Shown piece by piece: positions 1-48,809 of a stretch of 48,809 nucleotides of DNA. Both the position numbers and the translations under genes were made by a program. Within the stretch, counting starts at the first letter, position 1. Each line of letters starts with the position of its first letter. The notes below the pieces were generated by a model that saw nothing but the letters and a program-made list of their open reading frames with translations, did not search any database and had not been told where the DNA came from. Origin of the DNA: a virus; the IMG/VR virus record IMGVR_UViG_3300037466_001923; one strand, given 5' to 3'.

Positions 1-127
1 CACCGTGATCGACAGCTCGGCCGCACGTTGCGTGAAAGGCGCCTTCATCTCAGCCCGATGGTCCAACCAGTCCTGCCAGGATTTCTCTGGCATCCAGTCC
101 GGAAGGTCGACACTCACCTTGGCGCGC
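1..127. repeat. Terminal overlap: bases 1-127 identical to 48683-48809 (circular contig closure)
   Basis: Compared both ends base by base: 127/127 identical. A minus-strand ORF stays in frame across the junction. Confidence 0.95.
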
Positions 128-585
128 TTCGCGCGCGGTTGTGTTCCCTTCTGTTCTTCTTTTGTTCCTTCTGTTACGTGTCCCGTTTTTGGGACTCTTT
201 CCGTCCGTTTTTGGGACCCTTTGCCGCCGTTTTCGGTACCCTTTCTGTCCGTTTTCGGAACTGTTCCGTTTTCGGAACCCTTCCGTTTTTGGGACCCTTC
301 GGACGGGTTATCCACAGCTTCAAGGTGCAGCTGGTAGACGACGATCTGGCCCGTCTTGCCGGTCCGCTCGCCCGCATCGGAGATCAAACCCATCTCTTCC
401 AGCTTCTGGATCGACGCGATCACCGTCTTGCGGTCCAGCTCAGATGCCTCGACCAGATAGGCCATGGACGTGTAGCAACGGTGCGCAGGCGCGCTTGCAC
501 AGTTCGCCATGAGGGTGAGCACGTGTTTCGTCGACGAACGCCCTACGCGCTGTTTCAGAGCCCATGAAATTGCCTCGACGCTCAT
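1..585 (-). CDS. Replication initiator, 5' part (N-terminal wHTH domain plus iteron-encoded linker). The gene wraps the junction and continues at 48275..48682.
   Basis: ATG at 585 forms an ATGA overlap with the stop of 582..950. My translation: MSVEAISWALKQRVGRSSTKHVLTLMANCAS...GKTGQIVVYQLHLEAV, then a K/G/T-rich linker, then ...KVSVDLPDWMPEKSW. It is in frame with ORF 48275..48799 (585-117=468). It is absent from the ORF track because it runs off the window edge. Confidence 0.7.
   Translation of the reverse strand, partial: MSVEAISWALKQRVGRSSTKHVLTLMANCASAPAHRCYTSMAYLVEASELDRKTVIASIQKLEEMGLISDAGERTGKTGQIVVYQLHLEAVDNPSEGSQKRKGSENGTVPKTDRKGTENGGKGSQKRTERVPKTGHVTEGTKEEQKGTQPRAKRAKVSVDLPDWMPEKSWQDWLDHRAEMKAPFTQRAAELSITV
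183..295. repeat. Six 13-bp iterons CCGTTTT(T/C)GG(G/T/A)AC: putative phage replication origin inside the initiator gene
   Basis: Copies at 183-195, 205-217, 227-239, 249-261, 266-278 and 283-295. Spacing is 22, 22, 22, 17 and 17 bp. Confidence 0.75.
308..316 (+). promoter_or_regulatory. Perfect DnaA box TTATCCACA adjacent to the iterons
   Basis: Exact 9-mer match read at 308-316, 13 bp from the last iteron. Confidence 0.55.
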
Positions 586-950
586 TCAAGGGCCTCCAGA
601 CACGGCAGCGCCGGCACGCCATAGACCACCTGGCGATACGGAGCCCAATCCCACATGGCGCGGTCAAAGAAGGCGAGCTTCTGCTCGTAGGTGAAGCGGC
701 TGCCCTGATCTAGTTGGTAGTGGCACCAGAAGCAGCCCGGCACCGTCATGGCGTCGTCAGCCTTCAAACCCTTGCCCTTGCCGTGCCGGAGCTGGTTGGA
801 GTGGCAGGGGACGACCGTATCGGCCAGGTTGCGGCACACGCCCGGCATGCGCAGGTAGCACCGTTGGCCGTAGCAAAGCTGGTCAGGGTGCGCGAGCGGG
901 TTGACGCGGATCGTCTTCCCGTTGCAGGTGATAAGAGCCAGCGCAGTCAC
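582..950 (-). CDS. YbcO/DUF1364-type (Ref-like) small nuclease
   Basis: CYLRMPGVCRN...VPCHSNQLRHGKGKGLKADD...GCFWCHYQLD follows the Cys/His pattern of E. coli YbcO-like prophage proteins. ATGA overlap with the next gene. Confidence 0.6.
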   Translation of the reverse strand: MTALALITCNGKTIRVNPLAHPDQLCYGQRCYLRMPGVCRNLADTVVPCHSNQLRHGKGKGLKADDAMTVPGCFWCHYQLDQGSRFTYEQKLAFFDRAMWDWAPYRQVVYGVPALPCLEALE

Positions 951-1666
951 TCGTCGAAGTCCTGAAGCAACTGGGCGCTGATTTGTACCGGCGCCAACCT
1001 AGCAAGATCAAGGATTGTGAAGTCGCGACCCCGGAAAACAGCACCAGTATCGATAAACAGCACATTGCCGAGGCTGGTGAAGCGTTCGACCGGTGTATGG
1101 CCCACGATCACAGCCAGGACGTCGGCTACCTTGTCAGGAAGCCCGCTGTTGATGCGCGTGCGGCTCCATGTGCACAGGGTCAAGAACGCCTCAGCGTTTT
1201 CACCCATCAGACTATCGCGCATCGCGGCCCACCCCGGCGTCGGCACATCCGCATGCACGATCCCGACCAAACCTTCGGTTGTTTCAACCTCGATTGCGGT
1301 AGGCAGGCATTCGAACGCGCTGACGTAGATCGAACGCTCCTCTGGGGTCATGCCGATGAACCACCCGCCCCCATTTTGGGCGTACACGGTGCGATCCATC
1401 TGCCCGGTGTGGTAGGCGCAGGCCATGAGCTCGTGATTGCCAATCACCGGGTGGAACCATGGGCACGACAGCCAATCGGTGGCGAAGTGGGATTCGGGGC
1501 CACGGTCAACGAGGTCGCCTGTGCTGAAAAGCCGGTCGCGCTCGGGGTTGAAGCGCAGGCGGTTAAGGTGCTCCTGCAGCCGGATAAAGCATCCGTGGAT
1601 GTCACCGACGACAAAATCGCGGCCTTTGGTGTTGCGCTCGAAGTGCTGAACGGTTGGCGTGTACAT
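947..1666 (-). CDS. Ser/Thr protein phosphatase (lambda PPase-type metallophosphoesterase)
   Basis: Motifs GDIHGC, GDLVDRGPES and GNHE are present in order. Confidence 0.9.
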   Translation of the reverse strand: MYTPTVQHFERNTKGRDFVVGDIHGCFIRLQEHLNRLRFNPERDRLFSTGDLVDRGPESHFATDWLSCPWFHPVIGNHELMACAYHTGQMDRTVYAQNGGGWFIGMTPEERSIYVSAFECLPTAIEVETTEGLVGIVHADVPTPGWAAMRDSLMGENAEAFLTLCTWSRTRINSGLPDKVADVLAVIVGHTPVERFTSLGNVLFIDTGAVFRGRDFTILDLARLAPVQISAQLLQDFDE

Positions 1667-1679
1667 GGGTGGCCTCCGG

Positions 1680-2525
1680 TCAGGCAGCGAGGCTAAGGCC
1701 CGCCATTGCTTCCTTGGCGGCGTTCAAACCCGGCAGCGCTTCGCCCTCTGCCATGCCCAAGACCCAACGCAGGGCTGCAGCGCGCTCACCCTCGGCGGTT
1801 TCGAGTTCCTTGGCGATCTGTGCGCGGGACTTCATGCGGAACTGCTCACCCATCACGGCTCGCTGCTTGCGAGCACGCTCGTGCGGCCGGGCACCTTCGC
1901 CGGCGGCCACCAGCTCGGCAACCTTGGCGCGCTGTTCGTCAGGCGCCATCTTCGAAAGCTTTTTGGCCTGCGTGACGGTGATCGAGCCCTTCTCGACCGC
2001 CTTCTGCACTACGGACGTGCAATCGAGTAAAGCCAGCGTTGCGCGCACGGTCGCCACGGTGCACGCAAACAACAGCGCGATGTCTTCCTCACCGCGACCC
2101 ATCGACATCGCACGACGCATCTTCTCTGCGCGGCCGAGCGGCGTATCTGCCTGGCGGGCCTCGTTCTCGCTGATGATTGCCTCCAGCGCATCCCGGCGAG
2201 CACCCTTGTGCACGACAGCCGGGACATGGAGGGCGGGAACTCCGCGGGAAACACGCCATTCATTCGCCTGGCGGGCGGCTTTCACGCGCTGGCGGCCTGC
2301 AACAACTTCAGTCAAACCCGTTTCGGGGTTCTTCTGGACGAGAACTGGCTCCAAAACGCCCTGGTGGTCAATGTTGCGTGCCAATGCCTCGTTGACTGGC
2401 AAGTGCACACGCTCGTCGTACAACGGCGAATTCGGATCGGTCACCAGCGTCAGTGATGCCGGATCGAAGAAAAGCAAATTCGTTTTTCCGGCCGCGCCGT
2501 AGGCGTCGATGGAGTTCTTTGCCAT
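1680..2525 (-). CDS. ParB/Srx N-terminal-domain protein
   Basis: VVAGRQRVKAARQ (ParB GxRRxxA-like box) followed by an HTH-like segment IALLFACTVATVRATLALL. Confidence 0.7.
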   Translation of the reverse strand: MAKNSIDAYGAAGKTNLLFFDPASLTLVTDPNSPLYDERVHLPVNEALARNIDHQGVLEPVLVQKNPETGLTEVVAGRQRVKAARQANEWRVSRGVPALHVPAVVHKGARRDALEAIISENEARQADTPLGRAEKMRRAMSMGRGEEDIALLFACTVATVRATLALLDCTSVVQKAVEKGSITVTQAKKLSKMAPDEQRAKVAELVAAGEGARPHERARKQRAVMGEQFRMKSRAQIAKELETAEGERAAALRWVLGMAEGEALPGLNAAKEAMAGLSLAA

Positions 2526-2580
2526 GCGTGTTCTCCTATCGGCGTCACGTGGCGCCGAAGTCTTTGGAATCTGGGGATGC

Positions 2581-2871
2581 TTACTGCTGAGGCTTCACCG
2601 GCAGGCCGAGCAACTCTTGTGGCTTGCGGGTGGCGGGAGAAATGCGTGCCGAGCGCACTTCGAGAGCGCCCTTTTCGAGGAGCGCTTTGACGCGACCGCA
2701 GACACCGTTGATCGCCATGCCGGTCTTGGCAGCGATGTCTTGGCGGGTGAGCAAGACGTCAGGCCGACCGCCGAAGGCAGCGAGCACCTGTTTCTCTTTC
2801 GGCTGGATCTGGCCGTCCATCTGCAGCGCGCGGTAGGCGCTCAGGCTCGTTTCGGTGACTGACGTCCGCAT
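2581..2871 (-). CDS. Small winged-helix DNA-binding protein (hypothetical)
   Basis: LTRQDIAAKTGMAINGVCGRVKALLEKGALEV resembles a MarR-type wHTH. Confidence 0.45.
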   Translation of the reverse strand: MRTSVTETSLSAYRALQMDGQIQPKEKQVLAAFGGRPDVLLTRQDIAAKTGMAINGVCGRVKALLEKGALEVRSARISPATRKPQELLGLPVKPQQ

Positions 2872-2885
2872 GGTTCTCTCGCCCC

Positions 2886-3062
2886 TTACGCCAACGCTGG
2901 CGCTTCGGTTTCAACGCACTGTCCGGGTTGGTATCCGGACATCCATTCATTGCGCGCCTCTGTTCCCTCTTCGTAGGGGCAGCTCGTGATCGGCCTGCCC
3001 TCTTCGCGGGCCTGTGCGCCCTGCTCTCGCACAACCCGCTTGCTCTGCACCTCGTACGGCAT
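2886..3062 (-). CDS. Ribosome-modulation-factor (Rmf)-like small protein
   Basis: GAQAREEGRPITSCPYEEGTEARNEWMSGY matches the Rmf pattern G..A...GR....CPY.....R..W..G(W/Y). Start moved to Met6, which has a GGGAGA SD 7 nt upstream. Confidence 0.5.
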   Translation of the reverse strand: MPYEVQSKRVVREQGAQAREEGRPITSCPYEEGTEARNEWMSGYQPGQCVETEAPALA

Positions 3063-3077
3063 CGAGCACTCTCCCAA

Positions 3078-3266
3078 TCAATGCTTCACGGCCTGCTCGC
3101 TTTGCAGTTCCAGCAGGCCCACCCGTTTCAGGGCTTCCCTCAATGTCTCGTCGGCGCCTGCCTGCTTGTTCAGGTCTTCCGCTGCCAACGCCTTGTCGTC
3201 TCCGTTTCTTGTGAGCGCTTCATCTGCCGCCTTAATACCGACGGCCAGCGCCTCGGCATCGTTCAT
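3078..3266 (-). CDS. Hypothetical protein, 62 aa
   Basis: ORF in operon context, overlapping the upstream gene by 4 nt. Confidence 0.4.
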   Translation of the reverse strand: MNDAEALAVGIKAADEALTRNGDDKALAAEDLNKQAGADETLREALKRVGLLELQSEQAVKH

Positions 3267-3673
3267 GCATTCCTCGCAGCGAGTACCGCTTCCATGAGAG
3301 TCATCTGGGCACGCCAGACGAGAAATTGGGTCAACACGTGGTTACCCAGAACGCGCTCCACCTCGTCGATCTTCTCGGCGGGCAGCGAGCGGCGCGCGTT
3401 GCCTTTCGAGTTCACGGGCTCCGGGTGGAAGTAGTCCGAGACGTGCTGGTGCTGAAGGTCGGCCAGCGCCGCCAGCATTTGCAGCTTCAGCCCAGGCAGC
3501 ACGCGGTGCTTCCACGCCAGCGCGCATGCCTCGCGAAAGGTTTGGCACTTGGCGATCTCGTCATCCGGCAAGAACCGGCGTTTGGGCTCCCCTTGGGCCG
3601 CAGGGGGCACTGCAAACCCTGCGTGGGAGCGCCCCGAGGGCAATTCATTCATCTGCATCGCGTGTTTCCTCAT
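3263..3673 (-). CDS. Hypothetical protein in the cII position (first gene after the cro-proximal terminator)
   Basis: 136-aa ORF. An AGGAA SD favours Met6 (3658) as the start. No family recognised. Confidence 0.5.
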   Translation of the reverse strand: MRKHAMQMNELPSGRSHAGFAVPPAAQGEPKRRFLPDDEIAKCQTFREACALAWKHRVLPGLKLQMLAALADLQHQHVSDYFHPEPVNSKGNARRSLPAEKIDEVERVLGNHVLTQFLVWRAQMTLMEAVLAARNA

Positions 3674-3721
3674 TGGGAAATTTCATCGGTTCCACGGTCG
3701 CATCCACAGTCGATCGTGGAT

Positions 3722-3751
3722 TCAAATAAAGGGCATCGAAACCCGATGCCC
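3722..3751 (-). terminator. Rho-independent terminator downstream of cro (tR1-like)
   Basis: GGGCATCG/CGATGCCC 8-bp stem at 3731-3751, followed on the minus strand by TTTATTT. Confidence 0.6.
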
Positions 3752-3773
3752 TGCAATCCCACTGATGTCACCC

Positions 3774-4073
3774 CTATTTCCTCGCACCCTTGCCGCGCTG
3801 ACGACCGTTCGGGACTTGGACGTCATCGATCGACTTGATGCGATCGACGCCCTCAACGAGATCCGGCCAAACCCGCGAGAGCAGTTCCGCGGGAAACATG
3901 TCCTTCCGCGTAACCAATCCGCCTGTGGCATCCTCAATCGGAATTCCGAAAGGAACGGGGACGGGGCGCTCACCGCTGGCCCATCGACTAACATCAGCAG
4001 CATGTGCACCAATCGCCCTGCTGAGCGAGGCAAGCCGTCCGCGTTTTTGGGAGAGGTAGGTCTTCAGGTCCAT
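3774..4073 (-). CDS. cro: Cro/YdaS-type HTH regulator
   Basis: MDLKTYLSQKRGRLASLSRAIGAHAADVSRWASGERPVP. Start set at ATG 4073, because the longer ORF start (4121) lies upstream of the predicted promoter. Confidence 0.75.
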   Translation of the reverse strand: MDLKTYLSQKRGRLASLSRAIGAHAADVSRWASGERPVPVPFGIPIEDATGGLVTRKDMFPAELLSRVWPDLVEGVDRIKSIDDVQVPNGRQRGKGARK

Positions 4074-4079
4074 GCGCAC

Positions 4080-4108
4080 ACTATAGCGATGCGCTAAACA
4101 TAAAGCAA
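4080..4108 (-). promoter_or_regulatory. PR-like promoter TTGCTT-17-TATAGT reading into cro
   Basis: -35 at 4108-4103 and -10 at 4085-4080 on the minus strand. Only 6 nt separate the -10 from the cro ATG. Confidence 0.6.
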
Positions 4109-4145
4109 TAGCGAATCGCACATTCCATTGTTTAGCGATTTGCTA
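4084..4145. promoter_or_regulatory. Three 13-bp operator-like sites TAGCG-N3-CGCTA between cro and cI
   Basis: 4084-4096 TAGCGatgCGCTA (perfect), 4109-4121 TAGCGaatCGCAC, 4133-4145 TAGCGattTGCTA. Centres are 25 and 24 bp apart. Confidence 0.6.
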
Positions 4146-4158
4146 TGGAATCGCGCGC

Positions 4159-4998
4159 ATGAAAACCATCGACGAAATCCGACTGGACAACCTGCTGCTG
4201 GCGATCAGCCGCGCAGGCACCGCAACGGCGCTGGCCGAGAAGTCAGGGCTTTCCGCCGCCTACCTAAGCCAGATCAAGAACCGGCAGCCAGACAGTAAGA
4301 CTGGAAACCCGAAGAACATGGGGGACGATGCGGCGCGGAAAATTGAGGCCGGCATTGGCGAAAAGCGTGGTTGGATGGATGTGGACCATTCCACGACAAC
4401 CTTGCTGATTCCTGTCAAGGCAAAAGATTATTCAGATCAGATTGAAACCAGCCTTAATGAGCTTCCTCAGGCGCCCTTTTACAATCCTCAACAAACACCC
4501 ACAAGAACGCTTACAGGCGTCAAGGTGCGTCCGATTGTTACTTACGAGGACCTGGAAGAACTCCCCAAGGAGTCTACGGTTCTCATCACGAGGATTGACG
4601 TGGAGCTGTCTGCGGGGAACGGGAGGGAGACCTGGCATATTGAGGAGAAGGAGCCGCTGCCATTTCAAGCGGACTACATCCGGACCCTCGATGCCAAGCC
4701 TAAGAACTTAGTCGCCGTGAAGGTCAACGGTGACAGCATGGAGACGCGGCTGTTCGACAAGGACACGGTGGTAGTAGACACCGCCGACACGCGTGTACCA
4801 GCCAATGGCGGTGTATTTGCCCTGGTCTATGCAGGGGAGCTGCTGGTCAAGCGCTTATTTAGGTTGCCGGACGGAAGCTTGAAGATCGTCAGCGACAACG
4901 CGGCTCGCTACGAACCCGTGAATGTTGGGCCGGAGCAAATTGACCATGTGAGCATCATCGGCAGAGTGAAATACCGTTCTGGGACTGGCGATTTCTGA
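4159..4998 (+). CDS. cI: CI-type repressor: N-terminal HTH plus C-terminal S24 (LexA-like) autopeptidase
   Basis: HTH TALAEKSGLSAAYLSQIKN. The S24 part has VNGDSMETRLF (Ser nucleophile) and LLVKRLF (Lys). Confidence 0.9.
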   Translation: MKTIDEIRLDNLLLAISRAGTATALAEKSGLSAAYLSQIKNRQPDSKTGNPKNMGDDAARKIEAGIGEKRGWMDVDHSTTTLLIPVKAKDYSDQIETSLNELPQAPFYNPQQTPTRTLTGVKVRPIVTYEDLEELPKESTVLITRIDVELSAGNGRETWHIEEKEPLPFQADYIRTLDAKPKNLVAVKVNGDSMETRLFDKDTVVVDTADTRVPANGGVFALVYAGELLVKRLFRLPDGSLKIVSDNAARYEPVNVGPEQIDHVSIIGRVKYRSGTGDF

Positions 4999-5075
4999 CC
5001 GGGTGTGCCGCCGATCAGTGCCTAGAGGATGGTGTACGGGCATCAAGAACCAAGACAAAAACGACAAGCAAAAAA

Positions 5076-5372
5076 ATGAACCCGCGTTACCGTGTACCCC
5101 CGCCCGAGCCTGCCATTAAGCATCCGTCCCCTTGGCGAGCAGTTGCAGCGTTCACCGGCCATGCGTTGGCTGGGGCAGCAATCTTCGTGATCGTTGCACT
5201 GCTGGCCTTCGGTTTAGGAAAATTCGTACACCTCCTAGAAGAGAACGGTGCAACGTCAACCCTAGTCATGTGCCTGACCACGTTGGAGTACGCGCTGTTC
5301 TTCGCGGATGCTTTGTGCGTGCTATTCTTCCTTATCAACGCGATCAGGGCGGCTTACTTGGAGATGCAATGA
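5076..5372 (+). CDS. Two-TM membrane protein in the rexA/B position
   Basis: Hydrophobic spans ALAGAAIFVIVALLAFGL and YALFFADALCVLFFLINAI. Lies directly downstream of cI. Confidence 0.6.
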   Translation: MNPRYRVPPPEPAIKHPSPWRAVAAFTGHALAGAAIFVIVALLAFGLGKFVHLLEENGATSTLVMCLTTLEYALFFADALCVLFFLINAIRAAYLEMQ

Positions 5373-5596
5373 TGAACTCCACCTGGAAGATCTTCGTCGA
5401 TGCGGCAAAAGAAACTCCAAAGCTGTATTTCGCTCCTCTGCGCGCCATAGCGAAAAGCCTCGGCCAAGTGCAAACGGAAATGCGGCAGGGACGCGGCACC
5501 GTCGTTACGGTGGCCAAGTCGCGTGCGACCAACGCAGCGAAGCGCAAGGCGATGAAGATCGCTCTCAAGAAAGCAGGCTTCAGGAAGCAGAAATAG
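5369..5596 (+). CDS. Small basic protein (75 aa), translationally coupled to 5076..5372
   Basis: ATGA overlap at 5369-5372. MMNSTWKIFVDAAKETPK...KRKAMKIALKKAGFRKQK. Followed by a strong terminator. Confidence 0.5.
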   Translation: MMNSTWKIFVDAAKETPKLYFAPLRAIAKSLGQVQTEMRQGRGTVVTVAKSRATNAAKRKAMKIALKKAGFRKQK

Positions 5597-5623
5597 GCGC
5601 GCATCGCTCGCGACGAGAAAAAG

Positions 5624-5648
5624 AAACCCGCTTGGCGGGTTTTTTTTC
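5624..5648 (+). terminator. Rho-independent terminator ending the cI operon
   Basis: AAACCCGC-TTG-GCGGGTTT hairpin followed by a T8 run. Confidence 0.8.
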
Positions 5649-5698
5649 GTCCATGTGACGCGTTTTTATACCTTGCCTGGACCCATCGCTATAAAAGC

Positions 5699-5719
5699 TG
5701 GCCCGCCATGGGCTTTTTT
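5699..5719 (+). terminator. Weaker second hairpin plus T6
   Basis: GCCC-gccat-GGGC then TTTTTT. Confidence 0.35.
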
Positions 5720-5744
5720 GTTGCCTGTACGCTACAGACTCGCA

Positions 5745-5813
5745 ACGGCATTCGCTAAAGAAATTTAGCGATCCCCTAAATTTACCTCTTGCACTTTATT
5801 TAGCGCCTCGCTA
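5745..5813. promoter_or_regulatory. OL-like operator cluster with the same TAGCG-N3-CGCTA motif
   Basis: 5801-5813 TAGCGcctCGCTA (perfect), 5766-5778 TAGCGatcCCCTA, and a half-site CGCTA at 5753-5757. Confidence 0.5.
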
Positions 5814-5817
5814 TAGT
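5789..5817 (+). promoter_or_regulatory. PL-like promoter TTGCAC-17-TATAGT
   Basis: -35 at 5789-5794, -10 at 5812-5817. The operator overlaps the spacer and -10 exactly as at PR. Confidence 0.6.
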
Positions 5818-5861
5818 TCGCCCATCGACGCACCACCGGTGCCAACAAGATGGAGGACGCG

Positions 5862-6116
5862 ATGCAAGCAGCCCAAACCCGCGCCAACGCACTGAGCAAC
5901 AAGGCGCCTACCACTTACTGGACGAAACCTTTCCACGGCATCCAGCACCTCGGCACCGGCGACCGCTGGGTGACGGTCGAGGACAAGGGCTGCATCGCTC
6001 AGCTCGTCTGCTGGTTCCCCGGCTGCGGTTTCCGCCCCGATGTCACCACGCACACCGATGCCGAAACGGCTCGCCAAGCTGGCGAAGCGTGGTTCGGTCT
6101 CTTCGGGCACGCCTGA
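5862..6116 (+). CDS. Hypothetical protein, first gene of the PL-type operon
   Basis: ORF 5850..6116. ATG 5862 is preferred because GGAGGA lies 4 nt upstream. Confidence 0.55.
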   Translation: MQAAQTRANALSNKAPTTYWTKPFHGIQHLGTGDRWVTVEDKGCIAQLVCWFPGCGFRPDVTTHTDAETARQAGEAWFGLFGHA

Positions 6117-6119
6117 ACC

Positions 6120-6275
6120 ATGACGAACCAACAGCTCGGCGCCGTCCTTCTTTCGGTGGCAGTAATGGCCATCGCCATCGCCGTGCACACCGCCTGGCGC
6201 ATCAAGCACGACCGCTTCACGGTCGACGAAATGGATCAGAACAACGACCAGCGCTCACAGAAGCACCGCCGCTGA
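6120..6275 (+). CDS. 51-aa single-TM protein (below the ORF-track size cutoff)
   Basis: My translation: MTNQQLGAVLLSVAVMAIAIAVHTAWRIKHDRFTVDEMDQNNDQRSQKHRR. Confidence 0.4.
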   Translation: MTNQQLGAVLLSVAVMAIAIAVHTAWRIKHDRFTVDEMDQNNDQRSQKHRR

Positions 6276-6285
6276 CCAACAGGGG

Positions 6286-6651
6286 ATGACGATCATGACG
6301 CTAACCGACGCGCTAAATGCGGCATTTGGAAAATCCGCAAAGACGCTGGATGTCTCGCACGTGGCCAACTACATGGAAGAAGACGTCGAGCCGTTCGGCC
6401 TCGTTCTGGATGACAACGGCGGGATCTTCGTCTCTTGTGGCGGCGACGTTATTGGCCAATTTTCCACGACGGCCAAGAACACGCGCCTGTGCTTTTGCGT
6501 GATCGTCAACGATGACGCGGGAAAAAAGTGGGACTACGAAAAACAAGAAATGCAGGCCATGTATGAACGCGGCGAAAAAGACCAGATTGACTGGAGCAAA
6601 TGGCATTCAAGTCGCCCGCGCAAGGTGCTCCGCGTCGTTGCAAGCATCTAA
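6286..6651 (+). CDS. Hypothetical protein
   Basis: 121-aa ORF. The start may instead be ATG 6295. Confidence 0.55.
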   Translation: MTIMTLTDALNAAFGKSAKTLDVSHVANYMEEDVEPFGLVLDDNGGIFVSCGGDVIGQFSTTAKNTRLCFCVIVNDDAGKKWDYEKQEMQAMYERGEKDQIDWSKWHSSRPRKVLRVVASI

Positions 6652-6694
6652 CCCCGCCACTGAACACGACATATAAGCCACGAAACAAAACATC

Positions 6695-7075
6695 ATGAAG
6701 AAAACAATCTTTCTGCTTTTCGCTTCGCTCACTGCCCTGTATGGCTGCAGCCGCGATGCAGACGTTGCGTCTCGCAACCTTTCGAATGCCGCTGACAACT
6801 TCGAGATCAATCGCCGGATCGTCTTCTACAACGGCATCACCGGCGACTACATGCTCACGATCGAGGGCCTTTGCTCGAAGGACAACGACAGCACCGACCG
6901 AAAGCTTGTAATCGTCTGCAAGACGGGGCCCTCGACCTACAAAAAGCATTTCCTCGGTCTCTCCGACAACGTCACCTATTTCATTGAGCAGATCGACGGC
7001 GCCAACATCGGCACCTACCGCTACAAGGTGACGTTCAAGCCTTCGTCGATCGTTCCGGACATCGAAATTCGATAA
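6695..7075 (+). CDS. Lipoprotein
   Basis: MKKTIFLLFASLTALYGC: signal peptide with a lipobox-like LYGC. Confidence 0.65.
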   Translation: MKKTIFLLFASLTALYGCSRDADVASRNLSNAADNFEINRRIVFYNGITGDYMLTIEGLCSKDNDSTDRKLVIVCKTGPSTYKKHFLGLSDNVTYFIEQIDGANIGTYRYKVTFKPSSIVPDIEIR

Positions 7076-7089
7076 GAAGCGGAATCAAC

Positions 7090-7305
7090 ATGCACGTGGC
7101 CGAATTCGACATGTCCCGAGTGGTTACGCATTTCATCGAGTGTGACCACTGGCGTGAGTACAACCGCCCGCAAGCGTGGACCGTTGCGCTTTGTGTTGGC
7201 ATGAAGCACACGAGCTATCGCGATCTCTCCAGCACCGCTTACCCCGAGGCTTTCGCCGTCGTCGATGACTTCGGAACCCTCAAAACCGTGACGCCGTGGA
7301 GGTAG
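7090..7305 (+). CDS. Hypothetical protein
   Basis: 71-aa ORF in the operon. Confidence 0.5.
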   Translation: MHVAEFDMSRVVTHFIECDHWREYNRPQAWTVALCVGMKHTSYRDLSSTAYPEAFAVVDDFGTLKTVTPWR

Positions 7306-7307
7306 CC

Positions 7308-7463
7308 ATGCATCTGACCGACAACGAAGCCGCCATCCGCGCAGCTGAGCGCGAGAACCAATACAGCCGGCGCAAGCACAACAACCGAATCCTGAACGCA
7401 GTTGTGGGCGGCCTGATGGTTGTTGCGGCGATCTACTACTTGGTTCCTCACTGGGGAATGTGA
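7308..7463 (+). CDS. 51-aa C-terminal-TM protein (below the ORF-track cutoff)
   Basis: My translation: MHLTDNEAAIRAAERENQYSRRKHNNRILNAVVGGLMVVAAIYYLVPHWGM. Confidence 0.4.
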   Translation: MHLTDNEAAIRAAERENQYSRRKHNNRILNAVVGGLMVVAAIYYLVPHWGM

Positions 7464-7684
7464 TGCCCGTACCCGTTTCTGCGCGTCAACGCACCGAATT
7501 CAATCTGGTACCGATCAACGGTCCCATACAAAGCCTTCTCGTCGAGCCGCGCCGCATTGCGTGGGCCAGGTCGATACGAAAGCACGCTCCCCAAGCGCTT
7601 GCGTATCTGGCCCTCGTGTGCGGCGCGATTGGAGTCGGCTGCGGCTGGTATGTCTCCTTCGTCCTCGGCGTCACGCGCACGTGA
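7463..7684 (+). CDS. Small protein with a C-terminal TM segment
   Basis: ALAYLALVCGAIGVGCGWYVSFVLGV. ATG 7463 overlaps the upstream stop. Confidence 0.45.
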   Translation: MPVPVSARQRTEFNLVPINGPIQSLLVEPRRIAWARSIRKHAPQALAYLALVCGAIGVGCGWYVSFVLGVTRT

Positions 7685-7752
7685 CAACTGCTCACCTCCG
7701 GCGCTTGACTCTCTTCGCCAACCTTTCAGCGCATTTCCAACACACAGAACGT

Positions 7753-7956
7753 ATGCAGATCAAATCTCGAATCGAACTCGACGCTGACGACATCAAACAG
7801 GCCATTCAGAACTTTGTGCGTGAGAAGACCGGTCGGGACATCGTCAGCGTTTGCAAGGTCGAGCGCGAACGCGGCAGCGAAGGCTTCAGCGTTCCTTCTG
7901 CTTACGACCTCGGCCCTGAGCCTATCGACGAAACGACCAAGATCAAGGGGGCCTGA
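7753..7956 (+). CDS. Hypothetical protein, 67 aa
   Basis: Plausible coding part (MQIKSRIELDADDIKQAIQNFVREK...) of ORF-track entry 7420..7956. Confidence 0.5.
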   Translation: MQIKSRIELDADDIKQAIQNFVREKTGRDIVSVCKVERERGSEGFSVPSAYDLGPEPIDETTKIKGA

Positions 7957-7957
7957 A

Positions 7958-8428
7958 ATGCGTGCACTCCTCATGTGGATCACGTCGTTCTTGCCGGCCC
8001 GCGTCATCAGCGATAACGGTCACCCGTACCTGGAACGCTACTACGTCGGCACCCTCTTCGGCATCCGGTTCTATCTGCACCGCTTTGTCGGGTCCGATCC
8101 GGACCGAGGTGTGCACGATCACCCGTGGGCCTGGGCGCGCTCGATCGTGCTGGCCGGCTGGTACCTGGAGGAGCGCCGCACGGGTATTCGGTCCGTTCAT
8201 TGGTTCAACAGCCTGGAAGGCGACACCTTCCACCGGATCATCAAACCCGATGGCGTGGCCGACGTCTGGACCCTCTTCTATCACAAGGCTGGTGACGTCA
8301 AACCTTGGGGCTTCATGCGCTACCTGGGCCACGGACAGGCCTTGTGGAGCGAATACGTCTATGGCGGCAAAGGTAAAGAGACCGCCTGGTGGCTGACAGC
8401 TAAGAAAGGCCGGGATCTCCGTCTCTGA
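7958..8428 (+). CDS. Conserved hypothetical protein with an HDHPW motif
   Basis: Start at ATG 7958 inside ORF 7814..8428. YLERYYV...LHRFVGSDPDRGVHDHPWAW. Confidence 0.6.
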   Translation: MRALLMWITSFLPARVISDNGHPYLERYYVGTLFGIRFYLHRFVGSDPDRGVHDHPWAWARSIVLAGWYLEERRTGIRSVHWFNSLEGDTFHRIIKPDGVADVWTLFYHKAGDVKPWGFMRYLGHGQALWSEYVYGGKGKETAWWLTAKKGRDLRL

Positions 8429-8463
8429 ATTCACAAGCGCAATACCCATCAACAGGAGAACGC

Positions 8464-8832
8464 ATGCAACAAATCCAAATTCCGCCGCTTGCAGAAGGCG
8501 AGATCTACCTCTGCGGCGTCGTCAACGCTGCAGGCGATGTGACGCACACGATCCTGCTTCCCGCTGAAGCCGAGAAGCGCATGAGCTGGCCTGACGCCAT
8601 GGAGTGGGCCAAGGGCCTGAATGCCGATCTGCCGACGCGCGCTGAACTGGTGATGGCCTTCGAGCAGCACCGCAGCCAATTTAAAGAGGCGGCCTACTGG
8701 TCCAACACTCCGGACGCCGATCCCGAATATGCCGGCTGGGTTTGGTGTCAGTCCTTCGGCAACGGCTACCAGAGCTACGACCGGCAGCTCGTCGAGTTGC
8801 GCGCCCGTGCCGTCCGCAGATTGACGATTTAA
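8464..8832 (+). CDS. DGR target protein 1, DUF1566/C-type-lectin-fold type
   Basis: WPDAMEWAKGLNADLPTRAEL...AYWS...GWVWCQSFGNGYQSYDRQLVELRARAVRRL. The C-terminus is VR1. Confidence 0.85.
   Translation: MQQIQIPPLAEGEIYLCGVVNAAGDVTHTILLPAEAEKRMSWPDAMEWAKGLNADLPTRAELVMAFEQHRSQFKEAAYWSNTPDADPEYAGWVWCQSFGNGYQSYDRQLVELRARAVRRLTI
8731..8823 (+). repeat. DGR variable repeat VR1
   Basis: 93-bp ungapped match to the TR. Of 17 differences, 15 are at TR adenines and 2 are non-A at the 5' edge. Confidence 0.8.
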
Positions 8833-8862
8833 CCCTTCATTCATTTTCAGGAGAGGTCAGCA

Positions 8863-9318
8863 ATGACGCCCACGCTTGAAGCAGTTGAAGCAAAGCATGC
8901 CGAGATCACCGCCATGATCGAGGCTATCCGCAAGGCAGCGGCACGCGAATACAAGGTCGCCGGCGGCACGATCCAACTGAACCACGGAGAACAGTACGCC
9001 GGCCTCATTCTCGGCAAAGACGGCGAGCCGGATCATCACCTGATCCTCCTCCCCGGCGATGAAGCTGAACTGAACTGGGACGATGCCAAGAAGTGGGCCA
9101 AGGAACAGGGCGGCGAGTTGCCGACGCGCCGCGAGCAATCGCTCTTGTACGCCAATCTCAAAGATGAGTTCCAGGGCGCCTGGTACTGGTCCGGAGAGGC
9201 TCACCAGCGCGAGTCCGGCTGGGCTTGGTGTCAGTACTTCGGCTACGGCACCCAGAGCCACCTCCGACAGGACACCGAGTTGCGCGCCCGTGCCGTCCGC
9301 AGATTGATCCTTTTGTAA
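8863..9318 (+). CDS. DGR target protein 2, DUF1566/C-type-lectin-fold type (paralogue of 8464..8832)
   Basis: WDDAKKWAKEQGGELPTRREQ...WYWS...GWAWCQYFGYGTQSHLRQDTELRARAVRRL. The C-terminus is VR2. Confidence 0.85.
   Translation: MTPTLEAVEAKHAEITAMIEAIRKAAAREYKVAGGTIQLNHGEQYAGLILGKDGEPDHHLILLPGDEAELNWDDAKKWAKEQGGELPTRREQSLLYANLKDEFQGAWYWSGEAHQRESGWAWCQYFGYGTQSHLRQDTELRARAVRRLILL
9214..9306 (+). repeat. DGR variable repeat VR2
   Basis: 93-bp ungapped match to the TR. All 13 differences are at TR adenines. Confidence 0.9.
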
Positions 9319-9331
9319 TTTAACAATTACA
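9314..9331 (+). other. Hairpin TGTAATT-TAAC-AATTACA just downstream of VR2
   Basis: Perfect 7-bp inverted repeat with a 4-nt loop, 7 nt after the VR2 end. Confidence 0.55.
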
Positions 9332-9337
9332 TCCACC

Positions 9338-9712
9338 GTGGCACTGCACACAAACCTTCCGATCTACAAGGCGGCCTATGGGTTGCTGGACGTGGTGACG
9401 GACCTGGTCAAGAACATGGCTCGCGACTTCAAGCGGAGCATCGGCGAGAAGATCAGCGCGGAATGCATCGAGATCATGGTGCTGGTCTTCCGCGCCAATG
9501 TCGCAGCCGACAAGGCGCCGCACCTGGGCGAACTTATCGAACGCCTTCAGGTGATCGAGCTGCTTTTGCGCCTTGGCATGGACAAGCGCCTGATCTCGCG
9601 GCCAGCTTATGCCAAAGCCGTCGAGATTACGACCAGCATCGGAAAGCAGGCCAATGGCTGGAAGAAGTCCGCAAATCGCCCGCTTCATGGAGGTCAAGGC
9701 CGTCATGACTGA
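9338..9712 (+). CDS. avd: Accessory variability determinant (Avd-like four-helix-bundle protein)
   Basis: 124-aa helical protein between target and TR. NLPIYKAAYGLLDVVTDLVKNMARDFK... GTG start. Confidence 0.7.
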   Translation: MALHTNLPIYKAAYGLLDVVTDLVKNMARDFKRSIGEKISAECIEIMVLVFRANVAADKAPHLGELIERLQVIELLLRLGMDKRLISRPAYAKAVEITTSIGKQANGWKKSANRPLHGGQGRHD

Positions 9713-9853
9713 GCGATCTTTCAATCTGGTCGTGCCGCTGGCCCACAAGGCCACCGCCATGCGCGTAACGGAAACCGACCGCCGGTGTGCGGCGCGGTCC
9801 AGCGCAGTTTCCCTCCTGAGCAATCGGCCGGGCGACGTAGATAGCACGACATA

Positions 9854-9946
9854 TCCGGCTGGGCTTGGTATCAGAACTTCAACAACGGCAACCAGAACAA
9901 CAACCAACAGAACAACGAGTTGCGCGCCCGTGCCGTCCGCAGATTG
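9854..9946 (+). repeat. DGR template repeat (TR)
   Basis: AAC-rich; in the VR frame it reads WAWYQNFNNGNQNNNQQNNELRARAVRRL. An in-frame TAG lies immediately upstream, so it is non-coding in that frame. Confidence 0.9.
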
Positions 9947-11066
9947 GAAATCGAATGCCGCGTTCTCGTTCGCCGAGCTGGTCGAAGCCTATTTCGACTG
10001 CCGGCGGACGAAGCGCAACAGCGCGAGCGCCCTAGCGTTCGAAATCGATATGGAGAACAACCTGCGTCGCCTGTTCGACGAGCTGCTCAACGGAAGCTAT
10101 ATGCCCGGGCGCTCGAAGTGCTTTGTCATCGACCGTCCGAAGCATCGCGAAGTATGGGCAGCAGAGTTTCGCGATCGCATCGTGCACCACCTGCTTTACA
10201 ACCGCATCGGCCCGCGCTTCGAGCGATCGTTCATTGCTGACTCGTGTGCATGTATCAAGGGACGCGGCACGCTTTACGCCGCTCAGCGCCTGGAAGACAA
10301 GGTGCGGTCAATCACACAGAACTGGGCACGCCCGGCGCACTACCTCAAGTGCGATCTGGCCAACTTCTTCGTCAGCATCGACAAGCGTGTCCTGCTTGAT
10401 CTTCTGCACGCAAGGATTCCAGAACCGTTCTGGCGTGATCTGACCGAAATCGTGCTGATGCACGATCCCCGGGACGACTTCGTCTACCTGGGAGATCCGG
10501 CGATGATCAATCGCGTCCCGCCCCACAAACGCCTGATTAAGCAACCGGCACACCTGGGCCTACCAATCGGCAACCTGTCTTCACAGTTCTTTGCCAACGT
10601 CTATCTCAACGAGTTGGATCAGTTCGTGAAGCACGAGCTGCGCTGCCGTCATTACATCCGCTACGTGGATGACTTTGTGTTGCTGCACGAATCACCGCAA
10701 TGGCTTAACGACGCCCACGCTGCCATCGCAGCCTTTTTGCCGGCACGCCTTCACGCGCGCCTCAACCCCAACAAGACCATCCTGCAGCCGGTTGCCCGTG
10801 GCATCGACTTCGTCGGCCAGGTGATTCGGCCGTGGGTTCGGCACACCCGCAAGCGGACGCTGCATAGCGGCATCCAGCGCGTTCGCGAGATACCGGCTGC
10901 AGACGTCTACCAGGTCACGAACAGCTACTTTGGCCTGCTGCGTCAGGCCACCGGAAGCCATGCCGAGCGGGCAAAGCTCGCCAACGTCGCCCTTCAACGT
11001 GGGCATGCGGTAAATCGCCAGCTCACAAAGATCTATCGCAGCTCCCTACACGGAGAGGAATCCTGA
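9930..11066 (+). CDS. DGR reverse transcriptase
   Basis: PIGNLSSQFFANVYLNELD (the DGR-type SQ motif) and YIRYVDDFVLL. Start uncertain: GTG 9930 lies inside the TR, or ATG 9705 overlaps the avd stop. The ORF track gives 9609..11066. Confidence 0.9.
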   Translation: MPSADWKSNAAFSFAELVEAYFDCRRTKRNSASALAFEIDMENNLRRLFDELLNGSYMPGRSKCFVIDRPKHREVWAAEFRDRIVHHLLYNRIGPRFERSFIADSCACIKGRGTLYAAQRLEDKVRSITQNWARPAHYLKCDLANFFVSIDKRVLLDLLHARIPEPFWRDLTEIVLMHDPRDDFVYLGDPAMINRVPPHKRLIKQPAHLGLPIGNLSSQFFANVYLNELDQFVKHELRCRHYIRYVDDFVLLHESPQWLNDAHAAIAAFLPARLHARLNPNKTILQPVARGIDFVGQVIRPWVRHTRKRTLHSGIQRVREIPAADVYQVTNSYFGLLRQATGSHAERAKLANVALQRGHAVNRQLTKIYRSSLHGEES

Positions 11067-11725
11067 TGTTGACTCACCAACTTCAAGGCGCCTTTGAGGA
11101 TGCCTACGAAAAAGCAGCCGCATCCAGCAAACCCGATGATTGGATGAATGCCGCCCTCATGGGCAAGCAGTTCTCCAATGCATATCGCGAGGCGTCACGG
11201 TATCCGGCAGCGTATCAATACCTTTTCACGTCGCCGATCGGTGGCGGCGACGTTTGGCGTCCAGATTCATCCTATTGGAACGGTCAACGCCCGAAGGCCT
11301 CTCGCGCCCTTTTCTCGGTTCCCGTTTCCCGGCCAAATCAGGATCCCGCAAATCTTGAGGGGTTGGCGAAAGCGCTGTTGGCTCCTCGTGAAATCGTCCG
11401 TGATGCAGATGGCTGGCTAGATCACCCAGCATTGCCGGTATGCGATGAAAGCGTGCGCTTTGACGAACTGCTTAGCGCCTTTGGGATGGAAACCTATTTC
11501 CGCGCCATGGATGGCGACGTGAGCCCGGAAGAGTATGACCGCTACTATGACGAACAAGGCGGTTGTGCTGGCTGGACGCCTGCGCCTCCCGACGGCGATG
11601 GCTGGCGCTTGCTGGCTGTTTATGACACAGAAGACGGGCCAAATGCGATGTTTGCACGTGCGAAGCAGCCCGAGCCCCGCAAGCGCTATGCGCAAGATGC
11701 TCAGAAGCAAGGGGGCGCGCGATGA
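11066..11725 (+). CDS. Hypothetical protein, coupled to both the RT (TGATG) and the methyltransferase (ATGA)
   Basis: 219-aa ORF; no family recognised. Confidence 0.6.
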   Translation: MLTHQLQGAFEDAYEKAAASSKPDDWMNAALMGKQFSNAYREASRYPAAYQYLFTSPIGGGDVWRPDSSYWNGQRPKASRALFSVPVSRPNQDPANLEGLAKALLAPREIVRDADGWLDHPALPVCDESVRFDELLSAFGMETYFRAMDGDVSPEEYDRYYDEQGGCAGWTPAPPDGDGWRLLAVYDTEDGPNAMFARAKQPEPRKRYAQDAQKQGGAR

Positions 11726-13512
11726 TCCGCGACCAGTTCCTGCTCGACATCCAAGAAGAGCTGATCGTCGACAACTTCGCTGGCGGCGGTGGCGCGAGCT
11801 GCGGCATTGAGCTGGCGCTCGGGCGTCACGTAGACCATGCGATCAACCATGACCCCGAGGCCGTGGCTATGCACGCCATGAACCATCCGCAGACTGAACA
11901 TCACTGCGAATCGGTGTGGGACGTTAAGCCTCTGGAGTTGACCGGCGGGCGCCCGGTCGGACTCGCGTGGTTTTCGCCCGACTGCAAGCACTTCAGCAAA
12001 GCCAAGGGCGGTAAGCCGCGCGACAAGAAAATCCGAGGTCTTGCCTGGGTGGCAATGCGCTGGGCAGCTGTGGTGCGTCCGCGCGTCATCATCCTGGAGA
12101 ACGTCGAAGAGTTTCAGACCTGGGGGCCGGTGCTCACTGATGGCACGCCGTGCCCGAAGCGCAAGGGCGACACCTTCCGCTCTTTCGTGCGCCAACTGCG
12201 GGAAAAGGGCTATGCGGTCGAATGGCGAGAGTTGCGCGCGTGTGATTACGGCGCGCCGACCATCCGCAAGCGCCTGTTCCTGATCGCTCGGTGTGACGGA
12301 AAGGCGATAGCCTGGCCGGAGCCTACGCACGGCGCACCTAATAGCGCTGGCGTGCTGGCAAAGCGCCTGAAGCCGTGGCGCACGGCGGCCGAGTGCATCG
12401 ACTGGTCGATTCTTCCGCAGTCCATCTTCGAGCGCGACCGCCCATTGGCGGACGCCACGCTGCGTCGAATCGCGCGTGGCATCCGGCGCTATGTCATCGA
12501 TTCAGCCGATCCGTTCATTGTGAAGGTGAACCACGTCGGCGATGGCTTCCGTGGCCAGCGCACGACCGAGCCAGTGCAAACCTTGACGGCGAAGCATGGT
12601 TTTGGCCTTGTTGCTCCGGTGCTGACCGAGTGCGCCAACGCTTCCACCCAGCGAAACTTCCAGGCCGGAGAGCCGCTGCGCACCCAATGCGCCGAGGTCA
12701 AAGGCGGGCATTTCGCTCTGGCTGCCGCAACGCTTGTGCAAACCGGTTACGGCGAGCGGCCAGGACAAGCACCGCGTGCGCCCGGCTTGGACAAACCGCT
12801 GGGCACGGCCATGGCTGGCGGCGTAAAACATGCACTAGTGTCGGCTTTCCTTGCAAAGCACTACGGGGGAAATTATGACGGGCCTGGCGTTGGCTTGCCT
12901 GAGCCGGCCAGCACGATTACGACCACCGATCACCACGCACTGGTTTCCGCGCAACTGGTAGGGTGTGGTGGCCGCGCTGGCCAGAGCCGCCCGCGAGACG
13001 CTAGCGAGCCTGCACAGACGCTCACCGCAAAAGCGGACACGTGCGTCGTCACCTCCAATCTGGTCAAGTTGCGCGGCGAATGCACCGGCAGCAAGACCGA
13101 CGAGCCCGTGCCGACGATTTCGGCGCAAGGTAACCACATCGGCGAGGTCCGGGCCTTCCTGGTCAAGTACTACAGCGAGGGCGGCCAGGATCAGGATTGC
13201 CGCGATCCGATGCACACCATCCCGACGAAAGATCGACTCGGCTTGGTGACGGTCGCGGGCCAGGAATACCAGATCGCCGACATTGGCATGCGCATGCTGG
13301 AGCCGCACGAGCTGTACGCCGCCCAGGGGTTTCCTAGCAGCTACGTCATCGCTCCAGTCATAAACGGCCGCCGGCTCCCCAAGCATGCTCAGGTGCGCAT
13401 GTGCGGCAACAGTGTCAGTCCGCCGCTGGCCGCAGCCCTGGTGCGCGCGAATGTGCCGGAGATGGCCAGTTGGTCCGCGCGCGAGGCTAAATCAATAGGG
13501 GTGGCAGCATGA
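11722..13512 (+). CDS. DNA (cytosine-5)-methyltransferase
   Basis: Motif I DNFAGGGG, IV SPDCKHFS, VI ENVEEF, VIII RKRLFLIA, X GNSVSPPLAAALV. Confidence 0.9.
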   Translation: MIRDQFLLDIQEELIVDNFAGGGGASCGIELALGRHVDHAINHDPEAVAMHAMNHPQTEHHCESVWDVKPLELTGGRPVGLAWFSPDCKHFSKAKGGKPRDKKIRGLAWVAMRWAAVVRPRVIILENVEEFQTWGPVLTDGTPCPKRKGDTFRSFVRQLREKGYAVEWRELRACDYGAPTIRKRLFLIARCDGKAIAWPEPTHGAPNSAGVLAKRLKPWRTAAECIDWSILPQSIFERDRPLADATLRRIARGIRRYVIDSADPFIVKVNHVGDGFRGQRTTEPVQTLTAKHGFGLVAPVLTECANASTQRNFQAGEPLRTQCAEVKGGHFALAAATLVQTGYGERPGQAPRAPGLDKPLGTAMAGGVKHALVSAFLAKHYGGNYDGPGVGLPEPASTITTTDHHALVSAQLVGCGGRAGQSRPRDASEPAQTLTAKADTCVVTSNLVKLRGECTGSKTDEPVPTISAQGNHIGEVRAFLVKYYSEGGQDQDCRDPMHTIPTKDRLGLVTVAGQEYQIADIGMRMLEPHELYAAQGFPSSYVIAPVINGRRLPKHAQVRMCGNSVSPPLAAALVRANVPEMASWSAREAKSIGVAA

Positions 13513-13796
13513 CGCGCACTCTCACCATCCCCGTCAAGGGCATCTACTTTGACCAGATCAAAGCCCGAACGAAGGCCGAGGAATATCGCCTTGTGACCGA
13601 CTACTGGCGCGCTCGTCTCTTCGGCAAGGAATATGACGAGATCGTGCTGACGCGCGGCTATCCGCACAAGGAAGCGGCAGACCGCCGGCTTCGCCTCCCC
13701 TACCAAGGCTGGCAGATCAAGGTCATCACACATCCTCATTTTGGTTCGAAGCCAGTCGAGGTCTTCGCAATCGACGTTTCCGGGACTCCGCTATGA
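13509..13796 (+). CDS. ASCH/PUA-like domain protein
   Basis: IPVKGIYFDQIKARTKAEEYR...IVLTRGY resembles ASCH. ATGA coupling to the methyltransferase. Confidence 0.5.
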   Translation: MTRTLTIPVKGIYFDQIKARTKAEEYRLVTDYWRARLFGKEYDEIVLTRGYPHKEAADRRLRLPYQGWQIKVITHPHFGSKPVEVFAIDVSGTPL

Positions 13797-14596
13797 CCAA
13801 GCAAACCTACGGCACCTTGTGCACGCTGGCCGAGCAGCACGGCGTTGTCATGACCGAACAGGTGCGGGCGCTGTTGCGTGCTGTTGAGGAAGCGGATCAG
13901 CGGAGCCAGTCGGATGCGAGCAGCTACAAGCGCATGCTTGAAGATGCGGTTCTCAGTCTGGCGGCGATTGATGCAGCGCTCGGAATTGATCCCGATGAGG
14001 CAGGTGGAGCGGAGCCGATTCTTGAGGCCATCACCACTCTGAAGAAGCAAGCCGCTGTTGCCGCGGCCGCCCTTCCCTATGAACTGAAAGGCATACCCGA
14101 AGCCATCCGCGAAGGCAGCGGTTTCTGGCGCACCTGCACCGGCTGCTATGAAAGCGAGGACGGTCATCCGGTTGGTCACTACCCGCACAGCAAGATTCTT
14201 GGTTGCGCGCTCGGCGGCGGTTGTAGCGAGTGCGGCGGCATTGGCGCGGTGTGGGATACCACTGACTACGCAGCAATGGCGGATGAAGGGTGGGCGCAAA
14301 TGCAGCGCGAGCAAGCGGAGAAGGGGCGAGCGGAGAGGGTAGCAGCCGGCTGGCTGCCCATCACGGCTCCTGGCCAGGTGGCCGTAGGTGACAAGTTGAA
14401 GTTCACCATTGGTGAAACGGAATACCGCGAGACGGTGAAGCAGATCCTTGATCCCGGCACCGACAAGGAAGAACTGATCTACAACAAGCGCCGCAACTAC
14501 TACCTCATCACGTCGATGGCCATTGCCAACAAGGGCAGCCAGAAGAACGTCAGGGTCTTGGCCATCGCCAAGCCGGCGCGGCAGGAGGAAAAGTAA
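13793..14596 (+). CDS. Hypothetical protein with a Cys cluster
   Basis: CTGCYESEDGHPVGHYPHSKILGCALGGGCSECGG; 267 aa. Confidence 0.6.
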   Translation: MTKQTYGTLCTLAEQHGVVMTEQVRALLRAVEEADQRSQSDASSYKRMLEDAVLSLAAIDAALGIDPDEAGGAEPILEAITTLKKQAAVAAAALPYELKGIPEAIREGSGFWRTCTGCYESEDGHPVGHYPHSKILGCALGGGCSECGGIGAVWDTTDYAAMADEGWAQMQREQAEKGRAERVAAGWLPITAPGQVAVGDKLKFTIGETEYRETVKQILDPGTDKEELIYNKRRNYYLITSMAIANKGSQKNVRVLAIAKPARQEEK

Positions 14597-15147
14597 TGCA
14601 AATCCATATCACGCGCGTGCCGAGTCGGCCCAAACCCACTGTTGGCGACCGAAAGATGATCGGAGGCGTTGAGCACGTGCGCGTCTTGGAGCGGGTAAAG
14701 AGCGGCCCGCATAAAGGTGCGTATGTCGTCAGGGGAATCCGCTCTTGTTTCGAATGGGTTCCGGTGAACGAAGCTCCCGAGCATCTGCAGAAAATGGCTG
14801 GACGCTGGATCGGTAAACAACGTCCCGCGCAGCAGCCGCCAGAACTTGCCTCCGATGATCTGCGAAAGCTGCAGCACATGCTGGGGGCCACACCCGGGCA
14901 CTACCCAAAAACGAAATGGGGGTGGCGCAACTACTACGCGACAACTGGCGGCCCCGCGATGGAGGCAATGAAGCGCATGGAGGCACAAGGGCTCGTAAAG
15001 CTTGGGCATACCAGCAATGACGGCATGGCGTACTACCACGCCACTGAGGTAGGTTGCCGCGCCGCCGGCTTGGCAGGAAAGCAGATCAAACGTGCCCTGG
15101 GAGATAACGGCTCTCCGGAATATCATGTGGAAGGCTGTGAACCATGA
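14596..15147 (+). CDS. Hypothetical protein with a 3' end altered by IS insertion (native stop would follow codon AAC at 15106-15108)
   Basis: The last 12 residues, GSPEYHVEGCEP, are encoded by the IS inverted repeat. Removing 15109-17386 restores ...ALGDN-TGA overlapping the next ATG. Confidence 0.6.
   Translation: MQIHITRVPSRPKPTVGDRKMIGGVEHVRVLERVKSGPHKGAYVVRGIRSCFEWVPVNEAPEHLQKMAGRWIGKQRPAQQPPELASDDLRKLQHMLGATPGHYPKTKWGWRNYYATTGGPAMEAMKRMEAQGLVKLGHTSNDGMAYYHATEVGCRAAGLAGKQIKRALGDNGSPEYHVEGCEP
15101..15108. repeat. 8-bp target-site duplication GAGATAAC (left)
   Basis: Identical octamer at 17379-17386, abutting the other IR. Confidence 0.85.
15109..15132. repeat. IS terminal inverted repeat (transposase-distal end)
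   Basis: Starts GGCTCT. The transposase stop codon lies inside it. Confidence 0.8.
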
Positions 15148-16571
15148 CTAGCTCGCCCCGTGTGGAATCGTCGATAGCAGGTCGAGCAGATATGCACCCG
15201 TTTCGGGTAGGCGCGACGGTTTGCTTCGCGGCGAACTTCATCCTTCGTGATGGGCGGCAATGTGTGTGTTTCCAACTCATCGGCATCGAACACGCCATTG
15301 CACGACCCGCAGCGGCTACCGAGCGCTTCAACAAGCGCGACTTGCCTTTCGACTTGGTCAGCAGTTCGTTTCTTCATGTGGCCCTCCGCTGGCTCCTTCT
15401 TGTGCAGCTTTCCGTACAGCAGCCGTGCGCGCAGCACCTCGAAGCTGTAGCCGCGGCCGGAGCGGTTGATGACCTTTGCGACCCCGTTCAGGGCTTCCGT
15501 GTAGCCGTTCGAAATCGGGTGGTCGAAGTAGGCGAGCATCTCCTCGCGCCAGTTCCGGGTGGAAGTGAGCAACGGCAGGAAGCTCTTCTTGCCCTTCTTC
15601 ATGGCGGCTGGAACGGACTTGCGCCATTCGTCCAGACGCTCAGAGGCTGCAGCCTTGTCGGGCGCGTCGTAGATGTCGTAGAACGCTTCCTTCAGCCGGT
15701 AGGCGGTCGCCACGTGCGGCTCGTTGTCCAGCCACATCTGGAGGTTGAAGCGGCCCTGTTCGTCGAGGTTCTTGTATCGCATCCGGAGCAACGCTTTGCG
15801 CCGCATCCAGTCACGGCTGACGGCCTTCTCCTGCTCCTTGCCGAGGCTGATTCGAATATCGTCCATGGCGCGGTTCGCCATTCTGACCAAGTGGAACTTG
15901 TCGATAACGACTGGCAGACCAGGGAAGACGGATTGCGCTGCGTCCTTGTACGGTCGCCACATGTCGATGGCGAGGCCCTTGACGCCGCCGCGCTCCTTGA
16001 ACTGATGCAGCCACGCCGTCACCAGCGGCTTGTCGCGGTCGGGCAGCATATCAATAGGAACTCGATTGACCACGTCGGTGATGATGCAGCGGAGCTTGCC
16101 GTCAATCTGCGTCTCGTCGATGCCCAGCCACTCTGGCAGCCAGGGTTTGTATTCCGCGTTCAGGCGGTCGATGTAGTCGCCGGCCAGGGTTCGGACGGTC
16201 TTGTCATCGCAGCCCACATGCTCAGCGATGCGAGTGAAGGTATCTCGCAGGCACTGTTCCTCGATGTACTGCACGCAACGGGCTGTCATGCGCGTGGCGG
16301 GATGGATACCGCCCAATGGCTGGATAAACGTGCCGCCGCACTCTCTGCACCTGAAACGCTGCGCATTGGCCTCAATGCTCACAGGACGGCCCCGAATAGG
16401 GCTATCTCGAAAAATGATCATTTTGGGGCCGTGCTTATAAACGCGGCCAATTACGCCGCATTTTTGGCATGCCTCCGGCAAAACTGTGTAGTCGGCCGAG
16501 ATGATGTAGTGGTCGTCTTCGGTGCGCGTCGCGGTCGGAACCCAGCCGGGGAGGTCGAGAATGTCGGTCAT
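15123..16571 (-). CDS. ISL3-family transposase with a roughly 90-aa C-terminal Cys-rich extension
   Basis: N-terminal zf-ISL3 CQKCG...FRCRECGG. DDE core LGIDETQ...LAIDMWRPY...VIDKFH...NGYTEALNG. Tail has CGSCNG...CSTCYRRFH. Confidence 0.9.
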   Translation of the reverse strand: MTDILDLPGWVPTATRTEDDHYIISADYTVLPEACQKCGVIGRVYKHGPKMIIFRDSPIRGRPVSIEANAQRFRCRECGGTFIQPLGGIHPATRMTARCVQYIEEQCLRDTFTRIAEHVGCDDKTVRTLAGDYIDRLNAEYKPWLPEWLGIDETQIDGKLRCIITDVVNRVPIDMLPDRDKPLVTAWLHQFKERGGVKGLAIDMWRPYKDAAQSVFPGLPVVIDKFHLVRMANRAMDDIRISLGKEQEKAVSRDWMRRKALLRMRYKNLDEQGRFNLQMWLDNEPHVATAYRLKEAFYDIYDAPDKAAASERLDEWRKSVPAAMKKGKKSFLPLLTSTRNWREEMLAYFDHPISNGYTEALNGVAKVINRSGRGYSFEVLRARLLYGKLHKKEPAEGHMKKRTADQVERQVALVEALGSRCGSCNGVFDADELETHTLPPITKDEVRREANRRAYPKRVHICSTCYRRFHTGRASHGSQPST

Positions 16572-17306
16572 TTAGAAGCCGGTCAGCAATTGGTATTGGA
16601 CCGGCATCTTATCAATGCCCGAAAGGAACGACTCCGCCTCGCGCCAGTCGTTGGCATTACGGCCTTGGCGGCGAGCTGCAAACGACCACGCCATCGAATC
16701 GGCCGTATAAAGGCATTCACGCACGAATCCGCTACGGAGCGCCGTGGTCTTCAGGCCGAAGCCGTGCAGGCGAAGGTCCGGGCGACGCATCTTGATAGCG
16801 CAAAGAACCGCCTCAATCGCCTTCGGGTCGCCGTTTCTCTTGCAGACGCTGCCCACGCCAACCCAAGCTCCAGGCGCCAGACGGTCGCCATACATGTCGA
16901 TATGGCGGACATAGTCTTCGGGAGCGAAGCCTTGCAGCACGGGCATGATGTAGACACCACCGGTATCGCAAGCTACCAACGCGTCATATCGCTCAATGGT
17001 CAGTCGCTGATGCTCCGCAACCGACAAGCCTGTCTTCGCCACCATGAACGGCTCGCACATATAGTCCTGCGCCACAGCGCACAAAAGATTGCCATTAGTC
17101 GCCCAGCGGCGGATTTGAGCGGCGTACACACTCGGCTCTTCTGGATAGCCGCCGTGAGTAAGGATGGTCGTGAACGCCCCCGAGTCCATCATCCAATCGC
17201 CGACGGCGAAGGGGCTCACGCGCTTCTTCAAGCGGTTCACCGAAATCATTGCCGCCTCGAAGTTCTTGGCATCCGACGGCTGATGCAAACCGATAAAGAA
17301 TCGCAT
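16572..17306 (-). CDS. dpdA: TGT-like DNA transglycosylase (DpdA-like, 7-deazaguanine DNA modification), tentative
   Basis: MRFFIGLHQP...ISVNRL...WMMDSGAF...AQDYMCEP...MPVLQGF...VGVGSVCKR...LHGFGLK...ADSMAWS. Motif order matches my recollection of DpdA/TGT-family proteins. TAAATG junction with the transposase. Confidence 0.5.
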   Translation of the reverse strand: MRFFIGLHQPSDAKNFEAAMISVNRLKKRVSPFAVGDWMMDSGAFTTILTHGGYPEEPSVYAAQIRRWATNGNLLCAVAQDYMCEPFMVAKTGLSVAEHQRLTIERYDALVACDTGGVYIMPVLQGFAPEDYVRHIDMYGDRLAPGAWVGVGSVCKRNGDPKAIEAVLCAIKMRRPDLRLHGFGLKTTALRSGFVRECLYTADSMAWSFAARRQGRNANDWREAESFLSGIDKMPVQYQLLTGF

Positions 17307-17354
17307 TTATTCCACACGTTTTTCCGTTTTCTTAACTTATCATGGAATCATGGA

Positions 17355-17378
17355 TTACACACGTTATTCCGCAGAGCC
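17355..17378. repeat. IS terminal inverted repeat (passenger-gene end)
   Basis: Reverse complement starts GGCTCT. A 17-bp inner direct copy sits at 17310-17326. Confidence 0.8.
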
Positions 17379-17386
17379 GAGATAAC
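17379..17386. repeat. 8-bp target-site duplication GAGATAAC (right)
   Basis: Identical to 15101-15108. Confidence 0.85.
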
Positions 17387-17388
17387 TG

Positions 17389-17673
17389 ATGGCCGTCTAT
17401 GTCGACGACATGGCCGCCCAGTACGGCCGCATGGTGATGTTCCACATGGTCGCAGACACCGACGACGAGCTGCACGCAATGGCCGACAAGATCGGCGTCG
17501 CGCGACGCTGGCACCAGAAAGCCGGAACGGTGCACAGCCACTACGACATCTGCAAGGCGAAGCGGATGCAAGCTATCGGCCATGGCGCTGTTGAAGTGGA
17601 CCGCCGAGGACTCGCCTCCATCATCAAATCAAAGCGCGCAGCCGCGGCCCTTGGAGAGAGCAAACATGAGTGA
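17389..17673 (+). CDS. DUF4031-like protein
   Basis: MAVYVDD...HMVADTDDELHAMADKIGVARRWHQ...HYDI pattern. Confidence 0.55.
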   Translation: MAVYVDDMAAQYGRMVMFHMVADTDDELHAMADKIGVARRWHQKAGTVHSHYDICKAKRMQAIGHGAVEVDRRGLASIIKSKRAAAALGESKHE

Positions 17674-18037
17674 GCCGACATTGTTGCCGTGCCCGTTCTG
17701 CGGTGGCGAGGCGAATGAACCGAGTTATGACGGCCAGTACATGTCTGCGTCGGTGATTTGCATGGCGTGTGCGGCCACGACTTTCGGAACTGGTTTCAAG
17801 CTCTCCGCCACGGATGAGGCTAGATCAAACTGGAATCAACGCCCTACGTGCGAATGGGCCAAAGATCCAGACGAAGAATACATGCCCGACACGTGGGACA
17901 GCGCTTGTGGTGAGAAGTGGACCTTCAACGAAGGCGGCCCAGTCGAGAACAGCGTGCGCTTCTGCCAAGGTTGCGGCAAGACCGTGAAACTGGCTGCCGC
18001 ACAACCGCCCGCGATGATGGAGCACGATGATGAGTGA
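17666..18037 (+). CDS. Lar-family restriction-alleviation-like protein with a C-terminal extension
   Basis: Start ATG 17666. LLPCPFCGGEA...VICMACAA...DEARSNWNQR matches the Lar pattern CPFCGG...C..C...W..R. Confidence 0.5.
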   Translation: MSEPTLLPCPFCGGEANEPSYDGQYMSASVICMACAATTFGTGFKLSATDEARSNWNQRPTCEWAKDPDEEYMPDTWDSACGEKWTFNEGGPVENSVRFCQGCGKTVKLAAAQPPAMMEHDDE

Positions 18038-18278
18038 TGTTCGCCAACTTCCAGTGCCGAACGAAACGAATCGGAAGGCACCAAACCGCATCGTGCGCCC
18101 CTGCGAATGGCAGCTATTCAGCGCCGTGAATGCGCTGGAAACGCAGATGGGATCAGTCGAGGCTTACAACCGTTTGTGCGATGCGGCTGAAGCGATGAAG
18201 AAAAAAATTGATGCTGGAGATGGTCGGGCGCAGCACCCCATGTGGGCCACTGATCCAACAATGATTTATCCAGCATGA
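18027..18278 (+). CDS. Hypothetical protein
   Basis: 83-aa ORF. Confidence 0.5.
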   Translation: MMSDVRQLPVPNETNRKAPNRIVRPCEWQLFSAVNALETQMGSVEAYNRLCDAAEAMKKKIDAGDGRAQHPMWATDPTMIYPA

Positions 18279-18303
18279 CCCACCAAGCAGCACGAGGATC
18301 CAC

Positions 18304-18645
18304 ATGAACGATATGACCGAGTTCCAAAAGCGCGCAGCAGCTGCAGCAGTGACCAAGATGCTCACTGGCAAGCACTTCAGCGTCTGCGATCTGGACTCCA
18401 TCGCAGAGACGATGGGTCGCAAGTCGGCTATGGCAGGCCAGGACTATGCAGCACTGCGTTCGGTGCATTGCATGCACTGGGCCGACATGGGTCCGGACCT
18501 ATCACGCATGGTGCGAGAAAAGTGTTTGGAACTCCTGGGCCTACCGCCGCGAGTTATTGAGGCCGAGCCAGAGGCACCAAAGCATGAAGAGCTGCCAGCG
18601 GCCCCAGAAAAGAAAGTGAGGTTGGCATTTTGGAAGCAGAGCTGA
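18304..18645 (+). CDS. Hypothetical protein
   Basis: 113-aa ORF. Confidence 0.55.
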   Translation: MNDMTEFQKRAAAAAVTKMLTGKHFSVCDLDSIAETMGRKSAMAGQDYAALRSVHCMHWADMGPDLSRMVREKCLELLGLPPRVIEAEPEAPKHEELPAAPEKKVRLAFWKQS

Positions 18646-18685
18646 CAAGGATTCTGGAGACGACACGTCTCGCGTGGAGGATCAG

Positions 18686-18898
18686 ATGAGTGACGACATG
18701 TTCTTGACTGAGGCCCAAATCGAAAGGTTGACGGGCTGGAAGATCAAATCTAAGCAGATCGATTGGCTGCGCCGTGAGGCGATCCCGTTCCGCGTGAACG
18801 CGACGGGGCACCCCATCGTCACGAAAGCGGCGATCGAGGGGCGCGCTGAAGCGCCGCGGACTGATCGGAAATGGACGCCCCGAGTTCTGGCGGCATAG
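18686..18898 (+). CDS. xis: Excisionase-like protein (DUF4224-type)
   Basis: FLTEAQIERLTGWKIKSKQIDWLRREAIPFRVNATGHPIV. Immediately upstream of int. GGAGGA SD before ATG 18686. Confidence 0.55.
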   Translation: MSDDMFLTEAQIERLTGWKIKSKQIDWLRREAIPFRVNATGHPIVTKAAIEGRAEAPRTDRKWTPRVLAA

Positions 18899-18902
18899 AG
18901 GA

Positions 18903-20003
18903 ATGGGTCGCAAACCGTACCGTAACACCGGTCTTCCGCCAGGGATGCGGAAGCGCGTGCGGCGCACGCGCATCTACTACTACCTGGACACTGGCGAGAA
19001 GCCGAGGCGCGAAATACCACTAGGAAGCGACTATGTGCTGGCAGTGAAAGAGTGGTCACGTCTAAGGGCGTCAAAGACGCCTGCCGCTGGCGAGATCACG
19101 TTCGCCTACGTTGCGCAAAAATACTGGGAGGACGTCATTCCGACCAAGAAGCCGCGGACGCAGAGTGACAATGAGAAGGAGCGAGCAAAGTTGCTGCAAT
19201 TTTTCAATGACCCGCCAGCGCCACTCGACACGATCGAGCCCGTACACGTCAGGCAGTACATGCGCTGGCGCGTGCAGAATGCTCGCGAAGAGGCCCAGAA
19301 GAAAAACGAGCAGCGAATCAAAGAGAAAAAGGCCCCGCTGCCTATACCCGCAAACCTAGGGCAGGTGCGCGCCAACCGGGAGAAAGCGCTTTTCTCCCAC
19401 ATCTGGAACTATGCGCGCTCAGAGGGCTACACGGCCCTACCAAACCCGTGCGCCGGTATCAAAGGCTACGTGGAATCAGGTCGCGATGCGTACGTCGACG
19501 ACGATCTGCTGGCCCGCGCCATGGAGCATGCGGTGTTGCCGCTGCAGTTTGCGCTGCGCCTGGCGCACCTCACCGGCCAGCGGCCGGCGGATGTCTACAA
19601 AATGGCCGAGACGGACATCAAGGATGGGATGCTATTCGTCCGGCAGGGGAAGACGGATGCACCGCTGCGTTTCATGATCGGCGGCGAACTGAAAACGCTT
19701 CTAGACGAGATGCTGGCCTACAAAGCGCAATTCGCCGTGCGATCGCTGGCGCTACTGGTGACGGAATCCGGCCAGCCGATGAAGGCGCACCACATGCGGC
19801 ACCGTTTCGATATGGCCCGCGACAAGGCAGGAATCGCCAAGCATGAATTCCAGTTCCGGGATCTGCGGGCGAAAACGGCGACCGAGGCAGACGACGCAGA
19901 AGGAACGCGACGGGCACAAGCTATACTCGGCCACACCACAGAGACAATGACGACTCACTACATCCGAAAGCGCGCCGGAAAGAAGGTGCGACCACTGCGA
20001 TAA
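18903..20003 (+). CDS. int: Tyrosine integrase
   Basis: LTGQRPADV (Arg), HHMRHRF (H-x-x-R), LGHTTETMTTHYIR (His, Tyr). Confidence 0.9.
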   Translation: MGRKPYRNTGLPPGMRKRVRRTRIYYYLDTGEKPRREIPLGSDYVLAVKEWSRLRASKTPAAGEITFAYVAQKYWEDVIPTKKPRTQSDNEKERAKLLQFFNDPPAPLDTIEPVHVRQYMRWRVQNAREEAQKKNEQRIKEKKAPLPIPANLGQVRANREKALFSHIWNYARSEGYTALPNPCAGIKGYVESGRDAYVDDDLLARAMEHAVLPLQFALRLAHLTGQRPADVYKMAETDIKDGMLFVRQGKTDAPLRFMIGGELKTLLDEMLAYKAQFAVRSLALLVTESGQPMKAHHMRHRFDMARDKAGIAKHEFQFRDLRAKTATEADDAEGTRRAQAILGHTTETMTTHYIRKRAGKKVRPLR

Positions 20004-20006
20004 GAC

Positions 20007-20235
20007 GTTCCGCAAATGCAATTGACGGCGCGACAGCATGCGGGTTTACGGGTTACGCTTCCGTAAATTTTGCGGAATCAAAATAGAGGCAAAGCATTGA
20101 TTATTATGGATTTTTAGTAGGACTTAAAATCCGCTGCGCCCTAATCGGCGCGTGCCGGTTCGATCCCGGCTCCGGGCACCATATCGAAAGCGGACACTAA
20201 CGTAGTTCCGCAAAGCAGCGATGAGTTCCGCAAAG
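20007..20235. repeat. Four copies of TTCCGCAAA flanking the att core: putative integrase arm-type sites
   Basis: 20008-20016 (+), 20069-20077 (inverted), 20206-20214 (+), 20226-20234 (+). The last two are exact 12-mers AGTTCCGCAAAG, 20 bp apart. Confidence 0.55.
20118..20181 (+). other. attP core: 3' portion of tRNA-Leu(UAA), from anticodon loop through variable arm and T-arm to CCA
   Basis: CTTAAAA loop, long variable arm GCGCC/GGCGC, T-arm GCCGG-TTCGATC-CCGGC, then TCCGGGCACCA. Only 3 of 5 anticodon-stem pairs form and there is no D-arm or 5' acceptor upstream. Confidence 0.75.
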
Positions 20236-20458
20236 TGTCAATCGACGCCCGGCTCGCGCTCGTACGAGTCGCATGGGTAGCTGCTGTTTCGCAGCCCGCG
20301 GTCGCAACCAAGGATGACGGCATAGTGTCGGTTGCTCGGGTGAAACTCTAGGCCCCAGATTGCATGCGATCATGTCCAACACGTGCGCCTGACAGAGGGG
20401 CGCAAGTCATAGTCTTTCCGTTCCGAGATCGGCGGATAACCGCCCCTGCCTTCGTTCA

Positions 20459-20478
20459 TACTGTACAAATATACAGTA
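20459..20478. promoter_or_regulatory. LexA (SOS) box TACTGTACAAATATACAGTA
   Basis: CTGT-N8-ACAG with 7-bp perfect arms. Overlaps a possible TTCGTT-17-CAGTAT promoter reading to the right. Confidence 0.7.
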
Positions 20479-20625
20479 TTTGGTAGCAGACCCAACCCAT
20501 ACATTGATCTCCCGCATACCCCCCTGCATGTAGGGAGCCGGCCATATCGACATCGGATTGAAGACGCCCTATTCTTTGTCGCGGCAGGCTATCGAACCTT
20601 AGCCCGATAAAACCAAGGAGGGGAA

Positions 20626-20811
20626 ATGTCGAAGTTCAATGAATATGTGGATCGGATTCCCCCGCTGGTGGGGATACTGTTTGCGACCATTATTGCGGCG
20701 GTCATTTATAGCGCCGTCCAGATACAGAGCGTTCAAAACTGTCTTGAACGCGCACAAGTCACTGGCAGGCCTAGCGAATGCAAAGCGAGCGTCTGGTTCA
20801 GGCTTCTCTGA
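20626..20811 (+). CDS. 61-aa membrane peptide downstream of the LexA box
   Basis: Strong SD AAGGAGG. TM segment IPPLVGILFATIIAAVIYSAV. Confidence 0.6.
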   Translation: MSKFNEYVDRIPPLVGILFATIIAAVIYSAVQIQSVQNCLERAQVTGRPSECKASVWFRLL

Positions 20812-20827
20812 ACTCACGCAGCGGGCC

Positions 20828-21406
20828 TCAAGCCAGCGCCTGGATCACGCGCGCAAGCTTGTGGTCTTCGACGTTCGGCATCGGCCATGCCGCGCGCCCT
20901 ATTTCGATCAGCGGCGCCGGATGCTGCCACGCGCGCAGCAGTCGCGGCACCAGCGGCACCACGTCCTGACCGTTTCGGTAAAGGTTCACCTGGACGCCGT
21001 GCGCTTTCAGGAGATTGCCTAGCGTGCCATCGGCGCTCACGCGTGGCGGCTCGAAACCGTACACCGCGCGCGGGGGCCGGCCGGCGACGCAGAGCTGGGC
21101 AGCGAACAGGATGGCCAATGCCGCCCCCTCGCTGTGCCCCACGGTCACTGCCGGCGCCGGCAGCGCGAGCAATGGCCCGCTGATCGAACTGAACGCCTTC
21201 CAAAAACCGTGATGCAGGGCGCCAAGGCCATCCACGTGCACCGCGTCGGCATCCAGATCAGCCAACCAGCACGCGAGATTGTCCGAGCCCGGAAAGGCGA
21301 CGGCGTCGCCCTCCACGATCGCACGCGCAGCGCTGGCCGGCGCGCCAATCTGCGGCTGCAGCTGGTACGCCCGCTGCGCCAGCCTGGCGTAATCCTGCGG
21401 TGTCAT
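20828..21406 (-). CDS. Class-3-lipase-like alpha/beta hydrolase
   Basis: Start at ATG 21406 (MTPQDYARLAQRAY). Nucleophile elbow VGHSEGA, later NGQDVVP and NVEDHK. The rest of ORF 20828..21790 is Arg-rich overlap. Confidence 0.65.
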   Translation of the reverse strand: MTPQDYARLAQRAYQLQPQIGAPASAARAIVEGDAVAFPGSDNLACWLADLDADAVHVDGLGALHHGFWKAFSSISGPLLALPAPAVTVGHSEGAALAILFAAQLCVAGRPPRAVYGFEPPRVSADGTLGNLLKAHGVQVNLYRNGQDVVPLVPRLLRAWQHPAPLIEIGRAAWPMPNVEDHKLARVIQALA

Positions 21407-21846
21407 TTCGCAGCAGGCGCAGAAGCCGCTGGCGCAGCGCTCGCAGTGGTGGACGTAGGCGCCAACTGAATCGCAATGTTGAACGCCAGCACGCCGGTAT
21501 CGATGGCCGCGTCGGCCGCGTTCTTCTTGTCCTGCGGCAGCGACGACGCATCTACCAGGGTCTTGATCAGCGGCAGCGTGGCATTGACGATCGACTGCAG
21601 GCTGGCGTCGGTCACGGTCGCGCCGGCCGCGCACACCTTGGCGATGGCGGGCTCGACATCGTTGGCTAGCGTGTTGGCCGCGCCACCAGTGAAGACGTTG
21701 TCGGCCTTCAGGATGGCGATTTCGCCTTTGGCAGCGCCGCAGGCGATCGAAACCTGCTGATCGAAGGTCAGTTGTGGCGCGCTGGCGCAAGCGGCGAGAA
21801 CGGACGCGGCGATGCCTGCCGCAAGCAGCATGATGGTGCGTTTCAT
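21403..21846 (-). CDS. Lipoprotein
   Basis: MKRTIMLLAAGIAASVLAAC has a canonical lipobox. ATGA coupling to the lipase. Confidence 0.7.
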   Translation of the reverse strand: MKRTIMLLAAGIAASVLAACASAPQLTFDQQVSIACGAAKGEIAILKADNVFTGGAANTLANDVEPAIAKVCAAGATVTDASLQSIVNATLPLIKTLVDASSLPQDKKNAADAAIDTGVLAFNIAIQLAPTSTTASAAPAASAPAAK

Positions 21847-21877
21847 GGGGAAACCTCGATGTGAAGGGAGTTGTGGA

Positions 21878-22069
21878 TTACTGACCGGCCGTCGACGAGG
21901 CGGCGGGAGCAGATGCCGGCGCTGCGGCCGGCGCTTGAGCGGTGATCTGCTGCACTGCGCTAGACAGGTAGGCAACAAAGCCTGGCATCAGCGACGGGTT
22001 CTGTACGGCAGCGAAGCCGTAGCCAGCAATGGCGATCGCGCCGAGCGCGTATTTCAGTTTTCGATTCAT
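21878..22069 (-). CDS. 63-aa N-terminal-TM protein with an Ala/Pro-rich tail
   Basis: ALGAIAIAGYGFAAV then AQAPAAAPASAPAA. Confidence 0.5.
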   Translation of the reverse strand: MNRKLKYALGAIAIAGYGFAAVQNPSLMPGFVAYLSSAVQQITAQAPAAAPASAPAASSTAGQ

Positions 22070-22635
22070 GATTGCTCCGGGTTGGTGACCTCATCCGGCG
22101 TGAACACGAAGCCCACCTTGCGCGGGTATGCCTGGAAGATGTAGGTCGGGAAACTGCGGTGATGGATGCCGTGTGTCGGCGAGCGGTGGAACTTCATTGC
22201 AACCGGCAGCATGTTTTGCATGGAGTCGACGAACAGCTCGGGGCGCGCGGGATCGAATGCCTTCCAGTCGAAGCCACGGATCTCGGCGAGCTTGCAGATC
22301 AGCCACACCAGGGACTGCTCTGCCGGAAAGGTCTTGCCGGTCGGCTGGTCAGTGTGTGGATCAAGCACCGGCAGTTCGGCAACTTCGCCGAGCGCGATAC
22401 CGCGCACCTTTTCCCAGTCGACGGCATCGGAGTCGGCCCACTCGCAGAAGAGGTGGTGGTACTCGGGGTCAGGCTGGCCGCTGATTGCGCAAACTAGGCC
22501 AGCCTTATGCCCTTCCGTCTTGGTATGGCGGAACGTGGCAGACTCGGTGCGCTGGGCGTGGTCGGGGTAGTACTCTGCTTCGACGATGGTCTCTGTGACG
22601 AGATGCTCGCCGTGTGGGGCTGTATTGATGGCCAT
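22066..22635 (-). CDS. Hypothetical protein with His-rich HNH-reminiscent motifs
   Basis: Start ATG 22635 with a GGAGGG SD. EYHHLFCEWA ... NMLPVAMKFHRSPTHGIHH. Family not recognised. Confidence 0.5.
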   Translation of the reverse strand: MAINTAPHGEHLVTETIVEAEYYPDHAQRTESATFRHTKTEGHKAGLVCAISGQPDPEYHHLFCEWADSDAVDWEKVRGIALGEVAELPVLDPHTDQPTGKTFPAEQSLVWLICKLAEIRGFDWKAFDPARPELFVDSMQNMLPVAMKFHRSPTHGIHHRSFPTYIFQAYPRKVGFVFTPDEVTNPEQS

Positions 22636-22696
22636 CTGGCCCTCCAGAAATGCAAAAGCCCCGCGCGGGCGGGGCTGGGTTGTTGTGTCGAACTGG

Positions 22697-23038
22697 TTAG
22701 TCGATGTCTGGCAAATCCACCGTCTGGCCGGCGAGCTCGTGCGTGCAGTCACCGAGGAACTGGATTCGACCGTCTGTCACAAACGAGTGGCATCGCAAGG
22801 GGCGCGCTGGCGGCAAGCCTTCGCCTCGCATATAGGCGGCATGCTCGTCCTTAGTGAGCTGGGCCACTCCGGTCACCAAAATGCTCGGTGTGAACGTGGG
22901 GCTGTCCATGCTGCCATTCCAGCTCCAAACCGGAGGCTGCGATCCGCTCACGTGCACCTGGTGTAGGAAGCCGCACCCAGGGCAATCGAACATCATGGTC
23001 CGCATACCATCACCGCGCTGCATCTCTTCCAATTTCAC
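22697..23038 (-). CDS. Conserved phage protein with CPGCG motif (DUF6527-like)
   Basis: MMFDCPGCGFLHQV...WSWNGSMDSPTFTPSI...RCHSFVTDGRIQFLGDCTHELAGQ. Confidence 0.45.
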   Translation of the reverse strand: MKLEEMQRGDGMRTMMFDCPGCGFLHQVHVSGSQPPVWSWNGSMDSPTFTPSILVTGVAQLTKDEHAAYMRGEGLPPARPLRCHSFVTDGRIQFLGDCTHELAGQTVDLPDID

Positions 23039-23587
23039 CTAGCCCCCCCCCAATTCCGTCTTCGCGCGCTCCCAAAGCGCTCGGCGGTCGGTGATGCCGT
23101 TCGTGCCGCCGTTGATGGCACGGGTCAACCCGACGAAATCGCCTCGGTCAGCAAAGCGGTTAAGGTTGTTTTGCACCCAGAACCAGGCGGCCGATGCGGC
23201 GGCGTTCTCGGGCTTTTCCAGCAGCTCGGGCTGAGCGATCAGATCAAGACCCAGCGCAGCGCCGCACGCGGCGTAGTTGACGCGACCGGTGATCTGGATG
23301 AGCCCCCGCCCCATGAAGCGCTTGCCGTCGCCCGGCTGCGTGTTACCAAGATCAGCCCTGCCCTCGTACCGGCTTTGAGCCGGCGTCGGGCCCCAGATTT
23401 CGCGGAGGTAGCGCAATTGGCCAGACTCGTGACCAACCTGCGCCAGGAACGCTGCTGCGCGCGCGGGCGTATTGATCTGCCGGAACAGCATCGCGTCAGC
23501 CAGGATCGGCGCGAACACATCCGCGCGCGCGCCGGCCAGCGGCATGATTGCGTGCAGCTGCGCAGCTGTGACAAGGGGGTCAGCCAT
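23039..23587 (-). CDS. Endolysin, glycoside hydrolase family 19
   Basis: FLAQVGHESG...YEGRADLGNTQPGDGKRFMGRGLIQITGRVNY...AINGGTNG. Confidence 0.9.
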   Translation of the reverse strand: MADPLVTAAQLHAIMPLAGARADVFAPILADAMLFRQINTPARAAAFLAQVGHESGQLRYLREIWGPTPAQSRYEGRADLGNTQPGDGKRFMGRGLIQITGRVNYAACGAALGLDLIAQPELLEKPENAAASAAWFWVQNNLNRFADRGDFVGLTRAINGGTNGITDRRALWERAKTELGGG

Positions 23588-24002
23588 TCTTCACACCTGT
23601 CACTATCTGGCGTGCATCGTCAGCCAACTCGGCAACGATCTCAGGCAGGTCTTTGTCCTTGCGCTTGTTCAGGAAATTGAACGCGCAGCGGACGATCGTC
23701 CAACCAGGCAGCCCGCACGAGAAGTAAATCCCGCCCAGCGCCATGGCACCGTTCGGTGTGGACATCCAAGCGGCCAAGCCAAGGTACTGAATCACGGCAG
23801 CGCCACCACAAAGGCTGGCCACCACCGTCGAGATCAAAGCAACAGCCCACTCTCCGCGATTGCGCGGCAGCGTCATCACCATCACCACAATCGTCGCAAG
23901 CACGCTCGCACCTCCCGCCACGGCGGCAGGACCGCCCAAGGCTTTGAAAGCCGCGGCACCCGCTGCCCCTGCTGCTGCGCTGCCGCTTATTGGTTCGGAC
24001 AT
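23580..24002 (-). CDS. Holin (three predicted TM segments)
   Basis: Three hydrophobic spans and a charged C-terminus. Overlaps the endolysin start by 8 nt. Confidence 0.7.
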   Translation of the reverse strand: MSEPISGSAAAGAAGAAAFKALGGPAAVAGGASVLATIVVMVMTLPRNRGEWAVALISTVVASLCGGAAVIQYLGLAAWMSTPNGAMALGGIYFSCGLPGWTIVRCAFNFLNKRKDKDLPEIVAELADDARQIVTGVKNG

Positions 24003-24015
24003 TCATACCCCCGGG

Positions 24016-24043
24016 GAAATAAAAAGCCCGCTCACGGCGGGCT
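24016..24043 (-). terminator. Rho-independent terminator immediately upstream of the holin RBS
   Basis: AGCCCGC-tcacg-GCGGGCT hairpin, followed on the minus strand by TTTTTATTTC. Confidence 0.6.
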
Positions 24044-24055
24044 GGTTTAATGTTC

Positions 24056-24084
24056 TTGACTGCGTACCCTTTGGGTACTACGAT
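24056..24084 (+). promoter_or_regulatory. Moron promoter TTGACT-17-TACGAT with palindrome GTACCC-TTT-GGGTAC in the spacer
   Basis: -35 at 24056-24061, palindrome at 24064-24078, -10 at 24079-24084. Confidence 0.55.
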
Positions 24085-24186
24085 GCTAATCACTGAGCCG
24101 CGCATTCCGCGTGGTTCGACACTCCGAAAGGAACGCCACCATGAAGAACTTTCTTCGTGCGCTTTTTCGCGCCATTAAGGAATACA

Positions 24187-24471
24187 GTGCACTACAAACC
24201 GCCCACCCCCGCCGAACTGGAGCGACTCAAGGTCGATCTGGGCAAGAGCAGTGGCGAGATGGCCGATCTCTTCGGCCTAGCCAACGGCCGCCAGTGGCGC
24301 CGCTATCTGTCCGAGGATCCAGCGAATCGGCGAGACATGGGCATGCATATGCTGTTCTTCGCAATCGCCCGTCTCGAACTGGACGACAAAGCCATCGAGC
24401 GCGTGCTACAGCGCATGCGCCAGGTCGGCGCGGTCATCGATTTGGCTCCGGATGGAGAGCCGCAGCCGTAG
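24187..24471 (+). CDS. XRE-like HTH regulator
   Basis: GTG 24187 preceded by AAGGA. HYKPPTPAELERLKVDLGKSSGEMADLFGLANGRQWRRYLS. Confidence 0.6.
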   Translation: MHYKPPTPAELERLKVDLGKSSGEMADLFGLANGRQWRRYLSEDPANRRDMGMHMLFFAIARLELDDKAIERVLQRMRQVGAVIDLAPDGEPQP

Positions 24472-24473
24472 CG

Positions 24474-25136
24474 CTGTGCACACTGCTGGCAGCATCTGGC
24501 GCCAGCGCTCAGGACTGGATCCGGCCTGAAGTTGGCATCGGCGCCTCCCTCTACAGCAAAGGCCCCGACGGGCTCTACTTCCAGCAGCCTTTCCCGCATC
24601 AGATGCGGCTGGAAGTGCCTGCCTTCGAAGTGGGCTTCACCGGGCCCATCTATCAACGTGGCTCATGGGGCGTCGACTGGCACGCCGATTGGGCATGGCT
24701 CGGCTCGGTCAAGACAACAGCCATGGCCGTACCGCTGGACGCCAACTACAACACCGCGATGAAGAGCTGCAACGGTCAGTGTCTGCCTCTGGCCAAGTAC
24801 GTCGGCAGCGGGCACGCGCAGGCTTTCATGCTCGCACTGGAGCCCCACTACGATTACGGCAAATGGCGGTTTGGCGTTCAGTTCGGGCCGACGCTCTACA
24901 AATCTACGTGGTCGATCGACGTGAGCGACATCCGCTACAGCCAGACCGCTGACCCGCAGAATCTAAGCGGATCAAATCAAGACGGATGGCGCTTTGGCAC
25001 GGTCGTTGGCGCCTCCGTTGCGTATGGCCAGCTGTCAATCGCCTATCAGCACTTCTTCATGAAGCCGAGCAGCTCGAACCTTGCGCCTCCTGTGTGGCAC
25101 TCGGTCGACCTGATCATGCTGCGGTACCGGTTCTGA
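24474..25136 (+). CDS. Outer-membrane beta-barrel-like protein; start unresolved (possible frameshift or pseudogene)
   Basis: Signal-like AAAVALCTLLAASGASA-QD, alternating beta pattern, C-terminal LRYRF. No ATG/GTG/TTG in frame. The nearby ATG 24452 is one frame off. Confidence 0.5.
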   Translation: MCTLLAASGASAQDWIRPEVGIGASLYSKGPDGLYFQQPFPHQMRLEVPAFEVGFTGPIYQRGSWGVDWHADWAWLGSVKTTAMAVPLDANYNTAMKSCNGQCLPLAKYVGSGHAQAFMLALEPHYDYGKWRFGVQFGPTLYKSTWSIDVSDIRYSQTADPQNLSGSNQDGWRFGTVVGASVAYGQLSIAYQHFFMKPSSSNLAPPVWHSVDLIMLRYRF

Positions 25137-25143
25137 CCGAACT

Positions 25144-25356
25144 TCACGTGCCCGGCGTCACCCAGTTGGACGTCAGCCACGCCGGCATTGAGTTGTAGTA
25201 GGCCACGTAAAGCGGATCATCAGACGCGACGACGCACTGGTTGGGAAAATTCGTCGGATCTTGGGGAAAATGGTTTGGGTCGGTGGCGACCCCGAAATAC
25301 GCTTGCAGAGCGGTTTTCTTTGCATCCGTGTATTGCGAGTAAATCAGGGTCGTCAT
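25144..25356 (-). CDS. Hypothetical protein downstream of the tail fibre (possible fibre chaperone)
   Basis: ATG 25356 with a GAGGT SD. The ORF-track start 25362 is TTG. Confidence 0.45.
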   Translation of the reverse strand: MTTLIYSQYTDAKKTALQAYFGVATDPNHFPQDPTNFPNQCVVASDDPLYVAYYNSMPAWLTSNWVTPGT

Positions 25357-25364
25357 TTTCAACC

Positions 25365-26696
25365 TCAGATGTCGTAGGCCGCGACAATCATCGAGAACGA
25401 TGGCGTTCCGGACGGGTTACTTGCCTTGTACCAAGCGGTTTGCGCGGTGTAGATGTCCAGATCGAACGGCATGCTCGTGCCGTTACTGGCCACCACCGTC
25501 GTGCTGACGTTGGACTTCGCCCCGGCCCCGTTCGCATCGCTCGCCACCTGGAACAGCTGGGTAACGCTCGCCACGCTGGTGAGAGACGAAATGTTGCCGC
25601 TTACGCGCACGGCGTTCTGTGGAATGCCGCCGATTGCGATCGACGTCCAGCTTGCCGCCGTCGTCGCGGTGGTGAAGCCGCCGGCACTCACAAGCGAAAT
25701 GCGGCGATCGCGTTGGACTGCCTGCACGAACTGGCTGCTGCCGTTCGTCGGCCACACGCTCACCAGCGCCGAAGCGGTGTAGCCGGAAGGCATGTTGGCG
25801 CCGCCGTACACGTGCGGGGCGACTGCCGACGTAGCATTCGTGGCCAGCAGCGCCGCGGTACTCGTGGTCGGATTGTAAATGGCGTAGAGCGCTACGTAGC
25901 CGCTCACCGGCGCAGTGCCGACGTCCATGCCGCCGGCGCCTACCGTCCCGAGGTTGATCGTCTTGTTGAAGCTGGCGAGACAATACCGCAGCCCCCCCAG
26001 CGCAGATTCAACAACGATCTCGTCTGCCGTCATAGTGGCCGAGGCCGAGGCAGCCGCTACCGACATCTTCAGGTTGCGGACGGTACCCACAACGCCTGAG
26101 ACCTGTCCGAACTGGACACCATGTTGGCTGGCCGTCGCCGGCGCCAACTGTTGCGCCCCCCCGGCACATTCCATGAGAACCGCGATCGGGTTGCCGCTAT
26201 TTACCCCTGGGATTGTGAGGCGCATCAAGACTGCCGTTCCATTCAACGCCAGCTCACCCCCTTGCAAAGGCTGCAAACCGAGGCCATAGATCGGGATTGC
26301 CGTCAAACCATCGGGCGCATAGGTAGAAGCTCCGGTGTTCGCATGAGCGATCTTGACCTGTTGGATAACGCCATCAACCCAAGTCCCGGATACAAGAGGG
26401 ATCGCGTTGGTGGCGGTGTAGGCATTTGCCGAACCGGTATCCGTCAGGATGACGGTCGATTGCCCGAGGCGCTTAATCGCCGAGAGGACTTGATTGAATT
26501 GGTTCTTTGCAAGCGTCAAGCCCGCGCCGGTCACGACGTTTGCCAATTCCATCATCACGGCGTTGAGCCATTCTGCCGGAACGATGGTCGCGGGCGTGCT
26601 CGTAGCCGGGTTCCCATCCGTGAAGAAGCCAGCAGTACCGGCAGCAGTCGACGCCGGCTGCGTTGTCGCAGCCGTCGAGTTATCAATCTGATACAT
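25365..26696 (-). CDS. Tail fibre protein
   Basis: N-terminus GFFTDGNPATSTPATIVPAEWLNAVMMELANVV, typical of myovirus fibre N-termini. Lies after the baseplate genes. Confidence 0.85.
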   Translation of the reverse strand: MYQIDNSTAATTQPASTAAGTAGFFTDGNPATSTPATIVPAEWLNAVMMELANVVTGAGLTLAKNQFNQVLSAIKRLGQSTVILTDTGSANAYTATNAIPLVSGTWVDGVIQQVKIAHANTGASTYAPDGLTAIPIYGLGLQPLQGGELALNGTAVLMRLTIPGVNSGNPIAVLMECAGGAQQLAPATASQHGVQFGQVSGVVGTVRNLKMSVAAASASATMTADEIVVESALGGLRYCLASFNKTINLGTVGAGGMDVGTAPVSGYVALYAIYNPTTSTAALLATNATSAVAPHVYGGANMPSGYTASALVSVWPTNGSSQFVQAVQRDRRISLVSAGGFTTATTAASWTSIAIGGIPQNAVRVSGNISSLTSVASVTQLFQVASDANGAGAKSNVSTTVVASNGTSMPFDLDIYTAQTAWYKASNPSGTPSFSMIVAAYDI

Positions 26697-26704
26697 GGAT
26701 TTCC

Positions 26705-27301
26705 TTACGAGTATCGGAACTGCAGGACTGTGTGCGCTGGCGCGATGGCGCTCAGCTCACACTGGAGGACGGTGTTATTCCAGCTAGCCAAGGGCTCGCC
26801 AGCAGCAGATTGGCCCGCGGCAAAGCGAACCACGGTATTGAGCGGCGCATTGACCGCCCAGGTGAAGAACCAGTCGGCAGTTCCGAGCTGCTGGCCCGCC
26901 GTGCTCTGCCCGCAACGGAACGGAGCAAAGTTGGTGATCGTGATTCCATAGCCCAACTTGGCCGCAAACCCGATGTAGTAGGCCGCAGACTGGCCACCTG
27001 AGTTTGCGAGGCGCGCAACAACCTGCGCGCGCCTTTGCTGCACTGTTGGGGATTCACCGGCACACGGGTCGGGCAGGCCGAGAGTGGACTCCCACTCGGG
27101 GAGCAATTCGTAAGTCGTACCGGGAAACGAATCAACCAGCAGGTAATTGGAACGCGCGGTCTGTCGGCCGTAGACCTGGGTCAGTCCCGAGAACACCTGA
27201 GTCTGGACCGCATCTTGATCGCGAGGCCAGACGCGACCACGCGGCATCAGCGCTTGGAAGGCTCGGAGATAATCGGCAGAGGTGAGATTTGGCGCTAGCA
27301 T
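26705..27301 (-). CDS. Baseplate/tail protein, Mu gp48 (DUF2313)-like
   Basis: YLRAFQALMPRGRVWP...LLPEWESTLGLPD. Confidence 0.8.
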   Translation of the reverse strand: MLAPNLTSADYLRAFQALMPRGRVWPRDQDAVQTQVFSGLTQVYGRQTARSNYLLVDSFPGTTYELLPEWESTLGLPDPCAGESPTVQQRRAQVVARLANSGGQSAAYYIGFAAKLGYGITITNFAPFRCGQSTAGQQLGTADWFFTWAVNAPLNTVVRFAAGQSAAGEPLASWNNTVLQCELSAIAPAHTVLQFRYS

Positions 27302-27309
27302 CCCTCACC

Positions 27310-28431
27310 TCAAACGTAAGTCACGGAGCCGAGCACAGGGATATTCCCCGTTGCATTCGTGATGTTGCCCACCGGTGAAGTGATGACAAACCCAGAGGTG
27401 TTCGGGATAGCCGCAATGGCCGACTCAATGGCGGAAAGATTGATCGTCCCACCTGGCGAGCCATTCGAGAGGAACACTCCTGAAATTGCCGCCGCGATGG
27501 CGGCACGGGTAGCCGTGGTCGACGACGTCAAGCCAGAAATCGTAAAGTTGACCGTGTTCGCGATCGGCGCGCACGCGTAGACAAGCGCGGTGACGGGCTG
27601 GAGCGAGATGAGCGCATTGGCGAGCATGAGTTGGTCGCCTGTCGCCACCACACCGCGTGGCACGCCTCCCGGCCCTTGGTCGTATTGCGAGACGCCGTTC
27701 GAACCCTGCGGGAATCCATTGAACGCTGCTTCCGCGTTGTCCATCATGAAGTAGACGACTACGGTCCCGGTGCCGAACCCATTTGGCGCAACCCATGCGC
27801 GTGTTACACCCGCGACGGCGAGCGCCCAAGTTTGGTAATCACCCTTCGCCCCCCCTTGCGGGGCCGTCTGAAATGCAGAGATGACCCGCGCACTGAATGC
27901 GGTGTTGGTCTCTACATCGGCGCCGCCGCTGATTGCTCCCGTTGCGGTTCCGCCCGACTGGATACCGGTGATGGCGACGCCCAGCGACATGGCCGTACCG
28001 CTCACGCAGTTTCCGGCTGAGCCGGCCGTGACGGCAGTGACCGCCACCGTCACAGAACTGCCCAACACAGTGGCGCTAGCGTTGGTGGTGTACGTCACAC
28101 CATCACCCCGAACCACCACGGTGCCTGCCGGGATCGTGCCGGAGGCGCCCGAAAAGGTGACATTCCCGGTAGCCGAAGTTGCCTGCTTTCGATAGACGCT
28201 CTTCAGCGCGCCCCATGCTTCCAGGTATTCATCTGTGGCCGTCCACGGCACCGCCTGCTTTGCGATCCAGTCCAGATACCCATAGTGCAGGTGCGCGAGA
28301 CCAGCCTGGACGTTCCCCGTGATGCGCAGGTTGGAAACGCGCAGCAGCGGATCCGAACCGGGAACGCTTGACGCGATGTCAGAGGCGACTTGCGTCTGCA
28401 GGTCGGTCAGTAAAGGCCGAGCAAATGGCAT
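27310..28431 (-). CDS. Baseplate J-like protein (Mu gp47-like)
   Basis: Size, position, and the N-terminal [13 protein letters not shown]...[12 protein letters not shown] pattern. Confidence 0.85.
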
Positions 28432-28877
28432 CAGTTAATCCCGTTCCATGCCCACGAGTAAGCTTTCGCAACCGTGGAACCATCCTGTTTGTACGCAACG
28501 ACCTGTGCGCCGAGCTGGCCTGCTGCCGTCCACTCGACATATACGTCGAACTTCGCCACAACACCATCATCGATCATCCATTGGAGCGCCTCGACGATGT
28601 AGTCATATGCGCGCTGCAGCGTTTCTTGAGTCTGCTTCGATCTGTTCAGCAACCAAAGGCGCGATCCCAGCTTGACCGTGCTGAACTCATCCCCCCACCA
28701 TCCACGCGGATCGTTTGTGCCGTCCGGAATCACGTCCTCGGGCTCCGCCCGCCGATCAGTGAAGAGCGAGATCAGGAGCGCGGTTTCAATATCGTTGCCG
28801 GCGGTCAGCAACGCGCCCGTCATCCTCCAGTCACCGCGGCTGTTGGCGGTGTCCCAGGTTGTCGTTGTATCGGTCAT
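28431..28877 (-). CDS. Baseplate protein, Mu gp46-like
   Basis: [16 protein letters not shown]...GWWGD...GSRLWLL. Confidence 0.8.
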
Positions 28878-29473
28878 TGCTGTTGGTTCGGAGCGTCAGA
28901 CGTGACAGTGGATGATCCGCCCTGAACGTTACGCACCGGGTGCGTGTGGGAGTCGTAGATAACCCGATCCGCCGCCATGCTTCGGCCGGTCGTATCGCAG
29001 TTGTCGACGATGTCCCCAGTGCATTCGAGACGAGGTGTCACCATGCGGACCTTCGTAGCGGCGTTGATCGTTACCACCGTCGCGTTATCTACCTCGACCG
29101 GCTGCCCGTTCGCCTTCACGAAGATTCCGCCCGAGGCAGTCAAATAGATCTGCTTGCCGTCTTGGCTGTAGATCATCGTTTCGCCTGCTGCCAGATTCTT
29201 CGGCCTCGATGGTTGATGAACAGTGCCCAGCACCACACCGTTCGAGCGATCACCCCCCAGGAACACAACAAACGCGTCCGACCCCGTTGGTGGATTGGAC
29301 GTCAGGCCAAATTCCGCCACCCGTGGCGTGTTATCCCGTGTCTCCAAGGGGTTCAGCTTCACCTGCATCATCTGCACGCCGCCAGAGTCATTCACCGTTG
29401 TCACCAACGCACGGGCGAGCGAGAGCAGAACGCGCCGAGCGACGCGCTCAAGAATTCCATGCTGGTCGGTCAT
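28874..29473 (-). CDS. Baseplate assembly/spike protein, Mu gp45 (V)-like
   Basis: Position, and YDSHTHP near the C-terminus. Confidence 0.8.
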   Translation of the reverse strand: MTDQHGILERVARRVLLSLARALVTTVNDSGGVQMMQVKLNPLETRDNTPRVAEFGLTSNPPTGSDAFVVFLGGDRSNGVVLGTVHQPSRPKNLAAGETMIYSQDGKQIYLTASGGIFVKANGQPVEVDNATVVTINAATKVRMVTPRLECTGDIVDNCDTTGRSMAADRVIYDSHTHPVRNVQGGSSTVTSDAPNQQQ

Positions 29474-30561
29474 TGCTGTGGGACGGGTCCGATGACGTCG
29501 CCAAACTGCGGCTGGATAAGCACCGGCTGCGGCAAAAACGCTTCCGGCGCCATCAAGGTGAGTTCTGCGTGGGTGCCATCAAGCCCAAGGTGATACGTCA
29601 CCTCGGAAATCAGGTATCGCACCGGCACAGTCCCGGCCTGGTCGCTTGACACCTTTAAGGACGGAATCAGGACGTCAATGAGACGGTTAGGCTGCCACAC
29701 GTTCCCCGCAACGTCTCGCCAGTTGTCGACGGTCAGATGGACCACCTCCGACCGACCGCTACGGCGCGCAACCTCCCATATCGCACGCTGCTTTCCGATG
29801 CTCCACCCAAGTTCTCCCGCTTCGGCAATGATGATGCGGCGGCGGTGTCGGGGAACGTTTGGGTCTTTGGCTGTAAAGGCAGGTGCGTTGACCGCGTTGA
29901 GGTCGAGCAGGTTGTTTGTGCCGACCATGACGCAGATGATCTCTGAGAAACGCTGATCCATGGAGCGCTCGACTGCCGCGCTTTCCATGTTGATGCCCTC
30001 TTGAATACCGCTGGCCATGGCCTCGGTGCCCGCGCGGGTAAGTTCCAGCGTCCCATCTGCATTCTCATATACCAGCAGCGCACTAAATCGGGCCGACCGC
30101 TCGATAATCTCGTATCCGGTTTCGCCCAGCATGATGTTCTGCTGCGGGATGATGGGCAGCCCCGTCACATCCGAATTGACGGTAATGCCGTACGGCATAG
30201 CGAGCTTGGTTGCTATGTCGAGCGCCGTGCAATTGCTGATCTGTCCGTTTGGCCACTCGGCAGCGCAATCGAGCAGATCCTGGCACCTGCCGCGGCCGGT
30301 TACACGAATCTCGTGCATGTTGGCGCTGATCGACGGCACAACTCGGTCCACATAGCCGGTAATAACCGGATCAGCGCCGAGCGATAGGATGCACTCGTCG
30401 CCCTCCTGAACAACAAAGTCATTGGCCTGCCCCGGGAACAACTCCGTCATCCCGATTTCGAAATCGCTCGGGAATCGCTCAATGCCACGTGTACACCGCA
30501 AGCTCGTCCAGCCCGACAGCATGTTGCCGCCGACCGATAGATAGATTCCGTCGTCCTGCAT
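29470..30561 (-). CDS. Baseplate hub, Mu gp44 / late control D-like
   Basis: Size and position. N-terminal pattern GWTSLRCTRGIERFPSDFEI. Confidence 0.8.
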   Translation of the reverse strand: MQDDGIYLSVGGNMLSGWTSLRCTRGIERFPSDFEIGMTELFPGQANDFVVQEGDECILSLGADPVITGYVDRVVPSISANMHEIRVTGRGRCQDLLDCAAEWPNGQISNCTALDIATKLAMPYGITVNSDVTGLPIIPQQNIMLGETGYEIIERSARFSALLVYENADGTLELTRAGTEAMASGIQEGINMESAAVERSMDQRFSEIICVMVGTNNLLDLNAVNAPAFTAKDPNVPRHRRRIIIAEAGELGWSIGKQRAIWEVARRSGRSEVVHLTVDNWRDVAGNVWQPNRLIDVLIPSLKVSSDQAGTVPVRYLISEVTYHLGLDGTHAELTLMAPEAFLPQPVLIQPQFGDVIGPVPQQ

Positions 30562-30564
30562 CGC

Positions 30565-32022
30565 TTAGTTTGAGAGCGCAGAGAACTTCACTGGCATGAA
30601 TGCCGGGTGGATAGGATTGGCCTGCGATACCAGCTCGTCGCTTCGTGTCGCATCTCTGTAGATACGGTTTGCTAAAGCGAGCGCCGGCAACGTGCTAGCA
30701 AAGTTGAACACCTGCACCGACGCCAGCCCTGATCCGCGCGCATCCAGGTCCGCAACCACGGCCTGCCGCAGGCTCCTCAGCGACATGTAGACGCCATCCT
30801 CACCCTGATTTGCGGCAATCGTGATCTCGTTGTCGACCAGCGCGGCAATGCTGTCTCGAACATTGGATGCATCATCGGCCGATACCGGCTGATACCCGGT
30901 TGCCGATACCGCGATTTGTGACACCGTGGAGCGCCGAAGCAGGTCAGCGCAGGCCGCCTGCATGGTCGTCTGCGCAACAGCAATCTGCGATGCGCCCACA
31001 ACGGGCGCCGGAACATAGCTGAGAAGCGACGAGAGAAGGCGAATTGCATCTGCCGGCGAGGATGCCGACGCTGCAAGGGCGGAAACAACACTCTGCGCCG
31101 CCGCCGCGAAAGTCGCCTGATCGGCACCCACATTTGATGCCGCCGCGGAGAGTGCACTGCCAGCGGTTGCAACGGCTGCCCGATTGAGCGTATCGGCCGA
31201 GATCAGGCTCGCCACTGTCGCGGTGCTCGCAGCCTTCGGGTTGGAGCCTGCGTATCCTTCATTTCCGCCGCCGAATAGGCGTCCGAAATTCCCGGCCAAC
31301 GTAGAGACAGAGTTCCAGAACCGCCTTACGTCGTGGATCAATGTGGTGACGGACTGATACCAGCCTACGACAGTAGACACGGCCGACTGAATAACCTGAG
31401 CCCCGGCCGAAACAATGCTGGCGATACGCTTCGCAAAGCTCATCAGCGACGATGCGTTCAAGTCCGACGCTGCGCTCTCAACTGCACTCGTCGTGGGCTT
31501 TCTAGCCTCTGGATAGAGACGATCGCCTCCACGGACGAAAACGAATCGGACTTCGACAACGCGCCCACGATCCCAGGAAGTTCCAAACTCCACCTCCATG
31601 CAGTTCGCTTTGAGCGTGCCAAACGTCGGATGCACGAGAGTGCCGAGGCCTGGTGCCTTGGTGCTGCCGGTCGCACCACCTTGAATCGCCTTCAGAAGCC
31701 GATCACGCTGGTCAAGGACTGGACCTCCGCCATAAACAAGGCTGTTCTCGACGAGGAAGCCAGCAATGCGAAAGACGTTGGTCTGCAGCCCCAGATCCTC
31801 AATCCAGGGCATCGTTTCCTTGTTCGGGTACTCATGGACGACCGAGCGCCGCCCGAATCGGCCGGTTTCCGATAGCACCGCAAAGGGGATACCGTTGTAA
31901 CTGGCCGGACGGAGCTGGCTCCAGTATCCGCTCCCGCTGAAAAGACTCGTCAGCTCGCTGACGGTCTTTGCAACGCCCGCGATGCTTCCGACGGCATTTC
32001 CTACTTGCGCGGAAAAACTCAT
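30565..32022 (-). CDS. DNA circularisation protein (Mu gp43/N-like)
   Basis: ASYNGIPFAVLSETGRFGRRSVVHEYP N-terminal signature. Confidence 0.8.
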   Translation of the reverse strand: MSFSAQVGNAVGSIAGVAKTVSELTSLFSGSGYWSQLRPASYNGIPFAVLSETGRFGRRSVVHEYPNKETMPWIEDLGLQTNVFRIAGFLVENSLVYGGGPVLDQRDRLLKAIQGGATGSTKAPGLGTLVHPTFGTLKANCMEVEFGTSWDRGRVVEVRFVFVRGGDRLYPEARKPTTSAVESAASDLNASSLMSFAKRIASIVSAGAQVIQSAVSTVVGWYQSVTTLIHDVRRFWNSVSTLAGNFGRLFGGGNEGYAGSNPKAASTATVASLISADTLNRAAVATAGSALSAAASNVGADQATFAAAAQSVVSALAASASSPADAIRLLSSLLSYVPAPVVGASQIAVAQTTMQAACADLLRRSTVSQIAVSATGYQPVSADDASNVRDSIAALVDNEITIAANQGEDGVYMSLRSLRQAVVADLDARGSGLASVQVFNFASTLPALALANRIYRDATRSDELVSQANPIHPAFMPVKFSALSN

Positions 32023-33821
32023 GCTTGGGGTCCCGTAACGTTCGAGGTACTGACGCGGGCACCCGACGCGCCATTGCCCCGCACGCTGGCGGTCGCCCGA
32101 GTACCCGGAGGGGCGTTGTGCACTTGCACGTCAATTTGCAGCTTCTGGTCGATGGCGGCGGCCATTTGACCGCGCTGCGCAGCCTCTCCGGCTGCATCAG
32201 CGGGCCGCTCATACAGGCGCGAAACGATAGCCCCGGCTTCTTGGGCCGTTTTGGCCCCTTGGAGCGCGCGGCCGGCAGCCTGCTCTTTGCCTTGGCGAAG
32301 CTCGTAGTCGGCAAATTGCAGTTGCTGTTCTAGCGTCGACCCGCGAATGTCCGCGCCCGTCAGCTTCTTGAACTCGTATTGCCGGTCTTCATGCCACTGG
32401 CCGATGCCGTAGGCATGCCCGTTGTCGCCGACTGCCTTAGGATTGAAGAGGCTTTCCTTCCAGAAATTCGCCGCCAAACCCGCGGCTGCCTCCTTGGACC
32501 AGCCCATAGCCTGTAGCTTGGCGACAACGCCCGCCGTTTGAGGATCATTCGCCGCTCCAGCACGACGCCGATCTCCAATCGGATCACCCTTCCACGGCTC
32601 TCCTGCGGTCGCTTGGTGATCCGCCAAGTATTCGGCCTCACCTGTATTGAGGTCCTTTGAGTGCAGCAATGCCAGCACAGCCGCCATAACGGGTCCGCCG
32701 GCAAGCCGCGCTAGCGCCGTCACCGCTGCGGGCACCGTTGTGGAGGTCAGTAGCGTCAGATTGGCGATCAAGCTCAGCACGCTGGCGATGGGTCCGGCAA
32801 ACGAGATCGCGGCGATTGCAATAGCAATCCCTTTAACTCCGCCAATGGCATCAACGAATTTGCCGATCTGATTGGTGGTTTTCTCCCAATCAACCTTCTC
32901 GATCCACTTCGCGAACTTCTCGGCGTATTCTGCAACCTTGGTTGCGACCATGTCGCCATACTTGTCGACAAGTCGCCCGATGACGTTCAGAACCGTCTCA
33001 ACGGCGGGCGCGAGCGCTTCCCCAAATGAGTACTTCAGCCGCGTAGCCGAAGCCTCCAACCTGAGCATGTTCTCGTTGAATCGCTTTCCTTTCGCGATCT
33101 CTTTGTCGTCGAACACAAGTCCCATCGAACGGGCCTTGCGCACGAATTCATCTATGCCCTTCCCACCCTCCTGAAGGAGGGGCAGGAGAGATTCAACGCC
33201 GAACGTTCCGGCTATGAGCGCTTGGGCCTGCACGTTTCCTTTCTGCATGACGATCGCATTGGCCACGTCATGCAGCGCCCGGGTCGCATCCACCGCACCG
33301 TCTTTAGTCTTGTGCAGACGGATTCCGAACTTCTGCATCATGACCAACGCGTCTTGGTTACGCCCGAAGGTCGCGTCTTCGATCGTTCGCCCCAAGCTCT
33401 TAAGGCTGCTGGTCATGTCATCAGAGGAAAGCCCCGCGAGCTTCGCCGCTCCGCGATAGGCTTGAAGTTCGTCCGCTGAAACACCGAGGACGGCCGAAGT
33501 CTTCGAGACCTCCATCCCCATCTTGCCCCACTCGTTGGCGAGTAGAGCAATCCCTGCGACGGAGCCAATCCCTGCAATTGCAGCGAGCGGGGTCAGCACC
33601 GATGCAACCTGTCGGGCCGCATCTTGAGCTGCTCCGCCGATGGACTTGATGCCCTTTGCTACGCGGTCGAGGCCGGCCTCCTTACCCAAGGCGGAGAACG
33701 ATGCCTTGAGATCAGTGGCCGGCTTCGTGACGTTCGCGATCGAGGCCTTGATCTTCCGGATCGAGGCCGTGGCCTTGTCGACCGCAGAGATCGTGACCTG
33801 AAACGTCGAACCAGCCGCCAT
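32019..33821 (-). CDS. Tape measure protein with a C-terminal lysozyme-like segment
   Basis: 600 aa, helical and TM-rich centre. C-terminus GHAYGIGQWHEDRQ...ADYELRQ. Confidence 0.85.
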   Translation of the reverse strand: MAAGSTFQVTISAVDKATASIRKIKASIANVTKPATDLKASFSALGKEAGLDRVAKGIKSIGGAAQDAARQVASVLTPLAAIAGIGSVAGIALLANEWGKMGMEVSKTSAVLGVSADELQAYRGAAKLAGLSSDDMTSSLKSLGRTIEDATFGRNQDALVMMQKFGIRLHKTKDGAVDATRALHDVANAIVMQKGNVQAQALIAGTFGVESLLPLLQEGGKGIDEFVRKARSMGLVFDDKEIAKGKRFNENMLRLEASATRLKYSFGEALAPAVETVLNVIGRLVDKYGDMVATKVAEYAEKFAKWIEKVDWEKTTNQIGKFVDAIGGVKGIAIAIAAISFAGPIASVLSLIANLTLLTSTTVPAAVTALARLAGGPVMAAVLALLHSKDLNTGEAEYLADHQATAGEPWKGDPIGDRRRAGAANDPQTAGVVAKLQAMGWSKEAAAGLAANFWKESLFNPKAVGDNGHAYGIGQWHEDRQYEFKKLTGADIRGSTLEQQLQFADYELRQGKEQAAGRALQGAKTAQEAGAIVSRLYERPADAAGEAAQRGQMAAAIDQKLQIDVQVHNAPPGTRATASVRGNGASGARVSTSNVTGPQA

Positions 33822-34228
33822 TCACTGCTCCATCAGTTTTTTGATCCGCATCGCCTGCTCCATCCACCATTCCAGGCGGGACAGGCTCAATCGCCACGCA
33901 TCTTCTGGCCCCCAGCGGAAAAAATGCGTGACGTCAGCAACTACGCTTCCGCAGCCGTCGGGCCATCGTCGGTAAAACCCCCGAGGTACTCGTTGGCCTC
34001 CGTAAAATCACGTTGGCACAGCTTTTCAACGGCGATCTTCGGCACCCCTGCCACCAGGTGGATCAGCATGATCCCGATGCCGATGTTGCTGGATGCCGCC
34101 ATGGCCTTGTCGAGTTCGCCGGCGGTCGGCTCGCGGAGATTGAGCGAGTCGTACGTCATGGCACCCTCGCCGCTGCCGATCGTGACCGGCTTGCGGAGCT
34201 TCAGAAGCTTTTCTTCGGGCTGCGACAT
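33822..34228 (-). CDS. Tail assembly chaperone, predicted -1 frameshift fusion product
   Basis: After the slip at G_GGT_TTT the -1 frame is open for about 50 codons (..WGPEDAWRLSLSRLEWWMEQAMRIKKLMEQ) and stops at TGA abutting the tape-measure ATG. Confidence 0.6.
33941..34228 (-). CDS. Tail assembly chaperone (zero-frame product)
   Basis: 95 aa, between tube and tape measure. Confidence 0.75.
   Translation of the reverse strand: MSQPEEKLLKLRKPVTIGSGEGAMTYDSLNLREPTAGELDKAMAASSNIGIGIMLIHLVAGVPKIAVEKLCQRDFTEANEYLGGFTDDGPTAAEA
33974..33980 (-). other. Slippery heptamer G_GGT_TTT for the programmed -1 frameshift
   Basis: Zero-frame codons GGG GGT TTT ACC verified from the gene start at 34228. 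Confidence 0.6.
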
Positions 34229-34229
34229 G

Positions 34230-34598
34230 TCATGCCTCCGTGACGCTCGGGCCTTCCCACTTCACTTCGAGCGTGGCCTCAGCAGTCTTAACTTCCTGGA
34301 CATCGACCGTCCACATGTTGCGGCCGATGATCGTCTTGCCGTTCGCCAACTGCAGCACGACGGTCGAGTTCGTCATCGCGTTAATCGAGGCAACGCTCAG
34401 GTTCTTGGCGTCGCGCAGCGTTGCGGAGATCATCCCGGTCGACGGCTTCTCGCTGTAGCCATGGACGGTGTCCTGCCCGATCAGCGATTCGCGCTCGATC
34501 TTCGAAACGCGATATGTGAGGTCGGCTTGGAGCATGTAGCTCTGCCCGTCGACCGAGATAAATGCAATCCCGGCCAAGCGGTTGGTGGTATCGGCCAT
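34230..34598 (-). CDS. Tail tube protein
   Basis: 122 aa, directly after the sheath gene. Confidence 0.8.
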   Translation of the reverse strand: MADTTNRLAGIAFISVDGQSYMLQADLTYRVSKIERESLIGQDTVHGYSEKPSTGMISATLRDAKNLSVASINAMTNSTVVLQLANGKTIIGRNMWTVDVQEVKTAEATLEVKWEGPSVTEA

Positions 34599-34642
34599 CT
34601 GGCCCTCCAGATAGAGTGGCCGCGCGGGGGCGGCCTATTCGA

Positions 34643-36124
34643 TTAGCTGAGGCGGAACTGGGCCAGCAGCGCGAAGATGCGCAGTTGGTTGATCAGCGTG
34701 CCAGGCCAGAGAACATCCACGCGGTTCGGATTGCTCGCGTTTTGCTGGACGATGATGGCTTGCGCGAATGCCTGGCTGTTTTGGACGTAGCCGTTGTATT
34801 CGAGGGTCTGATACGCGGCGATGAGATCGGCGCGAATCATGCTCGGCGTGACGATGTTCGAGCCGGGGGCGAAACGAGTGCCGTCGGCCGCCAGCTTCAC
34901 CCGCGCATACTTCGAAGTGACCAGAGTCGCCATCGAACGCAGCACGAACGCCAGGAGGAACATCGTCTCGATTTCGAGATACGAGTTGTCCGGCTGACCA
35001 AAAGCGTTTTGCTGGTAGGTCGTGATCGCGTTTTCGATACGCACTGTGCCGTCGGTACCCACCGTGAAGGTGGAAATCCCGTCGTACAGGTTGGTATTGC
35101 GCTGCGACAGCGAAAACTGCGATGCAAGCGGCGGAGCCAACACGTCCGCCAGCGCGAGAGTTTGCAGCGGCACACCCGGGTCAGCGCGTAGACTCACCGC
35201 CGAAGCAGCTGCGAAAGCTGCGGCCCACTTCCAGACCGGCGTGGGCGAATCGTAGAAGCCCATGCACGATTCGTGCTGGTTGTTGCGCGTCAAGCCGAAC
35301 GTCGTCAGCGCAGCCGACGTACCACGGTAAGCGAAGAAGCAGTGCCCGTAGACTTGGACGCTCCAGGACCAACGCCCTGTGGTGTCATTCAGGAACGATT
35401 GCAGCGCGTTCAACGACGTCGTGTCCGTGTAGGGGCAGACGATAAAGTCGAACGGCATGCTCTGCAGGTTCGCCAATCCCGTGGTCAAGCTCGGATTGGT
35501 GGCGCCGCTTGCCATGGCGGTGATGGTGAACGCAAGGCCTGCGGGCGTCGACTCGCCGCCCGCGACGCTGCGGTAGTTCGCGCGGATGTCGATGTCGTTG
35601 CCGGCCAAACCCTTGTTCTTGGCCGTGATGGTCACGGTCGAAGTGCTCGCCGTTGCGGTCACCGCCAGGTCGTTGATCGCATTGATCGCCGCCGCAACCG
35701 CCGTCGCCACCTGGGCAGTCGTCATGCTCGCCGTAACAGCGGTCGTCACCAGCATGCCGCCAATATAGAGGGAGAGCGCGCCGCTCGCTGTCGGCGCAGA
35801 GGTGAATGCGATCGAACCCGTCGCAGCCGTTGCGGCCGGGTCATCTGCCAGCGGCAGATACCACACCTCGCCGAAAGTGTCGTTCTGGCGATATGTGTAG
35901 GTCATCTGCGCCAGCATCGAGCCCTGGCCGCCTTGCGTTTTCGCATCGGCGACGCCTTGCGAGATGATCGGCACGTTCGGGGTGGCCGTGCCGGCCGAGG
36001 TGATCTGGCCGATGATCAACGCACGCTGATTGGCCGTTGCGGTGTTCGCTTGGCTGTTGTCAACCTCCGCGTAGAACAGCGGCACACGGAGGTTCTGCGG
36101 GATCTGCTTGAATGGAATCGTCAT
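34643..36124 (-). CDS. Contractile tail sheath protein
   Basis: 493 aa. N-terminus IPQNLRVPLFYAEVD, typical of Mu/P2-type sheaths. Confidence 0.9.
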   Translation of the reverse strand: MTIPFKQIPQNLRVPLFYAEVDNSQANTATANQRALIIGQITSAGTATPNVPIISQGVADAKTQGGQGSMLAQMTYTYRQNDTFGEVWYLPLADDPAATAATGSIAFTSAPTASGALSLYIGGMLVTTAVTASMTTAQVATAVAAAINAINDLAVTATASTSTVTITAKNKGLAGNDIDIRANYRSVAGGESTPAGLAFTITAMASGATNPSLTTGLANLQSMPFDFIVCPYTDTTSLNALQSFLNDTTGRWSWSVQVYGHCFFAYRGTSAALTTFGLTRNNQHESCMGFYDSPTPVWKWAAAFAAASAVSLRADPGVPLQTLALADVLAPPLASQFSLSQRNTNLYDGISTFTVGTDGTVRIENAITTYQQNAFGQPDNSYLEIETMFLLAFVLRSMATLVTSKYARVKLAADGTRFAPGSNIVTPSMIRADLIAAYQTLEYNGYVQNSQAFAQAIIVQQNASNPNRVDVLWPGTLINQLRIFALLAQFRLS

Positions 36125-36303
36125 TGCTTGTCACCCCCGGTAGTGGGCTTGGCCTTCGCCGGAGGCGTCAGCGTTACGTCCTTGTCACGCAGCAGGCGAT
36201 CCCAATAGAGATCGCCGTCAGCGACTTCGAGCCCGTTTTCATCGAGCAAATTCATCGTCGCCGGGTCTCGCACGGAGAGCCCTGGACTTGGGTAGACCTT
36301 CAT
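36121..36303 (-). CDS. Small conserved protein upstream of the sheath (Mu gp38/DUF2635-like)
   Basis: 60 aa; 4-nt overlap with the sheath gene. Confidence 0.5.
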   Translation of the reverse strand: MKVYPSPGLSVRDPATMNLLDENGLEVADGDLYWDRLLRDKDVTLTPPAKAKPTTGGDKQ

Positions 36304-36314
36304 GGGGTGTGCTC

Positions 36315-36959
36315 CTATTGGGGAAGCGTGATCGTCAGCGCGCCTTCATCCCGGCCATCAGGCCCAGCGGTGCGCGGTGCGGGATTGACTGATGCTGGGA
36401 AAGGCGGATTTGGATAAGTGCCGCTCGGATCGAAAGGCGATGCGGTGTCGACGTGAGCATTGACGGTCTGCAACGGCACAGTCGCGATCGGATAGAACAA
36501 CTCGGGGCCCTGATAGAACTTCACCTCGATGTGCATCACCAGTTCAGCCATCGGCATGTCGCCTTCGGAACTGGTGTCTATGTCCGATTCCATCGACGTG
36601 AATTGCTCGATGCGTTGTCCGCCGGCTGGGTCCTGCCAGATCGAAGGGTTGTTGATCAAGGTGGTCTCGATTTGCGCCTTCAGCAGTTCTGCTGCAGCTA
36701 GGGCCGTTGCGGATCCTGCATCACCGACCTGCGCTGGCGATTTCGTCCTGGCGAGGATCTCGACCCTGGTGTAGACGTCGAACTCAGGAACGTTCGGCCC
36801 CAGCGACACCTTCCGCTCCTTCCTCGCATGCACAAGGATCAGCGGATATGACGTTGGCGACGTCGGCCAATCGAATGGCGAATACACCGATTGGCCGGCG
36901 CTCGTCGCGCCTTTCAAAGCGCTGACGAATAGAGCGCGCAGATCTGCGGACGTGGTCAT
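36315..36959 (-). CDS. Putative tail terminator / neck protein
   Basis: Position between head and tail modules. Confidence 0.5.
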   Translation of the reverse strand: MTTSADLRALFVSALKGATSAGQSVYSPFDWPTSPTSYPLILVHARKERKVSLGPNVPEFDVYTRVEILARTKSPAQVGDAGSATALAAAELLKAQIETTLINNPSIWQDPAGGQRIEQFTSMESDIDTSSEGDMPMAELVMHIEVKFYQGPELFYPIATVPLQTVNAHVDTASPFDPSGTYPNPPFPASVNPAPRTAGPDGRDEGALTITLPQ

Positions 36960-37285
36960 GGTGAACTCACTTTGCTCAGTAGGAGCTTCATGCCGCCATG
37001 ACTATCTGGACGCGCTTCCCGCACGACGTACGTCGTATTGACGCTCGCCACTGACAGTTGATCGTTCTGAACCGGTGGAGCGGCGAACTGGGAGACCTGG
37101 ACGCCAAGGACCGCGCTGATCTCGGTCACGCCCGTGGATGCATCCTCGAACATGACCTCTTTCAGGTAAGCGTCATCAAAGACACCGGTAATAACAAAAG
37201 ACCCGCCAGAGGCGGGCCTGTAGGTCACCGATTCCCCGAAAACGCCCATCAGAGGCCGTAGAACCAACGCATCCCAGTTCACCAT
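36956..37285 (-). CDS. Putative head-tail connector protein
   Basis: 109 aa; called by position. Confidence 0.5.
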   Translation of the reverse strand: MVNWDALVLRPLMGVFGESVTYRPASGGSFVITGVFDDAYLKEVMFEDASTGVTEISAVLGVQVSQFAAPPVQNDQLSVASVNTTYVVREARPDSHGGMKLLLSKVSSP

Positions 37286-37288
37286 CTC

Positions 37289-37567
37289 TTAGGCCACCTT
37301 GACCTGCGGTCCTTCGTTGAAGTCGAAGGAAGGCCCGGGCGCCGTCGGCGGAGCCGGCTCGGCATTCGGTGCGAGGAGGAAGCCGAGCGCCCGGAGACGT
37401 TTGACCTCATTCTCCGGGAGCGAAACAGCCTCACCAGGCCCCTTGGGACCTGCGGCCTTGACAACGTCTACTTCCCGCTTCGCTTCTGCGTCCCAGACCT
37501 TCGCCTGAACCGCCTCGGTATAGACGGTCCTTCCGGGCGCCACGATTGCTGTGATCGCCTTAGCCAT
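37289..37567 (-). CDS. Hypothetical protein after the capsid gene
   Basis: 92-aa ORF. Confidence 0.5.
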   Translation of the reverse strand: MAKAITAIVAPGRTVYTEAVQAKVWDAEAKREVDVVKAAGPKGPGEAVSLPENEVKRLRALGFLLAPNAEPAPPTAPGPSFDFNEGPQVKVA

Positions 37568-38625
37568 CAGTTCACCACCGCAGCGCAGACGGTCGCGGAA
37601 AGCGACGCATTAACACGGCTCGGGATGACGATCGGCGACGACTGCATCAGGATGACCCGCTGCGCCGGGTCGTTCTCCACCCAGGTCTTCGGCGCGTACG
37701 GCAGCGCGGTGTAGTTGAAGGCCGGATCCATGATCTGGCCGAACGCGCGAGTCCCCATCAGATCGGCACCACTCATCAGCACGGTACCGTCCGCCAACAT
37801 CGGCGTTTCCACGTTGGTCACGGGGTCGACATACCAGTCGTTGTAGACCCACAGGTCGTACTGGCCCCAACGGCCCTTGTACTGGGCACCGCGCTGGATC
37901 TGCGCGCCGACATTCACGGTGTTGCCTTGGCCACCATTGCCGGGATACCAGATCGTCTGCTTAACCACCGGATCCTGAATGAACAGTTCCCAGGGGGTGG
38001 TGGTGAACACCAGGTCGGTCGCCACACCACCCGACTTCTTTAGCATCAGGTGGCCCCAGTTCTCGATGCTGCTGGACGGCACCACCCCGTTCTGACCCCA
38101 CTGGTTGCCGCCGGACAGCGCGATGGAAAGGCTTGCGTCGCGACCGAAATCGACGACGACAGTCGGAAATCCGTCGCCAGCGATGGTGACCGTCGCGCCG
38201 TTCAAGGCCTGCGCAGCCATCCACTCGAGGCGGCGGTCGATCATGTCGATTTGGTCGCTCATCTCGAATTCGAGATTGGCCATTTCGCGCTCAGCACCGC
38301 TGAGGTCCCCGCCGATCCGCTCACCGATCATGCGACGAACGGGCTTGCGAAGATCTGGAGCGCGCTTGTCCTTGATGTAGGCCGGCTTGAAGACGTTCGT
38401 CTGAATGCGGCGCTGCTCGACAAGCTTGCCTTCGACCAGAGGAGAGACGAACGGCGCCATGCGGCGAATGCCGACATCGACGTCGATCGAGACATATTCC
38501 GAATCCGACATGACAATGTTCGGGAAGAACTTGTCGAGCAGAAACTTCTGCGCCCGTTTCAGGTTCGGTACGACCTGAATCAGGGTGTTTGTGTCGTAAA
38601 TGAACGTGTTGTTCGTGGTAGTCAT
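37567..38625 (-). CDS. Major capsid protein, lambda gpE family
   Basis: 352 aa. LLDKFFPN...VSIDVDVG.RRMAPFVSP...NVFKPAYIKDKR pattern. Confidence 0.9.
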   Translation of the reverse strand: MTTTNNTFIYDTNTLIQVVPNLKRAQKFLLDKFFPNIVMSDSEYVSIDVDVGIRRMAPFVSPLVEGKLVEQRRIQTNVFKPAYIKDKRAPDLRKPVRRMIGERIGGDLSGAEREMANLEFEMSDQIDMIDRRLEWMAAQALNGATVTIAGDGFPTVVVDFGRDASLSIALSGGNQWGQNGVVPSSSIENWGHLMLKKSGGVATDLVFTTTPWELFIQDPVVKQTIWYPGNGGQGNTVNVGAQIQRGAQYKGRWGQYDLWVYNDWYVDPVTNVETPMLADGTVLMSGADLMGTRAFGQIMDPAFNYTALPYAPKTWVENDPAQRVILMQSSPIVIPSRVNASLSATVCAAVVN

Positions 38626-38702
38626 TCAGGGCTCCGATTGCGTTCGACACCCACCAAAAGAAAAACCCCGCCGAAGCGGGGCTCTCGATGGAGGAGGTCC
38701 GG

Positions 38703-39389
38703 TTAGGTGGGGTCGGTTGCGGTCTGCACCGGTTTCAGGAAGATGCCAAACTGGCGCAGCATCTGCGTGAGAGTCGGTCCCCATGCGGCAGAGTTGGCGC
38801 CCCAACTGGCATCGGGCTGGATTGCGTTCACGTTGAACTCGCCCATCAGATACACACCGATGGCCACTGCGCCACCGCTCGCATCTGCATAGTCAGCAAG
38901 GATCGCGCACGGAACCTGACTGCCGTCTTGAGCCGTCGTCTTCGACAGCACGTAGTTGCCGGACGGTACCGTGACCGTGAACTCGTCACCGGCCGCAAAC
39001 GCCGTACCACCCGCGGTGATGGTGAAGTTGAGGTCGGCGCCGACGTAGGCGGTACCGACGGTCGCATTCGGCAAAGCTAGGCCATCCGGTCCAGCGACCG
39101 TGAAGTTCGTAGCGCTGGTCGCCACAAGCGTGTAGACGCCAGCCTGCACGGCAGCGCCCTTCGAAATGGAGCCGATCGTGCCGTTGCCGGTATTCGTGCC
39201 AGCGGCCGATACAACCGTACCGGTTTGCTGGCCCAAAATTGCACCGCGCTGCAGAGTACCGGAACCGAGAACACCGTTCGCAGTTACCAGCTTCATGTTG
39301 CCCGCGATCAGCTGATCCGGGATGTAGGTTTCAGCGTAGATGCCGGGCTGCTGGGGATTGTCCCCCAGGGAATTGACCGTCAGAGTCAT
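38703..39389 (-). CDS. Head decoration protein (lambda gpD-like), about twice the usual size
   Basis: N-terminus YIPDQLIAGNMKLVT and C-terminus AILADYADASG...GVYLMGEFN, with a G/T/A-rich insert between them. Confidence 0.6.
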   Translation of the reverse strand: MTLTVNSLGDNPQQPGIYAETYIPDQLIAGNMKLVTANGVLGSGTLQRGAILGQQTGTVVSAAGTNTGNGTIGSISKGAAVQAGVYTLVATSATNFTVAGPDGLALPNATVGTAYVGADLNFTITAGGTAFAAGDEFTVTVPSGNYVLSKTTAQDGSQVPCAILADYADASGGAVAIGVYLMGEFNVNAIQPDASWGANSAAWGPTLTQMLRQFGIFLKPVQTATDPT

Positions 39390-39420
39390 GGTAGTGATCC
39401 TCTAAGGACTTTGGGGGGGG

Positions 39421-40041
39421 TTAAACTTCGCCGCGGCGCTTCTTCCCGGCCGCAACGATCGCCATGGCCTTGGCTTTGGGATCGTTGGGATCGAGCGCCT
39501 GCGCGCCGCCGTCGGCGCCTACGTTCGGGACCTTCACGCTTGCCATGCGCTCGCGCAACCCAGACGCACGAGACATCCCATCGGCCGCAGAAGCCTCCAG
39601 AGCACGAATAGCTTGAGCCGCGGTCATGCTGGTATCGAAAGCGAAAACACCAGCTTGGCGCACGCAGCCATGGGCGATGCCGTGCGCGATGATCTTCGCG
39701 CAGCGCGCGCGCTCAGCCTTGGCCGATTCGCCGTCATCGTCGCTGTCGTCTTCAGCGCGCTTGGCTTTTTTGGCCTTCTTTGCGTCGCCCTTGTCGTCCT
39801 TGTCTTCCTCATCGGGATCGACTTCTTCGGCGCGCTCGTCTTCGTCCTTGTCGTCTTTTTCTTCCATGCGCTTGGCATACTCCTCGTCCGACTCATCCGC
39901 GCGCTGCTTGTCGTCCTCATCCTCTTCGGCGCGCTTGGCCTGATCCTTGTCCTTTTTGTCTTCATCGTCCTCCGCCTTGGCGGCAGCAAGACCGAGCAGA
40001 TGGGCGAACGACGCCGCGCTCGCGAGCTTCGAGAGTTTCAT
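39421..40041 (-). CDS. Putative scaffold protein with an extremely acidic D/E/K low-complexity region
   Basis: Lies between protease and decoration genes. AEDDEDKKDKDQAKRAEEDEDDK... Confidence 0.5.
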   Translation of the reverse strand: MKLSKLASAASFAHLLGLAAAKAEDDEDKKDKDQAKRAEEDEDDKQRADESDEEYAKRMEEKDDKDEDERAEEVDPDEEDKDDKGDAKKAKKAKRAEDDSDDDGESAKAERARCAKIIAHGIAHGCVRQAGVFAFDTSMTAAQAIRALEASAADGMSRASGLRERMASVKVPNVGADGGAQALDPNDPKAKAMAIVAAGKKRRGEV

Positions 40042-40063
40042 ACAGATGTCCTATGAGATTGGT

Positions 40064-40945
40064 TTAGGCCAGCGTGCTTAGCAGGGCCCGAAACGCGGCA
40101 TCAGGGGCCGCCACTTCATCCGCGAGACCGAGGGCTACGCCGTTGGCGCCCAGGTATGTCGCGGCTTGCGTATCCCGAACCGTGGCGGCCGAGATATTCC
40201 GGTTGCGGGCGACGGTGTTCACGAACAGCTCGCCCATCGAATCAATATCCGCCTGGAATCGCGCGAGCGCCTCCTCGGACAGCGGGATTTCCGCATGGCC
40301 ATCCGCCTTGCGGTCCCCATACGTAATAAAGGTCACTTTCACGCCTGCCGTGGTCAGAGCCTTTGACAGGTCCACGTGCGCGCAAATCACGCCAATGCTG
40401 CCGACACCACCTGTGCGCGGCACCAAGACCCGATCGGCGGCGCTGGCGATCGCGTAGCCTGCCGAATATGCGGATTCGTTGAGGATGGACCAGATCGGCT
40501 TTGTCCCGCGTGCACCATAGATCGTGTCCACCAGGTCAAAACAACCAGCGACCTCCCCACCCGGAGAGTCCACATCGAGGACAATTGCCTCTACCTCCGG
40601 ATCTGTCAGTGCCATCAGGAAGTTCTGCCGGATACCGTCGTAGCCGGTCATACCGCTGTATGGTCGAAGGGTTCCAAGCTTCTGCACGAGGGTACCCTGC
40701 ACCTCCACCAAGGCGACCCCGCCGACCACGTCATATCCCTTGCGGGGGTTTCGGCCAGGCTCGGCAAACCCGTATTCGCCGTCCTCGATGGCCATCGGCG
40801 CAATCTGGGTGCCATCGAGGCGCATGATCTGCCCAATGCCAAGCCGGTCTGCCAGCGCTGCGATGACGATTTCAGCCTTGCGCGGATGGATGGCCACCGG
40901 CGTATTGAACATCCGCTGCCCGAGCCGGGACAAAATATGATTCAT
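40064..40945 (-). CDS. Head maturation protease, S49 (SppA/lambda gpC-like)
   Basis: IVLDVDSPGGEVAGCFDL...NESAYSAGYAIASAADR. Confidence 0.9.
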   Translation of the reverse strand: MNHILSRLGQRMFNTPVAIHPRKAEIVIAALADRLGIGQIMRLDGTQIAPMAIEDGEYGFAEPGRNPRKGYDVVGGVALVEVQGTLVQKLGTLRPYSGMTGYDGIRQNFLMALTDPEVEAIVLDVDSPGGEVAGCFDLVDTIYGARGTKPIWSILNESAYSAGYAIASAADRVLVPRTGGVGSIGVICAHVDLSKALTTAGVKVTFITYGDRKADGHAEIPLSEEALARFQADIDSMGELFVNTVARNRNISAATVRDTQAATYLGANGVALGLADEVAAPDAAFRALLSTLA

Positions 40946-42576
40946 GCCGCGCTAGGCTCCGTGATGGTTTGCGATGCGTCCTCCCCTGACGCCCACTTGG
41001 GCAACGGGATGCCATGTTCCTTGAAGCGTGCAATTTCGATGGCGCGCTGGCCAACTTTTTCGCGCCAGTCAGCGCCGGCCAGTTCGGCCGCCTCATCTTC
41101 AAGCGTCGACAGACATGCATCCATGCCAAGGATGGCGCCCTGCTTCTCTTTAACTGGATCCACATACCCACGGCCAGGCCCCATCCACTTCGCACGTGAA
41201 TAGGCAACGCGACACTCCATGAAGCTGGGCGCCCCCGCTGGAAGCGGCAAGCTATCGACCTCCATCGCCTCCTCCAGGAACGCGCTGTAGATCGGCTGAC
41301 CAAAACCATGGGCAAAATCGCTGCGCCGACGGCCGAATGTCTTCCACGCCTCAAGCATCGCTGCGCGATAGGAGGAGTAGTTCACGTCAGACCAGTTCTG
41401 GCTGATTTGTTGTGTCGACGTTCCTGTTCCCGCTGCAACGTTACGAAGCATCGCTGCCTCGAACTCTGCAAAGTTGCTGTTGGGGCGCTGCGCCGATACG
41501 GTATTAATGCTCTCGCCAGGGAAAAGGATAGGCATCCTGGCTTCGCCCAGCGAGATCCTGCGTTCGTTATGGAAGGCGACGCGCTCCTGCTGGTACGCGT
41601 TCAGTTCCTTGCCGTCGCCCAGTGCCTCTTCCACGAGAGCCGGATCGTACGGGCTCTGGATGTAGGCGCCGAAGATTGCATTAATGATGGCCGCGTCCAG
41701 CTCGGTGCCGTCGTACTTGATCAGCATCTTGAGCCGCTGCAAAACCGGCGTCAAAATGCCGGCACCGCCACGATGCTGTGCTGCACGGTCGTGATCGTAG
41801 TCGTGCACAATGATTGGACGCCCCCAATCGGTCTCACGCGGGACGCGGTCCCAGTGCACGGCCTGCGCAGCATTGAACCAGTCACCTTGGTGCGCGCGCC
41901 GGATATGGTAGGCAACAGCGGCACCATACTCATCCACCTCGACACCACCTCGCATGACCTGCTGATCAAATCGTTGCTGCGGATTCGAAAGTCGATCCGG
42001 ATCGATGATTTGCAGCGTCGTGGCATATAGCGCGCGCCCAGGCCCAACACGTTCAGGAAGCCATAGAAGCATAGCCAACGCGTCGCCATCGACCACCTTG
42101 TGGCGGAAGGCTAGTCGCATCATCTGCGCCACTGTGAGATTTCGCTGGGCGTCGCAATAGCGTCCCGGATCGTTCGACCATGTGCGCCAGCTGGCCTCAA
42201 TGGCCTGACCGAACTCGTCAGCCCACACGTGATCAAACCCTTTAATCCCGCTATAAGACTGGAGCGCCAAGTAATCCGGCTTCGCAATCGGCCGGAAGTC
42301 GGCACCGATGACGTTGTCCAGCGTTCGGGTAACAGCTGCAGAGGCCCATCCGTCATTGCGGACCAGGTCGCGTACACGCGACACGATCCGGTCGCGGTAC
42401 ATGTTGAGTTCGCCGTCCGGCGACCACAAGTACGGACGCCATTCGGCCATGTGGCCGCCATAGACGTCGGCGGCATCGTATGGAATGTTGCCCGCGCCCA
42501 CCAGCATCGACGCACGGCTCCGCCCCTGCTCGATAGGCTTGCCCGACGCGTCGAGAATTTGAACTGGATTGTCCAT
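40942..42576 (-). CDS. Portal protein, lambda family
   Basis: 544 aa, positioned after gpW and terminase. Confidence 0.9.
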   Translation of the reverse strand: MDNPVQILDASGKPIEQGRSRASMLVGAGNIPYDAADVYGGHMAEWRPYLWSPDGELNMYRDRIVSRVRDLVRNDGWASAAVTRTLDNVIGADFRPIAKPDYLALQSYSGIKGFDHVWADEFGQAIEASWRTWSNDPGRYCDAQRNLTVAQMMRLAFRHKVVDGDALAMLLWLPERVGPGRALYATTLQIIDPDRLSNPQQRFDQQVMRGGVEVDEYGAAVAYHIRRAHQGDWFNAAQAVHWDRVPRETDWGRPIIVHDYDHDRAAQHRGGAGILTPVLQRLKMLIKYDGTELDAAIINAIFGAYIQSPYDPALVEEALGDGKELNAYQQERVAFHNERRISLGEARMPILFPGESINTVSAQRPNSNFAEFEAAMLRNVAAGTGTSTQQISQNWSDVNYSSYRAAMLEAWKTFGRRRSDFAHGFGQPIYSAFLEEAMEVDSLPLPAGAPSFMECRVAYSRAKWMGPGRGYVDPVKEKQGAILGMDACLSTLEDEAAELAGADWREKVGQRAIEIARFKEHGIPLPKWASGEDASQTITEPSAA

Positions 42577-42842
42577 CAGCGGAAGTTGAAGCGGACGGGA
42601 CGCCGCCCACGTTGAACGATGCCGAGCTGCACCTGCAACTCCTTGATCAGCGCAACCAGAGCGCCGACGTTTGCCTGCGTATAAGTGACCGACTTGGCGC
42701 CGTCACCCTGCGCATAGGAGGCCGTGACAACCTTGGCGCCTGTCGACAGATCAAGATATGCCTGTTGTGCATTGGCCAGAGCAGCCTGCAGCGCGGCCGT
42801 GGACATGCCGGCGAAGATGCTGGAACCCGGGTCAAATGCCAA
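42576..42842 (-). CDS. gpW-like head-tail joining protein
   Basis: 88 aa, between terminase and portal. ALANAQQAYLDLSTGAKVVTASY. Confidence 0.65.
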   Translation of the reverse strand: MAFDPGSSIFAGMSTAALQAALANAQQAYLDLSTGAKVVTASYAQGDGAKSVTYTQANVGALVALIKELQVQLGIVQRGRRPVRFNFR

Positions 42843-42855
42843 AACAAACTCCTAT

Positions 42856-44847
42856 CTATGCCAGGCGACTGGCGAGAGACTTCTTTACGGGCTGCGTAAT
42901 TACAGTCGGCGCCGACTGCAGGCCCGGTACCCAGGCCGGCTTTTCGTCCTCCGCGGCATCAACTTCTCCCGTCGGCAGTCCTACTTCGATTTCGACTGGG
43001 GCAGCAATGTCTTCGGCCCGTTGGTTGAGCTTCAACCCCAGATGCAGAAGGCCACACAGCGCCGCATAGCCATAGACACGGCAATCGAGCGCCTCATTGG
43101 CGCGCCCTGGCGGCAACTCCCAAACCCGGTACTTCTGACCGTTGGCAATCTTCACGATCGAGCGCTCTGACGTCAGCTGGGCGTAGTAGTTAATGTCACG
43201 ATCCGCAGGAAAGTGCATGTATCCGGGTCCCGTCTTCTCTAAATGCAGCCGGGATCGAATGGAATCCTTTGCCGCATTCACACCAACGATGACGGGACGG
43301 AACGATGCCTTGGTGCGCCGCGTCGGCTTTTTGGTCGGCCATACCGGGCTGCGTTTGCCACCGATGGCCGATTCGCCCTTGACCGCCCACACCTTGCGGC
43401 CAAGACGCGCCTTCGAAAAGTCGTACACCTTCTGGGTGTGGTGACCGCCGGAGTCCATACAAACCGCCATCGCCTCGAAGCCACGGCCATCTGCGCGGTA
43501 CCAAATCCGTTGGAGAAACGCATCGAGCCTATCCCAGGGATCAGGCGTTTCTAGATCCCCCTCGATGACTTCGTAGGCGATCGACCAGCTTTCCTCGTTT
43601 CGCCCCCACCCGATCACTTCGATCTCAAAGCGGTCATCCTGCGTATCAACCCCTACCGTGACCACAGCCACGCCGTCCGGCACCTCGGCCGGCCAGACCT
43701 CACCCCGCGCGGCCAGCCGGTCTTCCTTCAGCGCCTTGTCACCGCGATCCTCATAGGTTTCGCCGAGTACCAGGTTGATGAACGTCTGGCGAGCCAGAGG
43801 GTCATCCTTAACCTTCAGCCATTCGGCTACAAGGTTGCGCCAGGAGGCGTTCGGGAACAGGCTGTAGCCCGCCCAGATATGGAAGCCTGCATGCCCTTTG
43901 AATGGCTTCGTCGCGCGCCACTCGCCGCGCTCAACCATCTCTGGCTTATCGACCTCGTGGATTACGCAGCCGTTTTCCTTGCAAACGTAGTAGACGGTGT
44001 CGGGCAGGCCGTTGCCGTTCTCGTCCTTGTCCCACTTCATCCCGTGCGGGGTATCTGGACCACCCCACTCGATCACCTGGTACTCGCCGCAATGCGGGCA
44101 CGGTACGTAGTAGCGACGCTCGTCACTCTCAGCAAAGCTCTTCTCGATACGGCTGAAGCCCTTCACTGTCGGCGTGCTACCGAGAATGATCTTGCGGTTC
44201 CAGAAGGACTCGGTCCGCTTAATACCGAGGGCGATCTGATCGCCTTCCTTGCCGGCGCCCTGAACCGGGTAGCCATCAACCTCATCGAATGCGACGATGC
44301 GCGCCGTGATGCGGCGAAAGCCGCCCGGGCTGTTCGCGCCCACAAAGGACATCGACGCGCCATTACGAAAGACCCGCTTCAGAATCTTCTGCTTGGAGTC
44401 CTTTTTCTTGAGGTCACCGACAATCTCGGCAATCGCTGGCGTGTCGCGCAGCATCGGCTCGATTTCAGTGCTGCTGTAATCCTCTGCGTCCTCAACCCGA
44501 GGCTGGACCACAAGGATCGGCGACGGATCCTGATGGATGAAATAACCCGCGATGTGATCGAGGATTTTTGTGTAGCCAACCCGAGCCGACTTCTGGACCG
44601 TGATCATAGTCACAGTCGGGTCGGTCACAGCGTCCATGATCCCGTTTTGATACGGGAAGGCACGGAAGCGCCCCGTCTGGGCGCTCGTCTCGCGCGACAG
44701 CACGGCATATTTCGCTGCCCACTGGCTTAGCGTCAGTTTGGGGGGCGGCTGAATATTTCGCCTGCGCGCATCCAGCAGCTCGGCACGAAGCGCTTGATAA
44801 CCGTTGGCGTACCGCCGCGCGTCAGGCGGTGCGACCAACTCCATCAC
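42856..44847 (-). CDS. terL: Terminase large subunit (lambda gpA family)
   Basis: 663 aa. VQKSARVGYTK (Walker A-like), RIVAFDEVD (Walker B-like). Confidence 0.9.
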   Translation of the reverse strand: MMELVAPPDARRYANGYQALRAELLDARRRNIQPPPKLTLSQWAAKYAVLSRETSAQTGRFRAFPYQNGIMDAVTDPTVTMITVQKSARVGYTKILDHIAGYFIHQDPSPILVVQPRVEDAEDYSSTEIEPMLRDTPAIAEIVGDLKKKDSKQKILKRVFRNGASMSFVGANSPGGFRRITARIVAFDEVDGYPVQGAGKEGDQIALGIKRTESFWNRKIILGSTPTVKGFSRIEKSFAESDERRYYVPCPHCGEYQVIEWGGPDTPHGMKWDKDENGNGLPDTVYYVCKENGCVIHEVDKPEMVERGEWRATKPFKGHAGFHIWAGYSLFPNASWRNLVAEWLKVKDDPLARQTFINLVLGETYEDRGDKALKEDRLAARGEVWPAEVPDGVAVVTVGVDTQDDRFEIEVIGWGRNEESWSIAYEVIEGDLETPDPWDRLDAFLQRIWYRADGRGFEAMAVCMDSGGHHTQKVYDFSKARLGRKVWAVKGESAIGGKRSPVWPTKKPTRRTKASFRPVIVGVNAAKDSIRSRLHLEKTGPGYMHFPADRDINYYAQLTSERSIVKIANGQKYRVWELPPGRANEALDCRVYGYAALCGLLHLGLKLNQRAEDIAAPVEIEVGLPTGEVDAAEDEKPAWVPGLQSAPTVITQPVKKSLASRLA

Positions 44848-45400
44848 GGGTCAACTCCTCCAGGGCTTCAACAATGACTTCCTGCAAGGCATCCTGCACC
44901 TCCAGCACCGATTTCAGACGCTGAATCCGCGGGGCATGTTCGGCGGGAATCGCCAGCAACCGGGTTCGGACCTTGGCGTATTCCTCACCAACTGCCCGCG
45001 CGACGTCCGCAACTTCGACCACGAGGCCGGCATCACGGTCGTACTCGAGCTGCGCTTTCAGCGCTAGGTAGTTCTCCTTAACCCGTCGCGCTTCGTCAAA
45101 ATCCATGTCCGCGCCGGTCGCCACCAGAATGCGCTCGGCAGCCTGTTCAGCACTCTCACCTTCACGGATTGTTACCTGCGCATCTCGCGGGGTAACAGCG
45201 CGAGACTTGTTACCCTGCTTGTTACCTTCGGGGGCGTGGGTAACAGTTTCGCCGCCATCGCGCCGATACTTTTTCAGCATCGCATTCGACGCCTCGACAT
45301 CAACCTCATCGCCCGCAAACACAAGCCAGCCGCGCTCCTTCCACTTTGTCACCGTCTTGCGGCTGACACCGTGGAGCGCTGCGAATGCACTTTGCTTCAT
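44822..45400 (-). CDS. terS: Terminase small subunit (Nu1-like HTH)
   Basis: MKQSAFAALHGVSRKTVTKWKERGW N-terminal wHTH. Overlaps terL. Confidence 0.75.
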   Translation of the reverse strand: MKQSAFAALHGVSRKTVTKWKERGWLVFAGDEVDVEASNAMLKKYRRDGGETVTHAPEGNKQGNKSRAVTPRDAQVTIREGESAEQAAERILVATGADMDFDEARRVKENYLALKAQLEYDRDAGLVVEVADVARAVGEEYAKVRTRLLAIPAEHAPRIQRLKSVLEVQDALQEVIVEALEELTRDGVGRTA

Positions 45401-45423
45401 GAGCGATTTGTTACCTGTTACCC
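45169..45423. repeat. Seven copies of (T)TGTTACC in both orientations in and upstream of the terS 5' end
   Basis: 45169-76, 45191-98 (inverted), 45207-14, 45219-26, 45239-46 (inverted), 45408-15, 45416-22. Confidence 0.45.
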
Positions 45424-45512
45424 AGATTTGAAAACTGTGTAGCTAGAGAAATATCGCGGTGCGCAATTGCCCCCGATGCAGGAGGGTCCGGAAGGGACCC
45501 GTGCACCACACA

Positions 45513-46136
45513 TCACTTTCGAACAGTCGCGACCGCGCGAGCTAGGGCCGCCCCAAGCTCGCGTTTGAAAGATGCACCGACAACCTTTCGCGTGAGGTCG
45601 CGATACCCAAGACGCTGTCGCGCTTCATGCGCATCTTGAAACTTGATCAACAGCCTCAGCCCCGCCTTCTTACCCCGTGTTGCCTTTGTTCTCCGCCAGA
45701 CACCGTCCACATCGCCGGACTTCGTCTGGACTTTGCCGATGAAGACTCCCTTCTTTGACGCCAATCTCTTAACGGTCGTGCGCGGAAGGTTGCCGTATTG
45801 ATTGACCTTCTGATCAACGGGCTTGATCAATGCGCGCGCATTCAACTTGTTAAGCCCACCTTCTTCGTACGGAAGAAGATATGCAGCAGCGATTTCCTTG
45901 ACGTAGACCACCGCAGTTAGGCTGCTCTTAGTTGCACCCTTGATGGCAATCGAGTTCAGCGTAAAGGGAGTAGGCTTGTCCAACACCTTGACCAAGTTGT
46001 CGCGCTGAGCAGATTGAACTTGCTTGGCGACGGCATTGATCGCCTGCGCCGTCGCGTATGGCAACTGCTTGCTCGCGATGGCGTCCAAGCTCTTCTGGAG
46101 AGCCTTCACGTCAAAGCGAACAGAAATGTCGAGCAT
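45513..46136 (-). CDS. Hypothetical protein, first gene after the Q-proximal terminator (HK97 gp10-reminiscent)
   Basis: 207-aa ORF with lower GC than its neighbours; no secure family. Confidence 0.45.
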   Translation of the reverse strand: MLDISVRFDVKALQKSLDAIASKQLPYATAQAINAVAKQVQSAQRDNLVKVLDKPTPFTLNSIAIKGATKSSLTAVVYVKEIAAAYLLPYEEGGLNKLNARALIKPVDQKVNQYGNLPRTTVKRLASKKGVFIGKVQTKSGDVDGVWRRTKATRGKKAGLRLLIKFQDAHEARQRLGYRDLTRKVVGASFKRELGAALARAVATVRK

Positions 46137-46374
46137 GAGGAAATAAGAAGGCGCCCCGAAGAGCGCAAACCCAGGCGGGACCTGAGAGGAGACAGCCGGA
46201 TTTCAGCGAAACGGACAAGCCGTTGGCAGCGCGTGCCCAATTGCCCAGCCACGCTGGCACTCTTCCGCTTCGCTCAAATGGCTGCCCTCAGGATGAGAAA
46301 CCGCAGAACGCTCGCACCCAGACGCCCCAAGCCAAAAAGCAATACATCGGCAAAAACATGGCGGGCTCCAATGC

Positions 46375-46412
46375 AAAAAGCCCGCGAGGAGCTAACCTAG
46401 CGGGCTTTTTTT
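46375..46412. terminator. Bidirectional rho-independent terminator
   Basis: A5-GCCCGC..AGG-agctaa-CCT..GCGGGC-T7. Confidence 0.7.
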
Positions 46413-46464
46413 GGAGGCACCTTGCCCCCGACGTGGTCAAGACTATCGGAATGAATTTGGGACG

Positions 46465-46893
46465 TCAACACTCCGCAACGCCTTTCCCCAGAAAATTTTG
46501 CTCCGTCCTCATCAAGCCGCGACCTTTCAGGGTGGAATACAAAATCACCTTAGCGGCTTGGTATAGCTCGTGATCTCGCCCCGCAAGCCGGGGGGAACGA
46601 AAAACCATTGCGCCAGACGTTTTGTTTTTCATGTGCACTTGGATCGCAGCACGATGTTTCCAATCTACCAAGCCACTGACACAGACATCCACCTGCTCGG
46701 CTACCCTCTTTTCTGCTTCGATTCGTTCCAGTTCTCGGCGCTCGTCCTGAGTCAACCACTGCTTCCACGCCGACTGAAATCCTCGGCAAGATGGGTCGAC
46801 CCGCCCGGCCCCGAGCGCTGGCGTCCATGCCGACTGCCATGCGTACCAGACCGCGAGCAACTCTTCGATCTGCAGGCTTTCGTCTTGCGTCAT
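46465..46893 (-). CDS. Hypothetical protein in the lambda Q position (possible late antiterminator)
   Basis: 142 aa, Trp-rich N-terminus. Followed by a terminator and then the late genes. The function is positional inference only. Confidence 0.35.
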   Translation of the reverse strand: MTQDESLQIEELLAVWYAWQSAWTPALGAGRVDPSCRGFQSAWKQWLTQDERRELERIEAEKRVAEQVDVCVSGLVDWKHRAAIQVHMKNKTSGAMVFRSPRLAGRDHELYQAAKVILYSTLKGRGLMRTEQNFLGKGVAEC

Positions 46894-47123
46894 GCCTTTT
46901 CCCTCTCAAACAGATCGCAGCGGAACCCATATGTTCGCCGCTTGAATTTGCATACCCTTGCGCGCTCGCCATCAACCTCGAAAGGAGACCGGTGGGAGCA
47001 GTTCCCGCAGGCTTGATCTGCCCTGGCGCGCTCCTGCTCATGGCGAATCGCAATTTCCTCGGGAGTCATCCGGTACATGTAGCTAGGGTGAATCACCGAC
47101 GGGCCTCCAAGCACAGGCTCCAA
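46890..47123 (-). CDS. Hypothetical small protein with CxxC
   Basis: The start may be an internal Met (MYRMTPEE). ACGNCSHRSPF. Confidence 0.4.
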   Translation of the reverse strand: MEPVLGGPSVIHPSYMYRMTPEEIAIRHEQERARADQACGNCSHRSPFEVDGERARVCKFKRRTYGFRCDLFEREKA

Positions 47124-47422
47124 TGCCGCTGCGCGCCGTTGTAATCGCCCTTCAGCTCGCCTTTACCGACGATTCGCGCGGCAACGCTGTCAGTACGATC
47201 TCGTTTCGCCGAAAAGACGAGATTTGACCCAATGCTGGTGCGGGTGATCAAACCGCGCGCGACAAGCGCATCCAATGGGCCGCGCATCTCATCGACCGGA
47301 CAACGGAGCACCTTTGCCATTTGGCTACGCGTACGCGTGATGCCGACATTCCCGTTCACGAGCGCCAAGATTCGCTCCTCCATGCTGCCCACAGCGTGGG
47401 CTCCCCTCTTTCTCCCAGCCAT
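47093..47422 (-). CDS. Small winged-helix protein
   Basis: RILALVNGNVGITRTRSQMAKVLRCPVDEMRGPLDALVARGLI. Confidence 0.5.
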   Translation of the reverse strand: MAGRKRGAHAVGSMEERILALVNGNVGITRTRSQMAKVLRCPVDEMRGPLDALVARGLITRTSIGSNLVFSAKRDRTDSVAARIVGKGELKGDYNGAQRHWSLCLEARR

Positions 47423-47922
47423 CAGCGGATCTCCTTGATCACAAACCCAAGCGCAGCCATCAGATGGCGCTTAATTCGATAGCCTTCAGTTACCTTCCCT
47501 TTGACGTCCTCGATCGTCTCCTTGGCGGCACCACTCTCCAGGTAGACAAAATCGGCCACGTATCGGAGCGGCGGGCGGCGGCGGCCGTTTATCACAACCC
47601 CCGGTGCGATCTCAAAGCTCACCTGGCATCGCAGTTGGCTGATGTCGCCGCGTGCCTGCAATACCTCCAGGCCTTGATAGCGGCGAAACTCGCGCACGCT
47701 GTCAAACGTCATGCCTTTGTATTCAACGCGCCGGTTCCCGTATTTGCTGCGTTTTGCCGACGTAGCACTCGAATGTCCGCTTGGAGACGTTCCGCCGCCT
47801 TGCGCCCCCGGTGCTTTTCCACGTCTTGCAGGTACGCCACGATCCGCGGCACCGGCCACTTCGCTACCTGTCGCACTTCGCACTCGTGCCGGTACTGCCC
47901 GTCCATTCGCATTTGCCATCAC
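47422..47922 (-). CDS. DUF1064-type nuclease (resolvase-like)
   Basis: KYGNRRVEYKGMTFDSVREFRRYQGLEVL...YVADFVY...EDVKG. Confidence 0.65.
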   Translation of the reverse strand: MMANANGRAVPARVRSATGSEVAGAADRGVPARRGKAPGAQGGGTSPSGHSSATSAKRSKYGNRRVEYKGMTFDSVREFRRYQGLEVLQARGDISQLRCQVSFEIAPGVVINGRRRPPLRYVADFVYLESGAAKETIEDVKGKVTEGYRIKRHLMAALGFVIKEIR

Positions 47923-48278
47923 CGCCCCTCACCCGTTGCCAATTCCTCCTTGGGCTCGCGCGACCGAGCGGCGAGCATCCCGGCCATACCGAGGAACTGG
48001 AACGCGGCCAACGCCGTCATCCCCAGCCCCGCAAGCACAGAGATCAGGGCCAAGGTGGTCACCGTGTGATATGCCCGCATGCCAGCAGGCTGGTAGGAGG
48101 GAAACCACGTCCGATTTCCGAATAGGCCGGCGAGTACGCTCGCGACCGCTAGGAGCCACGCCCAGAACAGAAAGACGTTCATTGCCCAAGCGACCTCACC
48201 GGACGCGCCGGCCGCCAGCAGCCCGAAGCACACCGCATCCATCACGATCGCTTTCGCCCAATGCCGAATTGCCTTCAT
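47919..48278 (-). CDS. Four-TM membrane protein
   Basis: Four hydrophobic spans; 4-nt overlaps with both neighbours. Confidence 0.55.
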   Translation of the reverse strand: MKAIRHWAKAIVMDAVCFGLLAAGASGEVAWAMNVFLFWAWLLAVASVLAGLFGNRTWFPSYQPAGMRAYHTVTTLALISVLAGLGMTALAAFQFLGMAGMLAARSREPKEELATGEGR

Positions 48279-48809
48279 GCTCCCCTCCCCTGTTGGTTGC
48301 CGCCGCTCGCGATGTCGCTCACCTTGGCTGGCTTCTCACCCATGAAGTAGGCGAAAACCCGCTCGTACTCGAATTCGTTCATGCGTGACGCCGCAGCCAG
48401 CTCACGCTCAACCCATGGGCCGGGACCTGCTGCCTTGAAGACGCGGTACATGTAGCGGCGGGCGGGCTCGCCCGGGTTCTCCGCCACGCCGAGGCTGTCG
48501 CCCTTCGCTTTGATGGCCTCGTTGCTTTCCCACCAGATCGATGGCACGCCCGCAGGCTGGGGCTCCTGCCCGCCATGGGGGCCTTGCTGGGCGCGGATCG
48601 GGAAAAGCCCCGTCCAGCCCCGCAGCACGCTCTGGTCGATCACAGCGACAGGGTCGTGACCTTCATCCCGGAGACGTTCAAGCACCGTGATCGACAGCTC
48701 GGCCGCACGTTGCGTGAAAGGCGCCTTCATCTCAGCCCGATGGTCCAACCAGTCCTGCCAGGATTTCTCTGGCATCCAGTCCGGAAGGTCGACACTCACC
48801 TTGGCGCGC
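48275..48809 (-). CDS. Replication initiator, 3' part (C-terminal domain). Same gene as 1..585 in the circular molecule; about 330 aa in total.
   Basis: ORF-track protein MSVDLPDWMPEKSWQDWLDHRAEMKAPF... No stop occurs upstream across the junction. It occupies the lambda O position next to the iterons. Confidence 0.7.
   Translation of the reverse strand, partial: RAKVSVDLPDWMPEKSWQDWLDHRAEMKAPFTQRAAELSITVLERLRDEGHDPVAVIDQSVLRGWTGLFPIRAQQGPHGGQEPQPAGVPSIWWESNEAIKAKGDSLGVAENPGEPARRYMYRVFKAAGPGPWVERELAAASRMNEFEYERVFAYFMGEKPAKVSDIASGGNQQGRGA
48683..48809. repeat. Second copy of the 127-bp terminal overlap
   Basis: Identical to 1-127. Confidence 0.95.

Follow-up and report, generated by a model that had tools for sequence, protein, structure and literature searches.

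Evidence for a diversity-generating retroelement with two small DUF1566-type targets and an RT-15 RNA on the 5' side of its template repeat in a Ralstonia/Burkholderia-type phage

We analysed a stretch of 48,809 nucleotides of viral DNA (IMG/VR record IMGVR_UViG_3300037466_001923), hereafter the window, in which positions 8464-11066 had been predicted from the letters alone to hold a complete diversity-generating retroelement (DGR). Genes elsewhere in the window fit a temperate phage: a CI-like repressor is encoded at 4159-4998 and an integrase at 18903-20003. The features of the locus are as follows.

8464-8832, + strand: target gene 1, an ORF of 122 aa, DUF1566/Lcl_C-type (sub-cutoff Pfam match; homologs annotated DUF1566), with VR1 at its C-terminus
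8731-8823, + strand: variable region 1 (VR1), at the 3' end of target gene 1; 17 differences from the template repeat (TR)
8794-8823, + strand: IMH-like invariant end of VR1, counterpart of 9917-9946
8863-9318, + strand: target gene 2, 151 aa, a paralog of target 1, with VR2 at its C-terminus
9214-9306, + strand: variable region 2 (VR2), at the 3' end of target gene 2; 13 differences from TR
9277-9306, + strand: IMH-like invariant end of VR2, counterpart of 9917-9946
9338-9712, + strand: avd, accessory variability determinant, 124 aa, Pfam bAvd
9674-9856, + strand: RT-15 structured RNA (Rfam RF03018), overlapping the 3' end and stop codon of avd and ending at the 5' boundary of TR
9854-9946, + strand: template repeat, with 27 adenines, non-coding in the VR frame
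9917-9946, + strand: IMH*-like GC-rich 3' end of TR
9930-11066, + strand: DGR reverse transcriptase (RT; RVT_1, 50.6 bits), starting at GTG 9930 or ATG 9759

The original prediction was built on a 93-bp segment present in three copies, and this was reproduced: a repeat search returned a 93-nt family at 8732-8824, 9215-9307 and 9855-9947, one nucleotide off the 9854-9946 register used here, in which the shared segment spans 92-93 nt. In that register every one of the 13 mismatches between VR2 and TR is a change of a TR adenine (to G in 6 cases, C in 4 and T in 3), as are 15 of the 17 in VR1, the two exceptions being a T>G at the homology boundary (alignment position 1) and a C>T at position 11 (9864/8741). 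Between positions 17 and 62 TR holds 24 adenines, 18 of which are changed in at least one VR. Each of these counts had been made earlier by eye and none had to be altered. Pooled over both VRs, 28 of the 30 TR/VR mismatches hit a template adenine (hypergeometric P = 3.6e-9 for VR1 and 9.0e-9 for VR2). The 9854 copy had also been called an AAC-rich, non-coding template, and rightly so: translated in the VR frame it reads SGWAWYQNFNNGNQNNNQQNNELRARAVRRL, with nine AAC codons, and four codons 5' of TR the frame is closed by a TAG (9842-9844).

VR1 stops 9 nt and VR2 12 nt short of the stop codon of its own gene. We found no additional VR elsewhere in the window on either strand, and a remote target like that claimed for gene 57 of phage Magia was absent from both strands of the window when any base was allowed at TR adenines together with up to 12 other mismatches. 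Among relatives TR is conserved while the VRs vary; in each of four related phages TR is conserved and VR1 and VR2 differ from it solely at TR adenines, and across 111 TR/VR pairs of related loci the differences likewise fall at TR adenines. The C>T at 8741, the only internal non-A mismatch, is private to the window and replaces Ala93 of target 1 by Val, the residue being Ala in 18 of 18 close homologs. It has not been overwritten since it arose, which counts against DGR activity in the window's own genome.

An invariant, IMH-like end had been proposed for the last 30 bp of the repeat, and all 30 nt are indeed identical in TR, VR1 and VR2, the sequences diverging directly after 9946 (G in TR, A in the VRs). 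In relatives the segment CAGATCG of TR corresponds to CAGATTG/T in the VRs. Judged from sequence, this GC-rich 30-nt end would be IMH/IMH*-like, with TR and VR distinguishable there; IMH and IMH* may be identical in DGRs (Wu et al. 2018, PMC5758913). Information transfer from TR to VR stops at 9940: in the 111 TR/VR pairs, identity at non-A positions is 97-100% through position 0 (9940) and decays from +2 on. We also looked for a conserved GC-rich hairpin or inverted repeat 3' of the VRs and found none. VR1 is followed by nothing of the kind, and VR2 by no more than an AT-rich stem of 7 bp (9314-9331) that Magia lacks, with unremarkable fold z-scores, so that a BPP-1-like hairpin was rejected. 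A GC-rich inverted repeat 3' of IMH is known from BPP-1 and Legionella, but a hairpin occurs in only 34% of DGRs and is not a defining feature (Wu et al. 2018, PMC5758913).

The two targets are small paralogous DUF1566/Lcl_C-type proteins in the early/lysogeny region, and not Mtd-like tail fibres. They are 41% identical over 114 aa (E = 2e-28), and their Pfam Lcl_C (DUF1566) scores of 29.1 bits (target 1) and 22.8 bits (target 2) both lie below the cutoff of 34.9. Many homologs carry a precomputed PF07603 match. The closest homolog of target 1 is from Ralstonia holmesii (93%). In 18 close Ralstonia homologs of target 1, residues 1-92 are near-invariant and hypervariability is confined to residues 95-110, the codons that contain an adenine in TR. 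An AF2 model of target 1 (pLDDT 75.4, but below 50 in the VR segment) weakly suggests a C-type lectin fold, insofar as all of the top 50 Foldseek matches in the PDB are C-type lectin-like domains, with low scores (best E 0.027, TM about 0.45). Read by eye rather than with a prediction tool, the target sequences display no recognised N-terminal signal, lipoprotein signal, anchoring domain or appended domain. They correspond to the short DUF1566-only type within target category 'd' of Wu et al. 2018 (PMC5758913), which comprises DUF1566/DUF823/Fib_succ_major proteins with CLec2 VRs, among them Legionella LdtA; short DUF1566-only targets make up about half of that category, and cassettes with two targets are 13% of DGRs (same source). 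LdtA is a surface lipoprotein, in contrast to the window targets with their lack of a recognised lipoprotein signal in the sequence as read.

The non-coding part of the cassette is where it departs from BPP-1, the prototype (mtd-avd-TR-brt) and the only mechanistically understood DGR. In BPP-1 TR abuts avd, and a 144-nt spacer between TR and brt matches RF03022 Phage_DGR (the Sp/RT-10 region) with 104.7 bits, 3' of TR. In the window, by contrast, 142 nt lie between avd and TR, the RT follows TR without a spacer, and RF03022 has no match in 8000-11500 even at E <= 1. Instead, cmscan places RT-15 immediately 5' of TR (163.7 bits, gathering score 82; E = 1e-40), over model positions 1-192 of 192. 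All 17 related loci that were tested share this placement, which makes 18 of 18 cases with the window. Four short segments of this region are involved in the pairings discussed below.

9719-9728, + strand: RT-15 single-stranded linker UUUCAAUCUG, 5' strand of a long-range helix, complementary to 9940-9949
9730-9735, + strand: 5' strand (UCGUGC) of the RT-15 closing helix of the Rfam consensus structure, 1 nt past the linker
9844-9849, + strand: 3' strand (GCACGA) of the same closing helix, 5 nt 5' of TR
9940-9949, + strand: TR 3' edge CAGAUUGGAA, 3' strand of the long-range helix, from covariation and RNAfold

The closing helix has compensatory variants across loci. The helix between linker and TR edge is an addition to the Rfam RT-15 model and not part of it. 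In an alignment of 35 distinct sequences 90.7% of its cells are paired, double-change cells number 25 against 7.7 in shuffles, at least eight state changes map to the RT tree, and the helix is present in both RNAfold structures (MFE and centroid). An equivalent upstream:TR-edge duplex was also considered for distant DGRs (RT 36-49% identity) and was dropped, because the control gave no enrichment: the median length of the longest Watson-Crick run was 6 both at the edge and in controls (p = 0.15). Apparent duplexes of 12-24 bp in these distant DGRs were an artefact, in that they only listed bases already paired by the fold.

Alternatively, the stretch 9713-9853 could encode the N-terminus of a longer RT, with ATG 9759 or 9705 as its start, and owe its conservation to the protein rather than to a functional RNA. 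No stop interrupts the RT frame between 9609 and the end of TR. ATG 9759, which lies inside RT-15, is a conserved codon that 40 of 53 distinct loci retain in frame and with no stop after it, its distance to the RT is a multiple of three in most length variants, and the RT of Magia (gp44) is annotated from the matching ATG. Against this stand the full-length RT-15 match at twice the gathering score and the compensatory base changes in its helices. Moreover, ATG 9759 is absent, out of frame or followed by a stop in or before TR in the other 13 loci, several of which have an ATG 6-20 nt past TR instead, and similarity to BPP-1 Brt begins at residue 13 of the RT and 14 of Brt, counting from GTG 9930. 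We regard the coding reading as unlikely, although it and the RNA reading are not mutually exclusive. The evidence also bears on the earlier placement of TR just before or overlapping an RT start at 9930: GTG 9930, which lies inside TR, is plausible as a start in the window, but it is not conserved in relatives and reads CGC in the Magia group.

RT-15 is one of the motifs RT-1 to RT-19, and the passages on these motifs in Weinberg et al. 2017 (PMC5737381) describe it only as lying near RT genes, RT-10 alone being tied to a DGR, with speculation that others might be. Among the papers searched, none linked RT-15 to DGRs. The window holds a full-length member of the motif, here directly 5' of a DGR TR. 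As in BPP-1, two adjacent RNA duplexes bracket the template, with a topology that would be circularly permuted in the window. We propose tentatively, at somewhat less than even chances, that the structured RNA responsible for positioning, priming and stopping reverse transcription in this DGR clade lies in circularly permuted order 5' of the template, the corresponding RNA of BPP-1, Sp, being 3' of TR. [quoted passage not shown] Cis-priming at or beside G9728 would then yield a cDNA that begins opposite G9939 and terminates near 9855. If this is true, an orphan Rfam motif gains a function, and the DGR ribonucleoprotein core tolerates a permuted RNA connectivity. The RT-15:TR-edge helix offers a concrete, testable model for priming and termination in DGRs that have no spacer between TR and RT.

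Direct comparative evidence of recent activity is provided by prophage L166 of R. holmesii. Outside the VRs it agrees with the window at every position across about 3.5 kb (6235-9911), but the 186 nt of the VRs hold 31 differences, 15 in VR1 and 16 in VR2, with 30 of the 31, including all those in VR2, at positions of TR adenines. Both VRs were rewritten recently in this lineage, within a time in which the flanks gained no substitutions. As a clean natural experiment, with identical flanks and two rewritten VRs, the pair demonstrates activity of the clade over very short times and reveals that small, domain-less DUF1566 proteins among early/lysogeny genes are under diversifying pressure. A different view would be that the element is decayed or silent, and that its repeats record past activity with no diversification in this genome now. 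VR1 keeps the non-A mutation at 8741, which fresh retrohoming would erase, the RT has no obvious conserved ATG or ribosome-binding site, and a scan of 7600-11800 gave no sigma-70-like promoter. However, all ORFs are intact, including the catalytic YVDD, RT-15 and TR are fully conserved, and the comparison with the R. holmesii prophage shows rewriting of both VRs. Silence is very improbable in our judgement. Terminator-like sites in the scanned region did not exceed the shuffled expectation.

The proteins that would carry out diversification are of the expected kinds. An Avd-like ORF of 124 aa had been noted between target and template, and it passes the Pfam bAvd model (PF22296, 44.9 bits, cutoff 40), with a score below cutoff for NCBIfam DivGenRetAVD (45.3 against 80 bits) and no similarity to BPP-1 Avd in pairwise BLAST. 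A sequence search of Avd against the PDB was uninformative, returning designed-repeat (DARPin) proteins only. The RT carries both motifs that had been cited for it, PIGNLSSQFFANVYL and YIRYVDDFVLL, and Brt is its closest relative, with 30% identity over 306 aa in a collinear alignment (E = 8e-39). Its best PDB match is 8ub7_A (Brt; 328 aa, the length of Brt; E = 5.5e-34), while the best named group II intron or retron-type RTs in that search reach E = 2.4e-8 or weaker. The motif-4 sequence [I/L/V]GxxxSQ is IGNLSSQ in the RT and aligns with IGSLTSQ of Brt, its YVDD aligns with the catalytic YMDD, and an insertion of 28 aa sets the RT apart from Brt. That the RT might instead belong to another class (retron, group II intron or Abi/DRT), with the repeats being paralogous C-termini and a gene fragment shaped by normal mutation or gene conversion, would accord with the exclusively sub-threshold group II intron, retron and DRT models returned by NCBIfam and with the label 'retron-type RT' in related phage records, but is already contradicted and scarcely credible given NCBIfam scores that are all far below their cutoffs (82.8 against 300 bits, for example), a lead of about 25 orders of magnitude for Brt among solved structures, the adjacent avd gene, and an adenine-only mismatch pattern (P about 1e-9 per VR) that recurs in every related locus.

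Taken together, the Brt-like RT, Avd, the non-coding AAC-rich TR, two C-terminal VRs and their recent rewriting support the DGR interpretation, and we consider it very probable that 8464-11066 is a complete DGR of a temperate Ralstonia/Burkholderia-type phage, very recently active in its lineage. By analogy with BPP-1, from which the priming mode, the RNA intermediate, the role of Avd and the integration step are taken, an RNA spanning the 3' end of avd, RT-15 and TR would be reverse-transcribed by the RT with Avd, and template adenines would be copied unfaithfully during cDNA synthesis. The mutagenised cDNA would replace VR1 and VR2, the 3' ends homologous to it, in the two DUF1566/C-type-lectin-like genes, and some 11 surface codons per target protein would thus be randomised on a constant scaffold.

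The claim that the whole arrangement matches the BPP-1 paradigm stands for the gene order, target-avd-TR-RT, which both share. Further likenesses are the AAC-rich TR, a VR at the C-terminus of the target followed by a GC-rich, invariant IMH-like end, the match to an Avd profile, and information transfer that ends a few nucleotides short of the 3' boundary of TR. It does not hold for the type of target (BPP-1 has a single one, a tail-fibre protein of 381 aa, against two of 122 and 151 aa, DUF1566-type and in the early region, here), for RT-15 between avd and TR, or for the conserved hairpin after the VR, which is lacking in the window.

The cassette is of a kind already known, its family having been recorded in Burkholderia phage Magia (NC_070954, gp44-gp47; PMC7883833) and its target type and two-target layout catalogued. 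As a DGR the window consequently adds little; its value lies in the natural experiment and the RNA layout. Magia has the same cassette, with the same architecture, RT-15/TR layout and both VRs, and the cassette is also found in vB_E192a, vB_PL1 and the 'Shewanella' phage vB_Sb_QDWS. The authors of the Magia report named gp47 and the remote gene 57 as targets and gp46 as hypothetical (PMC7883833); from its sequence, the second adjacent gene is also a target, in the window as in Magia. Nucleotide identity between the Magia group and 8445-11040 of the window is about 75-77%, Magia itself being the best cassette match in the phage and representative-genome collections (76-77%), while the closest proteins are from Ralstonia. 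Because the flanking phage genomes of the Magia group and the window are unrelated, the cassette is a mobile module. The same layout was found in about 100 further loci, and the family is widespread in Ralstonia, Burkholderia and Pseudomonas prophages.

The original prediction, made from the sequence alone, described a complete diversity-generating retroelement (DGR) with adenine-only mismatches between a template repeat (TR) and its variable regions (VR1 and VR2). The observation was correct and the DGR interpretation is supported. The cassette comprises the following features:

8464-8832, plus strand, target 1, with VR1 at 8731-8823
8863-9318, plus strand, target 2, with VR2 at 9214-9306
9338-9712, plus strand, avd
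9854-9946, plus strand, TR
9930-11066, plus strand, reverse transcriptase (RT)

A repeat search found all three copies of the repeat exactly where they had been placed, and no additional copy elsewhere in the window. In ungapped alignment VR2 differs from the TR at 13 positions, every one of them a TR adenine (6 A>G, 4 A>C and 3 A>T), and 15 of the 17 mismatches in VR1 also fall on TR adenines; the two others lie at the boundary base (position 1) and at position 11 (C>T). Tested against 27 adenines among 92 shared positions, this bias gives a hypergeometric P of 3.6e-9 for VR1 and 9.0e-9 for VR2. The predicted counts within the repeat were reproduced as well, with 18 of the 24 TR adenines in positions 17-62 substituted in at least one VR and no difference among TR, VR1 and VR2 in the final 30 nt. 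The template, claimed to be AAC-rich, reads SGWAWYQNFNNGNQNNNQQNNELRARAVRRL in the VR frame, with nine AAC codons, and the in-frame TAG said to close it was found four codons upstream of the TR.

The 124-aa ORF recognized as Avd-like scored above the Pfam bAvd threshold (44.9 bits vs 40). The RT matches RVT_1. Among solved structures its closest relative, by a wide margin, is a 328-aa reverse transcriptase (PDB 8ub7_A, E = 5.5e-34), whereas no named group II intron or retron-type RT does better than E = 2.4e-8; every match to the NCBIfam group II, retron and DRT models was far under cutoff. Brt, the reverse transcriptase of Bordetella phage BPP-1, aligns over 306 collinear residues at 30% identity (E = 8e-39), pairing IGNLSSQ with IGSLTSQ and YVDD with YMDD, with one 28-aa insertion in the RT.

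Three independent sequence comparisons support activity of the DGR. First, this cassette also occurs, at ∼75-77% identity, in the Burkholderia phages Magia and vB_E192a and the "Shewanella" phage QDWS. The TR is conserved in all three, and apart from the boundary base their VR1 and VR2 depart from it at adenines only. Secondly, residues 1-92 of target 1 are nearly invariant in 18 close Ralstonia homologs (79-93% identical), and the residues that are hypervariable in these homologs are exactly 95, 97, 99, 100, 102, 104-107, 109 and 110, corresponding to the adenine-containing TR codons. Since all 18 homologs have Ala93, the one internal non-adenine mismatch of the window's VR1 is a private point mutation. 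Thirdly, positions 6235-9911 are 100% identical to a Ralstonia holmesii prophage outside the VRs, whereas VR1 differs at 15 positions and VR2 at 16; of these 31 differences, 30 lie at TR-adenine positions. Both targets were therefore rewritten before even one neutral substitution could arise in ∼3.5 kb. From 9912 rightward (window 9912-11181, prophage 5430-6718) the two sequences diverge, the RT gene being ∼11% different, and the look of this divergence suggests a recombination breakpoint inside the 3' part of the TR. The prophage TR reads AGC TAC in place of the window's AAC AAC, a replacement of two adenines in the template itself.

As a DGR, the cassette belongs to an already known kind. 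Short DUF1566-only targets were described as category d by Wu et al. 2018 (PMC5758913), who reported two-target cassettes in 13% of DGRs and hairpins in only 34%, and found that IMH/IMH* pairs can be identical. The Magia genome announcement (PMC7883833) reports "a potential DGR", and its published annotation names only gp47 and the remote gene 57 as targets. We found that the 3' end of Magia gp46 (3403-3867, annotated "hypothetical protein") forms a second VR, which departs from the TR at 11 positions, each of them an adenine.

Targets 1 and 2 are paralogous (41% identity), both with Lcl_C/DUF1566 matches below threshold. The AlphaFold model of target 1 has a pLDDT of 75.4, falling below 50 in the hypervariable segment, and all 50 of its leading PDB fold matches are C-type lectin-like domains. 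Since these matches are exclusively lectin-like yet all weak (best E = 0.027), a C-type lectin fold of the targets is supported in kind by the model, but not proven. A 7-bp AT-rich hairpin at 9314-9331 (TGTAATT-TAAC-AATTACA) overlaps the target 2 stop codon, 8 nt after VR2; no counterpart follows VR1, nor is it conserved in Magia.

The RNA architecture of the cassette is worth specialist attention. Conservation between the avd stop codon and the TR equals that of the best parts of the RT, and 9674-9856 is a full-length match to the structured RNA RT-15 (Rfam RF03018; 163.7 bits vs a gathering score of 82). All 17 related loci tested (RT identity at least 62%) contain RT-15, with its end within a few nt of the TR 5' boundary; in more distant loci it was absent at threshold. 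The end of the TR lies within ∼20 nt of the conserved RT N-terminus in ∼100 loci with a called TR. This layout is the reverse of that in BPP-1, where avd is followed without a gap by the TR, then by a 144-nt spacer (RF03022, Phage_DGR) and brt. Weinberg et al. 2017 (PMC5737381) tied RT-10 alone to a DGR and left the other RT motifs unassigned, and the literature searched held no paper connecting RT-15 with DGRs. We consider a variant of the known layout to be a credible and testable reading of this architecture. In a distant DGR locus (RT 36% identical), Rfam RT-14 (RF02921, 70.4 bits) matches 3798-3941, between the TR (3681-3800) and the RT, a position like that of Sp, the BPP-1 RNA region 3' of the TR. 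In view of this locus, at least three "RT-n" motifs (RT-10/Phage_DGR, RT-14 and RT-15) are DGR-associated, on different sides of the TR.

The TR 3' edge, CAGAUUGGAA (9940-9949), has its complement in the conserved single-stranded linker of RT-15, UUUCAAUCUG (9719-9728), and the helix between them appears in the MFE as well as the centroid structure that RNAfold gives for 9674-9960. Covariation was examined in 35 distinct linker/TR-edge combinations, with conserved flanking motifs as anchors and no freedom of alignment. Standard pairs occupied 90.7% of cells in the 8-bp core vs 25-41% in slid registers, and cells changed on both sides numbered 25 vs 7.7 ± 2.1 in shuffles, none of 500 reaching 25; the covariation score was 0.271 vs 0.104 in the control (0/500). 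One variable pair occurred as C-G (16), G-C (9), U-A (6), A-U (2) and U-G (1), with one mismatch, and changed state at least eight times on the RT tree. The helix is thus well supported but not beyond doubt, since neither of the two stricter measures (double-change pairs, 32/500, and double-change pair types, 50/500) was significant by itself and the register was taken from the window sequence. Its extension to distant DGR clades failed its control and was rejected. The adjacent closing helix of RT-15 (9730-9735:9844-9849) occurs in compensatory variants of its own, UCGCGC:GCGCGA, UCAUGC:GCAUGA, UCUUGC:GCAAGA and UUGCGC:GCGCAA.

Cryo-EM work on BPP-1 identified a template:primer duplex (Sp53-56:TR118-121), with A56 priming and G117 as the first templated base, and a "stop" duplex (Sp59-70:avd369-379) 2 nt from it, which ends a few nt before the TR, where cDNA synthesis terminates. 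In the window the strand order is the same, the gap between the primer-duplex and stop-helix strands being 1 nt instead of 2 nt and that from stop helix to TR 5 nt instead of a few, whereas the common strand lies 5' of the TR and not 3'. Across 111 TR/VR pairs, identity at non-adenine bases stays at 97-100% as far as the C at 9940 and collapses from +2 onward, so that the transfer of information stops exactly at the duplex's inner edge. Because the strand order recurs and transfer stops at this edge, we propose RT-15 as a putative circularly permuted functional counterpart of Sp, with cDNA initiation expected opposite G9939. The pairing behind this proposal is supported by evidence; the priming chemistry would follow by analogy only. 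The conserved RT-15 junction CUGGUCG (9726-9732) and the segment GUGGUCA of the BPP-1 spacer (GUGGUCAGC) both include UGGUC, and by hand count that BPP-1 segment holds the priming A56; the likeness could be a coincidence or a common RT-contact element.

A candidate RT start, GTG at 9930, yields an N-terminus that agrees with Brt, but this position is CGC in the Magia group. A conserved ATG inside RT-15 (9759-9761), from which an N-terminally extended RT might be made, shares the RT frame in 40 of 53 distinct loci, with no stop codon through the TR; it is unusable in the other 13, some of which carry an ATG 6-20 nt after the TR. Many length variants keep the distance from the RT-15 ATG to the RT at a multiple of 3.

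The window is a temperate phage or prophage, with these features:

4159-4998, CI-like repressor
18903-20003, integrase

Its nearest genomic relatives are prophages of Cupriavidus, Paraburkholderia, Burkholderia, Limnobacter and Pseudomonas, and the nearest target proteins are from Ralstonia. Homology to Magia is limited to 8445-11040, and the cassette therefore behaves as a mobile module. Its upstream neighbor (7814-8428) is a match to PHROG 4786 ("cysteine dioxygenase", E = 6e-32), and downstream (11066-13512) come a PHROG 20322 protein with unknown function and a C5 cytosine methylase of 596 aa; Magia's flanks have none of these. Positions 15106-16571 are 88.5% identical to an ISL3-family transposase/insertion sequence annotated in Burkholderia phage Bcep22; here a 482-aa ORF (15123-16571, minus strand) overlaps an 816-aa ORF (15144-17594, plus strand). 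The records OK094664.1 ("Shewanella phage vB_Sb_QDWS") and OP650936.1 ("Hujiaoplasma phage zrk29-1", Tenericutes host) are both 47,902 bp and match the cassette at almost equal coordinates and identity. Since both hold a Burkholderia-like, GC-rich cassette, they may represent one phage, with at least one host assignment doubtful.

Follow-up and report, generated by a model that had tools for sequence, protein, structure and literature searches.

A DGR with two small, paralogous C-type-lectin targets in the early-left operon of a myovirus

The open reading frames at 8464-8832 and 8863-9318 encode the two variable proteins of an intact diversity-generating retroelement (DGR), and they lie in the early-left operon of a phage genome. 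The window, by which we mean the whole stretch of 48,809 nucleotides that was analysed (IMG/VR record IMGVR_UViG_3300037466_001923), is a complete circular genome whose ends overlap by 127 nt. The explanation that we favour as a whole, at a probability of about one half, is that this early-left DGR pair encodes accessory, non-structural binders, a function that we infer from comparison with related phages and prophages. The cassette runs in the order target 1, target 2, Avd, RT-15 RNA, TR and reverse transcriptase (RT), as follows.

8464-8832, plus strand: DGR target 1 (122 aa), a minimal DUF1566/Lcl_C-like C-type-lectin domain
8732-8824, plus strand: variable repeat VR1, which recodes 14 codons, corresponding to target 1 residues 95-110
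8863-9318, plus strand: DGR target 2 (151 aa), an N-terminal helix (residues 5-25) and a C-type-lectin domain
9215-9307, plus strand: variable repeat VR2, which recodes target 2 residues 123-138
9338-9712, plus strand: Avd accessory protein, a four-helix bundle with a GTG start (PF22296 bAvd, 44.9 bits against a cut-off of 40)
9674-9856, plus strand: RT-15 structured RNA (Rfam RF03018, 163.7 bits against a gathering score of 82, E 1e-40)
9855-9947, plus strand: template repeat TR, with 27 adenines and runs of AAC codons
9945-11066, plus strand: conserved part of the DGR reverse transcriptase (RVT_1, E 3e-13)

In the established DGR mechanism (BPP-1; Wu 2018), RT and Avd copy a TR transcript with errors only opposite adenines, and the cDNA then replaces the final ~90 nt of each target gene. 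The window contains three 93-nt repeats, VR1, VR2 and TR. VR1 differs from TR at 16 positions, 15 of them TR adenines (the sole exception is a C>T change at 9864), while all 13 mismatches between VR2 and TR fall at TR adenines. The variable repeats are C-terminal, ending 8 nt (VR1) and 11 nt (VR2) before the stop codons of their genes. The last 31 nt of the repeats (to position 9946), a candidate site of the IMH/IMH* boundary elements, are GC-rich and identical in all three copies, with VR and TR diverging at the last base (…GATTGA versus …GATTGG). An AT-rich inverted repeat, TGTAATT-TAAC-AATTACA, is found 3' of VR2 as a candidate for the DGR hairpin, and none is obvious 3' of VR1. A 25-mer common to the 3' ends of the repeats occurs exactly three times in the window, where none is expected by chance, and a search of the whole genome with it revealed no third, remote VR; the phage therefore has two DGR targets and no more. 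Since the genome is complete, no further target is hidden in the tail module. Homologues vary in the same way: 10 of the 12 residue differences between target 2 and its closest homologue (P0002) lie within the 14 TR-adenine codons, where differences among close homologues are also concentrated. At the level of sequence comparison, these patterns show that mutagenic retrohoming has operated in this lineage.

Avd also aligns over its full length with NF033474 DivGenRetAVD (E 8.5e-12), with a score of 45 that is below the cut-off of 80. The RT-15 RNA adjoins TR directly on the 5' side. The RT frame is open from 9609 or 9687, through RT-15 and TR, and position 9945 marks the beginning of the conserved part, not an assigned start. 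The motifs IGNLSSQ and YVDD occur at ORF residues 325 and 352, and the protein is 75% identical to the RT of phage Magia and 31% identical to BPP-1 Brt. None of the retron, group II and DRT models reached its cut-off for this protein, and PADLOC matched it to generic RT models only.

A first-pass annotation, made from the sequence, had read both ORFs as DGR targets and small DUF1566-type paralogues, with the coordinates, sizes and strand listed above. This reading holds, on the adenine pattern of the repeats together with 41% identity between the two proteins over 114 aa and a probability of 100% in profile-profile comparison. Pfam Lcl_C (PF07603, formerly DUF1566) scores 29.1 bits for target 1 and 22.8 bits for target 2, both below the gathering threshold of 34.9; many homologues at 60–93% identity have precomputed PF07603 matches and the NCBI name DUF1566. 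There are 588 homologues of target 1 so named, and 2620 homologues of target 2. Outside the VRs, the target 1 alignment has 31 invariant columns and that of target 2 has 14, with VR positions that vary in the same alignments. Targets 1 and 2 are paralogous minimal C-type-lectin (DUF1566/Lcl_C-like) domains. A 38% identical homologue, gp4 of EBPR siphovirus 1, sits in a record that annotates hypothetical proteins only, so its context is uninformative.

Structure prediction, proposed earlier as a check of the lectin fold in both proteins, gave a clear answer for target 2 and left target 1 to homology. The AF2 model of target 2 (pLDDT 94) had as its best Foldseek match in the PDB 8q4e, the C-terminal domain of Legionella Lcl (E 5e-5, probability 1.00, 134 aligned columns, 23% identity, TM 0.54–0.62), followed by many C-type lectin domains. 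Pfam Lcl_C has Lcl, a large adhesin that is secreted, as its founding member; the domain in Lcl is not DGR-diversified, and the likeness is one of predicted fold. The target 2 model also weakly matched the trimeric neck-plus-CTLD lectins tetranectin (1htn) and CL-K1 (4yli; TM 0.44–0.47). A search of PDB sequences with target 2 gave chance-level matches only, and the matches among BFVD viral models were small DUF1566 phage proteins and eukaryotic-virus lectins that carry no functional names. The model of target 1 was poor (pLDDT 63, disordered over the VR region) and was left out of the fold search; its C-type-lectin fold is assigned because it is homologous to target 2. The N-terminus of target 2, described earlier as coiled-coil-like, is a predicted helix (pLDDT about 87–90 over residues 5-25) that is conserved in the family. 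The Mtd family was absent from the Pfam, PHROG and NCBIfam matches of the targets, as was any Mtd structure from the 50 Foldseek matches listed for the target 2 model. PADLOC had no match for the targets, Avd or neighbouring ORFs, and neither it nor NCBIfam indicated an effector domain or a defence or anti-defence family in the targets or neighbouring ORFs.

Both target genes have strong ribosome-binding sites (AGGAG, 6 nt upstream, for target 1; AGGAGAGG for target 2). A crude hydropathy scan, not SignalP, found no N-terminal hydrophobic segment or lipobox in either target or in 171 related ORFs, in agreement with the original impression that the targets lack a signal peptide or TM segment. 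Tail fibres and other virion proteins are likewise made without signal peptides, and for this reason the 'cytoplasmic-looking' character that had been stressed does not separate the hypotheses.

The genome is that of a temperate myovirus, with sheath, tube, hub and tape measure genes in a contractile-tail module, and has a lambda-like layout: cro, cI, terminators, a PL-like promoter, early-left genes, xis and int. Its landmarks are given below.

3774-4121, minus strand: cro-like regulator heading the divergent rightward operon (phrog_35 transcriptional repressor, E 7e-9)
4159-4998, plus strand: CI-like repressor with an S24 peptidase (UmuD-like) C-terminal domain (phrog_4, E 9e-32; phrog_6201, CI-like; phrog_811, UmuD-like)
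5624-5642 and 5700-5714: terminator-like hairpins just upstream of the PL-type candidate
about 5790-5818, plus strand: candidate PL-type sigma-70 promoter (TTGCAC, 17-nt spacer, TATAGT)
11722-13512: C5 methyltransferase
18674-18898, plus strand: xis-like small ORF (DUF4224; PF13986, E 8e-13), directly upstream of int
18903-20003, plus strand: tyrosine integrase at the end of the early-left operon (phrog_1, E 1.6e-34)
25365-26696, minus strand: tail fibre gene (443 aa) with no VR (phrog_11518, E 6e-40)

The promoter and the terminators are assigned by consensus match only; a stringent sigma-70 scan of 3500-15200 reported nothing, so the PL candidate depends on a reading of the sequence. Only 35 nt separate target 1 from the gene upstream, too short a gap for a separate promoter, and the targets are therefore probably co-transcribed with the early genes. 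As initially described, the operon to which they belong is early-left and of PL type, and the tail fibre gene is 16 kb away on the opposite strand.

The same arrangement recurs well beyond the window. In 77 betaproteobacterial prophage loci examined with 10-kb flanks, Avd and RT lie directly downstream of the targets in 63; of these, 46 loci have two targets, 13 have three and one has four, all on one strand; where flanking genes are detectable, cI/cro are upstream and MTase/int downstream. The layout is also that of Magia, vB_Sb_QDWS, phPA-G, LPPA56 and Cruim01. Pseudomonas phages carry the cassette too, among them phPA-G, a D3-like siphovirus (Detrevirus, the D3 genus), and wherever flanks are readable it sits between repressor/recombination genes and MTase/int. 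Extra, remote target copies are in the early operon as well, Magia gene 57 being the first plus-strand gene past the repressor region. The position thus recurs in dozens of prophages and isolated phages and is not the recent rearrangement that had been raised as an objection; the survey of genomic context recommended at the same time revealed no target copy beside tail genes in the complete genomes that it covered, and in Magia, QDWS and phPA-G, as in the window, the targets lie away from the tail module. We rejected as evidence the finding that no tail gene lies within 10 kb of the cassette at the 77 loci, because the tail module is at the far end of an integrated prophage of this layout anyway.

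Intact pairs of target genes persist in loci with no detected Avd or RT homologue, and phages of both beta- and gammaproteobacteria keep two distinct paralogue types. Mosaicism is high in the early-left region, with pieces common to 270 Pseudomonas phages. D3 and PMG1 share mosaic pieces of the phPA-G early-left region and are absent among the RT matches listed; the existence of such cassette-less relatives suggests that the cassette is dispensable. A further alternative is that the DGR is a selfish or hitch-hiking cassette that sustains itself via its own targets with little benefit to the phage, at a site where mosaic insertions are tolerated. The mosaicism of the region and the movement of the cassette as a unit among unrelated phages are as such an element would have them. 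We nevertheless regard it as very unlikely, given the strong conservation of the non-VR scaffold, the maintenance of both paralogue types and the retention of open frames in loci lacking a detected RT.

This lineage has been catalogued before (DiGReF 2012, Wu 2018, Magia 2021), and the window is another member of it. The arrangement is not new and has precedents in multi-VR DGRs (PMC3521204), in target category 'd' (PMC5758913) and in Magia (PMC7883833). In Burkholderia phage Magia (MT701587; genes 47, 46, 45 and 44, and remote gene 57) a small lectin-fold target, a second target, Avd, TR and RT follow in the same order, with 77% nucleotide identity to the window cassette and at the same site, with repressor/RecT/ATPase genes upstream and int downstream. 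Its depositors annotated a DGR with targets in 'relatively short reading frames' (PMC7883833), gene 46, the target 2 homologue, being annotated just as hypothetical. Magia has a third, remote target heading the early operon, whereas the window phage has two only. DiGReF tabulated multi-VR DGRs in Ralstonia pickettii 12J, R. solanacearum CMR15, B. thailandensis MSMB43, B. glumae BGR1, Sideroxydans ES-1 and Collimonas Ter331, was unable to link these DGRs to prophages and left operon context without comment (PMC3521204). These have two to four paralogous targets per TR in the same host genera (PMC3521204) and are apparently the same lineage, as judged from the presence, in R. pickettii and also in CMR15 itself, of proteins homologous to those of the window. 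In category 'd' of Wu et al. [quoted passage not shown] Legionella LdtA, like the window targets, has a DUF1566-type VR domain; it carries an export signal and is a lipoprotein of the cell surface, whereas the window targets are phage-borne and lack, as do their 171 relatives, any lipobox or signal-like segment.

The DGR phage BPP-1 of Bordetella (mtd-atd-TR-brt) belongs to the same mechanism class, with Avd/Atd, TR, RT, adenine mutagenesis and a C-terminal VR in a C-type-lectin fold, and is likewise temperate. Its target, Mtd, is a single receptor-binding protein at the tail-fibre tip with its own Mtd domain (PMC5758913); in contrast, the window has two standalone DUF1566-type domains of 122–151 aa with no Mtd similarity, in an early-left operon. 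It is possible, although we hold it doubtful, that the window targets are virion-attached accessory adhesins all the same: lectin domains made in the cytoplasm and bound non-covalently to tail fibres, baseplate or capsid, where they would give DGR-switchable extra receptor specificities, as Mtd does, with target 2 using its N-terminal helix for attachment and perhaps forming a trimer. Such a role fits the only experimentally characterised phage DGR (PMC5758913) and the finding that most targets of viral DGRs are predicted to be tail proteins (PMC8144416). Also in keeping with it are the conserved helix, the weak match to trimeric neck-plus-CTLD lectins, the strong ribosome-binding sites and the lack of a signal peptide that is common to all virion proteins.

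Comparison of virion modules bears directly on this possibility. In tblastn searches (E <= 1e-3), the tail fibre, baseplate, hub, tape measure, tube, sheath, portal and TerL proteins of the window had no match in the complete QDWS genome, nor did its tail proteins, the only ones compared, in the partial Magia locus (tail fibre-to-tube genes). Across the same phages the cassette proteins are 59–85% identical. Megablast of the structural 20 kb against phage records returned only one 318-nt piece of a tail gene, 78% identical, from Burkholderia phage Bups phi1. The cassette occurs in myoviruses (the window phage has a sheath) and in the siphovirus phPA-G, and a conserved docking partner is hard to picture for such similar cassettes on such dissimilar virions. 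At the level of sequence, this comparison speaks against docking at the tail tip and for a non-structural binder with an accessory role. An adhesin is further disfavoured by the cassette-less relatives, by the placement of all copies, remote ones included, in the early-left operon, and by the ordinary 443-aa tail fibre that the phage already has. The earlier proposal that the targets are not virion receptor-binding proteins is strengthened by these comparisons, short of proof.

Non-structural binders might instead act in the lysogen, as prophage defence or superinfection-exclusion sensors that recognize proteins of incoming phages, like the DGR-diversified antigen sensors suggested for multicellular bacteria. 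A part for cytosolic DGR targets in conflict systems has been put forward before (PMC10907252, PMC10053308), the cassette is accessory and found in prophages, and intact target pairs with no detected Avd or RT may function without continuing diversification. The sensors of multicellular bacteria and cyanobacteria (PMC10907252, PMC7517822) also have no signal peptides and a proposed intracellular role in conflict or signalling, but they are large, multidomain, cell-encoded proteins (STAND NTPases, kinases), whereas the window targets are bare, phage-encoded lectin domains. We think a sensor role in the lysogen quite unlikely: the targets lie past the PL-type promoter and the terminators closing the cI operon and should therefore be repressed in a lysogen, no effector (NTPase, nuclease or protease) is fused or adjacent to them, and PADLOC had no match.

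We therefore return to accessory, non-structural binding during infection as the preferred reading. RT- and Avd-dependent mutagenesis would re-code the 14 C-terminal-proximal codons, which are predicted to form the ligand-binding face of a minimal C-type-lectin domain. The proteins would be soluble, lacking a signal peptide, and produced from strong ribosome-binding sites in a transcript probably shared with the early genes. They would then serve as accessory, non-structural hypervariable binders inside the infected cell, in phage-host or phage-phage conflict, and not as the receptor-binding tail tip of the phage. The cassette itself would be a self-contained mobile module moving among temperate phages with unrelated virions and settling in the mosaic early-left region, beside recombination, methylase and anti-restriction genes. 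More specifically, and in our view unlikely, the pair could be a soluble, early-expressed 'phage antibody' repertoire, rewritable against variable host factors such as defence proteins or against proteins of competing phages, and thus a mobile adaptive counter-defence.

Several considerations temper the preferred reading. Position by itself is weak evidence of function, because targets normally adjoin TR, and RT and TR may be early because retrohoming should precede packaging. The missing signal peptide is equally expected of a virion protein, and the conserved N-terminal helix of target 2 could serve attachment or oligomerisation. To our knowledge, the target in every characterised phage DGR (BPP-1 Mtd) is a receptor-binding protein. 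Our literature searches turned up neither virion proteomics nor functional data for phage proteins of the DUF1566 type, and no statement placing phage DGRs in early operons.

Targets resembling the BPP-1 tail fibre have been reported for only five of 92 DGR-carrying phages (PMC6199706). Most of the DGR targets in temperate phages lack a known function, and this lineage offers a clean and widespread test case: two bare lectin domains, in the early-left region wherever flanks are readable, common to phages with unrelated tails and carried by the culturable phages Magia, phPA-G, Cruim01 and vB_E192a. Were the proteins found in the virion, they would constitute a portable, tail-independent adhesin module that would be useful in host-range engineering. 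If they are outside it, phage DGRs do more than switch tropism, which raises the question of what variable ligand an infected cell presents.

A 93-nt repeat is present in three copies in the diversity-generating retroelement (DGR) cassette of the window, which is composed as follows.

8464–8832, plus strand: target 1 (T1), DGR target of 122 aa
8732–8824, plus strand: variable repeat 1 (VR1), 93-nt copy in the last ~90 nt of T1
8863–9318, plus strand: target 2 (T2), DGR target of 151 aa, head to tail with T1
9215–9307, plus strand: variable repeat 2 (VR2), 93-nt copy in the last ~90 nt of T2
9338–9712, plus strand: accessory protein Avd (Pfam bAvd, exceeding the cut-off)
9609–11066, plus strand: reverse transcriptase (RT) frame with RVT_1 domain and IGNLSSQ and YVDD motifs
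9674–9856, plus strand: RT-15 RNA (Rfam, 163.7 bits, E 1e-40), ending at the start of the template repeat
9855–9947, plus strand: template repeat (TR), third 93-nt copy, adenine-rich (27 A, AAC runs), between the Avd gene and the RT domain

TR and VR1 disagree at 16 positions, of which 15 are template adenines, and TR and VR2 at 13, all 13 being template adenines; the 3' 31 nt of the repeat are the same in all three copies. This pattern bears out the first-pass annotation, which had named the two small tandem ORFs as DGR targets. A 25-mer taken from the identical 3' end has three occurrences in the window where chance would give none, and IGNLSSQ and YVDD are motifs typical of DGR RTs. The three copies thus make up a textbook set of one TR and two VRs. 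The DGR has also been active in the lineage of this phage, because 10 of the 12 residues that distinguish T2 from its closest database homologue fall within the 14 codons containing TR adenines. The anatomy and mutagenic mechanism of the cassette are secure.

T1 and T2 occupy one reading frame, 133 codons apart (8464 and 8863); between them lie a single TAA stop and 10 codons holding the T2 ribosome-binding site. Downstream of VR2, an AT-rich inverted repeat (TGTAATT-TAAC-AATTACA, 9318–9335) overlaps the T2 stop codon. The sole open frame for RT starts upstream of the RT-15 RNA and runs through it and TR, and the 20 codons read between TR and the conserved RT N-terminus (WKSNAAFSFAELVEAYF...) contain no in-frame ATG, GTG or TTG. 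The RT would either carry an N-terminal extension of ~85–110 aa, for which its own template RNA would be the coding sequence, or use an unusual start. The annotated RT of Burkholderia phage Magia also begins upstream of its similarity to the window RT core.

Judged by their similarity (41% identity by BLASTP; hhalign probability 100%), T1 and T2 are paralogues. Both match Pfam Lcl_C, the former DUF1566, at scores under the gathering score. Their database homologues (588 for T1, 2620 for T2) come mostly from Ralstonia, Burkholderia, Paraburkholderia and Cupriavidus, and are named DUF1566 by NCBI, often with PF07603 matches. Structure prediction agrees with the C-type-lectin-type fold proposed earlier: the AF2 model of T2 (60 sequences; pLDDT 94) comprises a helix at 5–25, a beta-hairpin and then a C-type-lectin-like domain, and in the PDB it matches the Legionella Lcl C-terminal domain best (8q4e, E 5e-5), with numerous C-type lectin domains ranking next. 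Modelling of T1 gave a poor result (pLDDT 63), so the T1 fold is assigned by homology to T2. A crude hydropathy test (not SignalP) revealed no hydrophobic N-terminus, TM-like window or lipobox in T1, T2 or 171 extracted related ORFs, in keeping with the earlier reading that neither protein has a visible signal peptide or TM segment; the few hydrophobic matches among the related ORFs are the conserved GGxYAG strand. Virion proteins generally have no signal peptide, and this is one reason to weigh a role for T1 and T2 as non-covalently attached adhesins in the manner of Mtd, the receptor-binding tail protein of BPP-1. A second is the N-terminal helix of T2, which is conserved and amphipathic, with hydrophobic residues at 5, 8, 12, 15, 19 and 22.

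The first 127 nt of the window (1–127) recur as its last 127 nt (48683–48809). It is therefore a complete circular phage genome of about 48.7 kb (48,682 bp), and its tail module harbours no additional target. The map is lambda-like.

3774–4121, minus strand: cro-like gene
4159–4998, plus strand: CI/S24 repressor
about 5790–5818: PL-type promoter candidate, TTGCAC-17-TATAGT
18903–20003, plus strand: tyrosine integrase
25365–26696, minus strand: tail fibre gene

A plus-strand run contains a Phage_VG64 homologue, T1, T2, Avd, RT, a C5 methyltransferase, a Lar-like protein, a DUF4224 xis-like ORF and the integrase. Past the integrase, and all on the minus strand, come the genes for esterase, endolysin, tail fibre, baseplate, hub, tape measure, tube, sheath, portal and terminase. 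The targets had thus been placed correctly in a PL-type early-left operon, upstream of methyltransferase, xis and int and on the strand opposite to the tail fibre. Around the cassette lie genes for recombination, a methylase and Lar-type anti-restriction; counter-defence functions occur in such company, which is context and not evidence of a role. Expression of T1 and T2 in the lysogen as a defence sensor is less likely, as both genes come after the cI-operon terminators and the PL-type promoter, and neither has a linked effector.

Between cI and the terminators (5076–5596) lie a 98-aa hydrophobic, membrane-like ORF and then a 74-aa basic ORF, closed off by terminator-like hairpins at 5624–5642 and 5700–5714. 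In lambdoid phages the slot directly after cI is where exclusion genes of the rexAB/sieB type, expressed in the lysogen, are found. Pfam gave no match for either ORF, and the 98-aa ORF, the only one of the pair submitted to PADLOC, had none there. The ORF at 6695–7075 matches Pfam Phage_VG64 (E 3e-54), has a lipoprotein-like signal at its start (MKKTIFLLFASLTALYGC), and at the DNA level shares about 74% identity across ~280 nt with gene 64 of mycobacteriophage L5 and relatives, an unexpected nucleotide-level match between a Proteobacteria phage and Actinobacteria phages. At 15123–17306, inside the plus-strand early-left operon but on the minus strand, and between an unknown 183-aa ORF and the DUF4031/Lar-like genes, an ISL3-family transposase (482 aa; Zn_ribbon_ISL3, DDE_Tnp_ISL3) abuts a DpdA-like gene (244 aa, PF23859). 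The pair probably reflects insertion of an IS that may carry a DNA-modification gene as passenger.

The early-left position is not a one-off. Magia carries the same cassette (77% nt identity to the window) between repressor, nuclease, RecT and ATPase genes on its upstream side and int on its downstream side, with a third target as the first plus-strand gene past the repressor region. In 'Shewanella' phage vB_Sb_QDWS the order is repressor ... RecT, exonuclease, T1, T2, Avd, RT, methylase ... integrase. Scanning with the T2 alignment, one genome being taken per species, gave 77 loci, mostly in Betaproteobacteria, with Avd and RT homologues directly downstream of the targets in 63; these 63 have two (46 loci), three (13), four (1) or one (3) target-like genes, all co-oriented, and cI/cro upstream and MTase/int downstream where detectable. 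An RT search of phage records placed at least five Pseudomonas phages in the same lineage among the matches listed (RT 63–65% identical). In three of these, phPA-G, LPPA56 and Cruim01, two tandem target-like genes of 160–220 aa are followed by Avd and RT and, further on, by the integrase, with repressor or recombination genes upstream and a methylase downstream where annotated; a VR is present in five of the six genes, the second gene of LPPA56 having aligned poorly. Position by itself is compatible with an adhesin, since RT and TR may require early expression and DGR targets normally adjoin TR.

The tandem pair usually combines one target with an N-terminal extension and one without, which suggests that the two may work together. 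A third size class, a ~200-aa upstream partner with a GGFYAG strand at its start and a 60–80 aa insertion (…NPSA.P…Y……PAQT…), occurs at scanned loci L019, L020, L037, L040, L055, L059, L067 and L074, and also at L088 and L089. T1- and/or T2-like genes are intact in L013, L029, L032, L058, L061, L073 and L082 (at about 9600–11000 in the first three), where no Avd or RT is detectable. The next ORF in L013, L029 and L032, the three read downstream, has the N-terminus MATI..L..R..ECLEF.G.IC, judged HNH-like by eye. The targets in these loci seem to be 'frozen', having lost their diversification system or never been linked to one; some of these prophages keep a complete T1-T2 pair. The vB_Sb_QDWS record (L086, OK094664.1) and OP650936.1 ('Hujiaoplasma phage zrk29-1') are both 47,902 bp, with near-identical matches to the Burkholderia/Ralstonia-type cassette (76.5% nt identity); their stated hosts, Shewanella and Tenericutes, look doubtful.

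Tail-tip components with conserved scaffolds would be expected to move together with a docking partner that is itself conserved, and T1 and T2 do not. When window structural proteins (tail fibre, baseplate, hub, tape measure, tube, sheath, portal and large terminase) were compared by tblastn with the complete QDWS genome and with the part of Magia spanning the tail fibre-to-tube genes, which takes in tail proteins only, no match with E <= 1e-3 was found. In the same comparisons T1 was 60–63%, T2 59–61%, Avd 84–85% and RT 74–75% identical. Megablast of the window's structural 20 kb matched no phage record except for 318 nt (78% identity) in a putative tail protein gene of Burkholderia phage Bups phi1 (partial record). 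The window phage encodes a sheath; phPA-G is assigned to Detrevirus, to which D3, a phage with a long non-contractile tail, also belongs. D3 and PMG1 carry mosaic pieces of the phPA-G early-left region and are absent among the RT matches listed (13 further records lie beyond these), so the cassette appears dispensable in a phPA-G-type virion background. It also appears to move between phages with unrelated virions. Attachment as an Mtd-like adhesin is the main rival reading but the less probable one, the virion proteins having no detectable similarity where the cassette proteins are 59–85% identical. We favour, at a probability of about one half, T1 and T2 as accessory, non-structural, soluble binders made with the early genes, because all complete genomes and all loci with readable flanks show the same operon position, remote target copies also sit in the early operon, and the cassette appears both mobile among phages with unrelated virions and dispensable.

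The observation is real and reproducible. The novelty first ascribed to the arrangement was overstated, as the lineage is already in DGR catalogues. DiGReF records 2–4 VRs in R. pickettii 12J, R. solanacearum CMR15, B. thailandensis, B. glumae, Sideroxydans and Collimonas (PMC3521204); Wu et al. define target category 'd' as DUF1566 and related, half of its members being short and domain-only (PMC5758913); and the Magia announcement describes targets in 'relatively short reading frames' (PMC7883833). The DGR described here is a further member. Viral DGR targets are mostly predicted tail proteins (Roux et al., PMC8144416), and function is unknown for most of those in temperate phages (Benler et al., PMC6199706). 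In the papers searched we found no mention of the recurrent early-left-operon position of the DGR or of cassette sharing among phages with unrelated virion modules.

Follow-up and report, generated by a model that had tools for sequence, protein, structure and literature searches.

An ISL3-family insertion sequence in a phage genome carries a DpdA-family gene between its inverted repeats

Wild-type phage genomes reportedly contain few insertion sequences (IS), since these disturb gene expression (PMC3091744). The window, i.e., the whole stretch of viral DNA that was analyzed (48,809 bp), contains a transposase gene adjoined by a gene that the initial annotation had likened to DNA transglycosylases of the TGT-like DpdA type. 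This locus raises the questions of whether both genes form one mobile unit and what such a passenger might bring to a phage. The carrier is a prophage or temperate phage whose host is GC-rich and, by a loose assignment, probably belongs to the Burkholderiales; in megablast, its 22.5-kb structural region matched only 318 bp within a tail gene from a Burkholderia phage.

The minus-strand ORF at 15123..16571 codes for an ISL3-family DDE transposase of 482 aa, which has a Zn ribbon at its N terminus, an HTH and a DDE domain, plus a C-terminal extension that is specific to the clade and contains four invariant Cys. It matched the full Pfam DDE_Tnp_ISL3 profile (positions 1-240 of 240; 2.5e-54), matched Zn_ribbon_ISL3 and HTH_Tnp_ISL3 above their cut-offs, and scored 296 bits against the NCBIfam equivalog transpos_ISL3 (cut-off 180). 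Profile matches thus recovered both the zf-ISL3 and the DDE features previously ascribed to this ORF. Relative to other copies of the element, the dN/dS of the transposase gene was 0.06-0.09.

Members of the ISL3 family have inverted repeats (IRs) of approximately 15-39 bp that typically start with GGCTCT or GGGTAT, and they are flanked by 8-bp target-site duplications. The element in the window spans 2,270 bp (15109-17378). The octamer GAGATAAC adjoins its two ends (15101..15108 and 17379..17386) and occurs only at these two places in the window. Immediately inside are 24-bp terminal IRs, GGCTCTCCGGAATATCATGTGGAA at the right, transposase-distal end (15109..15132, plus strand) and GGCTCTGCGGAATAACGTGTGTAA at the left, cargo-proximal end (17355..17378, minus strand). 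Both begin with GGCTCT, and they are identical at 20 of 24 positions. A degenerate IR pattern was matched twice in the window, at the element ends, and never in 100 shuffles. The sequence of the right IR, inside which the transposase stop codon is located, is kept across 18 relatives. A right-end subterminal repeat, CGTGTGGAAT (15159..15168, plus strand), lies some 50 nt inside this IR in the region coding for the transposase C terminus, and GTGTGGAA is kept at the corresponding position in 17 of the 18 right ends of these relatives. The perfect 8-bp duplication and the 24-bp IRs described in the initial annotation were thus reproduced, and in combination with the transposase domains they establish the proposed ISL3 identity.

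The element is antisense to the surrounding phage operon. On one side it cuts a phage gene at its last codon (14596..15147, plus strand; native end ALGDN before the stop), which lengthens the protein by 12 residues encoded in the IS end, and on the other side is a DUF4031 gene (17389..17673, plus strand; Pfam DUF4031, 3.5e-27). Excision in silico joined GGAGATAAC directly to TGATGG. A natural empty site, GAGATGAC followed by TGATGG, was found in two related phage contigs (L079 and L080) that lack both element genes and in which the homologue of the upstream gene ends in GDD before the stop. These contigs keep the overlap of the upstream stop with the DUF4031 ATG (TGATG), as it was before the insertion and and overlaps are likewise seen at neighboring junctions of the operon. 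Their octamer, GAGATGAC, has one base different, and they were located through protein-guided loci; an exact-pattern search of IMG/VR for the predicted empty site gave no occurrence. The insertion was therefore precise, as claimed earlier. Its description as recent is less secure, the identical insertion being already fixed in a lineage seen in several metagenomes. That it is present base for base in at least four independent metagenome records also argues against an assembly artifact.

One explanation of the gene pair is that dpdA is a resident phage gene next to which an IS landed, the outer IR and the duplication being fortuitous. DpdA relatives with 80-85% identity are indeed ordinary phage genes without a transposase. 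However, BLAST homology to other copies of the dpdA-transposase pair begins and ends exactly at the IRs, in unrelated flanks. Other whole-unit copies (L003-L005 and L013) have lengths of 2,270-2,274 bp, the same ends, and different flanks, those of L003-L005 being of a RecT/DUF3799 phage context, while the L013 copy has a duplication of its own, AATAAATC. The position of dpdA, between the transposase gene and the left IR, is the same in all three independent copies. Together with the empty sites that lack either gene, and with an IR pattern and octamer that are unique to the element ends in the window, these copies refute a resident dpdA, to which we attach virtually no credence. As judged from comparison of the copies, the whole unit is mobile, and a gene unrelated to transposition moves within the IRs, as defines a transporter IS. 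The search for further copies of the unit and for empty sites was thus successful on both counts. In a megablast search of the phage collection, the element matched only Burkholderia phage Bcep22, through the transposase part, and no known phage has the dpdA-containing IS.

The passenger gene (16572..17306, minus strand) encodes a protein of 244 aa, and its TAA stop codon directly joins the transposase ATG, the TAAATG junction noted earlier. The protein is short and matched Pfam DpdA (PF23859; 1.7e-45, 155.7 bits for a cut-off of 27) through residues 3-214, aligned to profile positions 5-224 of 291. It also matched PHROG 1279, 'queuine tRNA-ribosyltransferase' (1.5e-70), had no NCBIfam match, and gave no match to canonical TGT (PF01702) at E≤0.1. 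Its AF2 model (pLDDT 93.4, pTM 0.90) and the Foldseek matches to it revealed a TGT-like (beta/alpha)8 barrel. The best PDB matches, with TM of approximately 0.6, were TGT 7a3x (E 6e-6) and DpdA 7ui4 (E 2e-5, probability 1.0, 12% identity, 244 versus 413 aa), and the best viral structural match was a mycobacteriophage 'queuine tRNA-ribosyltransferase' (39% identity, TM 0.84). Profile and structure thus agree on the suggested TGT-like, DpdA character, although the profile evidence places the protein with DpdA and not with canonical TGT. The stand-alone DpdA relatives are found in phage early regions next to genes for ERF, NinB, D5 primase, and an Acb2/Tad1-like protein, which shows the cargo to be of phage origin.

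Comparison with other copies of the element gave a dN/dS of 0.03-0.06 for dpdA, indicating purifying selection, and D41 (DSGAF), D81 (QD), and D203 (ADSM) are invariant in 35 homologues. In TGT, Asp102 and Asp280 are catalytic and Asp156 binds the substrate; going by motif order, D41, D81, and D203 may be the equivalents of these three residues. In well-characterized phage DpdA systems, co-occurring FolE, QueD, QueE, and QueC are usual but not obligatory. No QueC, QueD, QueE, or FolE domain was detected among the 34 non-structural ORFs of the window, and thus any preQ0 precursor must be supplied by the host. The gene is a 'singleton' dpdA, similar in this respect to the third group of Hutinet et al. 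(2019), which includes Mycobacterium phage Orion and Salmonella phage 7-11, also devoid of preQ0 synthesis genes and presumed to depend on the host for the precursor. A host-supplied precursor was proposed for 76 singleton-DpdA phages (PMC6884629). Unlike theirs, the gene in the window is located inside a transposable element and is predicted to be co-transcribed with the transposase gene. The activity of the protein would most likely be the replacement of guanines in DNA by preQ0 (7-cyano-7-deazaguanine) from the host, or by a compound derived from preQ0.

Alternatively, the cargo might have the TGT fold but have diverged, so that instead of inserting preQ0 into DNA it acts on another substrate or on tRNA, or needs a missing partner, and it would then be kept by selection for another benefit to phage or host. 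Singleton DpdAs form separate clusters, whose functional divergence was considered possible by the authors who described them, and no 7-deazaguanine was found in the DNA of Orion and only about 0.02% dADG in that of 7-11 (PMC6884629). Such divergence would also fit with a protein that is approximately 130 aa shorter than TGT and in whose sequence direct reading found no CxCxxC zinc motif, and with a window without que genes. In addition, PDB sequence searches with the single protein or a 35-sequence profile found no meaningful relative, and hhalign of that profile with E. coli TGT gave no significant alignment. On the other hand, the Pfam DpdA match is far over threshold, TGT and DpdA are the best solved-structure matches, and the DSG, QD, and DSM motifs are invariant in the 35 homologues of a gene under strong purifying selection. 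The unmodified DNA of Orion was ascribed to a host without preQ0 synthesis (PMC6884629), a situation unexpected in a proteobacterial host. We consider a diverged function rather unlikely.

Analyses of the left end revealed two conserved signals. An inner, subterminal repeat, CGGAAAAACGTGTGGAA (17310..17326, minus strand), is found just 5′ of the dpdA start and may be an operator or a second site of transposase binding. Its gap-free alignment across 30 elements shows C53, G54, G55, T63, G64, and T65 to be invariant. Farther out is a weak -10-like hexamer, TAAGTT (17334..17339, minus strand), which reads TATAAT or TATACT in most relatives. The corresponding alignment columns, 40-45, have the consensus TATAnT, the A at position 2 and the T at position 6 being invariant in the 30 elements. 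A simple sigma-70 scan of the window found no promoter on the element coding strand in the left end, and it is on the basis of conservation in the 30 elements that we propose a -10 box at this position.

The same layout characterizes a clade of elements. We resolved 44 related elements, 32 of them with perfect 8-bp duplications, by setting their ends with ungapped 24-mer IR scoring, as the IRs are imperfect; L100, L103, L104, L110, L116, L117, L119, L134, and L135 were left out as unresolved or probably mis-paired. Across these elements, a conserved left end of approximately 70 nt is followed by a variable cargo ORF and then by the transposase ORF, which begins directly at the cargo stop or overlaps it and usually has no SD of its own. 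A transposase gene 88-89% identical in nucleotides to that of the window is associated with other cargo in Bcep22 and in the Ralstonia insidiosa plasmid pB1903, where the cargo is an N6/N4 methylase. Recognizable cargo was found in 17 of the 44 elements, namely, DNA methylases (N6/N4, C5, and small DNA methylases) or TGT/DpdA-like, PAPS-reductase-like, Lar, or NADAR proteins. The TGT/DpdA-like cargo belongs to two unrelated families, and hhalign of the dpdA profile with the second (L123) gave no significant alignment. The cargo sets of the other 27 elements have no recognizable function, and any generalization to 'anti-restriction cargo' is thus based on the annotated minority. The clade, which also extends to the pB1903 plasmid and a megaplasmid (ISRso21), is a little-described ISL3 group found mostly in phage DNA. 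We are nearly evenly divided, with a slight lean to doubt, as to whether it constitutes a mobile expression cassette whose slot preferentially takes DNA-modification and anti-defense genes and spreads them between phages and plasmids. In such a cassette, a conserved left end providing promoter, operator, and SD, and a coupled transposase frame, would enclose a slot in which phage accessory genes have repeatedly been swapped.

Another possibility is that the slot serves transposition itself, either because translation of the cargo delivers ribosomes to the coupled transposase start or because DNA marking regulates transposition, as Dam does for IS10; DpdA would then be incidental or regulatory. 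None of the 44 elements is devoid of cargo, the smallest being 1,758 bp long, the two ORFs abut or overlap, mostly without an SD for the transposase, and many cargos are DNA-modifying enzymes, all of which agree with this possibility. Nevertheless, the cargo families (methylases, TGT-like proteins, Lar, NADAR, and small unknowns) are mutually unrelated, and all are of a kind typical of accessory genes in phages, with PHROG relatives that are not part of an IS. Furthermore, a mere ribosome-delivery ORF would not need the strong amino acid-level purifying selection seen on dpdA. We regard a slot maintained for transposition as improbable.

Passenger genes as such are already known in the ISL3 family, and the presence of one is therefore less unusual than the initial annotation had it; what is new here is the DpdA cargo and the clade-wide cargo-slot pattern. 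ISPst2-type transporter IS contain non-transposition genes inside their IRs and generate 8-bp duplications (PMC6305408). Unlike dpdA, the genes that they carry encode regulators and permeases with roles in metal or stress functions, and their IRs differ from those of the window element, with transposases only approximately 35-40% identical; neither a phage association nor DNA-modification cargo has been described for them. Distant relatives with GGGTAT IRs have 700-2,100 bp upstream of the transposase gene. Closer is ISRso21 (RefSeq name) of the Ralstonia solanacearum megaplasmid, with 82% nucleotide identity in the transposase core. Its left end likewise comprises the IR, a box (TACAAT), and an inner repeat (CGGAATAACGTGTGGAA), the cargo starts with an ATG around nt 81 and overlaps the transposase start, and the duplication, again of 8 bp, is GGAATAGT. 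It differs from the window element by its length (2,032 bp), its cargo, a 165-aa class I SAM methyltransferase, and its location between trpC and pdxH rather than in a phage. The Bcep22 element (gp32-gp34), annotated as 'putative insertion sequence boundary', also resides in a phage genome and has the same IRs, an 8-bp duplication (GTTCTTCT), and 88.5% nucleotide identity over the transposase gene and right end. Its homology to the window element ends exactly at the transposase ATG, and in contrast to dpdA its cargo is a pair of small hypothetical ORFs of 71 and 124 aa, whose PHROGs have no known function, in an element of 2,158 bp. A literature search on DpdA in ISL3 elements, ISRso21, the Bcep22 ISL3 element, and anti-defense cargo of IS found nothing relevant. 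The bacterial Dpd system (DpdA/DpdB/DpdC for modification and DpdD-K for restriction) has the TGT-like fold in common with the passenger, yet the window element has neither the DpdB ATPase nor restriction genes. DpdA of the window is a candidate for counter-defense by phage or IS rather than for host defense.

Considered jointly, these data make it likely that the locus is an intact, autonomous ISL3 transporter IS organized as a single operon, whose DpdA cargo would insert preQ0 and have an anti-restriction role. The comparisons themselves show the boundaries and intactness of the element, the mobility of the whole unit, the empty site, purifying selection, the fold and family of the cargo, and the modular cargo slot of the clade; promoter and operator roles, translational coupling, the substrate and activity of DpdA, and a benefit against restriction are inferred from them. 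The target was an AT-rich octamer, located precisely where the stop and start codons of two phage genes in an early operon overlap. Its left end, with the IR, the -10-like box, and the inner copy of the IR core, would drive the cargo ORF, the inner copy probably being a transposase operator. Synthesis of the transposase is probably coupled translationally to that of the cargo, since the cargo stop abuts the transposase start. DNA modified by DpdA may give the carrier phage some protection against restriction, which would explain why the phage tolerates an IS in its genome.

With dpdA, the IS in the window contains a gene that may compensate a phage for the presence of the IS. Provided that DpdA is active, one transposition event would be enough for a phage to become able to hypermodify its DNA with host preQ0 alone, and 7-deazaguanine modification would thereby have a new way of spreading. 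If the clade does function as an expression cassette, counter-defense genes would spread with it between phages and plasmids, which would explain the persistence of IS in phages, and the many unannotated cargos would be candidate new anti-defense genes. The conserved left end followed by variable cargo represents a simple searchable signature with which small unknown genes, as likely counter-defense factors, could be mined from the sequences of phages and plasmids, much as defense islands were mined for defense systems. With its precise boundaries, the clade also offers a tractable model for the capture and exchange of single passenger genes by an IS.

Direct reading of positions 14800-17700 bore out the element boundaries proposed in the initial annotation. 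The octamer GAGATAAC is found at 15101-15108 and 17379-17386 and nowhere else in the 48,809-bp window, and directly inside these copies lie 24-bp terminal inverted repeats (IRs), GGCTCTCCGGAATATCATGTGGAA at the right end (15109-15132) and GGCTCTGCGGAATAACGTGTGTAA at the left end (reverse complement of 17355-17378), which agree at 20 of 24 positions in a pairwise comparison. A degenerate IR pattern matched the window at these two IRs alone, and had no match in 100 shuffles. Between the IRs, the minus strand carries ORFs for proteins of 244 aa (17306→16572) and 482 aa (16571→15123), joined as claimed by a TAA directly followed by ATG, and the right IR contains the stop codon of the latter. The 482-aa protein matches DDE_Tnp_ISL3 over the whole profile (2.5e-54) as well as Zn_ribbon_ISL3 and HTH_Tnp_ISL3, and it scores 296 bits against the NCBIfam ISL3 equivalog (cut-off, 180). 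These domain matches identify it as an ISL3 transposase, as had been proposed. The structure is an intact ISL3 transporter insertion sequence (IS), whose target was an AT-rich octamer at the boundary between two genes.

Downstream of the genes for the nearest relatives of the 244-aa protein (98% and 90% aa identity), there is in each case an ISL3 transposase gene that likewise codes for 482 aa. When the element with 300-nt flanks was compared with those contigs by BLASTN, the alignment ran exactly from its first to its last base, with 91.6% nucleotide identity to contigs L003-L005 and 87.9% to contig L013, and the flanks were unrelated. Further copies with the same ends thus exist in other surroundings, and dpdA (the gene of the 244-aa protein) and the transposase gene, tnp, move together as one unit. 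A perfect 8-bp duplication, AATAAATC, flanks the L013 copy. The copies of L003-L005, which adjoin genes for RecT and DUF3799, lack such a duplication; in L003 (184-2453; Logan SRR29078103), and likewise in L004 and L005, the IRs are intact, with GATTCTTT on the left vs AAAAATAC on the right, which suggests that two copies recombined or that a deletion occurred alongside.

Querying IMG/VR with the reconstructed upstream protein yielded two related phage contigs with empty sites. Their junctions read CTGGGAGATGAC followed by TGATGGCCGTCTAC in L079 (89% aa identity) and TTGGGGGATGAC followed by TGATGGCC in L080, and both have the same stop/start overlap with the DUF4031 gene as that restored by in silico excision in the window. 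The insertion had been called recent and precise; the empty sites confirm its precision and the clean junction left on excision, and its age cannot be quantified. We also considered that dpdA might be a resident phage gene lying beside an IS. This is refuted by the copies that end at both IRs in unrelated flanks and by the empty sites. The exact transposase sequence is present on eight contigs, and the IS of contig L147 is identical to that of the window at 2,270/2,270 bases. Among the matches listed, the right flank is identical in all four places, from four different metagenome records, and the left flank in both places that extend to the left end; we conclude that the insertion is genuine and has become fixed in a circulating lineage.

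The resemblance of the 244-aa protein to tRNA-guanine transglycosylases (TGTs) and DpdA was borne out by profile and fold. It scores 155.7 bits against Pfam DpdA (PF23859; cut-off, 27) and matches PHROG 1279, "queuine tRNA-ribosyltransferase" (1.5e-70). Its AlphaFold model, built with 35 homologues (pLDDT 93.4, pTM 0.90), is nearest among solved structures to TGTs and the DNA preQ0 insertase DpdA 7ui4 (E 6e-6 to 2e-5, TM ~0.6); among viral structures, a mycobacteriophage "queuine tRNA-ribosyltransferase" matches best (39% identity, TM 0.84). The protein is a member of the DpdA family. The motifs DSGAF (D41), QD (D81), and ADSM (D203) are invariant across family homologues, and to judge by motif order these residues may be the counterparts of the TGT catalytic aspartates. 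The protein is short and lacks the CxCxxC zinc motif; sequence searches of the PDB gave no match, and hhalign produced no alignment to Escherichia coli TGT.

The window is a temperate, myovirus-like phage or prophage (60% GC overall) with an integrase (18903-20003) and S24 repressor, terminase, portal, sheath, tape measure, and baseplate genes; it has no close phage relative in GenBank. The early operon that the IS entered codes for a 596-aa C5 cytosine DNA methylase (11722-13512) and a Lar-like restriction-alleviation protein (17582-18037), such that the IS-borne DpdA brings the putative anti-restriction functions within 6 kb to three. Elsewhere, 8580-11066 holds an apparent diversity-generating retroelement, in which a 93-nt repeat occurs as two variable copies at the 3′ ends of paralogous plus-strand ORFs (8732-8824 and 9215-9307) and an A-rich template copy (9855-9947), followed by a reverse transcriptase gene (Pfam RVT_1); the repeat differences sit at template adenines. 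Domain searches of 34 non-structural ORFs of the window found no FolE, QueD, QueE, or QueC, and any 7-deazaguanine precursor must therefore be supplied by the host. This is the situation of a singleton DpdA, i.e., one without preQ0 synthesis genes. In singleton-DpdA phages the modification status is hard to predict (Hutinet et al., PMC6884629): the DNA of phage Orion is unmodified, and that of phage 7-11 contains ~0.02% dADG (PMC6884629). A diverged singleton with a function other than preQ0 insertion is an unlikely but serious alternative. On the reading that we prefer, DpdA would swap guanine in DNA for host preQ0 and thereby confer partial protection from restriction; this would benefit the carrier phage and so stabilise the IS.

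The element belongs to a clade with a cargo slot. By megablast, only the transposase and right end (query 1-1463) are shared, at 88-89% identity, with Burkholderia phage Bcep22, which has two small hypothetical genes inside the annotated IS boundaries, and with the Ralstonia insidiosa plasmid pB1903, which has an N6/N4 DNA methylase in the cargo position. Both elements have IRs of the GGCTCT type, flanked by the perfect duplications GTTCTTCT and GAAGATAG; ISRso21 of Ralstonia solanacearum shares this layout, with a 165-aa SAM methylase as cargo and the duplication GGAATAGT. The 91-kb pB1903 has three matches to the window element; a ~9.5-kb locus (L002; CP093307.1, 27297-36759) holds three ISL3 transposase genes, one cut at the locus end, and two complete copies in opposite orientation, ~900 bp apart, each of which joins an N6/N4 methylase gene to the transposase. 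Loci were found by protein-guided searches of IMG/VR and of contigs from one genome per species; ungapped scoring of their IRs then resolved 44 elements of 1,758-3,040 bp, 32 of them with perfect 8-bp duplications, mostly AT-rich.

All 30 left ends compared align gap-free over 69 nt, comprising the IR (nt 1-24), a TATAnT box (nt 40-45) whose diagnostic A2 and T6 are invariant, and a second, internal copy of the IR core (CGGAATAACGTGTGGAA, nt 53-69); next there is usually an AGGA, and the cargo ATG lies after it at about nt 73-97. Between close relatives, homology is lost right after the inner repeat and regained at the transposase start codon, which abuts or overlaps the cargo stop (TAA-ATG, GTGA, ATGA). 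The left end is a predicted promoter whose start region overlaps a putative second transposase-binding site, an arrangement that would allow autoregulation; the cargo would be translated first, and the transposase would be translationally coupled to it. No cargo-less member was seen among the 44 elements. That the slot serves transposition or regulation and not carrier fitness seems to us quite improbable. A stretch of 700-2,100 bp also precedes tnp in ISL3 elements that are more distantly related and have GGGTAT IRs, and passengers are known in the family in general, e.g., in ISPst2 (PMC6305408). The clade's transposases have a ~95-aa C-terminal extension (residues ~390-482; window 15123-15410) with four invariant cysteines (C421, C424, C462, and C465), which lies outside the ISL3 family models and has a weak Mut7-C match alone; the right-end subterminal repeat falls within its coding sequence.

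Cargos were classed by Pfam and PHROG scans, and by record annotation for ISRso21 (annotated SAM methylase). DNA methylases are of the N6/N4 type in pB1903 and loci L114 and L137, of the C5 type in L075 and L112, and of PHROG 954 / 757 in L113 and L136. PF23859 proteins occur in the window, L003, and L013, PAPS-reductase-like proteins (PHROG 424) in L126 and L131, a Lar restriction alleviation protein in L069, and a NADAR protein in L070. Together with two TGT-like cargos of a second family, described next, these bring the cargos annotated for DNA modification or counter-defence to 17/44 elements. The remaining cargos are small proteins without known function, several in phage protein families. 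Two IMG/VR loci, L123 (688-3108) and L129 (1947-4370), hold more distant ISL3 relatives (~50% transposase identity), whose cargo is an 84-aa ORF together with a 241-aa protein from another family annotated as "queuine tRNA-ribosyltransferase" (PHROG 887, 2e-70; by direct scan for L123, and for L129 by the near identity of its translation). No sequence similarity between this family and the window DpdA could be detected, so that there seem to have been at least two captures of TGT-like cargo.

Both genes of the window element are maintained, with dN/dS between independent copies of 0.03-0.06 for dpdA and 0.06-0.09 for tnp. Their dS values are discordant (1.25 for dpdA and 0.38 for tnp against L013; 0.21 and 0.46 against L003), which suggests that the cargo module has been swapped between backbones. 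Close DpdA relatives (P0003, 85% identity; others, 80-83%) are encoded by ordinary genes that stand alone in the early regions of phages, with neighbours that include ERF, NinB, D5 primase, and an Acb2/Tad1-like gene; the cargo was therefore drawn from the phage gene pool. In L084 (730-1992; ENA ERZ19037073), a stand-alone relative (83% identity) lies directly 3′ of a hairpin-domain gene of the Acb2/Tad1 anti-CBASS/anti-Thoeris sponge family, suggesting that phage counter-defence clusters are the normal home of this type of DpdA.

With the same single-protein query on both collections, clade members (at least 50% identity) made up 19/20 viral hits and about 7/39 species-genome hits, the latter mostly fragments, which suggests but does not prove enrichment in phages; pB1903 and a megaplasmid also host clade elements. 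Passenger-bearing ISL3 elements are already known, as are singleton DpdAs in phages; neither an IS-borne DpdA nor a phage-resident ISL3 clade with a precisely bounded, DNA-modification-rich cargo slot was found in the accessible literature. We tentatively propose, with slightly less than even confidence, that the elements of this clade represent a platform of mobile counter-defence cassettes for phages.
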